A DNA stretch of 64,000 bases. It comes from Cyclobacteriaceae bacterium (GTDB lineage: Bacteria; Bacteroidota; Bacteroidia; Cytophagales; Cyclobacteriaceae). Shown here piece by piece: positions 1 through 64,000 of the stretch; within the stretch, counting starts at the first letter, position 1, and the number at the start of each line of letters is the position of its first letter. The translations under genes and the position numbers were made by a program. The notes beneath the pieces are model-generated. The model saw only the letters and a program-made list of their open reading frames with translations, was not told the origin of the DNA and ran no database searches. The DNA is taken from NCBI GenBank assembly GCA_034523095.1, contig JAXHKU010000017.1, forward strand, positions 5,641 to 69,640. Direction: 5' to 3'.

Positions 1-448
1 TCTTTGTATTCGATCACGGTTTGTTCCATATTGGTGGAAGCCGCCTGCCAGACGCCATAAATTTTATTTCCCACTACCGGCCATTCTTTTACCTTTTCAT
101 TTGGTGGAGGAATGGTCAATGTGCCCGCATTGTGCATCTCCTTAAGCACCTTCACTTCTTCAACAAGGGATCCGATCAGCAGACCAATCGGAATAACGAC
201 AGATAATGAGAAAAGAGAGGACAATGATCGACGAGCCAATTGGGCCGCGCGCCCATTTTTTGGGCGAGGGTCTTGTGAAGCGGATACATGGCAATGGCGA
301 GTATAAGGCTCCATAAAATGATACTGGCGAATGGAGCCATGATGAGGAGGCACCATGCGACGATCAGCATCAGGATGAGCAACCTGATGGTCGTGTCATA
401 TATGGAAGGGTATATGGTTTGATTTTTCATGGAATTAGTATTTTTCAA
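1..448 (-). pseudogene. AI-2E family (PerM-like) transporter, 5' part. The frame is broken near 235-250 and the 3' end runs off the window.
   Basis: ORF 176..448 gives a TM-rich N-terminus with ILAIAMYPLHKTLAQKMG. The reading continues in another minus-strand frame over about 1..240 (VVIPIGLLIGSLVEEVKVLKEMHNAGTLTIPPPNEKVKEWPVVGNKIYGVWQAAS), as expected for this family. The frame switch lies in a GC-rich run. Confidence 0.65.
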
Positions 449-740
449 AAAGTTAATTCAATAGCGTTGATTATTCTCATATTAGAAAAAATATCCTTCA
501 GCTCTTATCCCGGTGGTAGTACGTAAATCAAAGACAAATCATATCCGGCCATCAGTGTCATAATATCTTTATTGGAGCAGCCTTGTAAGTCTGGGGGGGA
601 CCGCACCTACTTGCGGATTCACATCCTGCAAATTCCGCGGAATATTCCATAAAGTCCATCAGATTCACAAAAACACTTTTTGTCAGGTAGCCGTCTTTTT
701 TATTGCTCCCTGCATTGATCGAGGATATTTCTCCTGAAAC

Positions 741-1796
741 TTATTTCGTTTTCCAAAATCGTAAAAAACTCATCCAGATAGTCAATGGTACTTTTCTGAA
801 ATACGAACTCTGCAAACCATTTGTGTATATATTATAAATCTTCTCCCTTGCATTTTTGAAGTCCTTGCCGGCTTCAATCAGATACTTTTGGTCGATGCAA
901 ACGCCCCGGTAAACCCGCTCCCTCACACTCTCGTATACCAAGTTGCTCATCGGGAACGGCATAGTTTGTATTGATAATACCCGCGTAATCAAAAATCGTA
1001 GGGTATTGCATAGGGAGACTGGATGGCATAGTCAGTGGACTTGAGGGGTTTATATGATTATGCAAGACCCGGAATAGACCAGTCCGTATTTCCGATGAGG
1101 TACTGGAATAAATACCCTTTTGCCAGGGTATTCAGGTCGGTGAGCGGATCACGAATGTTTTTGGTTTCGATAGGAATGGCTTTCAGTCGACTCGCCATTT
1201 GATCAATACTTTCTATGATGTAGGCATAGCTTGTCATAGATTTCATTTGATCATTACTATCCGTCATCGTCAATTCGACCAATCTTACGCGGAAACTGTA
1301 ATCGGTGACTGCATTGTAAATTTTATATGCATAGTATTCACCAAGGAGATATTGGTCATACATTTCCCCTTTTTTGCAATCAACTACCATCTTCATCTTA
1401 TCAAATTCCCTAATCTGATTCATGACGGCTTCCTTCTTTGGAAAATTCAGCATGATCGGCGGGAAATAGCAGGTCTTTCGTCTCATATTCCCCCTGGGTT
1501 TTATGGTAATTTCCCTGCGTAACGCCACGGTATCACTTATGAAAAAGGTCAAAGTCGCCGGCTGATACTCTCCATCAAATTTTTTTTTGATGAGGTTTTT
1601 AAAATCCGATGCTATGGTAATCCTGCGATTGTTTCCTCCCGGCAAAAAAGTCATTGAAGTCGGGTCTGGAAGCAATGACTTTGCTAAAGTTCTCATCATG
1701 CTGATACAGCGAATCAAAATCATGAATCTGTGCGGGTGCAATAAAATACACCAACTGAAGGAGGAGAATAGAGATAGTGTTTTCATAACATTTCAA
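741..1796 (-). pseudogene. Conserved hypothetical secreted protein split over four reading-frame segments
   Basis: Minus-strand ORFs 1599..1796 (signal-peptide-like N-terminus), 1058..1786, 874..1065 and 741..992 are co-linear. They read as one protein (LFQYLIGNTDWSIPG / HNH..YPTIFDYAGIINTNYAVPDEQLGI / SVRERVYRGVC). I do not recognise a family name. Confidence 0.45.
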
Positions 1797-1892
1797 ATTT
1801 ACTGGCTGAATTATGCACGGACTGGTAATTTATATAAAACTTTGGTGTGGGAATCGATCGGGAAGACAAAAAACCAGCTTGTGCCGGAAGAC

Positions 1893-2180
1893 ATTTCGTT
1901 TTATAAACTTGTGGTTACCGATGTTACTATACTACTATTGGCAGGGCTTAGCGAATACTTTCTTTTCGGCAGTAAGGAGCGAACCAAGATCATCGTTTAT
2001 AATAATCTCGAAATGATCAGGCCGGAAAAAAGGGATGAATTATTTGCCGAATTGAAAAGTAAATTCGGAATAGCCAATATTAAAACACTGAAAATCGGCA
2101 AGATCGATGTGCCCAAAAGCACTGTAAGGCTTCAGGTGACTTTCAGGGATACCGAGAACAATAGTTTTGACGATGAATAA
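1893..2180 (+). pseudogene. DUF4956-like C-terminal remnant (N-terminal half missing)
   Basis: The tail of ORF 1587..2180 (ISFYKLVVTDVTILLLAGLSEYFLFGSKERTKIIVYNNLEMIRPEKRDELFAELKSKFGI..IGKID) resembles, from memory, the C-terminal third of DUF4956 proteins. There is no in-frame ATG between the overlap with the minus-strand gene and this block. Confidence 0.3.
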
Positions 2181-2295
2181 TACCCAATTTGCATCATAAC
2201 CATTACCTTTGCCTTTACAAAAATATTTTTATACCGGTTCTTACCATATCGAATACTTTTATTCCAGACACTATCTTAGCTAATCTCGAATCAAC

Positions 2296-3027
2296 ATGAA
2301 AAAGCACATATTCGCCAGTACATTGTCATTACTGCTCCTGATGTCCTTTACTGCCAATTCGCAGGTCCTCATCTCACTCCTTTTCGGCGATGCGCTCAAT
2401 AGCGACAAAGTCGAATTCGGACTGACAGGTGGCGGTAACAGGTCATACATCCGTACCATCAGCGATGCCAATGGGGTGAACTATTTTAACCTCGGATTTT
2501 ACTTTCACATCAACATTGAAGGCAGCTCGTATTTGAGTACCGGAGTACAGGTGAAATCGAGTACAGGCGCTTCGGGCATGGCTACTTATCCTGTAGGTGA
2601 AGATGACATAGACAACGTGTTTGCTGATGGTGAACTCACCAAAAAAATCAACTATTTCTATGTGCCCATCATGTGGCATCAGCGATTCAATAACCGCTGG
2701 TTCCTTGAAGGCGGCTTTCAGCTCGGCTTGAGGAATAAATCAAAGGACATTTTCACCACCGACTATAATGATGACGAACTTACTTACACCATCGACGCAC
2801 GCGATCAGTACAAACGCCTGGATGCCGGACTCATCGGTGGCGTAGGATATAAGTGGAAAAAGGAGTTAAAAAGCGTCAGCAGCGGCCTCAATTATTATCA
2901 TGGTCTTATGAATGTGAGCAATGTTGATGGAGTCACGGTTAAAAACTCCGGGTTTTACCTGTACGTAAGGCTCCCCATTGGAGCCGGAGGCAATAAAAAA
3001 GATACTTCTGCCGGTGACGCAGGTTAA
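2296..3027 (+). CDS. Outer membrane beta-barrel (porin-family/PorT-like) protein
   Basis: Intact 243 aa ORF with a signal peptide (MKKHIFASTLSLLLLMSFTANSQ) and alternating aromatic/glycine beta-strand pattern (GGVGYKW, GFYLYVRLPIG). Confidence 0.7.
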   Translation: MKKHIFASTLSLLLLMSFTANSQVLISLLFGDALNSDKVEFGLTGGGNRSYIRTISDANGVNYFNLGFYFHINIEGSSYLSTGVQVKSSTGASGMATYPVGEDDIDNVFADGELTKKINYFYVPIMWHQRFNNRWFLEGGFQLGLRNKSKDIFTTDYNDDELTYTIDARDQYKRLDAGLIGGVGYKWKKELKSVSSGLNYYHGLMNVSNVDGVTVKNSGFYLYVRLPIGAGGNKKDTSAGDAG

Positions 3028-3128
3028 GCAATCAGGCAATACAGGCACCATACTCGGTTCACAGAAGAAGAAGTTGCTTTTTTGCTGTGGGCTAGTTCAT
3101 CTATCAGTAAAAGAAGTATTTTTATTTC

Positions 3129-4268
3129 ATGGCAGAATTTAAGCTACCACCGGTATCTCCTTTAGGTGGCACCACAATTTCAAATTTTTTCAGGGTACTT
3201 CGTGGCAAAAAAATAGCGCCGCGATATTATTCTCGAATACCGGTTACGATCATCCTCATTTTGTTCTGCTCGCTTTTTCACTGGATCGACCGTTTGTACT
3301 TCTTCCTGAATAAAAAAAGGCTAAAAATCCAGGAACCGCCGGTATTTATTCTCGGTCATTGGCGAAGCGGCACCACGCTTCTTCACAATCTGATGACCCA
3401 GGATCCGTCTTCGGCCTACGTTACAACATATCATGCTGTATTTCCAAATAACCTGAAAAGTCAGTGGTTTTTGCGACCGCTCATGCGGGCTTTTATGCCC
3501 GAAGTGCGGCCCGGCGACAACCTGCGACTGGCTGTACATTTACCACAGGAAGATGAGTACGCCCTGAGCAATATGACAGAGGCGGCATATTACCATGTGT
3601 TTTATTTTCCGCGAAGTTATAAAACCTACTACAACAACTTTGTGCGCTTCGAATCGGCGCAGCCCCAAGAGATAGACCGCTGGGAAAAGACCTACAAAAG
3701 AATCATCCGTCGCGCTATACACGATACCGTAGGCTATAGACCAATACTTAAAAATCCGGTAAATACAGGACGCATCCCGCGACTAACGCACATTTTCCCT
3801 GGTGCGAAATATATTTTCATCATGCGCAATCCGATAACCACGTACCTCTCATCCAAAAAATTCTTCACCCAACTCTATCCCACGGTAAATCTGGAAGAAT
3901 TCTCGGGTGAGGAAATCAGCCGGATGGTGCTGGACATTTACGTGGAATTGCTCAATGATTACCTTAAGGATCGGGAACTTATTGATCCCGCCCATTTGAT
4001 CGAAATCAGATTCGAAGAGTTTGAGTTGAACCCCTTGGAGCATCTTGAAAGAATATATCGACAGTTTGATATCGGTGACTTTGCCAAATTACAGCCGCTG
4101 ATGCGATCCTATCTGGAAACGCAAAAAGAACATAAGATGCATGGGTACAAAATCAGCCGGCAGGAATTGGATGTAGTATTGGAAAAGCTCGATTTCGCCA
4201 TGAAATACTGGGATTATTCCATTCCCAATGATTTGGATATAATTGAAAGTATAGTTGATCAAACATAA
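3129..4268 (+). CDS. Sulfotransferase family protein
   Basis: Intact 379 aa ORF. It carries the PAPS 5'-phosphosulfate-binding loop GHWRSGTTLLHNLM and a later RNPITTY-type 3'-phosphate-binding region. Confidence 0.75.
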   Translation: MAEFKLPPVSPLGGTTISNFFRVLRGKKIAPRYYSRIPVTIILILFCSLFHWIDRLYFFLNKKRLKIQEPPVFILGHWRSGTTLLHNLMTQDPSSAYVTTYHAVFPNNLKSQWFLRPLMRAFMPEVRPGDNLRLAVHLPQEDEYALSNMTEAAYYHVFYFPRSYKTYYNNFVRFESAQPQEIDRWEKTYKRIIRRAIHDTVGYRPILKNPVNTGRIPRLTHIFPGAKYIFIMRNPITTYLSSKKFFTQLYPTVNLEEFSGEEISRMVLDIYVELLNDYLKDRELIDPAHLIEIRFEEFELNPLEHLERIYRQFDIGDFAKLQPLMRSYLETQKEHKMHGYKISRQELDVVLEKLDFAMKYWDYSIPNDLDIIESIVDQT

Positions 4269-4342
4269 TATTTATATTTGCCGCTAAAAAATTGCCAATA
4301 AGGCGATGTTTGACAGATGTCTAACTTAACCATTTCAACAAA

Positions 4343-5002
4343 ATGAAAATCAGATCTACTTTTCTCATGCTCTTCCTGGTAGTCGCAACCTATGTTTTTG
4401 GCCAGGACAAAAATGTTTATTCAACCACGATCATCGAATTTCCATTTACCTGGTCCAATGCCAGCGATGATGGCGAGAACTTAGGTGGCCCGGTGCGCTT
4501 TGCTCCGTTTTTCAATTTTCAAAACAACCTGAACATTGACTTCTCTGAAAAGGCCGGATTCTTTGCCGGTCTCGGCATGCACAATGTTGGCTTCATCTAT
4601 GACGTTGATGAAAACACGAGAAAAAAAGTTCGCTCCTACAATCTCGGCATTCCCGTAGGATTCAAGATCGGCAACATGGACAAAACCTATATTTACGGCG
4701 GGTACGAATTAGAAATTCCTTTCGCGTACAAAGAGAAGACGATTGTAAATGAAGAAAAAACGAAGTATAGCAAGTGGTTTTCAGACCAGACAGGCCTTCA
4801 GCAATCCGTTTTAGTTGGTGTGCAGATTGCCGATGGCGCCAACCTGAAATTCAAATACTACTTCACCAATTTCTATAAAGAAAATTATACGGAGTCAGAC
4901 GGAGATGGGGGTACCGTGAAACCTTATGAAAACTTCAATGCCAATATATTCTGGATTTCGCTCAACATTGTGATGTTTCATAATGCGGAATTCAGCTATT
5001 AA
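4343..5002 (+). CDS. Secreted/outer-membrane hypothetical protein (beta-barrel-like)
   Basis: Intact 219 aa ORF with a signal peptide (MKIRSTFLMLFLVVATYVFGQ). It is rich in aromatic-terminated beta-strand-like segments and ends in F-S-Y. Confidence 0.5.
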   Translation: MKIRSTFLMLFLVVATYVFGQDKNVYSTTIIEFPFTWSNASDDGENLGGPVRFAPFFNFQNNLNIDFSEKAGFFAGLGMHNVGFIYDVDENTRKKVRSYNLGIPVGFKIGNMDKTYIYGGYELEIPFAYKEKTIVNEEKTKYSKWFSDQTGLQQSVLVGVQIADGANLKFKYYFTNFYKENYTESDGDGGTVKPYENFNANIFWISLNIVMFHNAEFSY

Positions 5003-5003
5003 A

Positions 5004-5023
5004 GACGACTTTTTTCAGTCGTC
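5004..5023 (+). terminator. Hairpin immediately after the stop codon (weak intrinsic terminator candidate)
   Basis: GACGACT-tttttc-AGTCGTC is a 7 bp perfect stem starting 2 nt after the stop at 5002. No U-tract follows. Confidence 0.35.
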
Positions 5024-5186
5024 CGGGGTATTCCTACTAAGTGAAATGATCCTGCATGAAAAGTTATTAATGTGACTTTTCATCGTGTGGCACGTCATAA
5101 GTGCAACAGTTCATGCTGATTCTAAACCCGAAAATTCATATTAGTTGACTTTTCGGTATATTAGATTCTAAGTATAAAATACTCCA

Positions 5187-6272
5187 ATGGCAAGTCTAAG
5201 TATTACAAAAAGAAACAAATTGATCCGATTGATCAGGTTTGGGATTTATACCAGCCTGATCTTCGCGACCATATATTATATCGATACCAATAAGATACAC
5301 TACAACCAGATTATCATAGGATTCATCTATGGTTTCCTCCTTGGTGTATTGGAAGAAATAACCTCACACCGGCGGTTCGACAGTATCAATCTTGCGCTTC
5401 AATTCGCCATCAAGGTCGCGGGTATTCTGTTCATATTATTTTTAATTTCGGCTGGGATTTGGATGATTTTTCCACGCCCTATAAATCGGCCGGTCGATGA
5501 CAAGACGGTATGGGAGCATCTGAAAGAATTGCATTTTCTCAGTCCGCTACTATCCGCCTTTGCCGTAGCTCTGATAGTTTCTACCTATTTTCAGATTGAA
5601 AAATTGGTAGGCAAAAATATGCTCAACAACTATCTGAGAGGAAGATATCGCCGCCCAAAAAAGGAGATCCGCGTGTTTCTCTTCATTGACTTAAAGGCAT
5701 CGACATCGCTTTCCGAACGACTTGGCAATGACACCTACTATACATTTCTGAATGACGCGATCTATGAAATGTCGGAGGCTATCATCGAAACAAAGGCAGA
5801 AATATATCAGTACGTAGGTGATGAAATCGTCTTTACCTGGGAATTGGAGAATGGCATTACGAATAATAACTGCCTCCGCCTGTTCGAAAAGATTTCCAAC
5901 CGTTTGCAATTGAAGAAAGCACATTTCATGAAAACCTATGGGTTTCAGCCAAAATTCAAAGGCGCTATGCACACTGGCATCGTGTTAGCCGCTGAAATTG
6001 GCCACCTGAAAAAAGAAATCGTTTACACCGGCGACGTATTGAATACCACTTCACGGATGGAGTCGATGTGCAATCATTTCGATGCAGATCTTCTTTTGTC
6101 AAGATCGCTCTTCAACCTGCTTGATAAGAAGCAGGATATCATTTACGATGATCTTGGTCTTGTGGAGTTAAAAGGAAAAGACGAAAAAATCGAGTTGATC
6201 AAAATCTATCCTTCCGATAGCCAATTTGTGAAGGAACGGATGGAACTCGAAAAGGTACTCCAGGCCAAATAG
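5187..6272 (+). CDS. Membrane-anchored class III adenylate/guanylate cyclase
   Basis: The N-terminal ~150 aa have about 4 hydrophobic helices. The C-terminal domain carries cyclase motifs VFLFIDLKASTSLSERLG, YVGDEIVFTW and TGDVLNTTSRMES. Confidence 0.8.
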   Translation: MASLSITKRNKLIRLIRFGIYTSLIFATIYYIDTNKIHYNQIIIGFIYGFLLGVLEEITSHRRFDSINLALQFAIKVAGILFILFLISAGIWMIFPRPINRPVDDKTVWEHLKELHFLSPLLSAFAVALIVSTYFQIEKLVGKNMLNNYLRGRYRRPKKEIRVFLFIDLKASTSLSERLGNDTYYTFLNDAIYEMSEAIIETKAEIYQYVGDEIVFTWELENGITNNNCLRLFEKISNRLQLKKAHFMKTYGFQPKFKGAMHTGIVLAAEIGHLKKEIVYTGDVLNTTSRMESMCNHFDADLLLSRSLFNLLDKKQDIIYDDLGLVELKGKDEKIELIKIYPSDSQFVKERMELEKVLQAK

Positions 6273-6356
6273 ACGCTATCCGGGATATTTTAAGTCAAAA
6301 AGAACTCAATCCGTTTTTTATTTGTTCCATAATAGTACTACTCATCCAAGCAGAAT

Positions 6357-6773
6357 ATGGAAAGCATTTTCATGGAAAAAACGGCCATTCCCGGAGACAG
6401 TGACCTCATCGAAAAACTTGGCGCAACCTATTCCTTATGGAATAAACTGAAAAAATACTTCAACGACCATGCTCCCAACCCTGGGGAAGAGTGGAACTTT
6501 CCTGGTAAAAACTACGGCTGGAGCTTTCGCATGAAAAGCAAAAAGCGCAACATCATTTATTTTCTTCCCAGGCAGGGATTTTTTCTCGTCGCATTCGTCT
6601 TTGGTCCAAAGGCATTTGATAAAGTGATGTCAAGTCAAGTGAGTGAAGACATTAAAAATGACTTGCAAAACGCCAAGGCTTATGCTGAAGGCCGTGGCGT
6701 AAGAATCAAGGTGACTGATGAAACCATTTTCAACGATATTTTTACCCTCCTCGAAATAAAACTTAATTCCTGA
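6357..6773 (+). CDS. DUF3788 domain protein
   Basis: Intact 138 aa ORF with the block GKNYGWSFRMKSKKRNIIYFLPRQGFFLVAFVFG, which I recall as typical of DUF3788. The start may be the second Met at 6372. Confidence 0.55.
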   Translation: MESIFMEKTAIPGDSDLIEKLGATYSLWNKLKKYFNDHAPNPGEEWNFPGKNYGWSFRMKSKKRNIIYFLPRQGFFLVAFVFGPKAFDKVMSSQVSEDIKNDLQNAKAYAEGRGVRIKVTDETIFNDIFTLLEIKLNS

Positions 6774-6893
6774 CAGCCGCTACACGAACCGCTGAATAGG
6801 CAGCAGTATTACACACTTTGCGCAACAGACACTGTGTAAAATATTTTACGCAATTTGCGTAATCGCAAAACCAAAAATGAATTCCAGCATTCT

Positions 6894-7619
6894 ATGAATA
6901 ATCTGAAAATCAGTGATGCTCTTATAAAAAAGATACCACTACTTCGACTTTGCTGCATATCATGCGAAGTTCAGATTGGGCCTTCTGGTGTCCCTATCAA
7001 AAAACTCTCGAATGAAATTATAGCCAAAATCCAGCAGGAGCTTACCATTGAGACTGTCAGCCAGAAACCAACCATCAGAGCAACGAAGGAAGCATACCGT
7101 ATTCTGGGAAAAGATCCGAGCAGATACAGACCCTCCGCCGAAGCGCTGACCCGGCGCGTGGTGAGTGGCAAAGGGATATATGAAATCAATAATATCGTGG
7201 ATATCTTGAACCTCGTCTCGCTCGATACGGGCTTTTCTATCGGTGGGTACGATGCGGATAAAATTGTCGGCGATGTTGAATTTGGTGTGGGACTGGCAAA
7301 CGAACCCTATGAAGCCATTGGCCGTGGCGAATTGAATATTGAAAACCTGCCTCTTTTCAGGGATGAGTTAGGCGCTTTTGGCAGCCCCACGAGCGACTCG
7401 CTGCGTACCATGGTGACAGAAAATACTACCCGCTTCCTCATGGTGATCATTGATTTTGATGGCTCCGTCCTGCTCGATGAAGCTATGCAAAAAAGTATTG
7501 ACTGGCTCAGCCGCCTGGGAAAAGCACAAAATATCCATGCGGTGGAAAGTGAATGCGTAAATCCTGTAGACAATACTGCTAATAAAAGGACCATCCAAAT
7601 GATGAAGTACACGCAATAA
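6894..7619 (+). CDS. B3/B4 domain-containing protein (PheT B3/4-like tRNA-binding fold)
   Basis: ORF 6855..7619. Met at 6894 (MNNLKISD) is the more likely start. The block AYRILGKDPSRYRPSAEALTRRVVSGKGIYEINNIVDILNLVSLDTGFSIGGYD matches stand-alone B3/4 proteins. Confidence 0.65.
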   Translation: MNNLKISDALIKKIPLLRLCCISCEVQIGPSGVPIKKLSNEIIAKIQQELTIETVSQKPTIRATKEAYRILGKDPSRYRPSAEALTRRVVSGKGIYEINNIVDILNLVSLDTGFSIGGYDADKIVGDVEFGVGLANEPYEAIGRGELNIENLPLFRDELGAFGSPTSDSLRTMVTENTTRFLMVIIDFDGSVLLDEAMQKSIDWLSRLGKAQNIHAVESECVNPVDNTANKRTIQMMKYTQ

Positions 7620-7802
7620 TCCGCTTGTGATAGATTTCTGAGTCCCTACCATGCACTTTTGGACTTTTAGTGATTTTCCGGTAGCTTCATGTGTCGAATA
7701 CTCTTGGCTATTTTTTTTGAGGCAAATTTTGTGAAAAATCCAGAGGAAGACAGAAACCAAAAAATAAACTGATCTTAATTTTTAACAATAACTCCATCAT
7801 CT

Positions 7803-8717
7803 ATGAGACTCCGATTCGCATTTCTAGTATTGCTGGGATTTATGGGTTGTTCAAAACCTAAATCAAATGAACTTACTATGACGGAAAAAGGCCTATCAGA
7901 AACTCTTGCCACTAATCAAACCACAATTTCAACAACAGACGTTTCAAGCAATTCAGTTAACTCGGATACCCTAAGCTATGCTGGTTATATTCATAAGTTC
8001 AGAGACAATGATACATTTTATACCGACTTATACTTTCTGAATGACATTAATGACCAACTCTATCTTGATATTTCAAAAATGGGTGACAGTTTGGTTTTCG
8101 AAGACGAGGAAAATCGAAGAACACTTATTGATCTTGATAAGGCAGGTAAATATTTCAATTTAACAGGACTTCATACCATTAATATTTATAATAGCGAAAA
8201 TGACAAGCTCACTACTGGCCGATTTGACCATATTGAATATGTTGAGGGGAATATAGAAAGTAGTTTTGCAGCGGTATTTCTGGTTGAAAATCCACATGCT
8301 AAAAACCCCTTATTCTGTATTGGTAATCCGGCTGATGACTTGGAGAAAGTTTCGTTCACTTCATTCGAAGATGAAAACTTAAAATCAAAACTGATCGAAT
8401 ACCTTGGAGTAGACAGTAGTCTACTGTGGAATGTCAGTCACTATAATTTTAACAGTGAGTCAATATTATCCACAGTTTCGGCAAATACAACAGCATATAT
8501 TATAGAGACTAAGGAAAATACACTTAAGACTCTTTACAAAAGCAAAGATGACGAGGCAATCTTTGGATTGAATGTAATCTCCAAGAAAATAAATGGACGA
8601 GAAGTATTGTTAGCAGATTGCGTAATGCCTGAAACAGATATGACATGGACTTCTGTTTTACTATTCAATGGCAGTGAGTATGAATCTACCAAAGACCGTA
8701 GAATACGAGCAAAATAA
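7803..8717 (+). CDS. Hypothetical lipoprotein
   Basis: Intact 304 aa ORF with a lipobox-like N-terminus (LVLLGFMGCSKP). No recognisable domain. Confidence 0.5.
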   Translation: MRLRFAFLVLLGFMGCSKPKSNELTMTEKGLSETLATNQTTISTTDVSSNSVNSDTLSYAGYIHKFRDNDTFYTDLYFLNDINDQLYLDISKMGDSLVFEDEENRRTLIDLDKAGKYFNLTGLHTINIYNSENDKLTTGRFDHIEYVEGNIESSFAAVFLVENPHAKNPLFCIGNPADDLEKVSFTSFEDENLKSKLIEYLGVDSSLLWNVSHYNFNSESILSTVSANTTAYIIETKENTLKTLYKSKDDEAIFGLNVISKKINGREVLLADCVMPETDMTWTSVLLFNGSEYESTKDRRIRAK

Positions 8718-8985
8718 AATAGAAATAGTATCGAAACCCACAGGTTTGCGTGCAACACCGTGCAAAGCGCGACCATTTTTCTGTTCTGAACCACAATGGG
8801 AAGCGCAACCCGCCTTCCGCCTCTTTTATATCTCAAATATTCTCGAAAAACCCAGTATCGCACTTTCTCCCACCCCAACGTCCTTCTATATGCCGAAGCA
8901 TATATTTTCTTGATATTTTTCTCAATTATATCCAAATACATATAATTTAGTATATTTGAAATAGTATTATATCCAGAAGCATATA

Positions 8986-9195
8986 ATGAAGCAATTAGCG
9001 ACATTTGTTAAAGACCGCAGGAAAGAAGTCAATCTTACCCAGGAAGAATTCGCAGAACGTGCCGGTGTTGCGCTAACTGTGATCCGCAAAATAGAACAGG
9101 GAAAAACGAATTTGAATATGGATAAGGTAAACCTGGTACTTCGCATGTTTGGGCATGAGTTAGCGCCCGTTAACAGTAAAGAGCTTAATGAATGA
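8986..9195 (+). CDS. XRE-family helix-turn-helix protein, HipB-like antitoxin
   Basis: 69 aa ORF with an HTH signature (LTQEEFAERAGVALTVIRKIEQGKTNLNMDKV). Its stop overlaps the next start (ATGA). Confidence 0.8.
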   Translation: MKQLATFVKDRRKEVNLTQEEFAERAGVALTVIRKIEQGKTNLNMDKVNLVLRMFGHELAPVNSKELNE

Positions 9196-9527
9196 GACAA
9201 GGAAAGGTATTTTATAATGATCATTTGGCTGGTGTGATTACCGAAACAAATGAGGGCGAGTATGTATTCCAATATGACGAACGATACGTGGAAGATTATC
9301 CGGCGAAGTTCATCACATTCACTATGCCGGTTACAGATCAACCATACACCGACAAAAGACTCTTTCCATTTTTTGAAGGGCTGATCCCGGAAGGTTGGCT
9401 GCTGGATATTGCCTCTGAAAACTGGAAGATCAATAAAAATGACCGGATGGGACTACTATTGGCGTGTTGTCAGAATTGTATTGGCGCTGTGAGTGTTAAA
9501 CCCATAACAGAAGAGGATGCCGAATAG
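9192..9527 (+). CDS. HipA N-terminal-subdomain protein (HipS-like)
   Basis: 111 aa ORF with motifs LAGVITE..YVFQYDERY, FPFFEGLIPEGW and NCIGAVSV, typical of the HipA N-terminal coupling domain, encoded here as a separate small protein. Confidence 0.75.
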   Translation: MRQGKVFYNDHLAGVITETNEGEYVFQYDERYVEDYPAKFITFTMPVTDQPYTDKRLFPFFEGLIPEGWLLDIASENWKINKNDRMGLLLACCQNCIGAVSVKPITEEDAE

Positions 9528-10467
9528 ATGTTTGTATTGTTATAATACGGTAGAAGAAGGACTCGACTACCATGGAAAGTGTTCATTGGAATTCTTTGGC
9601 ACTTCAACACCTCCTAAAGTAGAGATACTCCCTGGATCAAATGGATGAACTTGCAAAATATATCGTGGAACGCAGTGTGGCGGTTCCCGGCGTTCAACCA
9701 AAATTGTCCATGTCATTGGTCAGGAAAGCTAAAGAAAAATGCAGATTCACGGCTGACTATCGTTGGTGCATTAGGTGGCCAATATATATTCAAACCGCCA
9801 TCTGACCGATTCCCCGAAATGCCCCAAAACGAACATGTGACCATGCGCATCGCGGCAAGTTGCGGAATTCGTGTGGTGCCTTCATCATTAATCCGATTGT
9901 CTTCCGGAGAACTATCCTACATCACTAAGCGTGTTGACCGCACAGAAGCCGGAGATAAAATCCATATGATTGACATGTTTCAGATCACCAAAGCGTTTGA
10001 TAAGTATAAAAGCTCCATGGAGAAGATTGGAAAGGCCCTCGGAAGTTATTCTGAAAATACATTGCTTGATAAAGTATTCTACTTTGAATTAGTTCTTTTC
10101 TCCTTTCTCACCGGCAACAACGATATGCATTTGAAAAATTTCTCCATGATAGAGAGCCCATCCGGCTGGGTACTGGCGCCTGCCTATGATTTGCTGAATG
10201 TAGCCATCGTACTACCGGAGGACAAAGAGGAACTTGCTTTGACATTAGCTGGAAAGAGGTCGAAGTTGAAGAGGGACCACTTCGAACAATTAGGCGGCGG
10301 ATTGGGCCTTACAGATAGAGCAGATCAAGGGGGCGTTCCAACGGATGATTAAAAGCAAGCCAAACTCCATCTACTGGATTGATCAATCATTCCTGACAGA
10401 CGACATGAAGATTGCCTATAAAGAGGTGCTTGACTCAAGATATAAACAATTAGCATTAACAGAATAA
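9517..10467 (+). pseudogene. HipA-family Ser/Thr kinase toxin (HipT-like) with about three frame breaks
   Basis: The reading starts at ATG 9517, overlapping the upstream stop (MPNRCLYCYNTVEEGLDYHGKCSLEFFG). The frame changes near 9620-9635, 9735-9740 (A5 run) and 10315-10325. Segments carry VPGVQPKLSMSL, FLTGNNDMHLKNFS and LAPAYDLLN. The final segment ends at TAA 10465-10467. Confidence 0.75.
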
Positions 10468-10711
10468 TGAATCCAATCGGGCGGTAGACCGATTGTCAAT
10501 AGACATTTCCATCATTCGATGTTTACTTTTGCCAATTTCACAGTACTACTGCTTGCCTAACTTGCAACAACTCCTGGGTTTTTAGCCATTATTTTCTCCG
10601 TGCTTTAGCACAACTCTAATTTAAGGTCCTGCGATTTCACTAAATCACTAACAGACATTATCTTTATTCATAAATCATCTGAATTATCAGAAACTAACCC
10701 ATTTCCAGCAT

Positions 10712-11692
10712 ATGAAACTTTTTAAATCATTTTTCCTACTAGCTATCTCTATAGCTACCATTGGTAACGCTCAGAACTATTCAAAGCTCTCTGAAATCCA
10801 GCGGCTTCAAATGCTCGAAAAACCCATGAAAGGCGCGGATGTTGTTTTCGACACAGATACTTATAATGAAATCGACGACCAGTTTGCTCTGGTGTATGCG
10901 CTGCTTTCCAAAGAGAGTTTCAACCTGCTGGGCGTTTACGCCGCACCATTCTCCAACAACCGTGCAGATAATCCCACAAAAGGGATGGAACTGAGTTATG
11001 AGGAGATCTTGCGGATACTGGGAAAAATGAATAAAAAGCCAGATAGTTTCGCATTCAAAGGTTCGAAGAACTACCTGAGCAAGGACCTGAAGCCTGAAAC
11101 CAGTCCTGCAGTAGAGGATATGATAAAAAAAGCAATGGCGCATTCGCCCGAAAAACCATTATACGTTGTGGCGGTCGGCGCCATCATTAACGTGGCAAAT
11201 GCCATCCTGCTAAAGCCCGAAATCACAAGGAATATCGTGGTGGTATGGCTGGGGGGAAATGCGCATACCTGGCCCGACACCAGGGAGTTTAACATGATGC
11301 AGGACATCGCTGCAACCAATGTGATTTTAGACAGCGGAGTACCTTTCGTGCAATTCCCATGCATGGGTGTGGTGAGCCAGTTTACCACCACCGTGCCGGA
11401 AATGGAACTGTATCTGAAAGGTAAAAATGCCATCTCCGATTACCTGCTCGAAATATTCAAAGATTACCACAAAGATCATTTCGCCTGGTCAAAAGTGCTC
11501 TGGGATATGACTTCCATTGCCTGGATGATCAACAGCGACTGGACACCTTCGCAGTTAGTCCATGCTCCACGCGTAAGCGATACCGATCAGTACATGTTCA
11601 ATGCCAACCGGCATCTGATCAGGATGGTGTATCACATTGATCGGGACGCGATTATGAAAGATTTCTTCCTGAAGTCGCAGGGGTTTAAATAG
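10712..11692 (+). CDS. Nucleoside hydrolase (IUNH family), secreted
   Basis: Intact 326 aa ORF with a signal peptide and the N-terminal aspartate cluster DTDTYNEIDDQFAL. Confidence 0.8.
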   Translation: MKLFKSFFLLAISIATIGNAQNYSKLSEIQRLQMLEKPMKGADVVFDTDTYNEIDDQFALVYALLSKESFNLLGVYAAPFSNNRADNPTKGMELSYEEILRILGKMNKKPDSFAFKGSKNYLSKDLKPETSPAVEDMIKKAMAHSPEKPLYVVAVGAIINVANAILLKPEITRNIVVVWLGGNAHTWPDTREFNMMQDIAATNVILDSGVPFVQFPCMGVVSQFTTTVPEMELYLKGKNAISDYLLEIFKDYHKDHFAWSKVLWDMTSIAWMINSDWTPSQLVHAPRVSDTDQYMFNANRHLIRMVYHIDRDAIMKDFFLKSQGFK

Positions 11693-11734
11693 CCCGTTAA
11701 CTTCTTATTGAGAAAGTTTTAGTAATTTTCAAGT

Positions 11735-11968
11735 ATGAATACGAAGGAGAAACTTATTGAGAAAATTTCGCATATCGAAGATGAATCTATCCTTGAAGAG
11801 ATTATGGAAATTGTTCAGCTGGAATTAGAGCTTGGAGCTGAAAGTATCCGACTTACTCAGGAGCAGAAAGTATTCATTGATGAAGGACTAAAGAACATTG
11901 AATCCGGAAATATAATTCCTGATGAAGAAGCCAAAAAAATGACCCGTGAATGGCTAAAAAGGAGATAA
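11735..11968 (+). CDS. Small acidic antitoxin-like protein (partner of the ParE/RelE toxin)
   Basis: 77 aa ORF that overlaps the downstream toxin gene by 19 nt. Typical size and position for a type II antitoxin. I recognise no specific family. Confidence 0.55.
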   Translation: MNTKEKLIEKISHIEDESILEEIMEIVQLELELGAESIRLTQEQKVFIDEGLKNIESGNIIPDEEAKKMTREWLKRR

Positions 11969-12249
11969 TATGGACTCTTAAGGCTATTCAGGACAAACTG
12001 GAAATTCTCGACTACTGGATTACCAACAACAAATCAAAAACCTTTAGCGAGAGACTTGATCAATTGTTCGATAAAGCCATTGAAAAACTACAATTTCAAG
12101 CGGAACTTGGAAAAAAGACTGACTACAAAAACATTCGAATAGTAATTGTGCGCCATTACTTAGTTTACTACCTGATCCGTGATCAACATATTGAGGTTGT
12201 AAGAATCTGGGATGCGCGTAGAAACCCAAAAAAGTTTATTGTGTCCTAA
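11950..12249 (+). CDS. Type II toxin-antitoxin system RelE/ParE family toxin
   Basis: 99 aa ORF whose C-terminal block YLVYYLIRDQHIEVVRIWDARRNPKKF is typical of the ParE/RelE fold. Confidence 0.7.
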   Translation: MAKKEIIWTLKAIQDKLEILDYWITNNKSKTFSERLDQLFDKAIEKLQFQAELGKKTDYKNIRIVIVRHYLVYYLIRDQHIEVVRIWDARRNPKKFIVS

Positions 12250-12351
12250 AAATCAACTACACCTTAACAATTATTCTAAAATTAATATTCCAGATCGTTA
12301 AACGCTCTTTGAATATTCGACCAACTTTATGGATCTTAATTTATACTATCA

Positions 12352-13197
12352 ATGATCCTCATCGCTGACAGCGGCTCAACTAAAACAGACTGGCGCCTTA
12401 TGGATGGAAGCAGGGAGATAACCCGCATCCAAACCAAAGGCTTCAATCCGTACTACCAACAATTGGGCGAAATGACCGCAGAGGTAGAAGGATCGTTGTC
12501 CCCATATGTAGAATCTGAACTCGTAGATACTATTTTCTTCTATGGTGCAGGCTGCTCCACCGCCGAGCGGCAGAAAAAGATTTCAGATGCATTGAAACCG
12601 TCATTCCGCAAAGCCGCGATATTCGTTTACTCTGATCTGCTCGGCGCTGCCCGTGCGCTCAGCGGCAACAAACCGGGTATCGTTTGTATCCTGGGTACAG
12701 GCTCCGGGTCATGTCGCTATGACGGCGAAAAAATAGCTGAAAACATTCCATCGCTCGGCTTTATTCTCGGCGACGAAGGCAGCGGAGCCTGGTTGGGCAA
12801 GAAAATGGTGACGGATTTCCTGCGTGGTCATATGCCGGAAAATTGCATGGAACTAATCCGCAAGGAACTGCTGATCGATAAGGAAATCATTCTGGAACAG
12901 GTGAATCACAAACCGATGCCGAGCCGTTACCTGGCCAGTTTCGCAAAATTTATCAGCGAGCATATCGATCAAACCTATTTCTATAAGCTCATATTCGACA
13001 GTTTCACCGCTTTCGCGGAAAACTATATTATCCGCTACGATCATTACGCCGAAACCAAATGTCACTTCGTTGGTTCGGTGGCTTATTACAACCAGGAAAT
13101 CCTGGAAAATGTGGCCAAATACAACGGTTTTTCTATCGGCAACATTATAAAAAGTCCTATCGATGGATTGACCTCTTATCATTCAAATCCAAAATAA
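12352..13197 (+). CDS. BadF/BadG/BcrA/BcrD-type ATPase sugar kinase (GlcNAc/MurNAc kinase, MurK-like)
   Basis: Intact 281 aa ORF with ASKHA phosphate motifs ILIADSGSTKTDWRL, ILGTGSGSC and GFILGDEGSGAWLG. It lies immediately upstream of murQ. Confidence 0.75.
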   Translation: MILIADSGSTKTDWRLMDGSREITRIQTKGFNPYYQQLGEMTAEVEGSLSPYVESELVDTIFFYGAGCSTAERQKKISDALKPSFRKAAIFVYSDLLGAARALSGNKPGIVCILGTGSGSCRYDGEKIAENIPSLGFILGDEGSGAWLGKKMVTDFLRGHMPENCMELIRKELLIDKEIILEQVNHKPMPSRYLASFAKFISEHIDQTYFYKLIFDSFTAFAENYIIRYDHYAETKCHFVGSVAYYNQEILENVAKYNGFSIGNIIKSPIDGLTSYHSNPK

Positions 13198-13204
13198 TCA
13201 ACCC

Positions 13205-14029
13205 GTGAGCACAACCGAATCACCTTCCTACTACGACAACCTGGAAAAGATGTCAGTGAGCGAATTACTCACCAACATCAATAAAGAGGACCAAACTGTG
13301 CCACACGCTGTGGCAAAGGTGATACCACAGATTGAAAAATTAGTAGAGCGGATTGTGGAGAAAATGAAGGAAGGGGGCCGCTTGTTTTACACCGGGGCAG
13401 GAACCAGTGGCAGGCTTGGAATCGTGGATGCCTCCGAGTGCCCGCCAACCTTTGGTGTGCCGCAGGATATGGTGATAGGGATTATGGCTGGCGGTGATCA
13501 GGCGATCAGAAAAGCCGTAGAATATGCAGAAGATGATCCGGAGCAGGGTTGGAGCGACCTTCTCAAACACAATATCACCAATAAGGATGTAGTCATAGGA
13601 ATTGCTGCGTCAGGCAGGACACCCTACGTGATAGGCGCTGTGAAAATGGCGCGGGAGAACGGTTTGGTGACCGGATGCATTACCTGCAACCAAAACTCAA
13701 GACTGGCAGAATCTGCTGAATTCCCAGTAGAGGTTGTTGTGGGACCTGAGTTTGTGACGGGAAGTACGCGGATGAAATCAGGCACCGCTCAGAAACTGGT
13801 GCTCAACATGATTTCAACAACCGTGATGATAAAGCTGGGGAAAGTGCGGGGAAATAAGATGGTGGATATGCAACTCACCAACGAAAAACTGGTGGACCGC
13901 GGCACCAAAATGATTATGCAGGAACTGGGTGTGGATTATGAAACCGCTAACAATCTGTTGTTAACACACGGCTCAGTGAGGAAGGCAGTTGATGCGGTGA
14001 AGGGAGGGTATTTTGCGGATGATGTTTAA
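13205..14029 (+). CDS. murQ: N-acetylmuramic acid 6-phosphate etherase
   Basis: 274 aa ORF with a GTG start and SIS-domain motifs GAGTSGRLGIVDASECPPTFG and GIAASGRTPYV. Confidence 0.85.
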   Translation: MSTTESPSYYDNLEKMSVSELLTNINKEDQTVPHAVAKVIPQIEKLVERIVEKMKEGGRLFYTGAGTSGRLGIVDASECPPTFGVPQDMVIGIMAGGDQAIRKAVEYAEDDPEQGWSDLLKHNITNKDVVIGIAASGRTPYVIGAVKMARENGLVTGCITCNQNSRLAESAEFPVEVVVGPEFVTGSTRMKSGTAQKLVLNMISTTVMIKLGKVRGNKMVDMQLTNEKLVDRGTKMIMQELGVDYETANNLLLTHGSVRKAVDAVKGGYFADDV

Positions 14030-15247
14030 ATGCTCCGGTAAATCTGGTCGTAAGCGGCAACTCCTTGTTCCAGAGAGAAGTACTTCACGGCATGTTGCCT
14101 TATGGATTCACCGGTAAACTGGAGGGATAAGAAGGATGTCACGGCATTATCGTAGGCTGTTTCATTGAAGCCATTCACCAGAACTCCAGCCCTGGTTTTC
14201 TTTAAGATATCATCCACATCACCCCAGCCTGTGTTCGTGAAGACTGGCTTTCCCCATGGCCATGATCTCTCCCATTTTAGTGGCAGCCGAAGCTTTTTTG
14301 CTGTAGGACGGTTTGATGAAGAAGATCGACGCGGAAGAAACCGAGATAAAAAGCGGCACATCGGCCCTTGAAGAAGAAGTATGGATAATTTCGCCGTGAT
14401 TATAGTTTCGGGATGTAAGCGCTACTTTCAATACTTGCTGGTCCGGTGACACAAAAAGGAAGCGGGGCTTATCCATTTTCGACCTCAAAATATCATAAAA
14501 ATCCAGCATCTCTTCCAGCATGTACCATGTACCCAGTGAACCGAGATACAGCAAAACGAAGTCGCCTTGATGAATTCCCAACTCATGCTTTACCCCTTCT
14601 ATTTTTTCATGGGACACTCTTTCTGGATTGAAATGATTCATATCGGCGCAAGTAGGAATGACAGCGATTTTGTCGATCTTACCATTGAACTGTTGAACTG
14701 TTGAACCGAAATTCTCCCATTGTTCTATTTCTTGTTTGGCATTTTCAGTAAGCGAAATCACTGCATTGGCCTCTTCAATAAACTGCCTTTCCTTTTTCTT
14801 GAAATATCCATAAACCCACCTGAACAACGGGTTCGACATATTCCACAGCCCGCCTTCCACCCGCTCATCCGCCCAGAAACCGCGCATATCAAAGATGAAC
14901 TTTGTCCCGAATCTGTGTTTCGCCCATAAACCTACTAGGCTCGTTACATAGCTGCGGCAATGAACAATGTCGATTTTCTGGGTTTTCAGCACTTTTTTAA
15001 CCGCTCTTTTCAGCAGATAAAGATCATACAGTGTAGATAGTACAGGTGGCGATTTGTGGTATTTCAAAGGAATAATATTTAACCGGGGACCCAGTCCGAG
15101 GAACCCGGCACCTTTAACTTTTTCAAAACTGATGATAGTGATAGCGTGCCCGCGAGCCCCGAGTCCTTCAAGGTAAGGCAATATCTGCGACTGACCAAGT
15201 GGGTCAGACAGGCCATCGTAGGTGAGGTAGAGGATGGACTTTGGCAT
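14026..15247 (-). pseudogene. Glycosyltransferase family 4 with a single frame break near 14248-14256
   Basis: ORF 14219..15247 (MPKSILYLTYDGLSDPLGQSQILPYLEGL...) continues in ORF 14026..14361 (GKPVFTNTGWGDVDDIL...). The junction is at GGGGAAAG, so a one-base homopolymer change restores MGKPVFTNTGWG. Confidence 0.75.
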
Positions 15248-15250
15248 ACC
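15100..15250. repeat. Direct repeat copy A (5' end of the GT4 gene)
   Basis: About 140-150 bp align by eye at roughly 85-90 percent identity with 18190..18341 in the same orientation (shared core ggtaaggcaatatctgcgactgaccaagtgggt..catcgtaggtgaggtagaggatgga). Confidence 0.7.
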
Positions 15251-15259
15251 GGGAGAACC

Positions 15260-17942
15260 CTAAAAACCAGGCAACTTAAATTTCATGGTCACCTCACCTG
15301 TTTCTTTGTTCACTACGATATTCTGGCTGTCGATAACCATATCTTTTCCAGTGGACATCTTGAACAATCCTGCGAGGAATTGCATACCATTGTTCATAAC
15401 CTGCTCCATTTCCCGAGCTTTTTGTTCCTGCGTGCTCGCCATTTCCTGACTGCCCGCCGCTTCGTTGGTTTCCTCATCCCTTCTTCAGAAAAATCAATTT
15501 CCATCTGCATTGCTTTGGTCGATGTCTCGGTTTCGGTGAGTGCCAAATGTTCTGCTTCAATATCCGCCTGCATCATAATCGAGGGTTCCATCGCGTCTTC
15601 AGATGTGATGGCGGCCTCGGCCTCTAGCTCGAGTTGGCCGAGCATCTCTTCCAATTGTGCAATAAACTGCGACTTGCCCTTTTGTGAAAAATCCACGAAA
15701 TCCATATCGCTCGATTTGTCCAGCACACCATCGAAGAGGTTTTGCTTCAGCAGGAGCCCTGCGGCGATGGACTCTTCAATGGATTTGCGGGTAATGAAGT
15801 TGTAAATGGTGAGCTTGTGGCTCTTTTGTCCCAGCCGGTCAATTCGTCCAATGCGTTGATTTTTCTTTGCGGGATTCCACGGAAGTTCAAAGTTGATAAG
15901 CGTATTTGCCACCTGCAGGTTTAATCCTGCTCCTCCTGCTTCTGTGCTAAGAAAAACCTTGATCTGTGGGTCAGACTCGAATTTTTTAATCACATCACCG
16001 CGTTGGTTTACCGGTACCTTTCCGCTGAGTTCTACGAAGCCGATATCATATTTGCGGAGCATTTCACCGATAAGCTTATGCACTTTTCTCCATTCGGAGA
16101 ATATGATCAGTTTGATGTCATTGTTTTGAATGTCGAGTTTCTCCAGCAGCATATACTCGAGCTCCAGGAGTTTTGGCGATTCGTTGGTCTGATCGTCGAT
16201 CAGGTAAGTGGAATCGCATACCATTCGCATGTTAGCCAGCAGCAGTTGAATGCGCTGTAGGTCGAATGGTGTGAGGAAAGGTTTGTTCAGAATCATGGTG
16301 AGCGATCGGGCAAACCCACCATGCAATTCCTGCTGCAGTGGCGATAACATGACCGGTATTTCGATCTGCCTCACATTTGGCAACTGGTCGAGAACATGCC
16401 TTTTTTGTCGGCGAATGACTACCTGCCTTAGCTTTTCGTTGAGTGTACTTAGATTGTAGTACCCGTTTATTTTGTCTTTGCGCTCCGGATCGAAGAGGCA
16501 GTGCTGATAGGAAAACTCCCACAGAGGGCCAAAAAACCGGGGATTCAGAAAACTCATGATAGAGAATATGTCGATCAGCTTGTTTTCGATGGGCGTACCG
16601 GTAATCACCAGCGTGTGTTTAGGATTAAGTCGCTTGACGGCGGAGGCCGTTTTAGTTTCGAAGTTCTTAACCCTCTGTGCCTCGTCCAGGATCAGGAAGT
16701 CGATCCCTGCCCGGTTTATTGCGGAAGCATCGCGCAGGATGGTTTCGTAGTTGACGATCAGGAAATACGTGGCACTGTCATGATAAATGCGTTCGCGCTG
16801 CTGAGGAGTTCCATCAACGATCAGGACATTTTCATCGGTGAAACGTTCTATTTCCTTTTTCCACTGCGATTTTAAGGACGCCGGGCATACGATAAGGGCT
16901 TTTCTAAACCCGAATATTTGCTTCTTAAGTATGGCCACGGCTATGGCCTGAAGGGTTTTTCCAAGGCCCATCTCATCGGCGATGATGGCGGCCTTCCTGA
17001 ATAAGACAAAGGCGACCCCTTCTTTCTGATAGTCGAACAGATCGGCGCTTATAGCACTGAAATCCAAGCTGGCGTTGTTCGCTAACTGCCTTAGCAGCTT
17101 TTCATCGAAAAACGACTCGACCAGATCAGGTACCTCAGGACGAATCTTTATATTTTCAAAAGATTTGGCTTCTTCCAGAAAGCCGGCAAAATTCTCTGTC
17201 TCTCCATCGTCAATAAATGTGCTGCTGCCGAAGTACTTACTGATGAGTGCTTTCTCTTCATCGCCTATTTCGTGCGGATAGTACCAGGAAATCTTATATT
17301 CGTTCAGTGGATCGCAGAATATTTCGATGAACGGATACTCCTGCGATAAGCGTCTGAAAAGATTCTTATCTTTCTTCAGCTGATCAAAGGCAAACATAAT
17401 GTGCTTGGTGGTGCCTAATTTATTTAGCCTGGCATCTTCGCTGTCACTGTAGCCGGTTTCATTCGTGAAGTCACGCAGGAATACCTTGTACGATATGCCC
17501 TCTTCGTTGGTCAGTAAATGATCGCCATGGATATTTGACGCCCATTTTATCCGATAATCAGCCTTTTCGCACGCAGCCTTCGCTCCTCAAGTACACGGTT
17601 TTTCATACCTTCACAGGTGTATCGCTTATGTTCATCACTCCCTTTCGGATTAAGTGCGTTGAGCTCATCCTTTATTACTAAAAGACATGCATATCCGGCA
17701 TCATCCCAGGGGGTATTTAGGCCCAACTGAGAAAATACCCAATCATCATTCACTATGCCCAAGGCACAGAATTTTGCGTTGGGCGTATCATGTTCGATGG
17801 TGAAATCAAAGCGGCTGCCTGCTTGCGACAAAAGGATACACCTTCCTTCATCACGCCACTTCCTCCCGTTGGCTATCTCGCCGGGCGTCAGTTGAATTTC
17901 CAGTATTTCTAATTGTTCCTTTACTCGCGCTTTCAAATTCAT
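15260..17942 (-). pseudogene. SNF2-family (DEAD/DEAH box) helicase with two frame breaks
   Basis: The main ORF 15394..17397 carries DEMGLGKTLQAI, LILDEAQRVKN, TGTPIENKL and STEAGGAGLNLQ..ELPWNPAKKNQRIGRIDRLGQ. The N-terminal 131 aa ORF 17547..17942 joins it through a shift between 17547 and 17590 (TTTT at 17565-17568). The C-terminal 60 aa ORF 15260..15442 joins at CCC 15478-15480. Confidence 0.8.
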
Positions 17943-18122
17943 AAGGCTTGGATATTACTGACAAATTGTTTTCAATACTATGGAATGCGTTCGGTTTTTT
18001 AAAGATACCATGATGAAAAGTTTGAAGATTTGAGGCAGACAGGTGCTCTTAGGTGAATTTTACTTGAATAGTTTGCCTGTCAAAAAGAAATGTCGGGATC
18101 AGGGTATATATTAGACTCAAAA

Positions 18123-18341
18123 TTAATCAATAAGTCTCCATTGAATGCGCCGATAGATATTTCCGTTGTGGTTCCATTGTATCGCACTGAACCAGCGCCC
18201 AGCAGCCTTAACTTTTTGAAAACTGATTATCGTGATAGGGTGCCCGAGAGCTGCCAGTCCTTCGAGGTAAGGCAATATCTGCGACTGACCAAGTGGGTAA
18301 GATAGACCATCGTAGGTGAGGTAGAGGATGGATATTTTCAA
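18123..18341 (-). pseudogene. 5' remnant of a GT4 glycosyltransferase paralog
   Basis: Its first 48 codons or so (KISILYLTYDGLSYPLGQSQILPYLEGLAALGHPITIISFQKVKAAG) parallel the N-terminus of the 14026..15247 gene. Similarity then ends and no downstream GT domain follows. Confidence 0.7.
18190..18341. repeat. Direct repeat copy B (GT4 5' remnant)
   Basis: Partner of 15100..15250. The two copies bracket the SNF2 gene. Confidence 0.7.
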
Positions 18342-18344
18342 AGT

Positions 18345-19231
18345 TTAGCTTTTCAGCATAATAAGTGAATTAAGATATGAATACGAATTGCGGTGAAAAA
18401 CAATAGGAAGGAAAATACGAATGGAAATAGGATAATATTTCAGAGAGAAACTTGAATGAGGCCCTGGACAAATGATTGGCCAAGTAGAGGTAGCGGTGGG
18501 CTTTGAATTGGGACATTGACCGGCCGAGAAATTTCTGATGTCAGCATCCGCGTTTACAATTTCAATACTTTTTTTAATACGGCGAATGAGTTGATGTTGA
18601 TTAAAATTAATCACACTGCGACCTCTGTGTTGCACCACATAGGCAGATATTCTATTGGAATACCGCAGAGGAAAAAGACTCGCCAGTTTCAGCCAAAGCA
18701 AATAATCTTCAGAGCCAATAATGTCTGGATCTTCATTGAATTGATGTTGCTCTAGAATATCCTTTTTAACAAAAACCCCTATGCAGCTCAGGTGGTTGCC
18801 GGTGATCAATGACTGATTTATATTGCCTTTACGCCTATGTTCTTTCCTGAGAACCCTCCCCGCTTCATCCCTGATTTCATAAGCAATGTGAAACCACTCA
18901 GGTCGATTGTATTGCTTTATTAATGTTAGGGCTTCATCTAGGTAATGAGGATACAATTCATCATCGCTATCCAAAAAAGTGATGTAATCCCCAGCAGCCT
19001 GCAGAATGCCAAAATTGCGCGCGATGGCCCGCTCTTCATTTTCTTTTTAAAGTATTTGATGCGCGGATCTTGAATAGATGAAATAACCTGCTCGGTATTG
19101 TCAGCACTTCCGTCATCGATAATGATTATTTCAAAATCAGAATAATGCTGATCAAACGCCGACTGGATTGAGCTTAAAATCCGATCTGCGCGGTTGTAGG
19201 TAGGGATGATGATGGAGAATTTAACCGACAT
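18345..19231 (-). pseudogene. Glycosyltransferase family 2, frame-broken
   Basis: The N-terminus is MSVKFSIIIPTYNRADRI..FEIIIIDDGSADNT (ORF 18938..19252, ATG at 19231). A shift at the T5/A5 run 19044-19048 joins ..ERAIARNFGILQAAGDYITFLDSDDELYP (ORF 18345..18974). The C-terminal ~60 codons look out of frame too. Confidence 0.75.
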
Positions 19232-19405
19232 AATGTAAAAGAGTTGGTGCAAGAACCAAGGTCAGACGATAGTCTGGCCGTATTATCCTTCGAAACCAGT
19301 CAGTAAAATGTGATCTAACACCCAAACACTCACAGAACTGATACAGATAAAACCCAAATAGCAAATTTTACTTTCAATTTTAAAAAGGGGGTTTCTACCA
19401 GATAA

Positions 19406-20428
19406 TCAAGAAAACAAAGCACAAATGAATATAGCAATGATATTTATCGGGAAATAAGTCAAATATTTGTATTTAAGCCATAAGGAAGTACTACCCAGGA
19501 ACAACTGCTGCCATACGTATAAACTATATGAAAGCTTTCCAATAAAACTTAAAGGTTTTGTTTCAAATAAAACACCTAAGCTCGATTCTGGATAAAGCAA
19601 AAAATAGCTAAATATCACAGTATTACCAAGAAGGATCAAATTACCAAAAATTACAATATTAATGCCAGTTTTATATTCATGAATGGAACTGATTAAGACC
19701 AAAATAAAAGCTAATCCAAGAATAATATCTTTGTACGATGAAAAAATACTTTTAATAGCATACTTATAATTTACTATGATATAGCGCATTAAACACCCTA
19801 CGAACAAGAAGTCAACATGCATAAAAAATGGCCCACCCACCCATCTGGAAATTTCAGGAAAAGAATAATTTAATGCCCTGAAAAAAGTACCAGTTACAAC
19901 GACACCGACTCCAATTATTAAAAAACTATTCTTAATCTTGGCAAGAGTGTTTTTAAATAAAAATGGGTAAATGAGATAAAATTGTTCTTCAACTGATAAT
20001 GACCAAGCGTGTTTAACAAACCAAGTGGATACGAATACTTCACCATTTTGCCAGACGTTATAATTCTGAATGTATAGAAATGCTAATAAAATGGCTTCAT
20101 ATGATATTTGAATGATTTCGAAATAGGCCAAAAAAGCCAAAAACGCAAGATAAAAATAGAAACTTGGAAAAATTCTTAGCACCCTTCTGGCAAAAAAGTT
20201 CTTAATACTTATTCTACCGGTACTTTTATACTCAATTAATAAAACATGGGTTATTAAATAACCACTTAAAAGAAAAAAAAGTCGAACGCCTAAAGTCCCT
20301 AACCCCAAAGATTGAAAAGCATTATTAATAAATTGAGGAAAGTTGGGAGTATGCGTCAAATGAGAAATTAGAACAAGCGTTATTGCAAATGCTCGTAAAC
20401 CATTTAATGAGGGAATATACTTAGTCAT
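19406..20428 (-). CDS. Acyltransferase family 3 (O-acyltransferase) membrane protein
   Basis: Intact 340 aa polytopic ORF starting LNGLRAFAITLVLISH. It is markedly AT-rich (about one-third GC by eye) compared with its neighbours. Confidence 0.8.
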   Translation of the reverse strand: MTKYIPSLNGLRAFAITLVLISHLTHTPNFPQFINNAFQSLGLGTLGVRLFFLLSGYLITHVLLIEYKSTGRISIKNFFARRVLRIFPSFYFYLAFLAFLAYFEIIQISYEAILLAFLYIQNYNVWQNGEVFVSTWFVKHAWSLSVEEQFYLIYPFLFKNTLAKIKNSFLIIGVGVVVTGTFFRALNYSFPEISRWVGGPFFMHVDFLFVGCLMRYIIVNYKYAIKSIFSSYKDIILGLAFILVLISSIHEYKTGINIVIFGNLILLGNTVIFSYFLLYPESSLGVLFETKPLSFIGKLSYSLYVWQQLFLGSTSLWLKYKYLTYFPINIIAIFICALFS

Positions 20429-20741
20429 CTAAGAACCAAAATGGTAAAAATGTACTACGCTTTTAAAAAGTGTAGGAATAGATCGACACTATTTCTAAGA
20501 CTAAAAATCAATAAGACCTAAGCATTTTTTGAAATTAGCAGGCTCTATTTTCAGGGAATAATCTATTGGTCTTATCTCATTTTTTTTCTGGCTCATTTCA
20601 GCAAAAAAAAATGATCCCTATGAACAGGAGTGTCGGCAATCGCCAAAAAACAATTATACATACGATCAGGCAAAGGATGAAACATTAGCTCCTGATGCCT
20701 GTCTCTATTCCAAAATATCTGGCAATAGCACGTTCGTTATT

Positions 20742-20930
20742 TTACTTTTTGAAAAACCAAATTCTATTATCCTTGCAGGTTTTTACTAGTTCCTCCCTAT
20801 CATCCGATGAGCCGCCATCCGCCAAAATCAACTCAAAATTTGCATAGGACTGAGTTACAACCAAATGAATGCAATGAATTAATACTCCAGCGCGATTATA
20901 AGTAGGGATGATGATAGAAATTAGGAACAT
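20742..20930 (-). pseudogene. Truncated glycosyltransferase family 2 (N-terminal ~60 codons only)
   Basis: MFLISIIIPTYNRAGVL..FELILADGGSSDD is followed by a stop. Only a short out-of-frame NERAIARYFG relic lies downstream, and no catalytic C-terminal half exists before the acyltransferase gene. Confidence 0.65.
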
Positions 20931-20949
20931 TGGTTCGAAGTTTTTCCTA

Positions 20950-22075
20950 CTAAATCCGTTCATAAACCGTTTCAAATTGCGGAATTATCCTTTCAATTGT
21001 AAACTCCCTTCTAACATATTCCTGAGCATTACACCCTATTCTTTCCACCAATGATTTATCATAGTACAGGGCCGACACAATCTCTGACAATCTTATCTAT
21101 ATTCTTAAAGGGAACAATAAAACCATTGCTATAATGTTCTATTACGTCAGTAGCGCCAGATACAGGAGTAATCACCAAAGGAACCCCAAGCGCCATAGTT
21201 TCAATCATAATTTGAGGAAAGGCTTCTTGTAGTGTGGGGTGTACAACGACATCCATGCAATTTATCAACCTATGAGCATCTTTTCTCCAACCTGCAAAAA
21301 CAACAGCATCCTGCAATTGGCGCTGTTCCACTGCTTCACAAAGACTGGAATGAAATGGGCCGTCACCAATCATCAACATCAATATATCAGGTAATTGTTT
21401 ATGCAATCCATGAAATGCTTCAATCAGATACAATTGTCCTTTGATGTTATGATGTCGAGCGATATTTCCGATTACGAATTTATTATTGATGCCCAGTTTT
21501 TGTTTTAAATTACTAATTTCATCTAATGACAAAGTATTGTATCTACTCTTTGAAAAATCAAATGGGTACGGAATGAGTTTTATTTTTTCTGGAGATACCC
21601 CTTGTCTTTTTAGTAATTCCACAATAGCTGTAGATGGTACTATTATTGCCGAGGCTACTGAATTAACAATCTTCTCTACAAAAAGATAAAACCAAAGTTT
21701 AGCGCCCGAAGTCGTAAGATAAAACTGGTCGTGATAATGTCGGCCTACAATATGCCTGGTTTTATGACTCATTAAACAAGCCATTGTACCTATAACAGCT
21801 TCGTAATAATGATGTGTATGAAGTATATCAATATTTTCTCTTCGCAGAATCCTCGATAAGCGCCATGCTCCCCAAAACATATAAAACCACCCATGATCGA
21901 TCTCAAGATTGAAAAAGGGAATTCCGGCCTTTTCATAGTAAGGGTTTTCTATATTGGATTCTCCACGGTATGAAGACGCCATCATTTTGAAATTAATCGG
22001 ATTAGCATTTTTCACTACGACATCTATGAAGTCATGATTGTTGATAACTTTGCTAAAATGGAGCAGATTCTTCAT
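20950..22075 (-). pseudogene. Glycosyltransferase family 4 (group 1) with a frame break near 21095-21105
   Basis: ORF 21059..22075 carries the GT1 C-terminal signature (VVHPTLQEAFPQIMIETMALGVPLVITPVSG). The last ~45 codons (LSEIVSALYYDKSLVERIGCNAQEYVRREFTIERIIPQFETVYERI) read in another frame ending at 20950. Confidence 0.7.
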
Positions 22076-22087
22076 GGGCTGTAGTTA

Positions 22088-23147
22088 TTAATTATGTGAA
22101 ACGGCTTTCATGAAGTTCTTGCGAAATAGTTCAATAGCGTTATTTTCAGTATAAGAAGAGGCCACCATCTTACACTGTCGAGACAGACAAAGTTTATCTT
22201 CGGCTGAAAGTTTAAAAAACCATTTTATCCTTTCAACAATCATATGCTCATCTAGTGGCACTACCAAATCTTCAGAAACCTGGCGCACACATTCCTTCGT
22301 TCCTGTCCATTCCTGAAACAATTGGAACAATACCAGCCTGCATTGCTTCATTTACAGTGATTCCCCATGCATCACCTCTTGCCGTATGTAAATAAATGGC
22401 TGCCCCTTCCAGAAAACTCGCCAAAGATTCTATGACACCGACAAAGCGGACTTTCTCAGGATTATGCATACTAGCCACAAGGTCTGTCTTTCGGATAGAA
22501 TCCCATTCTCCTGCAATATCAAAAACTACATCATACCCCTCGGTGATAAGGCAGATCAACTGCCCGTACCATAAGATCTAGGCCTTTATACCATAATCTC
22601 CAGGAGGCCCCAGCATTACCTATAAATACAATTCTCTTGCTTGCTACGTCATACTTTACCGATGTCAATTGCTTTATCCTTTCTTCAGAAACACCATTAA
22701 TTCCAGTAAATATGAATTTGTGCTTATTAACAATTCTATTGACTAAGGCGGACTTCATTCTTTCCAATGCAAATCCAAGCGGAATACTGCCGGTATGCCC
22801 ACGAATTTACCGCATGAGAGTCGGGAGTAGTACCTGGAATAAATGAAATAAGGAGATTCATCATCCACTAAGGCAATTAATTTAATTTTCCCTAAGCTGA
22901 GAATTTTAGATAAAACCAATGTAATTCTGAGACCCTCGGTGAGTACAATACATTTCTTATAATGTATGAAGTAAAAGGCATTTATAAACCATGCGAGATA
23001 TCTTATTGGTGCCGAATAATGCCTGTCGTGCCATCTGAACCACGGGTCTTCATAGGTAAAATGATTTGTGACAGAAGCACCATACTTGGCGTGTAAAGGA
23101 TGACCGGAAGGTCGACCATGAACAAATATCACTTTTTGACTGCTCAT
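22088..23147 (-). pseudogene. Glycosyltransferase group 1/GT4-like gene in four frame segments
   Basis: Co-linear ORFs 22755..23147, 22531..22767, 22272..22559 and 22088..22351. The third carries HTARGDAWGITVNEAMQAGIVPIVS (an EX7E-type GT1 region). Confidence 0.65.
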
Positions 23148-24327
23148 ATTTCAAAGCCGGCATAATTCAGATTACTCTCCAGCCGACTAAAGTAGTGTTC
23201 TAATGTATAATGGCTCATTACTTTTTGTCTCGCTTTCTCCCCCATTTCGGCCAAATATTCTTTGTTATCTATCGCCCAGGAAATGGATTCGGCTACAGCT
23301 TCAGGTGTATTGCTGTCGAGTATATATCCATCTATACCATGTTCAATGATGTCCGGGGCGGCGCTGAAACGGCTACCGATAACCGGCAGACCGTGTGCCA
23401 TTGCCTCCAGAATCACCATTCCGAAAGCATCGTTTAAGGAGGGAAATATCAAGGCATCAGCATCGCTGTATATTTTGGATAATTGTTCTTTATTTACCGG
23501 TCCGGTAAAAGTAATGTTTTCAGGGCAAGGTTGTATAAATGGTATTGCCTCTGGCAATATTTTCCCAACCAAAACAATCTCCAGTGCTTCATTTGTAAAA
23601 CCTCTTATCGCTTTTATAAGTGTATGTATCCCTTTCAATAGTTCAAGCCTTCCCACAAACAATAGCCGTAGCTTTCCGTCAACGTGCTTCATTTTTTGCA
23701 AATTGGAAAAATTATTAATTTCAATTCCCAGTTGACATAGGAGGATTTTTTTCTCATCGAAACCACGGCTCACAAATGTCCTCTTACAAAAGAGGAATGC
23801 ACCTGAATAAAATCGGCTGTACTGCACTCCTCCTTCATTCGCTTTATTACCCCACGTGAAAAACGGCTATATCCGGGTTTTATGAGGATATCTGGATCTC
23901 GGTAGAAACTCTCATTTACACCCATCCAGTAATCTACATATGGCATAGGATGCTCAAGAATACACTTGCCACCAAATTTTTTGTTCTTCTTCATGCTCCA
24001 TAATGATGTCTGTGACCAGGCGATCAGTATTTACAGGCTTAGCAAAACATGCTGAACAAAGTGATCGTAATACCGCAATAAAAACGACTTGTGTAACTGA
24101 CGGCCATCAGTGAGCCGCTCCAATCGGTGATTAATCCCATAGGCGATATAACTGGCGAAGTCGTATAACCAATTATCTTTCCTGTGCCAAACACCTTTAT
24201 ATCGTTGCTACAACTAAAGTTTGGCCAGTAACGCAGAGAGTAAAACGACTTTACCTTTTTGATCAAAAAACTGATAAATAGATTCCGAATGAGAGCCGGC
24301 CTGAACTAAAAAAAATGGCATATTCAT
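23144..24327 (-). pseudogene. Glycosyltransferase family 4 in at least four frame segments
   Basis: The C-terminal ORF 23144..23827 carries LLFVGRLELLKG and IFPSLNDAFGMVILEAMAHGLPVIGS. The upstream pieces 23770..23994 and 24039..24266, plus a short N-terminal piece from ATG 24327, are in different frames. Confidence 0.7.
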
Positions 24328-24384
24328 ATTAACTCAGCGTCGCTTTTATAATATCAGGATTTTTCCTGCCGTTGAAATAGGTCA

Positions 24385-25323
24385 TCACTTCGCTATCAAT
24401 ATCCGCCACCTGACATTTATCATAATTAATATTTTCCATGCTGCCTTAAGACGGGCTTTCCTGTCCATTAATTCGCTTTCACGAGTCATGTCTACCGGAA
24501 AAAACATGGCTTTTAACCCAAGTCCCAATACAAGTATCAAATTGTCTAGCGTATTGATCAAAAAGTTAATAAGTGCATTATTGTATCCATAGTGATCTTC
24601 CCTTATCCTCCACTCGTGACTGCAACTCAGTAATCTGGCCATATAAACTCTATTTGGGTCTCTCTTGAAACTGACACTTCCATGATGAATAATTTTAATA
24701 TCCGGTACGACGAATATCTCAAACCCTCTATTGACAATTTCCTTACAAAGTGGATACTCCTCCCAAAAAAGAAATGAACTTTCATCGTAAATATAATTCT
24801 GAGGTAGAGCAGCCCTTCTGATCATCATCCTGTGCGAAAAATAAAATCCACTTTTGCGGCAATTTGGTTGATTGAAGGGTTTTTGGCTTTTTGGGAAAAA
24901 ATAACATTCAAAAAATGAAGACGGGTATACTTTTCGAAGATTGTGACGGGTAATGATTCCCTGCCCTGATTAATAGTGTTTAGGCCTATCTTTCCGACAT
25001 TGGGGTGAGCCTCCATGTAATTAATGCATCGCTCAAATGTATTCTTGAAAACCTCTGCATCCGGATTAAATGAAAAGATATACCTCCCTTTTGACTCCCG
25101 GTATGCCTGATTCATGGCTCGCGCAAATCCAAAATTAAAGTGATTAAAAAACCATTTTACTTGCGGGTAATCGAGTGCTAAACTTTGGGTATTGTCAGTC
25201 GAATTATTATCTACAACTGATGATTTCAAAAGAAAAGCTTGTTTCACTTTCCAAAATTGAAGTTAGGCAATCTTTTAGAAAACTTCGCGTATTATATGAA
25301 ATTATGAGGACGCTTAAATCCAA
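24385..25323 (-). pseudogene. Glycosyltransferase family 2 in three frame segments
   Basis: The N-terminal relic is LDLSVLIISYNTRSFLKDCL (about 25323 downward). It is followed by ORF 24825..25247 (VVDNNSTDNT..FGFARAMNQA) and ORF 24385..24828 (MMIRRAAL..EEYPLCKEIVNRGFEIFVVPDIKIIHHGS). The start codon is uncertain. Confidence 0.7.
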
Positions 25324-25464
25324 TTCCTTCTATTAAAAACCATCAAATCATTTTTAGAAGGTGTTGGGTATCATGCAAATTTAAAATTCCTCTCCTGTTG
25401 TTTTCCAGATCAAAATAGGATAGACTTTTTAACATTTTCTATGGATAAGTGACTCTTTGAGATA

Positions 25465-26034
25465 TTACGTTTTTCCTTCGTTCGTGTAATTACACCTCAG
25501 GCCATAATCACAGTCGGCGACAAACACTTCAAGTTCCGGATGAGTTTGGTTTAAGAAATAGATCGCCTTCCATACATCTCCATTCCAAATACCTTTGTAG
25601 CCTCTTTTTTGCCAGTCAAGGAAGGAACAAGCAGCTTCCTCACTTGCTGGATTGCAATCGTGAACAATTATGAAACCATTTTCTTCAAGATACTTGAGGG
25701 CGTTCAGATACTATCCATTTAGGGCAAGCTCAAACTCATGCATCCCATCGATCAATACAATGTCAACCTTGCTCTTTTTAAATACTTTATCCGCCTCCTT
25801 TTCGAAAAATTCGTCACTGGTTGTTTGACTGGAACATTGGTCCACGCAACATGCTGAGATCCGATTTTTAACTGATTTCCTTCGAATCCAAACTTAAAAT
25901 TTGGGTCAACTGCGATTTTTCGATTGCATTTGACCATAAAAAAGACATTCCCGTCCCTGACCCCAATTTCTAAATAACTTTTTCAAATGATGCTTATTGA
26001 TCAATCCTTTCAAATTCAATTGATATCTTTCCAT
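25465..26034 (-). pseudogene. Class I SAM-dependent methyltransferase with frame breaks and an in-frame TAG
   Basis: The minus strand reads VDIVLIDGMHEFELALNG*YLNALKYLEENGFIIVHDCNPASEE..WNGDVWKAIYFLNQTHPELEVFVADCDYGL, with TAG at 25711-25713. The upstream segments (MERYQLNLKG.. / LEIGVRDGNVFFMVKCNRKIAVDPNF) are in other frames. Confidence 0.6.
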
Positions 26035-26103
26035 GAAATTCAGTCGATATTTTATTCTAATAACAAACGCAGCGTCCCCTTCCAAAAAGACACATCACCA
26101 TAG

Positions 26104-27259
26104 TCATAGGCACCATGCTTCAACATTTGGCTTGCCGTTATCAATGATTTTCAAAAGTGCATATATCCTCATGCTCATCAATTCGTGCAACATGGGGTTG
26201 ATTGAAAAATGTATATATCGAATAACTCCTCGAGCAAGTATCCCAGGTTCAATCATAAGTGTCATTGTTTTTCTTAAGACATTTGACTCCATTGAAAAAA
26301 TTCTCCTTTTCGCTGAATTCAATATTATGACAAACAGGTCACACTTCATCGCCTCCTCCTTAAAATCGATTTCAAATTCAATAAACACTGGATTGCTAGA
26401 TCAAAAATTCACGACAATTATTTCCTTGCTCATCTTTTAAACGGATTGATTTGAAATACAATGGACTGTCTTTAGACTTATGCTTTGATCAGGTGTTCGT
26501 TGGAACTTTTATTATCCGAGTTGTAAAATCGAATTGATTGTAATGGTGGTGCATCAAGCCCTACTATCCCGGATTTTAATACCATCACGCGGACGCAAAG
26601 TTTACTGATTGCGTTCAGGTCATGACTCACAAATAAAATAGTCCTCCCTCCTTCTTACTCACCTCATCCATCTTACCAGACACTTCTTCTGGAACTCGGC
26701 ATCGCCCACTGCCAGGACTTCATCGATGATGAGTATTTCGGGTTCTAAGTGGGCGGCGACAGAAAAGGCAAGCCGCACCGTCATGCCGCTGCTGTAATGC
26801 TTCACGGGGGTGTCGAGGAATTTCTCTACGCCGCTGAAATCGACAATTTCATCAAACTTAGCTTTGATTTCGCGCCGCTTCATGCCCAGAATAGTACCGT
26901 TGAGGTAGATATTTTCCCGACCCGTGAGTTCTGCATGAAACCCGGTACCAACCTCAAGCAGGGACGACACACGGCCATTGATCTCAAATCGGCCGGTAGA
27001 AGGACTCGTGATGCGCGAGAGTATCTTCAGAAGTGTGCTTTTTCCAGCCCCATTTCTTCCAATAATGCCCACGGCTTCCCCTTTCTTGATTTCAAAATTA
27101 ATATCGCGCAAAGCCCAGAACTCTTCTTTCATGGCCGGCATTCTTCCCAAATAAATCTTGTAGCTTGTCAGAAAAAGCATTTCTTAGATCACCGGCTTTC
27201 TTATGGCCGATGATATATTTTTTCCCCAGGTTTTCTACTTTGACCGCAATATCACTCAT
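26104..27259 (-). pseudogene. wzt: Polysaccharide/O-antigen ABC transporter ATP-binding protein, frame-broken
   Basis: ATG 27257-27259 overlaps the wzm stop (ATGA). The N-terminus MSDIAVKVENLGKKYIIGHKK shifts near 27130-27150 into ORF 26659..27180, which carries Walker [10 protein letters not shown], signature [12 protein letters not shown] and Walker [13 protein letters not shown]. Further shifts follow FQKKCL. The extent of the C-terminal domain is uncertain. Confidence 0.7.
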
Positions 27260-28071
27260 ACAATATCCGCCATTATACTTTCCACGCGCCTGAAATATAT
27301 CAATCCGGTGACAAAAAGCAGGAGGATCACCGCCGTAGAGATATAAAAATAAATATCAGGTTGAGCCCCGCCAAATATACTCCATCTGAAACCCTGAATC
27401 ACGCCTGCCATAGGATTTAGATTATAGATCAACTGAAACTTCTCCGGAACAAGCCTCGCAGGATACGCCACCGGTGTGGCATATAAACCAAACTGCACGA
27501 TAAAAGGCACCACATGCTGAAAATCGCGGTACCTTATAGTTAAGGCGCTTAGCCAAATTCCTACTGCAAGTGCGGCCATAATATTCAAAATGATGAACAG
27601 TGGCGCAAATGCGACTTGCACCGGAGGCAGGTATTGGTAATAAACCATAAGTATAACCAAAAACATCAGCGCCACTCCGAAGTCCACAAAACCTACCATT
27701 GCCTTACTCAAAGGGATAACCAAACGCGGAAAGTAAATTTTCTTGATCATTTCCTGGGCTCCCACAATACTTGTTCCTGATTGGTTTAAAACAAAACCAA
27801 AGTATGCCCACATGGATATACCACTAATGGCAAATAAGGGATAAGGAATCCCTCCCGTGTCAACTTTCACCGCCATGCCAAATACTAAAACAAAAACGGT
27901 GAGCGTAGCCAGCGGCTGCAATAGTGCCCAAGTAAATCCAAGGAAAGTCTGGGCGTATCGCACACGCAGGTCGCGGTAGGCCAGCACGGCGAACAAATCG
28001 CGGTAGGCCAGCAATTCGCGCCAGTTAATTCTGAATTTGCTTTGCCTTGCATCAACAATAATCCTGGACAT
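27256..28071 (-). CDS. wzm: ABC-2 type polysaccharide export permease
   Basis: Intact 271 aa ORF with about 6 TM segments and an N-terminal RDLRVRYAQTFLGFTWALLQPL block typical of Wzm/TagG/KpsM permeases. Confidence 0.8.
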   Translation of the reverse strand: MSRIIVDARQSKFRINWRELLAYRDLFAVLAYRDLRVRYAQTFLGFTWALLQPLATLTVFVLVFGMAVKVDTGGIPYPLFAISGISMWAYFGFVLNQSGTSIVGAQEMIKKIYFPRLVIPLSKAMVGFVDFGVALMFLVILMVYYQYLPPVQVAFAPLFIILNIMAALAVGIWLSALTIRYRDFQHVVPFIVQFGLYATPVAYPARLVPEKFQLIYNLNPMAGVIQGFRWSIFGGAQPDIYFYISTAVILLLFVTGLIYFRRVESIMADIV

Positions 28072-28149
28072 TCAATAATTTTTTGTTTTATAAATACGCC
28101 TTCTACCGACACAGCTTCGCCAGGTCGATCCCACAGGGATATTCTTTTT

Positions 28150-28850
28150 GCTGGAAAATTTGAGCAAAATCAACCCCCCCCGCTTAAATGCTAGCGTTAT
28201 CGAAATTATCAGGATGCTGAAACTTAGACTTAAAGGTTTGTCTCTCCCCCTCATACCCCCCCCCCATGAAGTCTCCCCTTTATTCCCCCCTAACCCCATA
28301 TCTCCTTCTTTTTTGCTAAAAAAAAAAAATTTGTTGTGAGGGTTTACCTTCGCGTCTGCAACCCCTTCTCTTTCCGATCGGAGGACTTGGTACTGTCTGT
28401 TAAAATAAAAGAACTGATGCGCCTCGGGACACGGGCCCCGTTATCGTTTTTCGCGTTTGTTTTCATGCTGAGCTGATCCGGAGCATTACAAAGAGCATAT
28501 ACTCCACGATACTTCGATGGACATCCGGCGCGAAGGAGAAGGGAACAAGCGTGAAGCATTTTCGCCGACGGCGCTCCCGTTTTTTTCTTTTGAAGTCTGA
28601 AGGCCGGCGGCATGGGGATCATCTTACTGCCGATTATGTATTCCTTGTGGACCCATGGTGGAATCCTGCTGTAGAACCGCTATCGATCGGTGCTACCGTC
28701 TGCTCGCCGGACATCTTTCCTACCGAATGATATGCAAGACACGAGGAGTCTTGCCTCGCTAAGAAAGATCATTTCACCGAAAATACCTCGGAGGGAGCGG
28801 TTTGGCAAATATAGAAGGATTCATCTTTCGATAGGATTCCCGAAACTGTT
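28150..28850 (+). pseudogene. 3' relic of a second SNF2-family helicase gene (helicase C-terminal domain), heavily decayed
   Basis: Plus-strand translation across several frames gives FFLLKSEGRRHGDHLTADYVFLVDPWWNPAVE (28614-28678), then AIDRCYRL and YRMICKDT. These correspond to SNF2 motifs V/VI (SLKAGG..LNLT.AD.V...DPWWNP..E.QA.DR..RIGQ). There is no N-terminal ATPase half upstream. Confidence 0.6.
28174..28329. repeat. Cluster of long homopolymer tracts
   Basis: C8 at 28174-28181, C10 at 28256-28265, C6 at 28285-28290 and A12 at 28318-28329. The cluster lies 100-260 nt upstream of the wzm start on the opposite strand. Confidence 0.85.
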
Positions 28851-28963
28851 GTATTTACCAACAAGCGCTCCCTTCCCCTTACAGAAAATTTTATGTTTCA
28901 CCAAATCATTTATTATAATAGCACTAATTCTTAACTTGGCACAAAATATTATTTGGTATAGAA

Positions 28964-29437
28964 ATGAGTCACCTATCTAAACTTGACGAAATCGACAAGA
29001 AAATCCTGGAAATATTGCAGGCACGAGCTAAAATCACAAACGCCAAACTCTCTGAGGAAATAGGGCTTTCTCCCGCCCCTACCCTGGAAAGGGTGAAAAA
29101 GCTGGAGCAACTTGGAATTATCGCCAGCTATCATGCAAAGCTCAATATAGAGAAAATTGGACTTGGTGTTACGACTTTCGTTCTTGCTACCCTCAACGGC
29201 CACAATAAAGCCAATATCGAAGCCTTTGTCGATGAAATCAATAAAATACCAGAAGTTATAGAATGCCATCATATTACGGGCGCAGGAGATTTTATTCTGA
29301 AGGTGGTGACACGTGATATTACATCCTATCAAAAACTCATGCTTGAAAAGGTGAGTGATATTAAGCAAATAAATAATATGCAGTCGATGGTAGTATTATC
29401 TACTTTCAAGGACAGCAAAGTGATACCGGTAAATTAG
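28964..29437 (+). CDS. Lrp/AsnC family transcriptional regulator
   Basis: Intact 157 aa ORF with an N-terminal HTH (LDEIDKKILEILQARAKITNAKLSEEIGLSPAPTLERVKKLE) and a C-terminal RAM-type domain. Confidence 0.85.
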   Translation: MSHLSKLDEIDKKILEILQARAKITNAKLSEEIGLSPAPTLERVKKLEQLGIIASYHAKLNIEKIGLGVTTFVLATLNGHNKANIEAFVDEINKIPEVIECHHITGAGDFILKVVTRDITSYQKLMLEKVSDIKQINNMQSMVVLSTFKDSKVIPVN

Positions 29438-29445
29438 TTTCGTCC

Positions 29446-29949
29446 ATGCCCACTGAAGATAACAAAATTCTCTCGATGCAGCAGATCAGGCATAAGATAA
29501 GCCGGATCGCATGGGAGATCTATGAAAATAACTATACTGAAAAGAAAATCTATATTGCCGGTATTCCATCAGGTTATAAGCTGGCCAAACTTCTGGCGAA
29601 GGAATTGCAAAAAATCAGTCCGGTTCAGGTGGAGCTGTTGAAAATTGAGTTTAAAAAAAGTCCGGAAAATCTGGAGACCATCCATTTGAATTGCAATCCT
29701 TCCGACCTCACAGGATATGTTCTCCTGTTGGTGGACGACGTGCTTCATACGGGACGGACATTCCTGCAGAGTCTTAGACCATTTATGGATGTGAAGGTGA
29801 AGAAAATAGAAACCGCCGTCCTGATCAATCGGAGTCATAAGATGTTCCCTATTTCTGCCGATTACACAGGATATCAACTGGCTACTACCCTCAATGACCA
29901 TATAAAGGTAGTGCTCGACTCCGGAAAGTATGGAGTTTATTTGTATTGA
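29446..29949 (+). CDS. PyrR-like phosphoribosyltransferase (pyr regulator/uracil PRTase family)
   Basis: Intact 167 aa ORF with the PRPP-binding loop LLLVDDVLHTGRT. It is collinear with Bacillus PyrR as I recall it (..RSHKMFPISADYTGYQL). Confidence 0.65.
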   Translation: MPTEDNKILSMQQIRHKISRIAWEIYENNYTEKKIYIAGIPSGYKLAKLLAKELQKISPVQVELLKIEFKKSPENLETIHLNCNPSDLTGYVLLLVDDVLHTGRTFLQSLRPFMDVKVKKIETAVLINRSHKMFPISADYTGYQLATTLNDHIKVVLDSGKYGVYLY

Positions 29950-30060
29950 AAAGAAGTTTATTGGGCTTGCAGAAGGTTGCTCAACATAAATCTGCCCAAA
30001 ACCCAATAAACCTGAACGCAATACTCCAAGACCAAATCTTATCCAACTACAATTAAGAAC

Positions 30061-30879
30061 ATGTCCAGCAAGTTTTCTGAAATCAAAAAAGTCACCACAC
30101 ATCAGCTACTTGCTATGAAGCAGTCTGGCGAAAAGATATCCATGCTCACTGCTTACGATTACAGTATGGCCGGTCTGATCGATGGCGCTGGAATAGACAT
30201 CATTCTGGTCGGTGACTCGGCTTCGAACGTGATGGCTGGAAATGAAACAACTTTACCGATCACGTTGGATCAGATGATTTATCATGCCACTTCGGTCGTC
30301 AGGGCCGTAAGGCGGGCATTGATTGTTGTTGATATACCCTTCGGCTCCTATCAGGGCAACTCTCAGGAGGCATTGCGATCAGCCATCCGGATTATGAAAG
30401 AATCGGGGGCGCATTCTGTGAAAATGGAAGGCGGCGCCGAAATACAGGAATCCGTTGATCGGGTTCTAAGCGCAGGAGTACCCGTCATGGGGCATCTCGG
30501 ACTTACACCCCAGTCGATTTATAAATTTGGAACGTATAGCGTTCGTGCACGGGAGCAGCAAGAAGCTGACAAACTTCTCAGCGACGCACTATTGCTGGAG
30601 GGTTGTGGGTGCTATGCTATCGTTTTGGAGAAGGTCCCCGCTGCCCTCACAAAAAAAGTAGCCAACGAACTTAAAATACCCGTTATTGGCATTGGCGCCG
30701 GGCCTGATGCCGACGGCCAGGTACTGGTGATGCACGACATGCTGGGCATCAACAAAGATTTCAATCCGCGATTTCTGAGGCGCTATGCTGACTTGCAGGG
30801 CATTATTACGGCAGCAGTGGAAAGCTACATTGCTGATGTAAAATCGAAGGATTTCCCAAATCCAGGTGAGAGCTATTAA
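30061..30879 (+). CDS. panB: 3-methyl-2-oxobutanoate hydroxymethyltransferase
   Basis: Intact 272 aa ORF with [22 protein letters not shown] and VKMEGG motifs. Confidence 0.9.
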
Positions 30880-31953
30880 ATGTCATTGAAAAAGATATTG
30901 TTTGTTGTGCCATATCCAGTTGGCGCGGCTCCTTCACAGCGATTTCGTTTTGAGCAATATTTCATGGTTCTCCGAGCGCAAGGTTATAGCTATGAAATTT
31001 ATTCATTTTGGTCAGGATGGGGCTGGAATATCCTCTATAAGCGTGGTTTTTTTATACAGAAAATACTGGCCTTCGCGCAGGGATTGATTGGTCGTATCGG
31101 GTTACTCTTCATAGTGCCAAAATATCAGTACGTGTTTATCCACAGGGAAGTATTGCCGGTTGGTCCGCCTTTTTTTGAGTGGATTATTGCGAAAATATTT
31201 CGCAAACCAATCATATACGATTTCGATGACGCCATCTGGTTGCCAAATACATCGGACCAAAACAGGGTGGTTGCCGCAATTAAGAATCATGGTAAAGTGA
31301 AGAAAATTTGTTCCTGGAGCTGGAAGGTGAGTTGTGGCAATGGATTTTTGGCAGATTTTGCGCGTGAATATTGTGAAAAGGTCATCATCAATCCAACGAC
31401 CATAGATACTGATTATCATGTTCCGTTTATCAATACTTCAGTTCCTAAACCACTAGTCATTGGCTGGACGGGCACACATTCCACCACCCGATATCTCCTT
31501 CCTTTGGTTCCGGTATTCAAAAAATTAAAAAAAGTCCATGCGTTCGAAATCCGCATTATTTCCAATCAGCCTCCCGATTGGGATTTCAACGACTATATTT
31601 TTATTCCGTGGAGCCAGTCCGAAGAGATAGAGCAGCTGCAATATTTTGACATTGGTGTGATGCCACTCGAAGATACAGACTGGGAAAAAGGCAAATGTGG
31701 TTTTAAGGCGTTGCAATATATGGCTCTTGAAATACCAGCCGTCGCTTCATCCGTTGGGGCGAACAGGGAAATAATCGATCATGGGATTAATGGGTTTCTC
31801 TGCCAAAATCAGGAAGATTGGTTTACTTACCTTGAACAATTGATCGTCTCAGAAAAGCTTCGAAAATCCATAGGTATAGAAGGCCGCAAAAAAGTTCTGG
31901 AAAAATATTCCGTTCACTCCAATGCCTCACTTTTCCTTTCACTTTTTGAATAA
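30880..31953 (+). CDS. Glycosyltransferase family 4 (group 1)
   Basis: Intact 357 aa ORF starting directly after the panB stop. It has a C-terminal GT1 signature (KCGFKALQYMALEIPAVASSVGANREIIDHGINGFL). Confidence 0.75.
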   Translation: MSLKKILFVVPYPVGAAPSQRFRFEQYFMVLRAQGYSYEIYSFWSGWGWNILYKRGFFIQKILAFAQGLIGRIGLLFIVPKYQYVFIHREVLPVGPPFFEWIIAKIFRKPIIYDFDDAIWLPNTSDQNRVVAAIKNHGKVKKICSWSWKVSCGNGFLADFAREYCEKVIINPTTIDTDYHVPFINTSVPKPLVIGWTGTHSTTRYLLPLVPVFKKLKKVHAFEIRIISNQPPDWDFNDYIFIPWSQSEEIEQLQYFDIGVMPLEDTDWEKGKCGFKALQYMALEIPAVASSVGANREIIDHGINGFLCQNQEDWFTYLEQLIVSEKLRKSIGIEGRKKVLEKYSVHSNASLFLSLFE

Positions 31954-33242
31954 CCAAGCAGTATAAACAAGCCGGCGACGAAATAGGGGTACAATGGTAT
32001 TTTGTATCGCACCAATGATCCGAAATTATACGTTGACACGCCTACCGCGAATGCAAAAACAATAGCAAATACAAAACAAAAAGCCAGTATTGGGTGTGAT
32101 GTGATCATCCGTATTGAGCCGAAAGGACCGGTCCTATATAGTACAAATAGGGTAAAAAACAGAAGAACCAGGGATTCCAAAGCAGACAACAACATCACGA
32201 TATTATGCGATTCCCAGAGGTATGGCCGATACAACGTGACCCAGATGGCCAGTGGCATTTTCCTCAACATGCCCGTCGGCGAATAGTCAAAATCCCCCAG
32301 CGTATATGCTGATCCCCCTTGTTGTTCACTGACATAATGAATCCATTCGGCGGTGATTTGAGCGGTTGTTGCTAACTGATCAACGTCATACCGCGGATTG
32401 TCTTCTCCCACTTTAACGATGGAATAATAGCCTATGACACCGGCAAGGATTAGTACAACGGGGGCCACCATGATTTTCACCAAGGGATTCCGCACTTTAG
32501 AAATACCGGAATAGAAGACCCACAAAATCGCCGCCGGGATAAAACATAACAGGATGTAAATTTTTATGGTATAAAGAGAAAAAAAGGCAATCAGCAGGAT
32601 AACGATATTGAATGGAATCTGATTTCGCAGCATAAAAATCTGGTAAACATTATACGTCGCCCAGCCCAGCGCTCCCAATGTGATGGTGTCTTTCATAATG
32701 CCCGACCCCCAGAAAAATACCGATGGCACGAAAAATATTCCGATAGCAATACCAAGGTGCCTTGCCGGGTATAACCTGACAAAAACATTGTATAAAGCCC
32801 AGAGTCCACTGAAGCTGATGGCGGCAAATAACGTGGCTGTAGCCGAATAGGTGTGAAATGTCAATATGTCTAGGACGCCCGCTATGCGAACCACAAAATA
32901 GGACGACAAATCACCATAGGTATAGATTTTGGTAGCATATTCAAATGTATCGGTGGCATAATCCTTTCCTGCAAAAATAAGTTTCAGCGCCAACATGGGT
33001 TTTTCGTGAAATGCCTGATAAATATACTTACTGCCCAGATTGAAATAAGTAAATGTGTCCCCCCCTCCATAGTAAAACTGGTATATGACCCCAAGGGCGA
33101 TGGCGCCAAAAAGTTTTACGGACAATGCCGGAATAAAATACCTTTTGGTGAGGGCGTTGGTAACGAATGGCCTTACGGAATAAGCAACAATAATGAGGAG
33201 TGTCAGGAAGAGTGGAGTGACGAATAAATCCCTAATCTCCAT
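31914..33242 (-). CDS. Polytopic inner-membrane protein of unknown function
   Basis: Intact 442 aa ORF with about 10-12 hydrophobic helices and one soluble loop (~285-340). I recognise no family. Confidence 0.55.
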   Translation of the reverse strand: MEIRDLFVTPLFLTLLIIVAYSVRPFVTNALTKRYFIPALSVKLFGAIALGVIYQFYYGGGDTFTYFNLGSKYIYQAFHEKPMLALKLIFAGKDYATDTFEYATKIYTYGDLSSYFVVRIAGVLDILTFHTYSATATLFAAISFSGLWALYNVFVRLYPARHLGIAIGIFFVPSVFFWGSGIMKDTITLGALGWATYNVYQIFMLRNQIPFNIVILLIAFFSLYTIKIYILLCFIPAAILWVFYSGISKVRNPLVKIMVAPVVLILAGVIGYYSIVKVGEDNPRYDVDQLATTAQITAEWIHYVSEQQGGSAYTLGDFDYSPTGMLRKMPLAIWVTLYRPYLWESHNIVMLLSALESLVLLFFTLFVLYRTGPFGSIRMITSHPILAFCFVFAIVFAFAVGVSTYNFGSLVRYKIPLYPYFVAGLFILLGYSKSERKSEALE

Positions 33243-34429
33243 CGTCCTTGAGTGATTTCAGGTAGTCCTTGGCCAATTTATTGGCTTCATCTTTTCCCTT
33301 AGAATACTTCCTGACAAGTTTCAGGCAATTCTCAGCCTCTTTTTTCTGGCCGCGTTTCTGATAAATCCTCGCAAGCCCCAAAAGGGAATATTGATAATAC
33401 GCCGATTCGTAGGCCTTTGATTGCTCAGAAAATGTAACAGTGCGCTGGTAATAATGAAAGGCATTATCAGGATCCATACTTGACTCATATATCCGTGCCA
33501 GGTAAAAACAGGCATACCTGCCGCTGATACTTTCGTATCCTACCTTGCCGCTATCAACCTTGGCCAGTAAATCCTCCGATACAATCTTTGCTCGTGCATA
33601 CCGACCTGTCTGGAAGAGCAGCCTTGAGTAATACCGCTGGAAATAGGCATTGTCCGGAAAGGTTTGAAACAGGTACTCCGACTCATGCAGCGCACCCTGA
33701 TAATCATTTTCCTCCGTGAATAAGATACGCATCAGCCAGTACTGGGCTTCCGTGCGGGTATAAAAGGCATTGTGCGCCACCTCGCGCAATTGCTCGAGGC
33801 CCTTTTCTTTATCTCCTTTTGTAAACATGATAAGGAATGGTCGCAGTTGGGGGTAATTCTCTGGAATCCAAACCGAAAAGTAGTTGTATAACCCATCGCC
33901 AAAAAGCAGTTCCGGACTCAACTCACTTTTTCCCCGGCAATCATCCAGGTAGTTTAGGGCTTTATTGGCAGTGCCCGCGGCCTTCAGCCACTTCTTTCTT
34001 TCAGAAAACAGACGCGCTTTGAAACCATTGGCTGCCGAAAGGAAAAATGCCCCTTCGATTCTCGTCCTCTCATTGTCATAGAGCACCTTGGCTTTCATGA
34101 TAGAGGAATCCATGTAGGCATAAAATTCTTCATCGTATTTCTCCACAGCCAGATCCGGCATCATCTGCCACCAGATATTCAGGCCAAGGAGGAAATACGG
34201 TAAGGGATGCTCATGATATTTTGTTTTAAACCCAATAAACTGTCGGCGCGCCCCGCTGAATTTGAAATTATACATATCGTTCAGCGCCGTGGGTAACTTC
34301 AATCTGCACATTCATATCGGCAATGAGCAATGAGTCAGGGCCTTGGTTGGACTGAGCCCAGCTTGCCTGAATAAAAAATACAAATGGAATTGTGAGCAAT
34401 AAGAGGTAATTCCTGACGCTAAAACTCAT
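33232..34429 (-). pseudogene. TPR-repeat secreted protein with one frame break near 34290-34310
   Basis: ORF 33232..34311 has repeated TPR-like A/Y/L helices. A signal-peptide N-terminus (MSFSVRNYLLLLTIPFVFFIQASWAQ, ATG at 34429) lies in another frame just upstream. Confidence 0.6.
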
Positions 34430-34563
34430 ACGTTTAAATATAGGCTAATTTTCCATAAGCCACAAAATCCAAAAAGTGCGTACATTTCAAGGCTTTTGGA
34501 ATGGTCACTTTCAATCTCCTTCCAAAACGACCTGCACCATTTAAAATTTGAATTTATAGCAAA

Positions 34564-35211
34564 ATGTTTAAAAATGAATACCCACTCACAGGCATCGCCG
34601 GAGATTTATTGGAAATTAAAAGCTGGCATTTCTTCATATTGCTGTGTCTCCTCACTTTTCTTCTTCTATTTATTAAAAAGAATTTTATTGAATTTGAAAT
34701 TACGGCCTTTCAAATCCTCGATGAACGCGGCGAGCTGGGTATATTCAAGATCCTGACGACACTTCAATACCTCTCGGTTCCTGCCGTTTACATGGTTAAA
34801 TTCACCTTCATCGCCTTTTTTATCTGGGTGGCCAGCTTCGGATTTGGATACAGGATCACCTACGCATCGTGCTGGCAGATCGTTATGGTATCCGAAATCA
34901 TTTTTGTGATCCCGGAACTCATGAAGATTGCGTGGTTTTTATTGGTCCGCACCGATCCCAATTATTTTGAGGTATTGGCTTTTTACCCCTTGTCGCTTAT
35001 GAATCTGTTCAATTTTGAAAATGTGGCTAAGGAGTGGCACTATCCATTGAAAGCCATGAACCTTTTCGAAGTTGTGTATTGGGTGCTGGTGATCGCCGGC
35101 ATTTATGTAAAAAGTCGCAAAGAATACCGCAATGCCGTGTATATAGGTTTGTTGGGCGGGGTGTTGCCTTTTCTTATTTGGCTGGGATATTATGTGATTG
35201 TTTATAAATAA
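34564..35211 (+). CDS. Small integral membrane protein (about 5 TM)
   Basis: Intact 215 aa hydrophobic ORF. No family recognised. Confidence 0.5.
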   Translation: MFKNEYPLTGIAGDLLEIKSWHFFILLCLLTFLLLFIKKNFIEFEITAFQILDERGELGIFKILTTLQYLSVPAVYMVKFTFIAFFIWVASFGFGYRITYASCWQIVMVSEIIFVIPELMKIAWFLLVRTDPNYFEVLAFYPLSLMNLFNFENVAKEWHYPLKAMNLFEVVYWVLVIAGIYVKSRKEYRNAVYIGLLGGVLPFLIWLGYYVIVYK

Positions 35212-35310
35212 TCGCTTAAAAACCAATGTGTTTGCCCCGACATTTTAATAAGATTAGACCGCCATTAAGAAATATATTTGCTAATTTCGCCGCTTAAATT
35301 TTATGAGATA

Positions 35311-38271
35311 ATGCAGAATTATCAGAAGATCAATAATATATCAGGATGGGCAGTTTTTGCCATTGCTACGGTCGTTTACTGGCTCACCGTGGAGCCAACG
35401 GCCAGTTACTGGGATTGTGGCGAATTTATTGCCGTTTCCTACAAGCTGGAAGTTCCTCATCCTCCAGGAGCGCCGCTTTTCCTGCTTATCGGCAGAATGT
35501 TCTCCTTTCTGGCTATGGGCAATTTGCAAGAAGTGGCTTATTGGATCAATATCGCAAGCGTAATTGCCAGCGGATTTACCATTCTCTTTTTGTTCTGGAC
35601 TATAACCCTTCTTGGCCGTAAAATTTTTGCCGTTGAAAAAGGTAATGAAACACCAGCGCAGACAATGCTGCTCATGGGAAGTGGCGCCATTGGCGCTTTG
35701 GCTTATACATTTTCAGATTCATTCTGGTTTTCGGCTGTAGAGGCGGAAGTATATGCCATGTCATCGTTCTTTACGGCATTTGTATTTTGGGCAATATTGA
35801 AATGGGAAGTTATCGAAAACGAAAGCCTGGCCAACAAGTGGATCATTCTCATCAGCTACATGATGGGACTTTCTATCGGCATTCACTTGCTCAACTTAGT
35901 CACGATTCCTGCCCTGGGCCTCATCTATTATTTCAAAAAATATCCATCCGTTACCAGGAATGGCGTCATCGCAACGCTTGTCATCAGCGGGGCCTTTCTC
36001 ATCCTCATCAACAATATAATTATCCCGGGTTTCCCATGGATTGCCGGTAAATTAGAGGTTCTTTTTGTAAACGGGTTAGGAATGCCGTTTGGCGCCGGAA
36101 TCATTTTCTTCGGAATCGTACTGATCGCAGCGCTGGTTTATGGAATTTACCAGACACAACTAAGAGCCAAAGTGCTGCTCAATACGTTATTGGTAAGCCT
36201 GGCATTTATCCTTATAGGATATTCATCCTATACCTCCATCATCATCAGGTCAAAATATAATCCTCCTATCGACGAAAACAACCCTGAAAACGTAATGTCG
36301 TTCGTTTCGTACCTGCTGCGTGAACAATATGGCTCCCGGCCATTGCTCCATGGGCAATATTTCGATGCGAAACTCGATGATCAGGTCGCCGGTGCCCCGA
36401 TCTATATAAAAGGCAAGGATAAGTACGAAGTCTCTGACAGAAAAATTGACTATGTATATGATCCTCAGAGGACAACCATCCTGCCGCGTGCCTATAGCAA
36501 TGATCCTAAACACGTTGGCCTTTACCGGCAGTATATGGGCCTGGGAGAAAACGAATTGCCAAACTTCGTGGATAACCTCCAGTTCATGTTCTCCTACCAA
36601 TTGGGCCATATGTACACGCGCTATTTCCTATGGAATTTCGCCGGAAGGGAAAGTGATCTCCAGCACGCCGACTGGCTGGCTCCCTGGGATGCCCTCAAGG
36701 AAGTACCTGCAGAATTCGCAACGAACAAGGCCCGGAACAATTTTTTCTTCCTGCCACTACTCATAGGATTGATCGGTGTTTTTTACCATTATGCTAAACA
36801 CAGGAAAGACTTTTATGTACTGGCAATTTTATTCTTCCTTACGGGAATAGCACTGGTACTTTACCTGAACTCACCCCCTGTAGAACCACGGGAACGCGAT
36901 TATATTTATGCCGGATCGTTTTATGTCTTTGCCATGTGGATCGGCATTGGCGTAATGGCGCTGGCGGAGTTTTTTGGTCAAAAGAGCGGAAACATGATGC
37001 GCGGGGCTGTTATCGCCACGGCTGTTACATTAGTCGTTCCGATCATCATGGCACAACAGGGATGGGACGATCATAACCGGACCAATCGCTATTTCTCAGT
37101 CGATTCAGCAAGAAACTTCCTGGCGTCCTGCGAACCTAACGCCATACTTTTCACAGGTGGTGATAATGATACATTCCCACTGTGGTATGTGCAGGAAGTT
37201 GAAGGATTCAGAACTGACGTACGCGTAATTGTACTCAGTTATTTCAATACCGACTGGTATATCGACCAAATGACCCGCCAGGCATATGAATCTGATCCTT
37301 TGCCATTTTCACTGTCTCATGACAATTACCGGCAGGGAGGCCCGAATGATTACTTGCCGTATATGGAGAATCAAAACATCAAAGGTGGCGCTATCAGCCT
37401 GAATCAGTACCTCAAACTCATCCGCGAAGATCACCCGGGACTGAAGGTTCCGACAAGACTGGGAAGCTATAATTCCATTCCATCCAAATCGCTTTTTTTA
37501 CCTGTTGATTCTGCCGGAGTCATCGCGAAGGGAATCATTCCGAAAGGCATGGAATCACTCGTTACGAGTCAGATGGTTTTCAATCTGACACGCGGCGGTC
37601 TTGAGAAAAACACGCTGATGATTCTTGACCTTATCGCTAACAATAACTGGGAACGGCCCATCTATTTCAATAATACCTCGCTCCAGGGTGTCAGCGTTCT
37701 TCTCAAGGATTACGTGGTTCAGGAAGGCGCCACTTACCGATTGCTGCCTGTGCAAAATCCCAGCGCCCGTGCTGAACTGGTAAATACGGAAATCATGTAC
37801 CGAAACGTAATGGAGAGATTTCAATTCCGTGGCCTTAATGACCCAAAGGTTTACAACTCGAAAGATCACAGGGACTTTGCGCTGAACCATCGCTCTACCA
37901 TGAATAGCCTGGCTGCTGCCCTAATCCGTGAAAACAAAACCGAACAGGCACGAGAAGTCATCTTTCGCTCATTAGAGGCTATACCTGACAACTCGATAAT
38001 TTATGACTATACAACCGCCCAAACCATTAAACTACTTTACAATATTGGCGAGAAGGAAAAGGCCAGGGAAATCGCGGCGATCATGGGAGAAAGGGCCAAT
38101 GAGGCTTTGATTTATTTTGATAAATACAACCTTTCGATCGATAACGAGACGCAAAAGAACATCGTAATTCTGAATGATCTTGTGACTACGCTAAAAAGCC
38201 AGGGTGAAACTGAGCTTGCGCAAAAATTTGAAGAATACTTCGTGACGCATTATTCAAAAATGAATTCCTGA
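35311..38271 (+). CDS. DUF2723 (TMEM260-like, GT-C type) large membrane protein with a C-terminal TPR region
   Basis: Intact ORF (TTG at 35278; first ATG at 35311). It has the hallmark N-terminal block YWDCGEFIAVSYKLEVPHPPGAPLF, about 10 TM helices, and a large soluble C-terminal half. Confidence 0.8.
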   Translation: MQNYQKINNISGWAVFAIATVVYWLTVEPTASYWDCGEFIAVSYKLEVPHPPGAPLFLLIGRMFSFLAMGNLQEVAYWINIASVIASGFTILFLFWTITLLGRKIFAVEKGNETPAQTMLLMGSGAIGALAYTFSDSFWFSAVEAEVYAMSSFFTAFVFWAILKWEVIENESLANKWIILISYMMGLSIGIHLLNLVTIPALGLIYYFKKYPSVTRNGVIATLVISGAFLILINNIIIPGFPWIAGKLEVLFVNGLGMPFGAGIIFFGIVLIAALVYGIYQTQLRAKVLLNTLLVSLAFILIGYSSYTSIIIRSKYNPPIDENNPENVMSFVSYLLREQYGSRPLLHGQYFDAKLDDQVAGAPIYIKGKDKYEVSDRKIDYVYDPQRTTILPRAYSNDPKHVGLYRQYMGLGENELPNFVDNLQFMFSYQLGHMYTRYFLWNFAGRESDLQHADWLAPWDALKEVPAEFATNKARNNFFFLPLLIGLIGVFYHYAKHRKDFYVLAILFFLTGIALVLYLNSPPVEPRERDYIYAGSFYVFAMWIGIGVMALAEFFGQKSGNMMRGAVIATAVTLVVPIIMAQQGWDDHNRTNRYFSVDSARNFLASCEPNAILFTGGDNDTFPLWYVQEVEGFRTDVRVIVLSYFNTDWYIDQMTRQAYESDPLPFSLSHDNYRQGGPNDYLPYMENQNIKGGAISLNQYLKLIREDHPGLKVPTRLGSYNSIPSKSLFLPVDSAGVIAKGIIPKGMESLVTSQMVFNLTRGGLEKNTLMILDLIANNNWERPIYFNNTSLQGVSVLLKDYVVQEGATYRLLPVQNPSARAELVNTEIMYRNVMERFQFRGLNDPKVYNSKDHRDFALNHRSTMNSLAAALIRENKTEQAREVIFRSLEAIPDNSIIYDYTTAQTIKLLYNIGEKEKAREIAAIMGERANEALIYFDKYNLSIDNETQKNIVILNDLVTTLKSQGETELAQKFEEYFVTHYSKMNS

Positions 38272-38356
38272 CACACGAGGCAGGGCCTCAAAAAACAAAT
38301 CCCCAGTGGTTGTCCTATTCCGTAAGTACATGATTTCATTAGTGAATATTACCAGG

Positions 38357-39037
38357 ATGGCTACCCTTGGGTTTTTAATGCTTTTTTGCGTGGCAAGTAT
38401 GTCAAATGCCCAGGACCTGGGGTTATCCTTCTCTTATTTCATCCCAAAAAACGGGTATTTCTCAGTGCCGGTCACGCCATTCTCGATCAGGGGTGTGGGG
38501 TTTGACCTCACAAAAAATATTGCCCTTGAGTCGGGGTTTACACTTTACCGGATATCGGGCATGGGTGTAAAGAACCTTCCCTGGGAATCTGAAAAACCAC
38601 TGATCGGCCCATTTTTCTCCATACTGGTACCGGCAGAATTGGTATTCACTGTCTTCTTTGATAATCAGGCTTTCAAGGTCAAAGGCGGGGGTTTTGCTTT
38701 TTATAATTTCGGCACGAACATCAACGAAGGCAACCTCGACAGGGAACTGCTGGAATATACCGGCTGGGAGGTATTGAACTCAGAAATGCAGGTTTCAAAT
38801 CACCCCGGATTTGGCTACCACTTCGGCGCAGAATACATCATTTACCTTTCCAAAAAGTTCGGAATCAGCCTGGAGGCCTACTACCTCGCCGGGCAGACGA
38901 AGCTGGACATGCAGGGAACGTATAAAGGCTTGCCGCCGGATGCGACTTCACTTGCCGAGGAATTCGTTGAATTTGATGAAGCGATGCTGGATTTTACGGG
39001 TTATGAATTGTCGATCGGAGTGCTGTTTACTCCCTGA
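38357..39037 (+). CDS. Secreted/outer-membrane beta-barrel-like hypothetical protein
   Basis: ORF 38306..39037. Met at 38357 gives a signal peptide (MATLGFLMLFCVASMSNAQ). Beta-strand-like pattern, ending LSIGVLFTP. Confidence 0.5.
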   Translation: MATLGFLMLFCVASMSNAQDLGLSFSYFIPKNGYFSVPVTPFSIRGVGFDLTKNIALESGFTLYRISGMGVKNLPWESEKPLIGPFFSILVPAELVFTVFFDNQAFKVKGGGFAFYNFGTNINEGNLDRELLEYTGWEVLNSEMQVSNHPGFGYHFGAEYIIYLSKKFGISLEAYYLAGQTKLDMQGTYKGLPPDATSLAEEFVEFDEAMLDFTGYELSIGVLFTP

Positions 39038-39932
39038 CTTCCAACTGCTTTATAACCACGGCCAATCCTTCCCGAAGTGAGTGTGGAGCATACCCGAGTT
39101 CTCTTTTTGCTTTCGAAATGTCAAAACCGGTTTTGAGTGGTCGCTTGCCCGTTTCCACAAATTCATTTGCATTGGTCGGTTCGATGAGTGATGAGTCAAG
39201 GTTAAAATCTTCGGCGACCTGTTTTGCAATTAGAAATGGCGTAAGATATTCATCGCCTGAAATATGAAAAATACCCTCTTTTTCCATGCGCCAAATCAAT
39301 TTGCAACCCAGCGCCAGATCTTCCACCAACGTCGGAGTTCGCCACTGGTCATCGACCACCCTGATTTTCCGGCCGTTTTCCAGATTATTTTTCACCCATA
39401 ATACCAGGTTCGACCGGGAAAGGTTTTTACCTACGCCATAAACCAACACGGTTCGGACAATCGCATAACGCAGCCCTGACCGAATGACGGATTGCTCAGC
39501 GGCATGCTTGGATTTTCCATAAAAATTGATCGGATTGGGTTTAGCGGCCTCATCGTATGGGCCTTCCGTTCCGTCAAAAACAAAATCCGTGGAGATGTAT
39601 TGGAAAAATGCATCCAAAGCTACAGACGCTTCCAGCAGATTTTCGGTGGCAATGACGTTGGCAATCCAGCAGGCTTCATTGTCATTTTCACAGGCATCGA
39701 CCTGTGTCATGGCTGCGGAATGAATGATGCATGAAGGTTGTAAATTCAGGACATGGAAGTTCACAAGGTCCTTGTTCGTGAGATCGATATCCAGGTAGCG
39801 GGCCTTCTCAAAACTTACCCGTGCGGGTCCCCTTCCTGTAGCAACAATTTCAACATCAGGTTCACACTCGAGGAGCTCGACGAGCTTTTGCCCAACCAAT
39901 CCGTTTGCTCCGGTAATGAGTATCCTTCTCAA
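39027..39932 (-). CDS. NAD(P)-dependent sugar-nucleotide reductase (RmlD/dTDP-4-dehydrorhamnose reductase-like SDR)
   Basis: Intact 301 aa ORF with a Rossmann motif ILITGANGLVGQ and a YGKSK catalytic Y-x3-K. Confidence 0.65.
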   Translation of the reverse strand: MRRILITGANGLVGQKLVELLECEPDVEIVATGRGPARVSFEKARYLDIDLTNKDLVNFHVLNLQPSCIIHSAAMTQVDACENDNEACWIANVIATENLLEASVALDAFFQYISTDFVFDGTEGPYDEAAKPNPINFYGKSKHAAEQSVIRSGLRYAIVRTVLVYGVGKNLSRSNLVLWVKNNLENGRKIRVVDDQWRTPTLVEDLALGCKLIWRMEKEGIFHISGDEYLTPFLIAKQVAEDFNLDSSLIEPTNANEFVETGKRPLKTGFDISKAKRELGYAPHSLREGLAVVIKQLEVRE

Positions 39933-39936
39933 ATGT

Positions 39937-40788
39937 TTATTGGTTTCTGTACTGTTTTTTCAGCTTCGACGGACTCATACTCTCCACTTTCATCGTCATA
40001 TAAATTTTATCCAGCGGCGCTTCATTGGCCGTTTGTACGGCTGCGATTTTATCGACAACGTCCATACCCTCAACTACTCTTCCAAAAACCGTGTAGGCTC
40101 CATCGAGATGGGGTGCGCCGCCGACAGTGGTGTATTTCTCCAGCTTTTCAGCAGAATAGTCCGCAGCGAAGGAAGTATTGAACTCCTTTTCGATCACCGG
40201 GCGCAATTCAAGCAGTTTCTTCACATAAGCCTGTTCTCCCTGCTGCTGGTAAATAAGTGAAAGCTCCTGTCCGAGCTTACTATTTTCCGGCTTGCGAAGG
40301 TACTGCATCACGTATTGATTCATTCGCCCCACATCAGTAGTAAGTTCTTCTGCTGCAAATACCCGACCCTGGACGATATACCACTGACAACCACTGCTGG
40401 CTTTCTCAGGGTTCATACTGTCAGGATTACGGGCAGCGGCCAGGGCTCCCCGCTCATGGATCAGTGTATCCACGAATTCTGCCGGAATTGTATATTCCTC
40501 CTTTCCCTTGTTCTCAATTTTTTGATAAATATCTCCTCCCTGGATCATGAAGTCCCTGATGATCCGATGGAATACAGTGCTGTCGTAATCACCGTTTTCG
40601 GCCAGTTTCAGAAAATTTGCCTTGTGCTTCGGAGTCTGATCATAGAGAATTACCTTGATTTCCCCATACGATGTTTTAATCGTGACCAGGTAATCTTTTT
40701 TTGCACATGCCGAAAAACCCAGCACGAGAATGAGTAATAAAACCAGGGTGCTTTTCATTATCTGTTGATTAAATGTTAATCTGTTCAT
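39937..40788 (-). CDS. Cyclophilin-type peptidyl-prolyl cis-trans isomerase, lipoprotein
   Basis: Intact 283 aa ORF with a lipobox (LGFSAC) and FHRIIRDFMIQGGD. Confidence 0.85.
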   Translation of the reverse strand: MNRLTFNQQIMKSTLVLLLILVLGFSACAKKDYLVTIKTSYGEIKVILYDQTPKHKANFLKLAENGDYDSTVFHRIIRDFMIQGGDIYQKIENKGKEEYTIPAEFVDTLIHERGALAAARNPDSMNPEKASSGCQWYIVQGRVFAAEELTTDVGRMNQYVMQYLRKPENSKLGQELSLIYQQQGEQAYVKKLLELRPVIEKEFNTSFAADYSAEKLEKYTTVGGAPHLDGAYTVFGRVVEGMDVVDKIAAVQTANEAPLDKIYMTMKVESMSPSKLKKQYRNQ

Positions 40789-40825
40789 CGATCAATTTTT
40801 ACAGCGGTTCGAATAGAATTAAAAG

Positions 40826-41758
40826 TTATCGATGGAGTTCCTTGTTGATTTGTTCGAGAATTTTATCTCCGCCGGATGACAATACATCCTCGCCTGCACT
40901 GTTGCCAATACGCTCCGGTTCCGTCAAAGAGCCGGAGTGGGTTTTGCAAATAAGTTGACGGCCATCGAGGCTGAAAATGCCGGCTGTAAGAATAATCTGG
41001 TCATTGCTAATCTGCGCATTGGCGAAGGCCGGAATACTACAACCTCCCTTGAGCTTTCGCAAATAGGCCCGCTCGGCGAGTAATTTTGTTTCGGCCAATG
41101 GGTTATTAAGGATTTCCCTGATGCGCTTTTTCTTTTCTGTGGAAAGATCCCTGGCCACCTCGATGGCGAGACTCCCCTGCCCAACTGCAGGCGTAAACAC
41201 ATTGAGTGGGAGATCCTGATTCACCATATCTTTATAACCCATCCTGGCGACGCCGGCATAGGCGAGTAATAGTGCATCGCAGTGACCCGACTCCAATTTG
41301 GCGATGCGTGTCTGGAGGTTCCCGCGCATTTCTACGGTAGAAATTTTTGGAAAATAATGCGCCAGTGTTGCAATGCGCCTCGTTGACGATGTGCCGATGA
41401 CAAAAGATGCATCCGGATTGTCCAGACGAAATGACTTGTTAAAACTCAGCAGAACATCATGCTCCTTTTCGCGTGCTGAGAATGCGATAATCTCAAAGCC
41501 TTCCGGAAGAATGCTTTGCAGGTCCTTCGCACTATGCACCGCCAGATCGATGGTGCCATCGGCGAGCATTTGTTCAAGCTCCTCAGTAAAAACCCCTTTA
41601 CTTCCAATTTTCGCTATGGAGACATCGAGAATTTTATCGCCTTTGGTTTCAATGGGGATCAGATCTATTTCGATGCCTTCCTGCTCCAGTTGATCTTTTA
41701 CAAAATGCGCCTGCCACATGGCCAGCTTGCTCCTTCTTGTTCCAATTGTAATCTTCAT
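40826..41758 (-). CDS. hemC: Hydroxymethylbilane synthase (porphobilinogen deaminase)
   Basis: Intact 310 aa ORF with GTRRSKLAMWQA, GTSSTRR, RGNLQTRIAKL and a GGCSIP cofactor cysteine region. Confidence 0.9.
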   Translation of the reverse strand: MKITIGTRRSKLAMWQAHFVKDQLEQEGIEIDLIPIETKGDKILDVSIAKIGSKGVFTEELEQMLADGTIDLAVHSAKDLQSILPEGFEIIAFSAREKEHDVLLSFNKSFRLDNPDASFVIGTSSTRRIATLAHYFPKISTVEMRGNLQTRIAKLESGHCDALLLAYAGVARMGYKDMVNQDLPLNVFTPAVGQGSLAIEVARDLSTEKKKRIREILNNPLAETKLLAERAYLRKLKGGCSIPAFANAQISNDQIILTAGIFSLDGRQLICKTHSGSLTEPERIGNSAGEDVLSSGGDKILEQINKELHR

Positions 41759-41762
41759 GGCG

Positions 41763-42887
41763 CTATTGCTTTTTATTAAATATTGAACTTATAAGCAGCG
41801 AAATATCCAGGAATACAATCCTGGCATTGGCGTTTCGCTCAAGATGGTATTGCGCTGTATTTAGCACTTCATAAATCGATTTGAGCTTTTCCTGATCAAG
41901 TATAGTCGAAAAATTATCAACAAACATCCGCTCCTTGCTGCCCGCATTGATAAGTGCGTCCTGGTTGTTGGTCTTTAGAAGGCAATCGCGGAGTATGGCC
42001 ATGCCGTATTGCAACAGGCCTCGCTGATTTATTTTGGATGCCTTACCAAATGCTTCCATCCATTCTACCATTTCATCGGTTTTATTGGAAAAGCAGCTAC
42101 GCATCCATTTATGAAACATCTCATGCGTATCCTCGTCCGGTTCTTCGAGCAGGTGGATGGCGTGATTGAGGTTCCCTGAGGAGATGCCGGCGAGTTGCGA
42201 AGCCTTTGAAGGACTGACTTCGTGATGTTTTTGCAAATGAGTCGCTATTTCTTCATGAGAAAAAGGGCGCACTTTCAACATCTGCACGCGCGATAATATG
42301 GTGTTAATGATCTGTTCGTAGTCGTTGGTGACCATGAGAAATACGGTCATCTCTGATGGTTCTTCGAGGATTTTGAGCAATGCATTGGCGGACGCCGGGT
42401 GAAGGTATTCCGGAAGCCAGAGGATCATCACTTTGTATTCACCTTCATACGATTTCAATGACAATTTTCGGAGTATGCTTCTGCTTTCCTCCCGCGATAT
42501 ATTGAGTTGTTTGTTTTCACCACCAAAATTCAGTGACCATTCATTTGGGCCGCTGTATGGGTTTTTAATGATAAAATCCCTCCATTCCGCAATGAAACTG
42601 TCGCTGATAGCTTCCTTCACATCTTTGATGGGCGACACGGGATATACAAAATGTACGTCGGGATGAATGAGTTTTGCCATTTTGTGGCATGACGGGCAGG
42701 TGCCACAGGAGTCATTTTCTTGTCGGTTCGAGCAATTGAGCAACGTGGCATAAGCCAGCGCAAGCGCCAGGTTTCCGCTGCCTTCAGATCCGGCAAACAT
42801 CTGGGCATGCGCGACTTTTTCGGTATTCACCGCCCGGATGAGCTTTTCCTTTAACTCTTGTAACCCGGTGATTTCAGAAAATTTCAT
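41763..42887 (-). CDS. holB: DNA polymerase III subunit delta prime
   Basis: Intact 374 aa ORF with an AAA+ clamp-loader pattern (HAQMFAGSEGSGNLALALAYA), a zinc module CGTCPSCHK and SRVQ (SRC-like). Confidence 0.75.
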   Translation of the reverse strand: MKFSEITGLQELKEKLIRAVNTEKVAHAQMFAGSEGSGNLALALAYATLLNCSNRQENDSCGTCPSCHKMAKLIHPDVHFVYPVSPIKDVKEAISDSFIAEWRDFIIKNPYSGPNEWSLNFGGENKQLNISREESRSILRKLSLKSYEGEYKVMILWLPEYLHPASANALLKILEEPSEMTVFLMVTNDYEQIINTILSRVQMLKVRPFSHEEIATHLQKHHEVSPSKASQLAGISSGNLNHAIHLLEEPDEDTHEMFHKWMRSCFSNKTDEMVEWMEAFGKASKINQRGLLQYGMAILRDCLLKTNNQDALINAGSKERMFVDNFSTILDQEKLKSIYEVLNTAQYHLERNANARIVFLDISLLISSIFNKKQ

Positions 42888-44089
42888 AACGCTTCTCCCG
42901 GTCTATACTTACCCGTCATCTCAAATATATGTGCGTATAGCTCTATATCGGCATCGGTGAGTATCTTACCTCTTCGCTCCATCACTTTTGGCATCACCTC
43001 CAGCGCCTCCTTCAGTTTGTAAGTCGTAAGGCCTTGCGCCCCTCCCCAGGAAAATGAGGGTATAAATGCCCGCGTAAACCCAGCCCCAAATACATTCGCG
43101 TTTACTCCTACTACCGTGCCGGTGTTAAACATAGTATCAATGCCGCATTTACTGTGATCGCCCATGATAAGACCACAAAACTGAAGGCCCGTATCTTCAA
43201 AGCGCTCGGTGGCGTAACTCCAGATTCTGATGTTTTTATAGGTATTCTTCAAATTGGAGGTGTTCGTGCCGGCGCCGATGTTACACCATTCACCAATGAC
43301 CGAATTACCCAGAAAGCCTTCGTGCGCTTTGCTGCTGTAACCAAAAATCATAGAGTTGCTGATCTCGCCACCAACTTTGCAATAGGGCCCGATGGTTGAG
43401 TCGCCGCGGATTTGAGTGCCTATACTCAAAGCGGAGTTTTCGCAGATAGCGTTATTCCCGCGGATTACTGAGGTTTCACCGATTTCGCAATGAGCCCCGA
43501 TATAGATGGGTCCGTTTTCGGCATTCAGAACACTGGATTTAATAGTAACATTCTCCTCAATAAAAATATTCTGAGGCGCATATACAGCCGTGTATTTGTC
43601 AGTGATCGGCTGGCTTTTCCGGCCTTTTGTTATGAGGTCAAAATCATGACGTATGTTCACGCCGTTTTCCCTGAATATCTGCCAGGTATGCTGAATTATC
43701 CGCGGCGAAACTAAAAGCGAAATTTTCTCAATAGCAGGATGGCTTGCCCTTTCCATCAAATCCATGATCGTAGATGCATTCCCTCTCATGGCAATCAATT
43801 GGTCTCCAGCGAAAAGCGCCTGGTCAATTTTCAGATTTCGCACAGCATCGATCAACGTATTGTCAGGCAGCACGGCGCCATGAATGTACATGGAGTCTGC
43901 TTCATTCTGACAGGGGAACTTTGCGGAAAGGTATGGTTCGGTGAGGTAGGAATAGTTTGCAGGAAGATACCTCTCCCATTTTTCTTTGATTGTCAGTATG
44001 CCAGCTCTGATGTCGGCAATTGGGCGTGTGTATGTAAATGGCAGAAGTTGCTGCCTGGTGGCCGGATCATCAAAGAGGATTACGTTCAT
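42884..44089 (-). CDS. Putative sugar nucleotidyltransferase with a left-handed beta-helix (GlmU-family-like)
   Basis: Intact 401 aa ORF with hexapeptide-repeat-rich middle and C-terminal parts (IGAHCEIGETSVIRGNNAICENSALSIGTQIRGDSTIG). It overlaps holB by 4 nt. Confidence 0.6.
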   Translation of the reverse strand: MNVILFDDPATRQQLLPFTYTRPIADIRAGILTIKEKWERYLPANYSYLTEPYLSAKFPCQNEADSMYIHGAVLPDNTLIDAVRNLKIDQALFAGDQLIAMRGNASTIMDLMERASHPAIEKISLLVSPRIIQHTWQIFRENGVNIRHDFDLITKGRKSQPITDKYTAVYAPQNIFIEENVTIKSSVLNAENGPIYIGAHCEIGETSVIRGNNAICENSALSIGTQIRGDSTIGPYCKVGGEISNSMIFGYSSKAHEGFLGNSVIGEWCNIGAGTNTSNLKNTYKNIRIWSYATERFEDTGLQFCGLIMGDHSKCGIDTMFNTGTVVGVNANVFGAGFTRAFIPSFSWGGAQGLTTYKLKEALEVMPKVMERRGKILTDADIELYAHIFEMTGKYRPGEAL

Positions 44090-44094
44090 CCTGT

Positions 44095-44134
44095 AAAAAT
44101 AAAAAAGTCTCCATTATTCATTCATAACGGAGAC
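44095..44134 (-). terminator. Rho-independent terminator downstream of the L31 gene
   Basis: The minus strand reads GUCUCCGUUA-ugaaugaa-UAAUGGAGAC (10 bp stem with one G-U pair) followed by UUUUUUAUUUUU. Confidence 0.7.
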
Positions 44135-44156
44135 CTTTATGCTATTACTTGTATGA

Positions 44157-44399
44157 TTATTTTTTATATCGCTTGTTGAATTTCTCAACACGTCCTGCGG
44201 TATCAACAAATATTTTCTTACCGGTGTAAAACGGGTGCGAAGCTGAGCTAACCTCGATCTTGATCACCGGATAATCCTTACCATCTTCCATTTTGATCGT
44301 CTCTTTTGACGTCATGGTAGATCGTGTGAGAAATTTAAAATCACTCTGTGTATCGTGAAATACTACCTCTGAATACTTTGGATGAATACCCTTTTTCAT
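44157..44399 (-). CDS. rpmE: 50S ribosomal protein L31 (type B, no CxxC zinc motif)
   Basis: Intact 80 aa ORF with MKKGIHPKY.. and HPFYTGK. Confidence 0.9.
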
Positions 44400-44514
44400 T
44401 TCATTAAAATTTTGGCTTTCCTAAAAGGACTGCAAATGTATGCAAATGCCTTTCTATCTGCAAATAGTCCTGTAAAAGTTTTACTGTTGCGGAAATGATG
44501 TAATACAATGGTCA

Positions 44515-45390
44515 CTATTGATATTTCCTCAGAACTACCCTAACGCCTGACAGATAGGATGTCCCAAAAAGGTTGGCGTGGACCATGGATGGATAAATAT
44601 TATAAATGTCGAATCGCTGGCGCCAACCCGGTTCGAGCGGCCAGCGTTGTTCATAGGCTGAATAAAACTCATCATCGAAACCACCAAACATCGTCGTAAA
44701 GGCAAGTTCGATTTCGCGATGACCGTAATACACCGCCGGATCGATAAGACAGACCTGGCCATCTGCCCCAACCATGACATTGCCGCTCCACAGATCACCA
44801 TGGAGCAATGACGGCTTTTCTGCGGGTAAAAGTTGTGGAAGCCGATTATAAAAATTTCGGTACGATTTAATGAAATCAGCAGTCACTAAACTGTTTTCAA
44901 TTGCCAGCAGAAGCTGGGCTTCCAGTCGATACCTGATGAAAAAATCAATCCAATTGTCGGTTGGTGTATTGGCTTGGGGCAACTTGCCTATGTAATTGTC
45001 ATGATCCAGGCCAAAATATTTGCTGCTGTTTCGGTGCAGATCAGCAAGTGCAATACCGAAATTTTCCCAGAACCGATTTGCCTGCCGCACACTTCTGATG
45101 CATTCAAGCACCAAAAAGTGCCTTCCATCTATGTGACCATAACCTCTTACCCCCGGGATTTTGATGATATTTGGCTCGGCTAGTAGTTGCAAACCCATGG
45201 CTTCCTTCTCGAACATGTCAGCCGGAATGGCCGAATGCCACTTCAGAAAGAATTGGCCCTGGTCTGTGTCCACAACTACGGCGTTGTTTATACAGCCTCC
45301 CGACACCGGTCTTGCGCCGAATACTTTTATTGGTTTTCCAGTACAATGTGAAATGGCCAACGCATAAAAATGATTTTCTGTCCCGGCCAT
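44515..45390 (-). CDS. Fructosamine kinase family protein
   Basis: Intact 291 aa ORF with LLHGDLWSGN and IDPAVYYGHREIELA motifs. Confidence 0.85.
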   Translation of the reverse strand: MAGTENHFYALAISHCTGKPIKVFGARPVSGGCINNAVVVDTDQGQFFLKWHSAIPADMFEKEAMGLQLLAEPNIIKIPGVRGYGHIDGRHFLVLECIRSVRQANRFWENFGIALADLHRNSSKYFGLDHDNYIGKLPQANTPTDNWIDFFIRYRLEAQLLLAIENSLVTADFIKSYRNFYNRLPQLLPAEKPSLLHGDLWSGNVMVGADGQVCLIDPAVYYGHREIELAFTTMFGGFDDEFYSAYEQRWPLEPGWRQRFDIYNIYPSMVHANLFGTSYLSGVRVVLRKYQ

Positions 45391-45393
45391 ATT

Positions 45394-45876
45394 TTATTGC
45401 AGTTTATGGGTAGAAATGATCTCCTTCAGCAGATTGGCGCAGGATCGATCGAGCATTTCATAAACCTTTCTAAATCCATCGGCGCCGCCGTAGTATGGGT
45501 CAGGCACATTGTCGCCCCGGCTTATATCATCAAAATCGCGCATAAGTGAGAGTTGCGCCTTTCTGTCTGAGCTGGATATTTGCAGATTATCCAGATCGCG
45601 GAAATTTTCGCGGTCCATGGCGAGTATATAGTCGAACTCTTTGAAATCTTCAGCGACGGCTTTCCGACCCAGACTGTCGAGTATAATACCATTTTTTTCC
45701 GCGATATCTACTGACCGCGGATCAGGACTGTGGCCAATGTGCCAGCCGGAAGTTCCTGCCGAATCAACCATAATTTTCTTTTCCAGTCCAGCCATTTTCA
45801 CCTGATGTTTAAAAATGCCTTCAGCCAAAGGGGACCTGCAAATATTACCAAGACAAACAAAAAGTACTTTGATCAT
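45394..45876 (-). CDS. Low molecular weight protein-tyrosine phosphatase
   Basis: Intact 160 aa ORF with the P-loop VCLGNICRSP and a DPYYG acid loop. Confidence 0.85.
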   Translation of the reverse strand: MIKVLFVCLGNICRSPLAEGIFKHQVKMAGLEKKIMVDSAGTSGWHIGHSPDPRSVDIAEKNGIILDSLGRKAVAEDFKEFDYILAMDRENFRDLDNLQISSSDRKAQLSLMRDFDDISRGDNVPDPYYGGADGFRKVYEMLDRSCANLLKEIISTHKLQ

Positions 45877-46035
45877 TTCAGTTTTAAAATATTAATATTT
45901 CAATAAATAATGTAAATTTTTAAACAAAATGCGTTTTTGTATTAAAATAGTTATAATCAGGGGTTACCAATGTTTACTAAAAGGAATGAAAAAGTACATA
46001 ACACAAATTTATTCATACACCTGTTTAACATTCGG

Positions 46036-46067
46036 GTAAAAGCTCCTATCGGAGCTTTTACTTTTTT
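46036..46067. terminator. Strong hairpin between the AddB-like 3' end and an AT-rich spacer
   Basis: GTAAAAGCTCC-tatc-GGAGCTTTTAC (11 bp perfect stem) followed on the plus strand by TTTTTT. It lies 4 nt beyond the stop of the minus-strand gene at 46071. Confidence 0.55.
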
Positions 46068-46070
46068 ATA

Positions 46071-48918
46071 TCAACGGCTGCAAATTCCATTATACGGACA
46101 AATTTCGCAACGCTTTTTGTCTTCGGTTTGTGTGAATGAATCACTGACATCGAATATTTCTTCCAATAGCGTTCTAAGTTGCTCTTCAAAATCATCAAAT
46201 AATACCCTGATATCCATTACGATTTGTTGGTTTCGCCCCTCTTTCAACCTGATCATTGGCGAAAAGCCCTCATTGAACAATTCGCGGATATTAAAAAGCC
46301 TGGCCTGAAGTGGCGAATTGTTCCCACTTAAAAATGCCTTATAGTATATCCATCCGTAAAAGATTGTTTGAAACACAGCCTTCCTGCGACTTGTTTTGCT
46401 TGTGTCGAAAAGCGACGATATGCCTTCAAAATCCAGTGCATCCTTCCCCGTTTTATAATCCACAATCCGAATACAACCGTCTTTCTGCTCGATCCTGTCG
46501 ATAATTCCTTTTATTCCAATCTTAATCTCCGTGCCGCCGCACATTACAGGAATGGTCCATGACATTCCTTTGTTTTCATTGGCCTCGATCCCCAGGATTT
46601 CAAAGGGCGCTTGTTTCTTGTCGAACTCCAGTACCTTAAGCGCCATTTTTTCTACGATTTCGCGTGCCAGCAGAAATTGCCCTTCGTACGTGTAGCCCTG
46701 CCCAACAGCGCCAAACTGGTTTGCAAATGCCTTGTCAAGTTCAGACGGCACGAGGGAAATCAGGTTTGAAATTGCTTCTTCGGTAATCAACCGCCGACCG
46801 TCGGCGTCATGCCTGCGGTATAGGTTTTCCATGACTTTATGGAAAATATTCCCAAACACCATGGGATCAACTTCTTCGACGACTTCCTCCTGCTCTTTCA
46901 GGCCCTTTATATAACGAAAGTAAAATTTAAGTTTACAATCCAGATACATATTCAGCGCGGAAGGAGTCAGTTTATTCTGGTGGTCGTCCGTGCTCGCATA
47001 TTGCATCAGCTTCTGGATAATGGCCGTATTTTTTTTGACGATAATCGGGGACGGGTCATACAAGGTGACCTCAGGCGCGATATTCACAAAGGTAAACTGC
47101 ATGCCCGATTCGCGCTCTAACTGACGGATGTACCGACTCGCTTCGCCGGCCTTCCCATCAGCCTCGGATGAATTGAAGACGAGAAATACGTTTTTCGCCC
47201 GTTGTAGCAGTCGGTAAAAGATGTAGGCATACATCGAATTCTGATGCTCAGCTACCGGCAGTCCGTAGGCTTTGCGGATGCTGTATGGAACGAACGACGT
47301 GTTGCGCGGTGAAGGAGGAAGATTTTCCTCACTCGCTGACAGCACAATCACATTGTCGAAATCGAGGTTTCTCGTTTCCAAAATTCCCAGAATCTGCAAT
47401 CCATCCAGCGGTTCGCCCTCAAAGGGTAGTCGCTCTTGTTGCACAATTAACCTGAACAATTTACTAAACGCCGTCGCAGAAAGCATGAGTTTTCGCGATT
47501 CAGCAAACTGTTGGAATTGCTGAAGTAGGCGGTAAAAATGGTAAATAAATTCCTTCTGAACGGTTTCCTGCTCACGTGAACCAAGAAATGCCAAAATATC
47601 AAGTAAGTACGAATACAGTCCGTAATTCATATTCCTGAAAAGGACTCCCTCCAGTTCCTTATTGGATAATTGGAGCTTTTCAGAAGACACCCAAAGCTGA
47701 TTGTCATTCAACATGTCCCTGATGAACACCTGGTCGCTGGCCGTGAGGTAGGAATATATCAGCGGATGCCTCAGTACATTGAGCACATGCTTGTAATAGC
47801 TGACAGTTTTTCCTTTTCCGCTTTCCGCTAAATCAATCAATGACTGAAGCAATCCGAATACCGGCGAAAGCGCCAAGGGATAACCCATGGTAATGTTAAG
47901 CTTTTCCACCGAATCCGGCAGTGCGTAAAGTGTCGGTATAAGCAGTTCATTGGACGGCAGCACAACGGCAGTATTTTCATCAAACGCGCTTCCGAGCGAC
48001 TGGAGAATTCCCGGCAGTTGCTGCGCCTGACCGGTATCAGTTGCCACATTGATAACCGAAATCGACCTTTGCTGGTCATTAAACCTATTGGGATACTCCT
48101 TGCGGAATGTGTTCCGTAAAATCGAATTGGTGCCTTTGAGCTCCCGCAGAAATCGCCCGGCTTCCTGCCTCGGATCGCTGAAATAATAATCGTCGATATC
48201 CCAAACAACCTCGCCCGCAGCGTTCTCCACATACCAAGCCATGATCTTTTCTTCGCAAACAGAGAGAACATTAAACCCGGCAAAAATTGTTTTTGGAGCA
48301 ATGGGTGGAATGGACTTTTTCGTCAATCCACCAACCACTTGCTTGTAAATCAGACCATCATAGGCCAGACCCTTAGATAACAACGCTGAGCAAAAGCCCG
48401 AATAAATCTTCGGCAGATTGGTCCAAAGTGCAAGGAAACCCTTTTGCTCTGATGATTGGAGCGGCTCAAAACTGCGCCAAAAATCCATGATGAGTTTCCG
48501 CTGATCTTCCTGTAAATAACTTATGTCTGCCTCTATCGCTTTTACATGAGCCAGGTTTTTAAACAACTCTTCCGGATCGACAAGGAATTTGTCGAGTTCA
48601 TCGAAGTCGGCAAGGAGTACGGTGCCCCAGTAATAAAATGAGTCAAAGGATTCCTCGCTCTTTAGTATTTTCCTGAATACCTGGTAGAGTTCGCAAACCA
48701 GATCCAGCTTTTCACTTTTTTTCAGGGACGAATGAGCGACGATAAATTCCTCAATACTCATAACCCCGGGGCGACCAAATCGGACTAACCACCCTTTCGG
48801 CCAGGTACTTCCGGAAGAAAAGTCCGGCTCTTCTGTTGGGAAACACGTAGGTCACCTCATCTCCACCGGCTGGATAGCGACTTATAAAATCATCAGCGAG
48901 CTCTTCTAAAAACTTCAT
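46071..48918 (-). pseudogene. PD-(D/E)XK nuclease family protein (AddB-like subunit) with one frame break at 48764-48771
   Basis: The 896 aa ORF 46071..48761 ends with the nuclease motif IRIVDYKTGK and a cysteine cluster CEICPYNGIC. The true N-terminus (MKFLEELADDFISRYPAGGDEVTYVFPNRRAGLFFRKYL, ATG 48916-48918) is in another frame. The junction is at CCCCGGGG. Confidence 0.75.
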
Positions 48919-48919
48919 C

Positions 48920-51900
48920 TCAGACTACTTTTTCCACTTCCCCATGCTCCGTATAGAGCAGGTAACCTTCCACGGATTCAAAGCCCATCTCCTTCATCAA
49001 ATTGGTATAATAAGTCACCTGCTGCCTGTCCTTGTCGCGAGCCTGTCCGGTTTTAAAGTCAATAATAACTGCCTTTTTTCCATCAATGATCACACGATCC
49101 GGACGCCTGGCACGGCCTGATCCGGAAATGATTTCCGCTTCACGCTTCACAGACCAACGGGGATGAAACCAATCCAGTACCACGGCATTGGAAAAAATGC
49201 GATTTATCTGAGCAGTTGCCTTACCGAACTCTTCATCCGTCAGGCTTTGATTGCTGCGTCGATCTTCAAGCGTTGCGAGCGCTTCTTCCTGCCCTGATAC
49301 ATCCGCTAAAAGTTCGTGAATCAGCAATCCGTAAGAAATCCGCGCTTTCCAATCCGGTATTGTGCCGGCATCAATATCCTGCGCACCTGACCGGATTTGC
49401 ACTTTTTCGCGCCAATCCGCCGACCGGTAACCGTGGGGTTGAATTTCCTTAACGGAATCGGTTTTTTTGGTGGAATGTCTTTTTTGTCCGTCCAGCCGGT
49501 AGCAGTTGTTATGGAAATCATCCCTGTAATTCAGGAGCTTCAATGGCGATTCGGTCAATTCACAGAGTCTTTTTACAGACATGGCAACGAGATCGCCACT
49601 CGTGGTTAGTTTATCGGATTCCGGCGGGCAGTTTATCTGCAGGTACGATTCGGCGCGGGTCGTCGCCACATACAGAAGGTTCAGATTATCGATATTTCCC
49701 ATGATCATCTCCTGGTAATAGTTCCTGGCAAAATAGGTATTCTCCAGGGCAGACGAATACTTCAACGGGAATTTACCCTTACCGGCATAAGGCGCTTTTT
49801 CAGTTTCACACCAAATGGTAATGCCATGCCTGGGCTCGGGTGATAACTGCCATCCGCAAAACGGAATAATCACAGCGCCAAATTCCAAGCCTTTGGATTT
49901 ATGAATCGTCAATACACGAATGGCATCGCCGGTGTCCATTGCTGCCAATGATTTCAGATTTCCGTCCTCATCCCACCAGGCCAGAAAGTCATTGAGATTT
50001 TTTGTGCGATCAGAAAAATATTTCAATACCTCATTTTGAAATGCCTCTATATAGCCGCGCAAATTCTCCTGATTCAAATCAAAAAGCCGGATGAATTTCT
50101 CGACCATATCAAACACCGGTTGTGACGCTATGGTTGTACAAATCTGTTGAAAATCCAGTGGCAGGCTGCTTTCTGACAGAATGATATCCATGTCAGGATG
50201 ATCGCTTTCGGCTTTCCTGACCAGATAATGACTGTATTGAATATCTGCCAGAACCAAATTGTCGGTCGGGTTGGCGCAATACTTCAGGCAGTTTACGAGC
50301 AGACGCACCGCCGGAGACTTTCCGATGAAAAGCGACTCCCCCGAGACAGCATCGTACGAGTAGCCGGGTCGCGCATTCATGGAGTTTTTATGCTTTAAAA
50401 GTTGCTCAATGACCATCCTCCCTTCCTCTGCCCTGCGCACCAGTATGGCTATTTCTCCAGCAGAATAGCCCAAATCCTGTATCCGCTCAACATCCGCAGG
50501 AAGCTGCTCCAGCACCAGGTCATTCCATTTTTTATCGGTATCCTTTTCAAATACCTTTATTAATACACTACCTCCATGGCTCGCTGATTTTATCGCCGAT
50601 ATATCCTGCCTTGCTCCTTCGTATAGTTTCCGGATATCTTCGACGGAATTGTTAAGTTCCGATTTAATGGTCGCATCAGGTAATTCAATGGCAGAATAGA
50701 GATTATCCGCGACGAGACCCGGCGCTATGTGGTAGAGGGCGTTATTAAACTCAACGATGTTTGCCTCGCTGCGCCAGTTGGTTTGAAGGTTTTTCGTCAC
50801 TACGTAGTTGCGACTCAGATCCTCCTCCACCTGGTGCAAAATAAGACTCCAGTCGCCTCCGCGCCATCGGTAAATCGACTGCTTTCCATCCCCAACCAGC
50901 AGGCTTTTATGGCCTTGCGACAAACCATTTTCTACCAGTGGTTTGAAATTTTTCCACTGGAATCCGGAGGTATCCTGAAACTCATCGATGAGATAATGGC
51001 GGTACCAGGACCCGGTCTTTTCATATATAAATGGCGCTTCGTTTTCTGCAATGATTTTCTGCAAAAATACAGGCACATCCGCAATGAGCATTATGTCGTT
51101 TTGCTGTCTGTACGCTTGCAACTTGGCAGCAAGTTTGGCCAAAATGCCATACAGGTAAAAGTTGCCCATAACCTGAACTGCTGAAAAATAGGCCTGATGA
51201 TGTTCCTCAAAGTAATTCATCAATGCGCCAGCCTTCGCCATCAGACCTGCGTTGAGCGCCAAGCGGATAGTAACAATCTGCGGTGAATTTTTTGTAAACC
51301 ATTTCGATTCATCGTGAACGGCTTCGATGAAACGCTTGCCGGGAAGAAAATCCTTTTTCTGACTGACTTTTAAAAAATAGCCGGCAGGGCCACTCATTTT
51401 ATTGGAAAAATCATCGATAGAAAGTCGATGATCGCTCACAATGGTCAATGCTTCATTCGCCATTTGGCTCATCTCCTTTTCGAACCGGTTCCTGATTTTT
51501 TTAAGTTCATCCAGAAACCTGCGATAATCAGTGGCATCGCCATCACCGGAATTAACATTTGTCTCCTTCAATAGCTCCGAAGCAAATTTTTTGATTTTCC
51601 GACGAATGTCCCATGCTTCTCCACTTTCTACAGCGTCCGTGGAAAAGTCGATCAGCCACTCGGTGAGCTCCTTGTCAGGCCCTACGTCTTCGATAAGCAA
51701 ATCGATAACCTCATCCAGCACTTTGCCCTGATCAAGTTCAACGCTGAAATTGCCCATGAGGCCCAGCTCTTTGGCAAAGGCTTTGACAATTTTCTGGAAG
51801 AATGCGTCGATGGTGCTGATGGACAACTGCGAATAATTGTGGAGAATATTGTCCAGCACCTTGGCGGCTCGCTCCATCACCAGGTCCTCGGTGCATCCAA

Positions 51901-52147
51901 CTTTTTCCCTGATGTCTTTCATAAGGCCCGGGTCGCTATTGATCGACAGCTTTTCCAGGTTACCGATGATCCGTTCCTTCATCTCCCGCGTAGCCTTGTT
52001 GGTGAAGGTTACTGCAAGGATTTTGTTGTACAAGCCGGGGTCTGCAATACAAAGTGAAATAAACTCCAGCGCAAGGCTATACGTCTTGCCCGAACCGGCG
52101 GAGGAGCGGTAGATGATGAAGCCGTTTTTTTCAGAATCGGGATTCAA
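48920..52147 (-). CDS. UvrD/Rep-type helicase with a C-terminal PD-(D/E)XK nuclease (AddA-like subunit)
   Basis: Intact 1075 aa ORF with Walker A SSAGSGKTYSL, motif II IDEFQDTS, TIHKSKGLEF, and C-terminal RPDRVII..AVIIDFKTG. Confidence 0.8.
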   Translation of the reverse strand: MNPDSEKNGFIIYRSSAGSGKTYSLALEFISLCIADPGLYNKILAVTFTNKATREMKERIIGNLEKLSINSDPGLMKDIREKVGCTEDLVMERAAKVLDNILHNYSQLSISTIDAFFQKIVKAFAKELGLMGNFSVELDQGKVLDEVIDLLIEDVGPDKELTEWLIDFSTDAVESGEAWDIRRKIKKFASELLKETNVNSGDGDATDYRRFLDELKKIRNRFEKEMSQMANEALTIVSDHRLSIDDFSNKMSGPAGYFLKVSQKKDFLPGKRFIEAVHDESKWFTKNSPQIVTIRLALNAGLMAKAGALMNYFEEHHQAYFSAVQVMGNFYLYGILAKLAAKLQAYRQQNDIMLIADVPVFLQKIIAENEAPFIYEKTGSWYRHYLIDEFQDTSGFQWKNFKPLVENGLSQGHKSLLVGDGKQSIYRWRGGDWSLILHQVEEDLSRNYVVTKNLQTNWRSEANIVEFNNALYHIAPGLVADNLYSAIELPDATIKSELNNSVEDIRKLYEGARQDISAIKSASHGGSVLIKVFEKDTDKKWNDLVLEQLPADVERIQDLGYSAGEIAILVRRAEEGRMVIEQLLKHKNSMNARPGYSYDAVSGESLFIGKSPAVRLLVNCLKYCANPTDNLVLADIQYSHYLVRKAESDHPDMDIILSESSLPLDFQQICTTIASQPVFDMVEKFIRLFDLNQENLRGYIEAFQNEVLKYFSDRTKNLNDFLAWWDEDGNLKSLAAMDTGDAIRVLTIHKSKGLEFGAVIIPFCGWQLSPEPRHGITIWCETEKAPYAGKGKFPLKYSSALENTYFARNYYQEMIMGNIDNLNLLYVATTRAESYLQINCPPESDKLTTSGDLVAMSVKRLCELTESPLKLLNYRDDFHNNCYRLDGQKRHSTKKTDSVKEIQPHGYRSADWREKVQIRSGAQDIDAGTIPDWKARISYGLLIHELLADVSGQEEALATLEDRRSNQSLTDEEFGKATAQINRIFSNAVVLDWFHPRWSVKREAEIISGSGRARRPDRVIIDGKKAVIIDFKTGQARDKDRQQVTYYTNLMKEMGFESVEGYLLYTEHGEVEKVV

Positions 52148-52199
52148 ATGTTTGATGGTATTTTGTTCGAATATAAAAAATGCATGGCTACGTTTTCAC

Positions 52200-54300
52200 C
52201 GTCCACAATACATATATTCAGAATAAGGCGGTAAGTCACCGATTACGCAGAACTAAAAATTTTATATGTGATCTCATAAATGCCCCAATACTGACTCGAA
52301 AAGGGATATATGACCTTAGTGACGCACCTGGTTCCTAAGCAAAAGAAGGGCAGTTTTTTGGTGAACTGTAAGATTGTGTATATAATAGTGACCTTATAAT
52401 ATGGCCCCCCCAAATCTTGTCACCATCACCATCAATATCTATAACCTCCATGGTATTCCACTGATTTTGGGCCGCTTCTGGAATGGAGTATGGGATAAAT
52501 CATATAGCCGCCATTTGAGGTATATAATGCCGTTCCGGATTTTTCTAAATTTGAACGAAATATCATCCCGATCCTGCGCTACCCTCGACCTAGATACTTG
52601 TAAAATTATTTGAATATAATGATGAAAATGGAAATTGTCACCGTAATAAATAATAAAAGCTAGTTGAAAAAATGAATATGGACCCTAAAGAAATGTATCC
52701 ATCCGATATAATACGTGTGCCGCCTCTTATACTGAGTCTGGCCGCGGCCCGATTCCTAGGGAATAATACCTGTCTGAAATTTATAATAAAAAAAAAAAAA
52801 ACCCAAACAATAACCATTTTATTTAAGCGTATAATGAAAAAAGACCGGGGGCGGACCGCAAAACAAGGAAATTCTCCATAATTATTTATTCAATATAAAT
52901 CTGTTAGACCTAGTTTTTTGAGGCCCTTGTACCTGAGTGTATTTCATTTTTCATATACACCCATTCCCATTATTTGGTGGATGATAAATATATATATAAA
53001 ACCTGATGGAAATTAAATAGCTACACTCGCAAGCCCTTAATTAACCCACCGCCTATACCGCTGAACCATATTCCATAAAACATCTAATTCAAACATCATT
53101 AATACCATCTTCCCCAAAAATATAAATTTTATTATATCAGCCCATTACATAAATAAAATGAGCGAAACAACAACCCGAAAACCCGCCACCGCCCCCTCAC
53201 CGGGGCCTAGAAACCAAAAAAAAAATTATAAATTACAAAATGTGTCTCCCTTTAATTTAATTGTCCTATGGGAAACGGTCTTTTTATTTACCATCGCGAT
53301 TACGAATCCTTTAAAAATAAAATGGATTGCCTAAGAGTCACCTTAATGGAATCTATTTTATCTCCAATGCCATCACAACAGGTAAAGATGATAATACCTC
53401 TCATTCCTAAATGTATTTGTCCTACTCAATATTATTACACCGTGCCATCGTATTTCCTTGCTTTCCAACAATTTACTATAAATTTCTGATTCTTTCTACT
53501 TCTTTTGAATATTTTAAAAAAGGCCTCAATTAATTGTTTACACATATAGGTCGCCATTAAAAATGCTAAAAGATAAAGACCTTATTGAATGTTAATTCTC
53601 GTATTAAATATATTTTGCCTTAGTCGCTTTAACAATTATATTTTTCCTTAACCGTCCTATACACTGATATGGGCATCCCTGCCCTCGATTATGTCAATTT
53701 AAATTAAATAAAAATACCCACATTATTATAAACATATTGCCCAGGGAGGGACAAATTTTAAATTAAAGTTCCATCTCCGATTAAAAATAATGTTGAAAAT
53801 AATCTTTAAATATATAGGTAGGATAGCCGTCTTTATTAACATCACCGGTGGCGATGCCTAACCAAACCCTTCATACACTATTCCTGCCTCTAGGGTTACG
53901 TTCGAAAAGGTGCCATCACCGTTGTTTAAATTATTACTCACCTGCATATTTTGCTATACGTAATTAATAATGCTTTATCTATCCGCCTATACAACCCCAA
54001 TGTCGTCTGCTTGCCATATTCCTCCTTTTCTAAGCGCCCCCTGTCCTTTCCAACTACCGAGGGCAAAAAAGTCTTCCCTCTTTATATCCAACGCCCTACC
54101 CATTGCCCTCGGTTAATCCCGGAGTTGGAATATTGTTCCTCTGATTAAACCCGCGCCCTCCCACACTTGAAATCCCCCGCTTGGTTACATTGATGTATCC
54201 GGCTCCCACGATACCTGTTCTCTTACCCCCCCACCCCAGACCACTATTACTCTCCGAGGGAGCTCATCCCGTATGGAGAATCGATAATTCGCATCTTCCG
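52200..54300 (-). pseudogene. Heavily decayed VCBS/FG-GAP plus UnbV/ASPIC-type gene relic
   Basis: Minus-strand fragments include NNGDGTFSNVTLEAGI and GIATGDVNKDGYP (about 53820-53960) and IHLGM..GDKIDSIKV (about 53300-53450). Stops occur in all frames. The boundaries are approximate, and I could not read anything below about 53250. Confidence 0.45.
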
Positions 54301-54344
54301 GACCGAGTCTGAAAGGGTATACATGTTGTGCCCACGTTTTTCAA

Positions 54345-55813
54345 TTACGCCCGTTGCAATTCAGTAGTCACGTTACCCCAACGCTGCAAGTCGAAATACC
54401 TGTGACCTTCCATGCCCAATTCAAGTTTTCTTTCCATTTGAACCGCTTTTATGGCTGTCGCTTGGTCAGCAAATGGGGTATACAAACTAATCGAATAATT
54501 GGCTGCATTAGATCCATCAGTTTCCTTCACAAACCCTGCAGGATTTGCTGCACGTGCACGTACAGTTAATTTCTCAAGACCCCAATCACCTTGGCCAAGA
54601 ATGGCTTTACATTCGCAATCAAAAGAATACGTCAGAATACGATCATTCTTAACCATTCGCTGTATAACCAACGTCCAGTTTCCAACTTCCGTATTTGACC
54701 TTCCTGAGACTTCTTATAACTTGCTTCTACCATTAATGGCCCTAATATCTGGTCACGTATCCAGTCTTTGCCGTATGTGGTCCCCAACCCCAATACGGGA
54801 TACCTCTTCTTCCTACTGCCCAGTAGGCGTATGCCTGCATCCTAATCCGCAACCCCTGGTCACTCTTCACATCTTATATAAAATTTCCCCAGTTTTTTAA
54901 AATTCCGAGTCGGATTCCGAACTCCGGTCTCCTCCCTTATATGGAAGTTTAGTACTTCGCCCCATCCGCCATTCCAAGGCCACCATCATTCACAAGTACT
55001 GAACCGTATAAATCGATTCGACACCATTTCGGTTTTCAATGTCAAATATCTCCGTATTTCGCCATCAATCCAGCTTTCTGACCTACAGTTTGTCCCTGTT
55101 GCTGCCACATCCTGCAAAACCGGTAAAGCAGCGGTGTACCACTGCTATCCGTTCATCTGCATTTTGCTTTAACCATAAACTTTTGCAACTGTGCCATTGA
55201 ATCGGCCAACCTGACCCATATTATTTGGAAATTCTTCCTGATCAATCAGCTGATATAATTGGCCGACATCCGTATCATTGGTTACATAGCCAAATCATAG
55301 TTTCATCCACATAAAAAATACCTTTTCCTGTAGCCATCGGCCCACATTTTATAGCTTAAATGATACCAGCCTCTCATTTTGCCTAGTAAAAAATAGCTTG
55401 TTTCGCTTGTCATATTTCCTGCGTCTGCTGCCAATTTAATTACTTAGCATTTACACCTTGAAATGGCATCATAAATACCCCTCCATCGCAAATTAAGGTA
55501 TGGGTTTGTAGGTGCCTCGAATATTTTAAGTGGGTTGATGTAGTTGGTCTCCTGAGTAGTTCCCTTATTCGCTTCCATCCCCCGAATACTTCCAAATACC
55601 CATGGAAGATGCTGCTTCCCCAACCACACTTATCGGTAATTCCATCGAGCATGGAGTAAGCTCCGAGAAGGAGACCATCAATGCCTTCCGCCGTCGCCAG
55701 AACTGATCCGTCCAAAGCACCATTTGGTGTGATTTCAAGAATTTTTCTTTACAGCGGTAATACTTCCAAATACTATGCAAATACTAAAGCCGGATATAAT
55801 AAATCCTTTTCAT
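54345..55813 (-). pseudogene. RagB/SusD-family lipoprotein gene, decayed
   Basis: The start MKRIYYI.. is at 55813, followed by LEITPNGALDGSVLATAEGIDGLLLGAYSMLDG (ORF 55440..55715), NPYLNLRWRGIYDAISRC (55444..55629) and the C-terminal block AIKAVQMERKLELGMEGHRYFDLQRWG (54345..54671). There are many frame shifts between them, and the last ~40 codons are unreadable. Confidence 0.7.
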
Positions 55814-55834
55814 AATTCTTATCAATTAAAATAA

Positions 55835-56700
55835 TTAAAATGACATGTTTATACCAACCAGATACTGTTACAGCCGGCACGTTACCCCTGTCGACCCAAG
55901 GTTGTTATCACCCCTGATTCACCAATTGTGCCTCCTCAGGATCCATTCCTGAATAGCCTGTAAAGTAAAGGTTAACTCCCTGAACATAAAGCGTAAATTG
56001 GTAAATACATTTCCTAAAGTATTTTAGGTAATGTGTACCCAAGTTGTAATTGCTTAAGTCTTAAAAACGAACCGTCTTCTACATAATAACTGTTGATTGT
56101 GTGTTCGTTGAGAAATTTGACTTGTTAGAAGCTTTTGGAACGTCGGTATCGGTTCTGTCTGGGCGCCATGCTGAATACAAGAGGTCCTTACTCTTTGTCC
56201 CTTCAACACCATTTAGTAAACTCCCCATCATATGCTAAAATTTTCCATCCAAATAAGATTAATCAAATGTAAAATGGTGCGCAAATGTCACTTTTGCCCC
56301 AGTTTGTTATTTTCATTTTCATACTGGAAAAAACCAGGCTCTGCGCCATCCTGTACTGGCAATTCAGCATCCAGTACATACTTGCCTTCACTGTCCACGG
56401 TAAAATCAGACTCCGGGAATAAACCAACAACATTATAACCGAAAAATTCACCTAAGGAGTTGCCTACCTGGCTTCGGCTGAAAGCACCGATTCTTGATCC
56501 ACCAGCATCAAAATAATTGTACCCCGGAGCGATTTTTACGATCTCATTTTTATAGGTTGTCAATGTAGCATTGGATAAATAATGTCACACCTTGCGATAA
56601 ATTAATTGATATATACCCATATTTTTCATCTCACCAATATTAAGGCGGGTGCGCTTTGACCCGAACTCGGGGATCGGCTTGTCCGGTGTAAATATTTTCT
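55835..56700 (-). pseudogene. SusC/TonB-dependent receptor gene, C-terminal relic only
   Basis: The minus strand reads ..YVEDGSFLRLKQLQLGYTLPKIL*.., with in-frame TAG at 56014-56016, then GYSGMDPE and a terminal GINMSF-stop at 55835. ORF 56288..56563 is the preceding barrel segment. There is no plug or N-terminal half before the divergent gene at 57733. Confidence 0.65.
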
Positions 56701-57100
56701 CACCCGTTCCCACACATCCCCTAGCATCCAATCACACCCTGACCAAACCCCGAACTGCATCTCGACTTCAATGTGCGAAACTCTAACTGCCCTGACCACC
56801 GGCCCGCCAAACTGCCCATCACCCCCAAGAAATTGCCTACCCTTACCAGACCTCCCACAAACCAGTCAAACGCTGACCCAACGCATCCCCACGCCTAGGG
56901 GACCATATCAAAATCCTACACATGTACCAAAAAACAACCTACGCGCCAAAAAGACCTCCACCTCCGCTAAACATCCAACAAGAACCCAGGGCACCAATTT
57001 CCACCCCACCCGTCCTCCCCATACACCCACACCTCCCTATAACTACACAAAACCAAAAGAGTAACACACGCCCAAAATATATTTCGAAAAAAAGCATAAT
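56700..57100. other. A+C-rich low-complexity tract
   Basis: My hand count over 56761-57060 gives about 42 T and 33 G in 300 nt, so A+C is about 75 percent on the plus strand. Confidence 0.8.
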
Positions 57101-57732
57101 TATTTAATTAAAAATAAAAAGATAACTCCCTATAGTTTGCTTAGTTTGTTTGTGTTAAGCATCCGCCTTATCTAGGATAAAAAAACACTCAAAATAAAAA
57201 TCATATTTCCCATAAATGATAATCAGGGAAAAGAACAACAACTAAAAACTTTTGTGATAACGACTTAGTGTGAGTGTAAAATTTCCATGCATAGGCACCT
57301 TGATTTCGGGTTAATTAGCTTTAACAATATAAAGTTAGAATTAAAATTTTATGATATACAAATGTTAAATGTAATATTTACACTTAGTCATTTTGACTAT
57401 ATCTATTAGATAACGACTGATACGGGATCTACATATATAGATTCACGTTAACATGAAAACTAAACGAGGTTAAGTCTCCAGTTTGTTAAATCAAAAAAAT
57501 ATTCATGTATTAGCGTTTTGACGAACAACCCCTTCACAATTCAGCGCGTCAGGTTTTCAGCAGTAAAAGTGCGGTGCGCTCCTGGCCTGATTCATTACTT
57601 ACTGTATTTCCATTCAAATAATCCAAGTCTAGATTAAGATAAAAATCCATTCAATTGACAACCACGGCCTCTATGATTAGATGAATAAATTGGCCATTTT
57701 TGAACCTGTTCACTTTTACTAACTTTCTTTGA

Positions 57733-60700
57733 ATGAGAGCTGTTTTACTACCATTTTTGCTGCTTATCGGGCTTTTTATCACCGGTTGCTATCAGGCGGG
57801 GAACAATAAGAAATTTTCTGTGATCTCGCCCGAGCGTTCGGGAGTTCATTTTTCAAACGATATCCAGGCCACCGACACGTTCAATGTTATTGATTTCTAT
57901 TATATCTACAATGGTGGCGGGGTTGGTATTGGGGATTTTAACAATGATGGACTTCAGGACATTTATTTTTCAGGCAACCAGGTTTCTAATAAAATGTACC
58001 TTAACCAGGGAGACTTCCAATTCAAAGATATTAGTAATGAAGCGGGTGTTGAAGCAGGCGACATCTGGTCGCAGGGTATAGCGGTGATTGATATCAATAA
58101 TGACGGCTGGACCGATCTGTATGTCTGTGCTTCCATATATCCCGATTCGGTAAGACGTCTCAACAAGCTATATATTAACCAAGGCCTGAATGCGGACGGT
58201 ATTCCTACGTTCAGCGAGGAAGCTGTCCAATGGGGCATTGCGGATCATGGCCACTCTGCCAATGCTGCCTTTTTCGACTTCGACAGAGACGGCGACCTGG
58301 ATCTGTTTATCATTAATAATTTCATGGATACCAAATTCCCCAGCGAGTTCAGACCAAAAGTGGTCGATGGAAGTTCAGTCAATTCTGATAAGTTATACCG
58401 GAACAACGGCAATGGCACATTCACGGATATCTCAGTCAGCGCCGGAATACTCGTGGAAGGCTACAGTCATGGCATTGCCATCCGTGATCTGAATATTGAT
58501 GGCTGGCCGGATGTGTATATCACTAATGATTTCCTGCCCAATGATATCCTGTATATCAACAACCAGGACGGCACATTTACCAACAAGGTGTCGGATTTTC
58601 TGAAGCATCAGTGTTTTTCGGCCATGGGCAACGATATAGCCGACATTAACAACGATGGATTACAGGACATTTTTGCCCTCGATATGCTGCCGGAGATGAA
58701 TTACCGTAAAAAAACCATGCTCCTGAAAAGCACGCCGATGAACCAGATCAATTACGACAAGTTCAATTACGACTATCAGTTTATCCGGAATATGCTTCAT
58801 CTGAATATGGGACCTGATGAAAAAGGAAATATCCACTACGCTGAAATCGGTCTTCAGGCCGGTGTTTTTGAAACGGACTGGAGCTGGTCGCCACTATTTG
58901 CCGATTTTGACAATGACGGAAACAAGGATTTGTTTATCGCCAACGGATTCCCCGGCGACGTCACCGATATGGATTTTGCGCACTATATGAACCGGTACAA
59001 AAGCCTGGTAAGTCGGCGGTCTGACCTGTTTGATACAATACCCGAAGTACTTATCGCCAATTACATATTCAAAAACAATGGCGACCTCACTTTTACCAAA
59101 ATGACTGACGAATGGGGCCTTGATGCAAAAACTTTTTCCAATGGCGCCGCCTATGCTGATTTCGACAATGATGGTGATCTGGACCTTGTGACCAACAATA
59201 TCAACCAGAAAGCGACACTCTTTAAAAACAACACGGTGGAGAGTCAGAAAAAAAAGGACGAAGTAAATTTCCTCAGGGTCCAACTGGAAGGCGGCGATAA
59301 TAACCGGAATGCCCTTGGCGCGAAGGTTCTCTTATATACCGGCGGTCAAATGCAATTTATCGAATACAGCCCTTCCCATGGTTTTATGTCGAACATGGAT
59401 GGTGTCATTCATTTTGGCATCGGGGCCAACAAGAATGTTGATTCACTGGTGGTATTATGGCCCGCCGGTGGAAAATCGGTAACGCGGGATATCCCATCCA
59501 ACCAACACATCACACTGAAATATGACAATGACACAACCGATAGTCCGTTAGCGCCTTATATTTTAAGACATCAGGATAAATGCATTTCAACGATTACCGG
59601 GTGATAAAAAAATCGGTTTTCTTCATCAGGAAAAAGAATTGTACGATTTCAACCTGCAATACACCATACCGCATAAACTCTCGCAATACACACCCGGAGT
59701 GGCCGTAAGCGATATCAATGGTGATGGGTTGGAGGAGATTTATATTGGTGGAAACAAACTGAGCCCTGGCGTTTTTATGATTCAAACCCCTGAAGGAAAT
59801 TTCCAGTCTGAAAATCGCATCATATCCAGGGACACCCTGGGCGCCACCGACATGGGCATTCTTTTTTTTGATGCTGATAACGACGGCGATGATGATTTAT
59901 ACCTGGTCAGTGGTGGTATAGAATGGGCAGCAGGTTCATCGTCTTACAGAGACAGGCTCTACATCAACGATGGCAAGGGGTACTTCAGTTATAAGGAGGA
60001 CGCTTTACCGGATCTGAGAAAATCAGGTTCATGCGTCAAGGCATGTGATTTTGATAAGGATGGTGATCTGGATCTTTTTGTTGGAACCCGGTCTAAACCC
60101 TGGGAGTATCCGATGAGTGAACCAAGCGCCATACTTATAAATGATGACGGAATATTTCGCGAAAACACCAGGGCGATTTGCCCCGGCCTTACCGACAATC
60201 TGATGGTCACCGATGCCATCTGGACTGACTTTGACAATGATTCCTGGACCGACCTGATCGTCGTGGGTGAATGGATGGGAATCAATTTTTTAAAAAACAA
60301 TCATGGGACTTTTACAGATGTTTCGGGCGAATTTTTGAAGGAGCCTTCTGCAGGCTGGTGGAATTGCATCACCGGCGCTGACACCGACAGTGATGGCGAT
60401 ATCGACTACATCTGTGGTAACCTTGGCCTGAACAGTATTTTTAAAGGTGACGCGCAATACCCGTTGTCCATTTATGCATCTGACTTCGACCGCAATGGTA
60501 TGGTTGACCCTATCGTTGTGCGGTATAATAGTGATGAGAATTTCAATAAAAAACCATTTCCTATCCATACCCGCGACGCTATGCTTCAGCAGGTAAATTT
60601 TCTTTTCCAGCGGGTAAAAACCTACAACGCATTCGGTAAATCAACGATTCATGACCTATTTACTCCGGAGGAACTGGAGAATGCATATCACCTGGAAGGG

Positions 60701-61276
60701 ACTTATTTCAAATCGGCCTGCCTGATAAATGATGGCGCGGGTGAATTTCACCTTAAACCTCTTCCGAATGAAGCGCAGATCGCACCCATATTTGGCATAC
60801 TTCCCCAGGATTTTAACGGTGATGGAAATACCGACCTGCTCCTGATTGGTAATGATTACTCCATTGAATTAATGACCGGCAGAATAGAGGCCTCACCGGG
60901 GTTGTACCTCAGCGGCAGAGGTGATGGCGAGTTTACATTCCATAAACCCTACCAATCGGGTTTCCGTGTTACCGGTGATGCAAAAGGCATTGCTGCTTTA
61001 ATCGATAAAGATGGACGGGAGATGATACTCACCACACAAAATAAGGATTCTCTCATCGTGCATGCATGGCCAACAGACGGTTCCATAAAGACCATAGATC
61101 CCGGAAATGCTGCGTGGGCCGAACTGGTGATGAATGATGGCAGCAGAAAGAAAGAGGAATTTTACCATGGCGGCACTTATTTATCGCAATCCACAAGACG
61201 AATGATCCTGCCGAATAACTGCAAAAAGATCATTCTCCACTATGCCAATGGTGATTTTAAAGAAATCGGCCTCTGA
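57733..61276 (+). pseudogene. CRTAC1-like VCBS/FG-GAP repeat protein with an UnbV/ASPIC domain, lipoprotein; one frame break near 59560-59580
   Basis: ORF 57733..59604 (lipobox LFITGCYQ; FNNDGLQDIYF, DFDRDGDLDLFI; ASPIC block ALGAKVLLYTGGQMQFIEYSPSHGF..HFGIG..VDSLVVLWPAGG) and ORF 59639..61276 (second FG-GAP set) are joined by an open frame reading INAFQRLPGDKKIGFLHQEKELYDFNLQ. Together they give the usual ~1180 aa architecture. Confidence 0.75.
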
Positions 61277-61296
61277 GTTTTCGGTGCTTTTATAAA

Positions 61297-64000
61297 CTAC
61301 TGGTCTCGTAGTTGAAATAACAGGGCGGATTCATTGTTACGGGAAACGATGAGATTTCTTTTACCATCCGCACCTTCAATGAGTCGTGAATCCCTCACCT
61401 GACCCGTGATGAATAAGCCACTTTCACTAGCAGTTAATGCATGAAATTTTTTATTTCCCTCTCCTTTCAGAAACACCCCTCTGTTCGCATCCAGTCTGCC
61501 CATTTCTGGTTTCAGTCCATAGTGGTTTCCGAATAAAAGAATATCCATAATGCCATCGCCATCCATATCTTCTGACAGAATAGAATATACCGGAGCAGCT
61601 TGTGCCTCCAGTGGCAGCGCCTCCAACCTGAATCCTGAGTCATCGCGCCAAAGTATGGCACTCTCCAGCGTAGTTGTCCTGAGTTCCAGTGCTCCCTGGC
61701 GCTGACTGTCATCAAAAAGTTGAGCGTAGGTCATTTTGCCGTAATCAGCATATTTTGCAATTTTCTGATGGAGTTGAGGTATATTCTTTGTGAGATCATC
61801 TTTTGAAATAAAAGGATAGGCAATTTGGTCTGCCGATGGATACCACTCCAATATTTTATCGACACTGCCATTGCGGTCAAAATCCTTCATATAGAGTTTC
61901 AATGGATTTTCTGCTGTTGCCCTCATTTTACTATTCAATCCCCAATTGCCAAGAACGAAGTCATCATTACCGTCACCATCCAAATCCTTCACTATTATGG
62001 AAGACCACCATCCGAAGCTGTCTTTAATAATTCCTTTTTTTGTCAGTGCGCCCGGAGTATTTTCAAAAATGGTAACCGGCATCCAGTCGCCAACGACAAC
62101 CAAATCCAGATCGCCATCTTTATCCACGTCACTTGTCACAGCGGCGGTCACCATTCCCAGCCTTCCGAATTCCTCGGTGGTAACATTTGACCAGGTGCCA
62201 TTGCCATTGTTGAGGAGAAGAAAACTGCTGGGCACAAGTCCGTAATGCGAGGGGACGGATCGCGCTCCTAAAAACAAATCCATGTCGCCATCCGCATCAA
62301 AATCAGAGGGCACGATACATGATAAATTGCCGCTCACATGAGGCGTTGATTCGACGTCCGGTGAAAAACTTCCTTTTCCGTCATTCTTAAAGGAGCGCAT
62401 GGCAAAATTCTGATTTCCTTTAGCCATTTCATTACCACCATTGCCAATAAGCAAATCGAGGTCTCCATCTGAATCGATATCTATAAAAGCGCCACAGGTA
62501 GCTTCAAGCTGCTTGTCGGCCTCAAAAGACAACTGCTCTTTAAAGTAGAATTTCCCATCACGGTTCTGAATGAATAATTTATTTGGATCATCCGCGGCGC
62601 CGAGCAGCACTATGTCTGATAATTGATCGCCGTTAACATCGCCCGAGATAATCTTAGGACCTTCCATAGAAAGCGCCTGATATGACATTGGATCCTGGAG
62701 GAAATCATTGTAGGTGTTTTCAGTGTGCTTAGTATTACCGACAAAAGCACTGCTGCCTTCTTCGGTAAATAATGATTGGCGTTGGTTTCGCACCGGAGAC
62801 CAGTGCAATTCTGCTTCTGCGTAGCTGAGTGTGAGGGTCTGATTTGCTTTGACTGACTGCAAAACCTGCATTTTTCCATCAGGCCAGATTACCTGTACGG
62901 AATCAAGGTTATCCGTTTTGCCAAGGCCAAAAATCAGTCCCGGCGCCACAGAACTCTGGAATCCCCGTGATAAATAATGCTGAAGCACATGCTGCATACC
63001 TCCTTTTGTGATAATCACCATGGCGCCGATACCCTGGGCATTGGCTTGTGGTCCAACGAGTTGGACTTTTAAAAAATTATTGTGCTTATTTTCCACGGCA
63101 TTATTCCGGTAGATGAAGCACTCCATATTGGCATTGTTGATCACCAGGTCAGCGTCGCCATCATTATCCAGATCGCCGTAGGTGGAGCCGTTGCTGAATG
63201 ATGGCATCGATAAGCCCAATTGGGCTGACATATTGGTGAATGTCAGGTTATGTTGGTTAATAAAAGCATAGTTGGAAATCTTATTGGCCGGCATAAATGG
63301 CAAAAAATCCCTGAAATCGAATCGCTTATTTTCCTCCACGATCTTGTCCACGACTGCTTTATTGGTGATGATTTCGACAAAGTCAAAATCAGTGAGATCA
63401 CGCTGAATGCCGTTGCTCACAAAAATGTCCTTCCAGCCATCAAGGTCAAGATCAAGTATCATGGCCCCCCAACTCCAGTCCGACTCGGCAACGCCAGCCA
63501 GATGAGCAACCTCCTGAAATTTGCCGTTTCCATCATTCAACTGGAGGCAGTTTTGCATCACCTGATGGTGATAAACAGAATCGAATTTCATGGATCCCAT
63601 GCGGTATGGCTGAAACTGGGTCATGGTTTTTAGACGATAATTATCAGGCGGAAGCATATCGGTGGTGATGATTTCGGCAAAGCCATCGTTGTTCACATCC
63701 CCAATATCAGCGCCCATGCTATTCATGGAGGTCTTCGCCAGCCGGTCTTCCAGTTGATCTGTGAACGTACCGTCGCCATTATTGATATACAGGTAATCCC
63801 TCTCCCAGAAATCGTTGCTCACATAAATGTCAGGCAGAAGGTCGCCGTTCAGGTCGCTGACTGATACGCCGAGCCCAAAACCAATGTCGCCGGAATTGAT
63901 TCCTGATTCTTTCGTAACATCCATAAAACGACTGCCGTCATTCCTGATAGAGCCTGTCGCCACCTTCTTCACCTTTTTACTGTTCTGGAACTCTTTAATA
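61297..64000 (-). CDS. CRTAC1-like VCBS/FG-GAP repeat protein with an UnbV/ASPIC domain (5' end beyond the window)
   Basis: An 891 aa ORF to 63972, with the frame still open to the window edge. It carries repeated DxNxDGxxD FG-GAP motifs, an ASPIC block (AQGIGAMVIITKGGMQHVLQHYLSRGFQSS..GLG..LDSVQVIWPDG) and a second FG-GAP half. Confidence 0.8.
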   Translation of the reverse strand, partial: IKEFQNSKKVKKVATGSIRNDGSRFMDVTKESGINSGDIGFGLGVSVSDLNGDLLPDIYVSNDFWERDYLYINNGDGTFTDQLEDRLAKTSMNSMGADIGDVNNDGFAEIITTDMLPPDNYRLKTMTQFQPYRMGSMKFDSVYHHQVMQNCLQLNDGNGKFQEVAHLAGVAESDWSWGAMILDLDLDGWKDIFVSNGIQRDLTDFDFVEIITNKAVVDKIVEENKRFDFRDFLPFMPANKISNYAFINQHNLTFTNMSAQLGLSMPSFSNGSTYGDLDNDGDADLVINNANMECFIYRNNAVENKHNNFLKVQLVGPQANAQGIGAMVIITKGGMQHVLQHYLSRGFQSSVAPGLIFGLGKTDNLDSVQVIWPDGKMQVLQSVKANQTLTLSYAEAELHWSPVRNQRQSLFTEEGSSAFVGNTKHTENTYNDFLQDPMSYQALSMEGPKIISGDVNGDQLSDIVLLGAADDPNKLFIQNRDGKFYFKEQLSFEADKQLEATCGAFIDIDSDGDLDLLIGNGGNEMAKGNQNFAMRSFKNDGKGSFSPDVESTPHVSGNLSCIVPSDFDADGDMDLFLGARSVPSHYGLVPSSFLLLNNGNGTWSNVTTEEFGRLGMVTAAVTSDVDKDGDLDLVVVGDWMPVTIFENTPGALTKKGIIKDSFGWWSSIIVKDLDGDGNDDFVLGNWGLNSKMRATAENPLKLYMKDFDRNGSVDKILEWYPSADQIAYPFISKDDLTKNIPQLHQKIAKYADYGKMTYAQLFDDSQRQGALELRTTTLESAILWRDDSGFRLEALPLEAQAAPVYSILSEDMDGDGIMDILLFGNHYGLKPEMGRLDANRGVFLKGEGNKKFHALTASESGLFITGQVRDSRLIEGADGKRNLIVSRNNESALLFQLRDQ

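Follow-up and report, generated by a model that had tools for sequence, protein, structure and literature searches.

The point lesions of the glycan locus at positions 14026-28071 of the window (the whole stretch of DNA analyzed, 64,000 nucleotides), about 21 single-base frameshifts and two in-frame stop codons, are very probably, for the most part or entirely, consensus errors that remained in a long-read or hybrid assembly. A patchy sequencing or assembly error is the most likely origin of these lesions given that the same type of break splits indispensable genes, for instance those of RNA polymerase. The glycan locus would sit in a poorly corrected patch of this assembly, in which base accuracy differs strongly between regions; the local excess of lesions would arise from a low read depth over this strain-variable island, or from its having been missed during short-read polishing.

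The locus itself, at 19.6-33.7 kb of contig C17 in a Cytophagales metagenome-assembled genome (MAG), is of an ordinary kind, encoding an ABC-transporter-dependent glycan pathway for O-antigen or capsule. Pfam and tblastn searches identify on the minus strand a cluster of transporter, methyltransferase, transferase, acyltransferase and SNF2 genes, including six GT2/GT4 glycosyltransferase genes recognized by Pfam; the order is wzm, wzt, methyltransferase, GT2, GT4, GT4-like, GT4, GT2 stub, acyltransferase-3, GT2, GT4 stub, SNF2 and GT4 (Table 1). Both the arrangement of the genes and their intact or broken states agree with an earlier note on this DNA, and the four long uninterrupted open reading frames reported there (997, 1075, 891 and 340 codons) are all present. 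Neither a Wzx flippase nor a Wzy polymerase is found between 14 and 28 kb, where the sole polytopic open reading frame encodes the Acyl_transf_3 protein. The breaks were mapped by tblastn with intact homologues from relatives and from contig L009, which is syntenic with the glycosyltransferase core and lacks wzm and wzt in the 21 kb that were read. What the relatives have in common with the locus is limited to wzm, the ABC domain of wzt and one GT4, the remaining content being genome-specific; look-ups found no identical or near-identical sequence elsewhere.

Table 1. Genes of the glycan locus, with coordinates counted from the first letter of the window.
Feature	Coordinates	Strand	State	Evidence
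wzm, ABC-2 permease	27256..28071	minus	intact, 271 aa	Pfam ABC2_membrane, E=4e-15
wzt, ABC ATPase with putative divergent C-terminal domain	26040..27265	minus	broken	Pfam ABC_tran, E=1e-22; tblastn
Class I SAM methyltransferase (Methyltransf_24)	25465..26034	minus	broken	Pfam on X-joined pieces; frame views
GT2	24385..25323	minus	two frameshifts (25218, ~24832)	Pfam Glycos_transf_2; tblastn
GT4	23147..24327	minus	three frameshifts (~24262, ~24180, ~23797)	Pfam Glycos_transf_1, E=3e-34
GT4-like	22088..23150	minus	three frameshifts (~22790, ~22555, ~22318)	tblastn; one piece Glycos_transf_1
GT4	20950..22075	minus	one frameshift near 3' end (~21085)	Pfam Glyco_transf_4 and Glycos_transf_1
GT2 5' stub	20697..20984	minus	~75 codons	Pfam Glycos_transf_2, model positions 1-49 only
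Acyltransferase-3	19406..20428	minus	intact, 340 aa	Pfam Acyl_transf_3, model 2-321 of 326
GT2	18345..19231	minus	one frameshift in A-run near 19046	Pfam Glycos_transf_2, both pieces
GT4 5' stub	18123..18344	minus		matches start of GT4 14026-15247
SNF2-family helicase	15260..17954	minus		Pfam SNF2-rel_dom, E=7e-46, and Helicase_C
GT4	14026..15247	minus	one frameshift near 14253	Pfam Glyco_transf_4

The ABC2_membrane match of Wzm spans model positions 3-211 of 211, and the full-length protein shares 86% identity with Wzm of the nearest relative, the Cyclobacteriaceae MAG L010. The adjoining wzt gene contains at least six frameshifts (near 27135, 26677, 26648, 26480, 26400 and 26120), and the Wzt proteins of relatives used as tblastn queries follow it through frames -1, -2, -1 and -3. 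Despite the interrupted frame, the alignment reveals Walker A, Walker B, signature and H-loop motifs, and the ABC domain (26677-27129) shows 89-93% identity to the relatives; after this domain, about 170 more codons continue in shifting frames and show no match to Pfam or, by BLAST, to the C-termini of the relatives. The methyltransferase was recognized with 28.7 bits, barely above the cut-off of 26.3, and carries frameshifts at about 25985 and 25880 as well as an in-frame TAG at 25711-25713; it lies directly downstream of wzt and is probably a chain-end methyltransferase.

The glycosyltransferase genes are interrupted in the same manner. The gene at 24385..25323 is covered by the L009 GT2 (322 aa) in three segments (q1-35, q36-167 and q164-282; frames -2, -3 and -2), the 353 aa protein of the same contig matches the GT4-like gene in four pieces (frames -3, -2, -3 and -1), and its 379 aa GT4 follows the gene at 20950..22075 in one frame along q5-335, with the C-terminus in another. 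The GT4 at 23147..24327, whose closest homologues (391-399 aa) are 46-56% identical, contains an in-frame TAA at 24031-24033 besides its frameshifts. Two frames are likewise needed for the GT2 at 18345..19231, to which a 322 aa GT2 of a relative aligns at 57% identity, and for the GT4 at 14026..15247, whose homologues are 49-58% identical (q4-319 and q319-384).

In total, the frameshifts are divided about equally between +1 and -1, and the two stops are one TAG and one TAA; the count of at least 15 frame breaks given in the earlier note was thus conservative. The broken genes align over nearly their whole length to intact homologues in alternating frames, with shifts only of the single-base type, and no larger deletions were seen in this comparison. 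The lesions are concentrated in a core at 22.1-27.2 kb, with about 3.5 lesions per kb versus about 0.6 per kb in the rest of the locus. Runs of four or more bases occur at 22 per kb in the core and in the outer locus alike, and at 30 per kb in the intact acyltransferase gene, which is homopolymer-rich and has 31% GC; the majority of the lesions are in runs of 1-4 bases or outside runs and only a few in A5-A6 runs. The lesion density does not track the homopolymer content. Under an error model, the acyltransferase gene would escape without a lesion with a probability of about 0.5 if the rate of the outer locus applies; for wzm, with the rate of the core, the probability is about 0.06. Of all substitutions, about 4% (23/549) yield a stop codon; if one to two substitution errors are allowed per indel, such errors should produce about as many in-frame stops as the two observed. 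On the opposite side of the balance, the two stops cannot arise from indel errors.

The breaks are not restricted to the glycan locus. In this genome rpoB is split into pieces of 977, 175 and 145 aa, and rpoC into pieces of 70, 522 and 883 aa; together they contain five single-base frameshifts in short runs within 8.3 kb, that is, 0.6 lesions per kb, which is the rate of the outer glycan locus. The rpoB model TIGR02013 hits three separate pieces here, whereas in seven of eight relatives it is found in one open frame of 1294-1336 aa, and in the eighth in an uninterrupted frame of 871 aa truncated by the contig end. The genes infB, recA, gyrA and groEL are likewise split, and the housekeeping genes contain about 11 lesions in about 70 kb; the lesion density of the core is about 20 times this average and about 6 times that of rpoB and rpoC. 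The earlier note held that equally dense breaks elsewhere in the genome, at comparable homopolymer content, would refute its reading, and such breaks do occur, in rpoB/rpoC, in the other split housekeeping genes and in patches of low open reading frame cover; only the core is denser than rpoB/rpoC. The local contrast that it described is real with respect to the rest of the window, where about 44 kb (leaving aside a decayed patch at 52-57.7 kb) show a single split gene, the HipA-like gene at 8534-9341; the contrast does not hold with respect to the rest of the genome, given that 14026-28071 falls at about the 15th percentile of long-ORF coverage among the 14 kb segments of the genome, and the core at the 5th percentile among interior 5 kb segments.

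The state of the assembly supports the same explanation. The genome is a Cytophagales (Cyclobacteriaceae/'Roseivirgaceae') MAG of 5 Mb in 39 contigs, a species representative, with 91.9% completeness (CheckM-type) and 2.8% contamination. In contig C9, the segment 31206-45406 is an inverted copy of 49617-63823, a fold-back spanning 14.5 kb with 86.9% identity, 1320 mismatches and 407 gap openings, and the contig pairs C28/C39, C6/C7 and C3/C35 are redundant in a way that resembles this copy. In the redundant pairs there is one gap opening per 33-36 bp at about 87% identity; about 85% of the gaps are of 1 bp, about half are outside homopolymers, and both directions are represented. The ratio of mismatches to gaps is about 1-3:1, versus about 25:1 in natural paralogues of the same genome. 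The error in the redundant copies ranges from near zero up to the raw-read level, about 13%, and the assembly holds uncorrected raw long-read sequence. Long-ORF cover below 30% is found in 17 of 78 terminal 5 kb segments versus 32 of 847 interior ones (odds ratio 7.1, p=8e-8), and patches of at least 3 kb with less than 15% cover, worse than the glycan locus, make up about 6% of the genome. The unevenness of the lesions had been taken as an argument against uniformly distributed sequencing error; such an error is indeed excluded, but the redundant copies reveal that error is itself non-uniform in this genome.

A genuine pseudogenisation of the locus, in which the glycan was lost, for example, under the pressure of phages or grazers, and wzm and the acyltransferase gene stayed intact by chance or by use, seems unlikely to us. 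It would agree with a core lesion density far above the background of the window, with the two in-frame stops, and with the GT2 stub, the GT4 stub and the SNF2 insertion taken as a true remodelling of the locus; selection on genes still useful would also fit the intact wzm and the intact, homopolymer-rich acyltransferase gene. However, lesions of the same types affect genes that cannot be pseudogenes (rpoB, rpoC, infB, recA, gyrA and groEL), no gene is shortened, and all the lesions are of the single-base type. Bacterial pseudogenes are not known to show multiple lesions per gene without a substitution load. The selection test, done on 453 nt of wzt, also argues against decay: on the branch leading to the window, the ABC domain shows 19-29 synonymous versus 0-2 nonsynonymous codon changes (25-26 versus 1-2 in the sister lineage), dN being far below dS, and 124 of 125 positions invariant in five relatives are kept, with one deviation. 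A real decay with at least about five substitutions per indel predicts at least about eight nonsynonymous changes in this stretch. These codon changes show that the ABC domain has been under strong purifying selection up to the present sequence, despite the six or more lesions of the gene. For the GT4 at 23147..24327, a conserved-column test on an alignment with 10 homologues was uninformative. The earlier note left the choice between an inactivation of the locus and a locally poor assembly; the comparison of codon changes reveals no relaxed selection in the Wzt ABC domain and speaks against the former, and the split rpoB/rpoC, infB, recA, gyrA and groEL genes favor the latter.

The stubs differ from the point lesions. 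The GT2 stub, which matches residues 35-108 of the 322 aa GT2 of a relative with 55% identity, is a structural truncation rather than a point lesion. The GT4 stub is 67-73% identical to the N-termini of GT4 homologues by tblastn, and its positions 18198-18332 align with 15104-15238 over 135 bp with 88.9% identity, 15 mismatches and no gaps; it is a diverged duplicate of the start of the GT4 at 14026-15247. The SNF2 gene, in which a frameshift is likely near 15478 and another is possible near 17570, is placed between this stub and the full GT4; among 41 related loci, none has an SNF2 gene adjoining wzm. Unlike the point lesions, these structural features (the GT2 stub, and the GT4 stub together with the inserted SNF2 gene) probably exist in the organism, and both follow a stub-inserted gene-full gene arrangement (GT2 stub/acyltransferase/GT2 and GT4 stub/SNF2/GT4). 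It is conceivable, although improbable, that part of the damage is real and belongs to a Cytophagales population discarding its ABC-transporter-dependent surface glycan, the stub arrangements then being a record of recombination in which cassettes enter glycan loci and the transferase that lies downstream has its 5' end duplicated.

A consensus built from a mixture of strains, in which coexisting alleles were merged into a mosaic with indels present in no single genome, would be an artefact driven by heterogeneity; we regard it as very unlikely. The genome-specific content of the locus, together with the contamination and the redundant contigs of the MAG, is in line with it, but diverged alleles should give mainly substitutions and chimeric joins instead of lone single-base shifts, and the same lesions occur in rpoB and rpoC, neither of which is hypervariable. 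A true break of the frames at the DNA level, with rescue by transcriptional or ribosomal slippage as in some endosymbionts at long poly(A), is hardly credible: A5-A6 runs do hold a few of the lesions, but slippery motifs are largely absent at the junctions, where short runs or none prevail, the shifts go in both directions, the in-frame stops would be left unrescued, and the genome is that of a 5 Mb free-living-type Cytophagales and not of a reduced symbiont.

Residual consensus errors are consistent with what is described for other assemblies. Residual errors dominated by indels are described as fragmenting the open reading frames of long-read and hybrid (meta)genome assemblies (10.1101/2021.08.23.457338 (proovframe preprint), PMC9262707, PMC8812927, PMC8103633); as in those accounts, single-base indels split full-length and conserved genes, essential ones included, and persist where polishing is unreliable, lowering the completeness (91.9% here, with only 39 contigs). 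In contrast with the textbook nanopore signature, which consists of deletions in long homopolymers, many lesions here are in very short runs or none, with +1 about as frequent as -1, and the patchiness, from almost clean to raw-read level, is extreme.

An example of the Wzm/Wzt pathway is that of Escherichia coli O8/O9a with the terminator WbdD. The present locus resembles loci for O-antigen or capsule of this class in its gene plan: next to the Wzm permease gene is that of a Wzt ATPase with a putative additional C-terminal domain, then comes the methyltransferase directly downstream, and after it a run of GT2/GT4 genes with an O-acyltransferase and without Wzx/Wzy in 14-28 kb. It differs from them in its Cytophagales host, in a putative Wzt C-terminal domain without a family match, in the inserted SNF2 helicase, and in a glycosyltransferase core syntenic with contig L009, whose 21 kb that were read contain no wzm or wzt. 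O-antigen and capsule loci decay in host-restricted or phage-selected bacteria, e.g. in rough variants. As in such loci, many glycosyltransferases of one operon carry inactivating lesions; in contrast to them, there is no substitution load or relaxed selection in the Wzt ABC domain and no loss of length, and rpoB/rpoC are also hit.

The main value of these results is a warning: base accuracy varies more than 100-fold along the contigs of this genome, which serves as species representative. Any call of a 'pseudogene', a 'decayed locus' or an 'inactivated kinase' in this genome, including those made elsewhere in the window for a HipA-like kinase and a SusC/SusD desert, is suspect pending the reads. 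If the breaks were real, they would document the loss of a surface glycan, a familiar and therefore modestly interesting theme. Beneath the lesions is a normal Wzm/Wzt glycan cluster whose unusual trait is the SNF2 insertion.

The assembly of this Cyclobacteriaceae bacterium (G000) comprises 5.07 Mb in 39 contigs (C1-C39), with 44% GC, 91.9% completeness and 2.8% contamination, and the window is C17:5641-69640; the nearest named relatives of the Wzm encoded in the window are Cytophagales MAGs labelled Cyclobacteriaceae or 'Roseivirgaceae'. Pfam and homologue searches confirmed the gene list and order proposed for the glycan locus in the earlier note. On the minus strand, from 28071 to 14026, the order is wzm, wzt, a Methyltransf_24 methyltransferase, GT2, GT4, GT4-like, GT4, a GT2 5' stub (the 5' remnant of a glycosyltransferase gene), Acyl_transf_3, GT2, a GT4 5' stub, SNF2 and GT4. 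Given this content, and since neither Wzx nor Wzy was found at the locus (14026-28071), it is an ABC-transporter-dependent glycan locus. The only parts common to relatives are wzm, the wzt ABC domain and one GT4, and a DNA search of 30 relatives found nothing in common beyond the wzt ABC domain. Among the records available, exact-protein look-ups with the acyltransferase and Wzm brought up no second assembly of this strain; screening metagenomes with the acyltransferase gave no relative, and the window yielded no matches to Rfam models or tRNAs. A syntenic core with all genes intact (GT2, GT4, GT4-like, GT4, GT2 and, farther on, GT4) is present in L009, a 52.5 kb Logan contig from SRR31724203, whose proteins are 42-56% identical to those of the window. 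Neither wzm nor wzt is present in the 21 kb of L009 read, so a similar transferase module may serve another export pathway there.

Frame breaks were mapped using as references the L009 proteins and the Wzt, GT2 and GT4 of relatives, with three-frame views of each junction; the pieces of the methyltransferase were joined with X at the lesions for a Pfam search, and those of the GT4 at 23147-24327 likewise for local alignment. In every case the broken gene aligns with its homologues over essentially the full length with alternating frames, and no larger deletions were seen in these alignments. The deposited sequence does contain the frame breaks, with about 21 frameshifts and two in-frame stops, so that the previous count of at least 15 breaks was conservative. 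Roughly half of the shifts have one base too many and half one base too few; the junctions that could be narrowed to a few bases lie within runs of 1-6 identical bases, and several lie outside any run. The core of the locus (22.1-27.2 kb) carries about 3.5 lesions per kb and its outer part (14.0-22.1 kb) about 0.6.

Features of the glycan locus and of other broken or duplicated regions of the genome (window positions unless a contig is named)
Feature	Position	Frameshifts	In-frame stops	Remarks
wzm				frame intact
wzt		at least 6	0	
Wzt ABC domain	26677-27129			
methyltransferase		2	TAG at 25711	
GT2 (after methyltransferase)		2	0	
GT4	23147-24327	3	TAA at 24031	
GT4-like		3	0	
GT4 (after GT4-like)		1	0	
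GT2 5' stub	20697-20984			
acyltransferase	19406-20428			frame intact
GT2	18345-19231	1	0	full-length counterpart of the relative's GT2 matched by the GT2 stub
GT4 5' stub	18123-18344			
SNF2	15260-17954	1-2	0	
GT4	14026-15247	1	0	
HipA-like kinase	8534-9341			minus strand
SusD and SusC fragments, examples	54345-54713, 55440-55748, 56288-56584			minus strand
rpoBC	C30:28770-37028			rpoB pieces 977, 175, 145 aa; rpoC pieces 70, 522, 883 aa
infB	C27, ~31.4-34.2 kb			pieces 342, 202, 456 aa
recA	C30, ~87.4-88.4 kb			pieces 200, 168 aa
gyrA	C9, ~347.4-350.0 kb			at least 3 pieces
groEL	C8, ~25.1-26.5 kb			2 pieces
fold-back copies	C9:31206-45406 and C9:49617-63823			reverse complements
CRISPR array	C10:523000-529000			outside window
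intact transferase block	L009:9031-18891			GT2, GT4, Methyltransf_21, GT4-like, GT4, GT2, Methyltransf_21, AsnB, GT4

Breaks of the same kind affect essential genes. About 27 housekeeping genes were surveyed by motif, and inspection of the fragments then showed rpoB, rpoC, infB, recA, gyrA and groEL in pieces. The rpoBC region has five junctions in 8.3 kb, which are single-base shifts in both directions in runs of 1-6 bases; the glycan locus shows the same spectrum, and its outer part the same rate of 0.6 per kb. G000, which has a single rpoB locus, gives three separate matches to a curated rpoB model; in seven of eight relatives the model finds a single open frame of 1294-1336 aa, and in the eighth one uninterrupted match of 871 aa (model positions 413-1237) that is truncated where the contig ends. 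Because a cell would not be viable with such genes broken, the lesions in rpoB, rpoC and other essential genes are errors. Across the housekeeping survey the rate was about 0.16 lesions per kb; at this rate a 3 kb ORF is expected to be intact about 60% of the time, and therefore the four long intact ORFs that had been put forward as an argument against uniform sequencing error carry little weight.

The assembly also contains redundant, noisy copies. In a self-comparison, two stretches of C9 form a 14.5 kb inverted repeat with 86.9% identity, 1320 mismatches and 407 gap openings, resembling a chimeric, folded-back long read that was incorporated into the contig; long ORFs are almost absent from the first ~56 kb of C9. 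Other redundant contigs or unmerged contig-end overlaps (C28 with C39:33-45 kb, C6 with C7, C3 with C35, and the start of C27 with the end of C7) are 87-97% identical with many single-base gaps. About 85% of the gaps in redundant pairs are single-base, about half lie outside homopolymers, and they occur in both copies. The mismatch to gap ratio in these pairs is about 1-3:1, in contrast to about 25:1 (125:5, 83:3) in natural paralogues of the same genome. Uncorrected long-read sequence is thus part of this assembly.

The contrast drawn earlier between the locus and its background is valid inside the window but breaks down across the genome, where the region falls at the 15th percentile of 14 kb windows for cover by stop-to-stop ORFs of at least 200 aa. 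Poorly coding patches, defined as at least 3 kb with less than 15% cover by ORFs of at least 150 aa, number 59 and total 308 kb, about 6% of the genome. Windows of 5 kb with less than 30% long-ORF cover are about seven times commoner at the ends of contigs (17/78) than in the interior (32/847; p=8e-8), an enrichment that reflects assembly and not biology. Not every poorly coding patch is error, given that the one at C10:523-529 kb is a large CRISPR array with repeated peptide words in all frames. Within the window, 52150-57730 has no ORF longer than about 130 aa, and its frames are interrupted much more heavily than those of the glycan locus; SusD and SusC fragments were recognised there by eye in many frames, and in a tblastn search of the 52-57.7 kb patch with the genome's own long ORFs the paralogues were too distant for a lesion count.

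Genuine inactivation of the locus, the other explanation offered in the earlier note, should leave a load of substitutions, and this was examined in wzt, which carries at least six frame lesions in 1.25 kb. The Wzt ABC domain is 89-93% identical in amino acids to close relatives. In a branch test with L010, the Cyclobacteriaceae MAG with the nearest Wzt, as sister and four other relatives in turn as outgroup, the window branch has 19-29 synonymous and 0-2 nonsynonymous codon changes, and the sister branch 25-26 and 1-2, respectively. Among 125 positions that do not vary in five relatives, the window differs at one and functional relatives differ at 0-5. Real neutral decay with at least five substitutions per indel would be expected to yield about eight or more nonsynonymous changes in this stretch; lacking that load, the wzt lesions fit consensus indel error rather than decay. 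The GT4 at 23147-24327, compared with 10 homologues, deviates at 17 of 110 conserved columns, and equally distant functional homologues span the same range. The in-frame stops cannot be produced by indel errors, but substitution errors can produce them. In the redundant copies substitutions are at least as frequent as indels, and with about 21 indels some 20-40 substitution errors are expected. About 4% of random sense-codon substitutions yield stops (23/549); one or two in-frame stops are expected from substitution errors versus the two observed. Inactivation is improbable. The alternative of a locally poor assembly is favoured by the like lesions in essential genes, the noisy redundant copies and the lack of substitution load in the Wzt ABC domain, and the most likely reading of the pattern, with good confidence, is an ordinary Wzm/Wzt glycan locus covered by a patch of erroneous assembly or consensus sequence. 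Slippage rescue was rejected as the runs are short and the shifts go in both directions, and an alternative genetic code as homologues align in shifted frames and not across stops.

The core is about six times as dense in lesions as rpoBC and about 20 times as dense as the housekeeping average. Homopolymer content does not account for this excess, because runs of at least four bases number 22 per kb in core and outer locus alike and 30 per kb in the intact acyltransferase. The likeliest cause would be low depth or failed short-read polishing over an island that appears strain-variable, as relatives have only wzm, the wzt ABC domain and one GT4 in common.

Other features are structural. In the GT2 stub no more than the initial ~75 codons remain, and their product shares 55% identity with the N-terminal end of GT2 from a relative. 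The GT4 stub includes 135 bp that repeat the beginning of the GT4 at 14026-15247 (88.9% identity, 15 mismatches, no gaps), a natural pattern of divergence. The arrangement 5' stub, foreign gene, full-length transferase occurs twice in succession, with the acyltransferase and SNF2 as the foreign genes. SNF2 was found at the corresponding position in none of 41 related wzm loci, and a tblastn comparison of the window SNF2 with 28.07-28.96 kb gave no match to a second SNF2 relic. The two stubs and the placement of SNF2 and the acyltransferase probably represent remodelling of the locus and not base-level error, although an assembly chimera is possible; the stub arrangements may record the insertion of cassettes when recombination took place at the start of the gene downstream.

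After the C10 CRISPR array, up to 539500, the ORFs are fragmented over about 10 kb and one piece encodes an HD domain (Cas3-like), and for this reason the cas genes there appear frame-broken too. In the window, a HipA-like kinase is divided between two ORFs (156 and 124 aa) that overlap in different frames; at the error rate seen across the genome, its 'inactivation' is likewise doubtful. The useful outcome of this analysis is a caution for every pseudogene-type call in this genome.

Follow-up and report, generated by a model that had tools for sequence, protein, structure and literature searches.

A deletion-riddled SusC-SusD locus in a Cyclobacteriaceae MAG: most likely an artefact of sequencing or assembly

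Results

The relic operon and its intact orthologue

The window, that is the whole 64,000-nucleotide stretch of the Cyclobacteriaceae contig JAXHKU010000017.1 that was analysed, contains a 5.4 kb region between a helicase-nuclease gene and a CRTAC1/ASPIC gene from which translatable genes are absent (Table 1). The original prediction had described it as an ORF desert, and the longest open reading frame in 52,148-57,732 indeed amounts to 133 aa (54499-54900, plus strand); no intact PUL gene was found there. Collinear tblastn matches and the Pfam SusD_RagB profile also bear out its identification as a susC-susD-VCBS/ASPIC array on the minus strand. With the proteins of an intact orthologue as queries, tblastn recovered SusC aa 735-1068, the whole of SusD, ASPIC aa 218-264 and FG-GAP aa 424-513, all collinear. 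The C-terminal third of SusC is its only recognizable portion and lies directly upstream of susD; its end (INMSF*) is at 55835 and the N-terminus of SusD (MKRIYYI) begins at 55813, both on the minus strand, as had been read. The SusD/RagB lipoprotein gene characteristic of a SusC/SusD PUL is present, though frame-broken: the matches span aa 9-540 of the orthologous SusD, the Pfam hit (E=5e-13) falls within 54345-54671, and the reading frame switches every few dozen codons. Part of this relic is deposited as MDZ7606985.1 ("hypothetical protein"). Among the factual statements made earlier on the desert, a single one had to be amended: the TAG at 56016-56014 exists, but it sits amid a small indel cluster, so that a plain point change to a stop codon does not account for it. 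The gene order SusC-SusD-ASPIC-FG-GAP is that of Bacteroidota SusC/SusD PULs with CRTAC1/ASPIC-VCBS (FG-GAP) proteins, from which the deposited tract differs in that every gene of the array is broken.

An intact collinear SusC-SusD-ASPIC-FG-GAP locus was found in a related Cyclobacteriaceae MAG (L007 and L001), where it occupies 12.2 kb compared with 5.4 kb here. A scan of genome contigs gave a single relative (85 %), its contig ending in the helicase; a metagenome scan with the orthologous SusD as query gave nothing above 70 % at the amino acid level, and an exact-protein look-up found no second, independent assembly of the same organism. All SusC domains are present in the orthologue, whereas here a G+T-rich tract (70-79 % G+T per 100 nt) stands in place of the Plug/CarboxypepD region. 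The compressed segment S6 retains collinear islands at 53469-53424, 53356-53338 and 53111-53093. Further upstream, the indel pattern of the intergenic region is one of ordinary non-coding divergence, and the adjoining ~150 nt would reflect either a difference in gene content or else extreme compression. The inserted T in the CRTAC1 gene divides it into two ORFs (MDZ7606987.1 and MDZ7606988.1).

Table 1. Features of the damaged locus, its flanks and a second damaged tract
Feature	Position	Strand	Evidence
Second tract with like damage, polysaccharide locus	22085..27150	-	Wzt ATPase read across three frames
UvrD/AddA-type helicase-nuclease, intact flank (MDZ7606984.1)	48920..52147	-	Pfam UvrD-helicase, UvrD_C, PDDEXK_1; zero indels vs L007/L001
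Clean intergenic stretch upstream of helicase; damage ends ~52255	52148..52254		No net indel vs L007 14881-14981
Deletion-riddled zone proper; orthologue of a 10 kb SusC-SusD-ASPIC-FG-GAP operon cut to 4.8 kb	52255..57093	-	Collinear L007 anchors
Last FG-GAP gene relic, aa 424-513 of 513-aa orthologue	52319..52559	-	tblastn, 64 % + 86 % identity, two frames
Compressed segment S6: ASPIC aa 265-1093 + FG-GAP aa 1-423, 3.9 kb to 1.3 kb	52560..53798	-	Affine alignment, z=6.1 vs shuffles
G+T-rich tract 2, orthologue similarity undetectable	52996..53268	-	Composition; z=1.2; repeats absent
ASPIC/FG-GAP protein relic, aa 218-264	53790..53926	-	tblastn, 86 % + 72 % identity, two frames
Compressed G-rich segment S5: ASPIC N-terminus + SusD-ASPIC spacer, 894 nt to 443 nt	53927..54350	-	z=4.8-5.5; ordered perfect 12-nt islands
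SusD relic, full length, ~290 nt short	54351..55813	-	tblastn, Pfam SusD_RagB, alignment blocks
SusC C-terminal relic, aa 735-1068; part deposited as MDZ7606986.1	55835..56695	-	tblastn, 65 % + 57 % identity
G+T-rich tract 1 at place of SusC aa 1-734, 2.2 kb to 0.4 kb	56700..57093	-	Similarity undetectable, z=1.4; repeats absent
SusC start codon + upstream intergenic region	57094..57488	-	Aligns to orthologue with insertions and deletions alike
~150 nt where relative has 1.7 kb split FG-GAP gene pair	57489..57637		Comparison with relative
CRTAC1/ASPIC flanking gene	57733..61276	+	Clean apart from one inserted T at 59577

Spectrum of the lesions

In 2.7 kb of alignable blocks, ~115 deletions were counted against 8 insertions, mostly of 1 nt, and the indel density reaches 4.2 per 100 nt, compared with 0.04-0.19 per 100 nt across 15.6 kb of flanks. 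The SusD relic alone carries more than 70 indels, and the last FG-GAP relic has 27 deletions in 417 alignment columns. Deletions per 100 nt follow a Poisson distribution, with a mean of 4.15 and a variance of 4.28, and no dependence on homopolymers is seen, with run-loss of 8.6 %, 8.6 % and 6.3 % at run lengths 1, 2 and 3; together these two properties fit per-base drop-out and not slippage. On the coding strand, 12 % of C and 6 % of G were lost (Fisher p=5e-4), an asymmetry that the reading of a single physical strand would produce. Third codon positions carry more than their share of the deletions, and sites beside mismatches carry fewer. Some segments are compressed 2-5 fold, with an estimated base loss of 50-80 % in the glitch-like parts. 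Natural bacterial pseudogenes, by comparison, have deletions and insertions in a ratio of 396:300 and ~4.6 indels per gene (PMC6054270), so that the insertion:deletion ratio is 0.76 in the curated set and 0.07 in the tract (115:8 against 396:300, binomial p ~1e-19).

Substitutions and selection

Substitution divergence from the orthologue is 14.5-16.5 % in the relic blocks and 14.6 % in the flank. The purifying-selection footprint is intact: third codon positions account for 147/183, 54/77 and 48/68 of the substitutions in the relic blocks (70-80 %), and for 266/380 (70 %) in the intact flank. This share, being that of intact genes, argues that no long period of relaxed selection took place and that more than 100 frameshifting deletions came without neutral substitutions; neither an excess of substitutions nor the near-uniform distribution over codon positions that neutral decay would leave is observed. 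The excess of C-to-T and A-to-G changes earlier proposed for the minus strand is absent, since the polarised spectrum is symmetric between the strands (C>T 29 vs T>C 33 and A>G 21 vs G>A 22 in the largest block, with similar values in the other blocks) and divergence is not raised. A symmetric spectrum against a homologue was precisely the outcome that the original prediction had named as incompatible with it.

Strand composition

The compositional anomaly itself is real in the deposited sequence. The plus-strand counts reported previously were reproduced (56 C and 15 G in 53041-53220; 14 C and 13 G in 61321-61380), and per-kb values of plus-strand GC skew lie between -0.22 and -0.32 from 53 to 57 kb, with a local minimum of -0.55 in the desert and a window mean of -0.05. 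The skew is partly native to the operon, the coding-strand value being +0.26 here and +0.11 in the intact orthologous operon. The C depletion is due to the deletion of C bases and to the two G+T-rich tracts, rather than to C-to-T changes. In these tracts similarity to the orthologue sequence they replace is undetectable (z=1.4 and 1.2), and a search of the tract for repeats and tandem repeats gave nothing relevant. A longest-common-subsequence test of the G+T-rich tracts as base-drop-out derivatives was powerless, as everything embeds.

Tract edges and a second damaged locus

The main tract has sharp edges, both of them intergenic and ~100 nt upstream of intact genes, with the 5' edge placed no finer than 57,094-57,637. 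Randomly positioned edges would fall in this way only occasionally, whereas it is expected for the edges of a strain-variable island. The second tract begins inside wzt, within the wzm-wzt operon, and this edge appears arbitrary relative to genes.

Discussion

A probable consensus artefact

Since the pattern of loss is unlike natural gene decay, an error of sequencing or assembly is the most likely source of the tract, ahead of any new biology. In the reading that we consider probable, the 5.4 kb desert is a poorly supported consensus patch over strain-variable loci, probably derived from single-strand long reads, and the organism itself most probably has, flanked by the helicase and CRTAC1 genes, an intact ~12 kb SusC-SusD-ASPIC-FG-GAP PUL. 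Accurate read support would have been scant or absent at the PUL and at the O-antigen/polysaccharide cluster, both of them strain-variable, and the gap at those loci may have been filled by a consensus of very few single-molecule (long) reads of essentially one strand. Such a consensus would have dropped ~4 bases per 100 nt in its better parts and 50-80 % in the glitch-like parts, with two stretches being noise, while the rest of the contig would be well supported or polished. The analysis demonstrates the orthology, the strand-biased and deletion-only lesions, the preserved selection footprint, the sharp edges, the second tract and the presence of the sequence in the public record, whereas the platform, the shallow coverage and the way in which the consensus arose are inferred. 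An assembly or consensus artefact was among the three options of the original prediction, whose locus identity likewise stands; the readings it preferred do not.

Long-read errors are mainly indels, become worse at low coverage and break up the ORFs of MAGs (PMC8103633; proovframe preprint 10.1101/2021.08.23.457338), and "glitches" and larger local inaccuracies of reads and assemblies have been documented (Wick & Holt, PMC6966772). The differences in the tract are likewise dominated by indels at a density far above that of the flanks. Long-read and hybrid metagenome consensus errors (PMC8103633; 10.1101/2021.08.23.457338; Kastor, PMC12007338; PMC6966772) share with the tract small-indel frameshifts, worsening at low coverage, glitches, the calling of short "hypothetical proteins" and flanks of high quality; the tract differs from them in the extreme density of its losses, at 4 per 100 nt and in places above 50 %, nearly all of them deletions, in its lack of homopolymer dependence and in its two G+T-rich noise stretches. 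Nor is the admixture typical of raw reads observed: insertions are at 0.3 % and extra substitutions are undetectable, against published values of 2-8 % and 2-5 %. The profile (~4 % deletions, 0.3 % insertions, ~0 extra substitutions, no homopolymer effect) does not match published raw ONT or PacBio data and counts against an artefact, which needs a consensus step that drops insertions and substitutions and keeps deletions. The artefact reading also does not fully explain the enrichment of deletions at third positions and their avoidance of mismatches, and it leaves the origin of the G+T-rich tracts unaccounted for. A putative parallel is a consensus collapsed across divergent strains or haplotypes, in which artefactual frameshifts are reported to arise where co-assembled sequences differ (PMC8445201): the PUL and the O-antigen cluster both belong to the classic strain-variable islands, the deletions favor variable third positions, but divergence to the relative is neither lowered nor mixed in the tract.

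If the artefact reading is correct, the public MAG record (locus tags U5K79_, MDZ7606985/986 and neighbours) holds at least two corrupted multi-kb tracts, which yield false pseudogenes, false "hypothetical proteins" and a spurious compositional anomaly, and the contig is ~7 kb too short. Comparison of substitution level, codon-position bias and insertion:deletion spectrum with an orthologue offers a read-free screen that separates corruption from true decay and could become routine.

Alternative explanations

The strongest competitor, which we nevertheless regard as unlikely, is that the DNA is real and that accessory loci underwent a recent local burst of strand-biased single-base and larger deletions through error-prone synthesis or repair, too recent for substitutions to have built up. 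The main tract stays within intergenic bounds as roughly one transcription unit, the neighbouring CRTAC1 gene is frameshifted too, as though loss of the entire PUL were under way, and the lesion profile is unlike raw long-read errors. Against this, no known bacterial process yields substitution-free, sharp-edged loss of 4-80 % of bases per site, the sequence in the two G+T-rich tracts is not derivable from the orthologue, the second tract begins within an operon, and natural pseudogenes have far fewer indels and far more balanced insertions and deletions. More broadly, we give very little credence to the deposited bases being correct, with hundreds of single bases (preferentially coding-strand C) lost without substitutions by localised deletion mutagenesis or in RNA-edited cryptogenes; a real sequence would imply an unprecedented bacterial mutational or RNA-editing phenomenon in operon-sized tracts of a free-living Cyclobacteriaceae.

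Old pseudogenisation, in which a long-abandoned PUL eroded under relaxed selection and deletional bias, is highly improbable. Mira, Ochman and Moran reportedly described natural bacterial pseudogene decay with such a bias in 2001. A bias toward deletion is established for bacteria (PMC6054270), and net DNA loss, broken frames and relics in their original order, here with big missing pieces, are common to natural decay and the tract. The few indels per gene, the many multi-base deletions and the relaxed codon positions of natural decay are, however, missing from the tract, where deletions are mostly of 1 nt; the codon-position test, with its flank-level divergence, refutes this reading and speaks equally against the old relaxed selection of the original prediction.

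Two further readings are barely credible. Deaminase-type hypermutation, with C-to-T and A-to-G changes of the minus strand, would agree with a C-depleted, G+T-rich minus strand, and is refuted by the symmetric polarised spectrum and by the divergence, which is not in excess. Alternatively, the genes could be functional cryptogenes whose transcripts regain the missing bases through insertional editing, as suggested by a purifying-selection footprint combined with the loss of ~1 base per 25 nt, C-biased, strand-specific and outside homopolymers. The C-biased single-base loss formally resembles C-insertion editing in Physarum, and the coding strand is short by a similar amount with coding constraint kept. 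The cryptogenes of Physarum and kinetoplastid mitochondria are, however, organellar, genome-wide, conserved among relatives and served by dedicated machinery, whereas the tract is limited to one or two loci, large parts of it are unrecognizable (for SusC and ASPIC, more than 70 % is either absent or beyond recognition), and the relative at ~85 % identity has ordinary genes. More than 1000 editing sites would be needed in one or two operons, and we know of no bacterial insertional RNA-editing system of this kind. A structured RNA locus (an rRNA operon or large ncRNA), suggested by the ~5 kb size and the ORF-free strand with G in excess of C, is discarded, as the sequence consists of protein-gene relics and yields no Rfam match at the gathering score and no ARAGORN tRNA.

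Corruption after deposition or in silico was ruled out, the desert ORFs being present verbatim in NCBI. A process delimited by the transcription unit, such as an RNA-derived copy, was down-weighted in view of the second tract starting inside an operon and the imprecise 5' edge of the main tract; the idea had been prompted by the extent of the deletion-only zone, which spans approximately from the SusC ATG to ~60 nt beyond the last stop codon.

Identity and composition of the ORF-poor tract

The tract between 52,148 and 57,732 is flanked by tightly coding DNA and contains no ORF longer than 133 aa (plus strand), which bears out the original observation of an ORF desert; its six-frame translation yields minus-strand peptides of SusC (C-terminal), SusD and FG-GAP/ASPIC proteins, with frame shifts every few dozen codons. 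The sequence landmarks read in these relics, the SusC end INMSF* at 55835, the SusD start MKRIYYI at 55813 and the TAG at 56016-56014, were all located as stated. The stitched SusD relic used as a query retrieved P0001, a protein encoded on contig L007 of a Cyclobacteriaceae MAG, JBGSYX01. For the flanking helicase, the closest relative lies on contig L001 of the same MAG, and L007 abuts L001 exactly (window 51791/51793), the two contigs ending and beginning at one point inside the helicase gene. The array on L007 is intact and comprises, in order, a CRTAC1/ASPIC gene, a split FG-GAP pair, SusC (1068 aa), SusD (585 aa), ASPIC/FG-GAP (1093 aa), FG-GAP (513 aa) and the start of the helicase. The relative and the window are collinear over at least 28 kb, and the distance between the two clean edges is 12.2 kb in the relative vs 5.4 kb in the window. 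Searches using tblastn and the proteins of the orthologous locus placed four relics in the correct gene order, and Pfam confirmed the SusD_RagB domain in the SusD relic. The assignment as a susC-susD-VCBS/ASPIC locus was right. The contigs of JBGSYX01 are named in MEGAHIT style, and in this MAG the FG-GAP gene preceding SusC is likewise broken, into ORFs of 388 aa and 109 aa (L007 2823-4290).

Features of the damaged tracts (window coordinates)
Feature	Coordinates	Strand	Evidence
SusC relic, aa 735-1068	56695-55838	minus	tblastn with the orthologue's protein
SusD relic	55790-54351	minus	tblastn with the orthologue's protein
ASPIC relic, aa 218-264	53926-53790	minus	tblastn with the orthologue's protein
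FG-GAP relic, aa 424-513	52559-52319	minus	tblastn with the orthologue's protein
G+T-rich tract 1	57090-56700	minus	no detectable similarity to the replaced sequence
G+T-rich tract 2	53268-52996	minus	no detectable similarity to the replaced sequence
Glycosyltransferase gene pieces	22088-23147, 24385-25247	minus	

The reported base counts (56 C and 15 G in 53041-53220; 14 C and 13 G in 61321-61380) were reproduced. Between 53 and 57 kb the plus strand has a GC skew of -0.22 to -0.32 per kb that drops locally to -0.55, and a scan of the window showed that equally extreme values cluster in the desert. On the coding strand, the skew is natively +0.11 in the intact operon vs +0.26 in this zone of the window, the excess being due to preferential loss of C and to the two G+T-rich tracts. 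A minus-strand rRNA operon as the cause of a 5 kb ORF-free, G-rich strand was excluded, as no Rfam family or tRNA gene was found. Opposite a G+T-rich tract, the C+A-rich strand contains a 97-aa Pro/Thr-rich ORF (56771-57064, plus strand; absent from NCBI) that is spurious and composition-driven and might pass for the gene of a low-complexity protein.

Substitutions and deletions relative to the intact orthologue

The comparison with L007 covered 2.7 kb of alignable blocks, with 2.7 kb of the intact flank as a control. Mismatches amount to 14.5-16.5 % in the large blocks vs 14.6 % in the flank, and 70-80 % of them (147/183, 54/77, 48/68) fall on third codon positions, matching the flank (266/380) and other intact genes. 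Therefore, the footprint of purifying selection is undisturbed and there is no measurable load of neutral substitutions. Of the mechanisms proposed originally, old relaxed selection is excluded by these codon-position and divergence tests, and deaminase-type hypermutation by a symmetric substitution spectrum (C>T 29 vs T>C 33; A>G 21 vs G>A 22).

This undisturbed footprint coexists with more than 100 frameshifting deletions in the same coding sequences. The alignable blocks carry about 115 deletion events (179 bases, mostly 1-nt) vs 8 insertions; by comparison, 2,689 nt of right flank contain a single indel, and the 12.9 kb block on the left contains 25 gap openings, intergenic regions counted. 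In curated natural bacterial pseudogenes, 396 deletions and 300 insertions were recorded, a load of about 4.6 per gene, and just a third of the deletions remove a single nt (PMC6054270); the deletion:insertion ratio of the desert differs from this set at p ~1e-19. The spacing of deletions is Poisson (mean 4.15, variance 4.28 per 100 nt), and homopolymer length has no effect: runs of one, two and three bases lost a base in 8.6 %, 8.6 % and 6.3 % of cases. Loss is asymmetric between strands for C and G (12 % vs 6 %, Fisher p=5e-4), and the difference between A and T is not significant. Within 54355-56652, third codon positions are enriched for deletions (64 observed vs 46 expected, p=0.004; by position 32/43/64 vs 44.8/47.9/46.3 expected from base composition), and 17 of the 179 deleted bases lie beside a mismatch vs 49.5 expected. 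This pattern may be partly an alignment effect, or may point to diverged strains having been collapsed into one consensus, with drop-outs at sites polymorphic between the co-assembled strains.

Between the preserved blocks, segments have shrunk to 20-55 % of the length of their orthologous counterparts and keep short collinear islands (z = 3.4-6.4 vs shuffles). The two G+T-rich tracts score z = 1.2-1.4 against the orthologous sequence they replace, and no repeat structure was found in them.

Edges of the main tract and a second damaged tract

On the helicase side, damage ends at about 52,255, 108 nt upstream of the helicase start, and the alignment to the relative shows no indels leftwards from there. 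On the CRTAC1 side, the sequence is clean down to 57,638, 95 nt upstream of the CRTAC1 gene, and is followed by about 150 nt where the relative has 1.7 kb; these 1.7 kb, which hold the split FG-GAP pair, are missing or no longer recognisable at 57489-57637 of the window. In the region upstream of SusC (57,488-57,094) the alignment contains ordinary insertions and deletions alike; the pattern of deletions alone becomes evident once the SusC start codon is reached.

Fragmented glycosyltransferase genes were also found on the minus strand of a polysaccharide/O-antigen locus (22085-27150), with no credible ORF in 25263-26659. In this second tract, the damage sets in within the wzm-wzt operon: the permease gene is undamaged, and the Wzt ABC ATPase (27259-26568) can be read only by combining three frames. 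Compared with L076 of the relative, it has net losses of 1 nt at about 26,680 (C) and about 26,656 (A), and its substitutions are again third-position biased (112/148).

Origin of the damage

Both PULs and O-antigen clusters typify the genomic islands that vary between strains. In a metagenome, support for such islands would be low or mixed; this would account for the damage to these two loci in particular and for the match between the edges of the main tract and those of the island. The errors of single-molecule sequencing are mainly indels, which become worse as coverage falls and fragment MAG genes (PMC8103633; proovframe preprint), and read or assembly "glitches" and larger local inaccuracies are documented (PMC6966772). 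Given these errors, the strain-variable nature of the loci and the lack of a known bacterial process that fits, the best explanation is probably a consensus patch that had little support and came essentially from reads of one strand, and the ORF desert is most likely not biological. Against a consensus patch stand the pure-deletion profile, which is unlike published raw ONT or PacBio profiles (proovframe preprint), and the two G+T-rich tracts, for which it does not account. A genuine burst of deletions in real DNA is unlikely: we know of no bacterial process that removes from 4 to >50 % of bases, sharply bounded and without substitutions. An editing-dependent cryptogene is extremely improbable.

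Public record and isolated frameshifts

The window is part of an NCBI MAG, Cyclobacteriaceae bacterium (deposited contig of 73,953 nt, proteins MDZ7606959-989, locus tags U5K79_); no second assembly of the same species was found in the collections searched. Two desert ORFs are present there verbatim as "hypothetical protein", namely MDZ7606985.1 (U5K79_15660; 55440-55715), a SusD fragment, and MDZ7606986.1 (U5K79_15665; 56288-56563), a SusC fragment; the tract therefore belongs to the public record and is not a later addition. Both entries are annotation artefacts of the corrupted tract. The practical value of the analysis is a warning on a probably corrupted MAG record and a read-free test that tells corruption from decay.

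Two isolated frameshifts lie outside the main tract. One inserted T at 59577 (GGA-AAA to GGATAAA, not a homopolymer) breaks the CRTAC1/ASPIC gene, a single continuous ORF in L007, into halves deposited as MDZ7606987.1 (57733-59604) and MDZ7606988.1 (59639-61276), and a GT2 glycosyltransferase at 18345-19252 is read in two overlapping ORFs (18345-18974 and 18938-19252).
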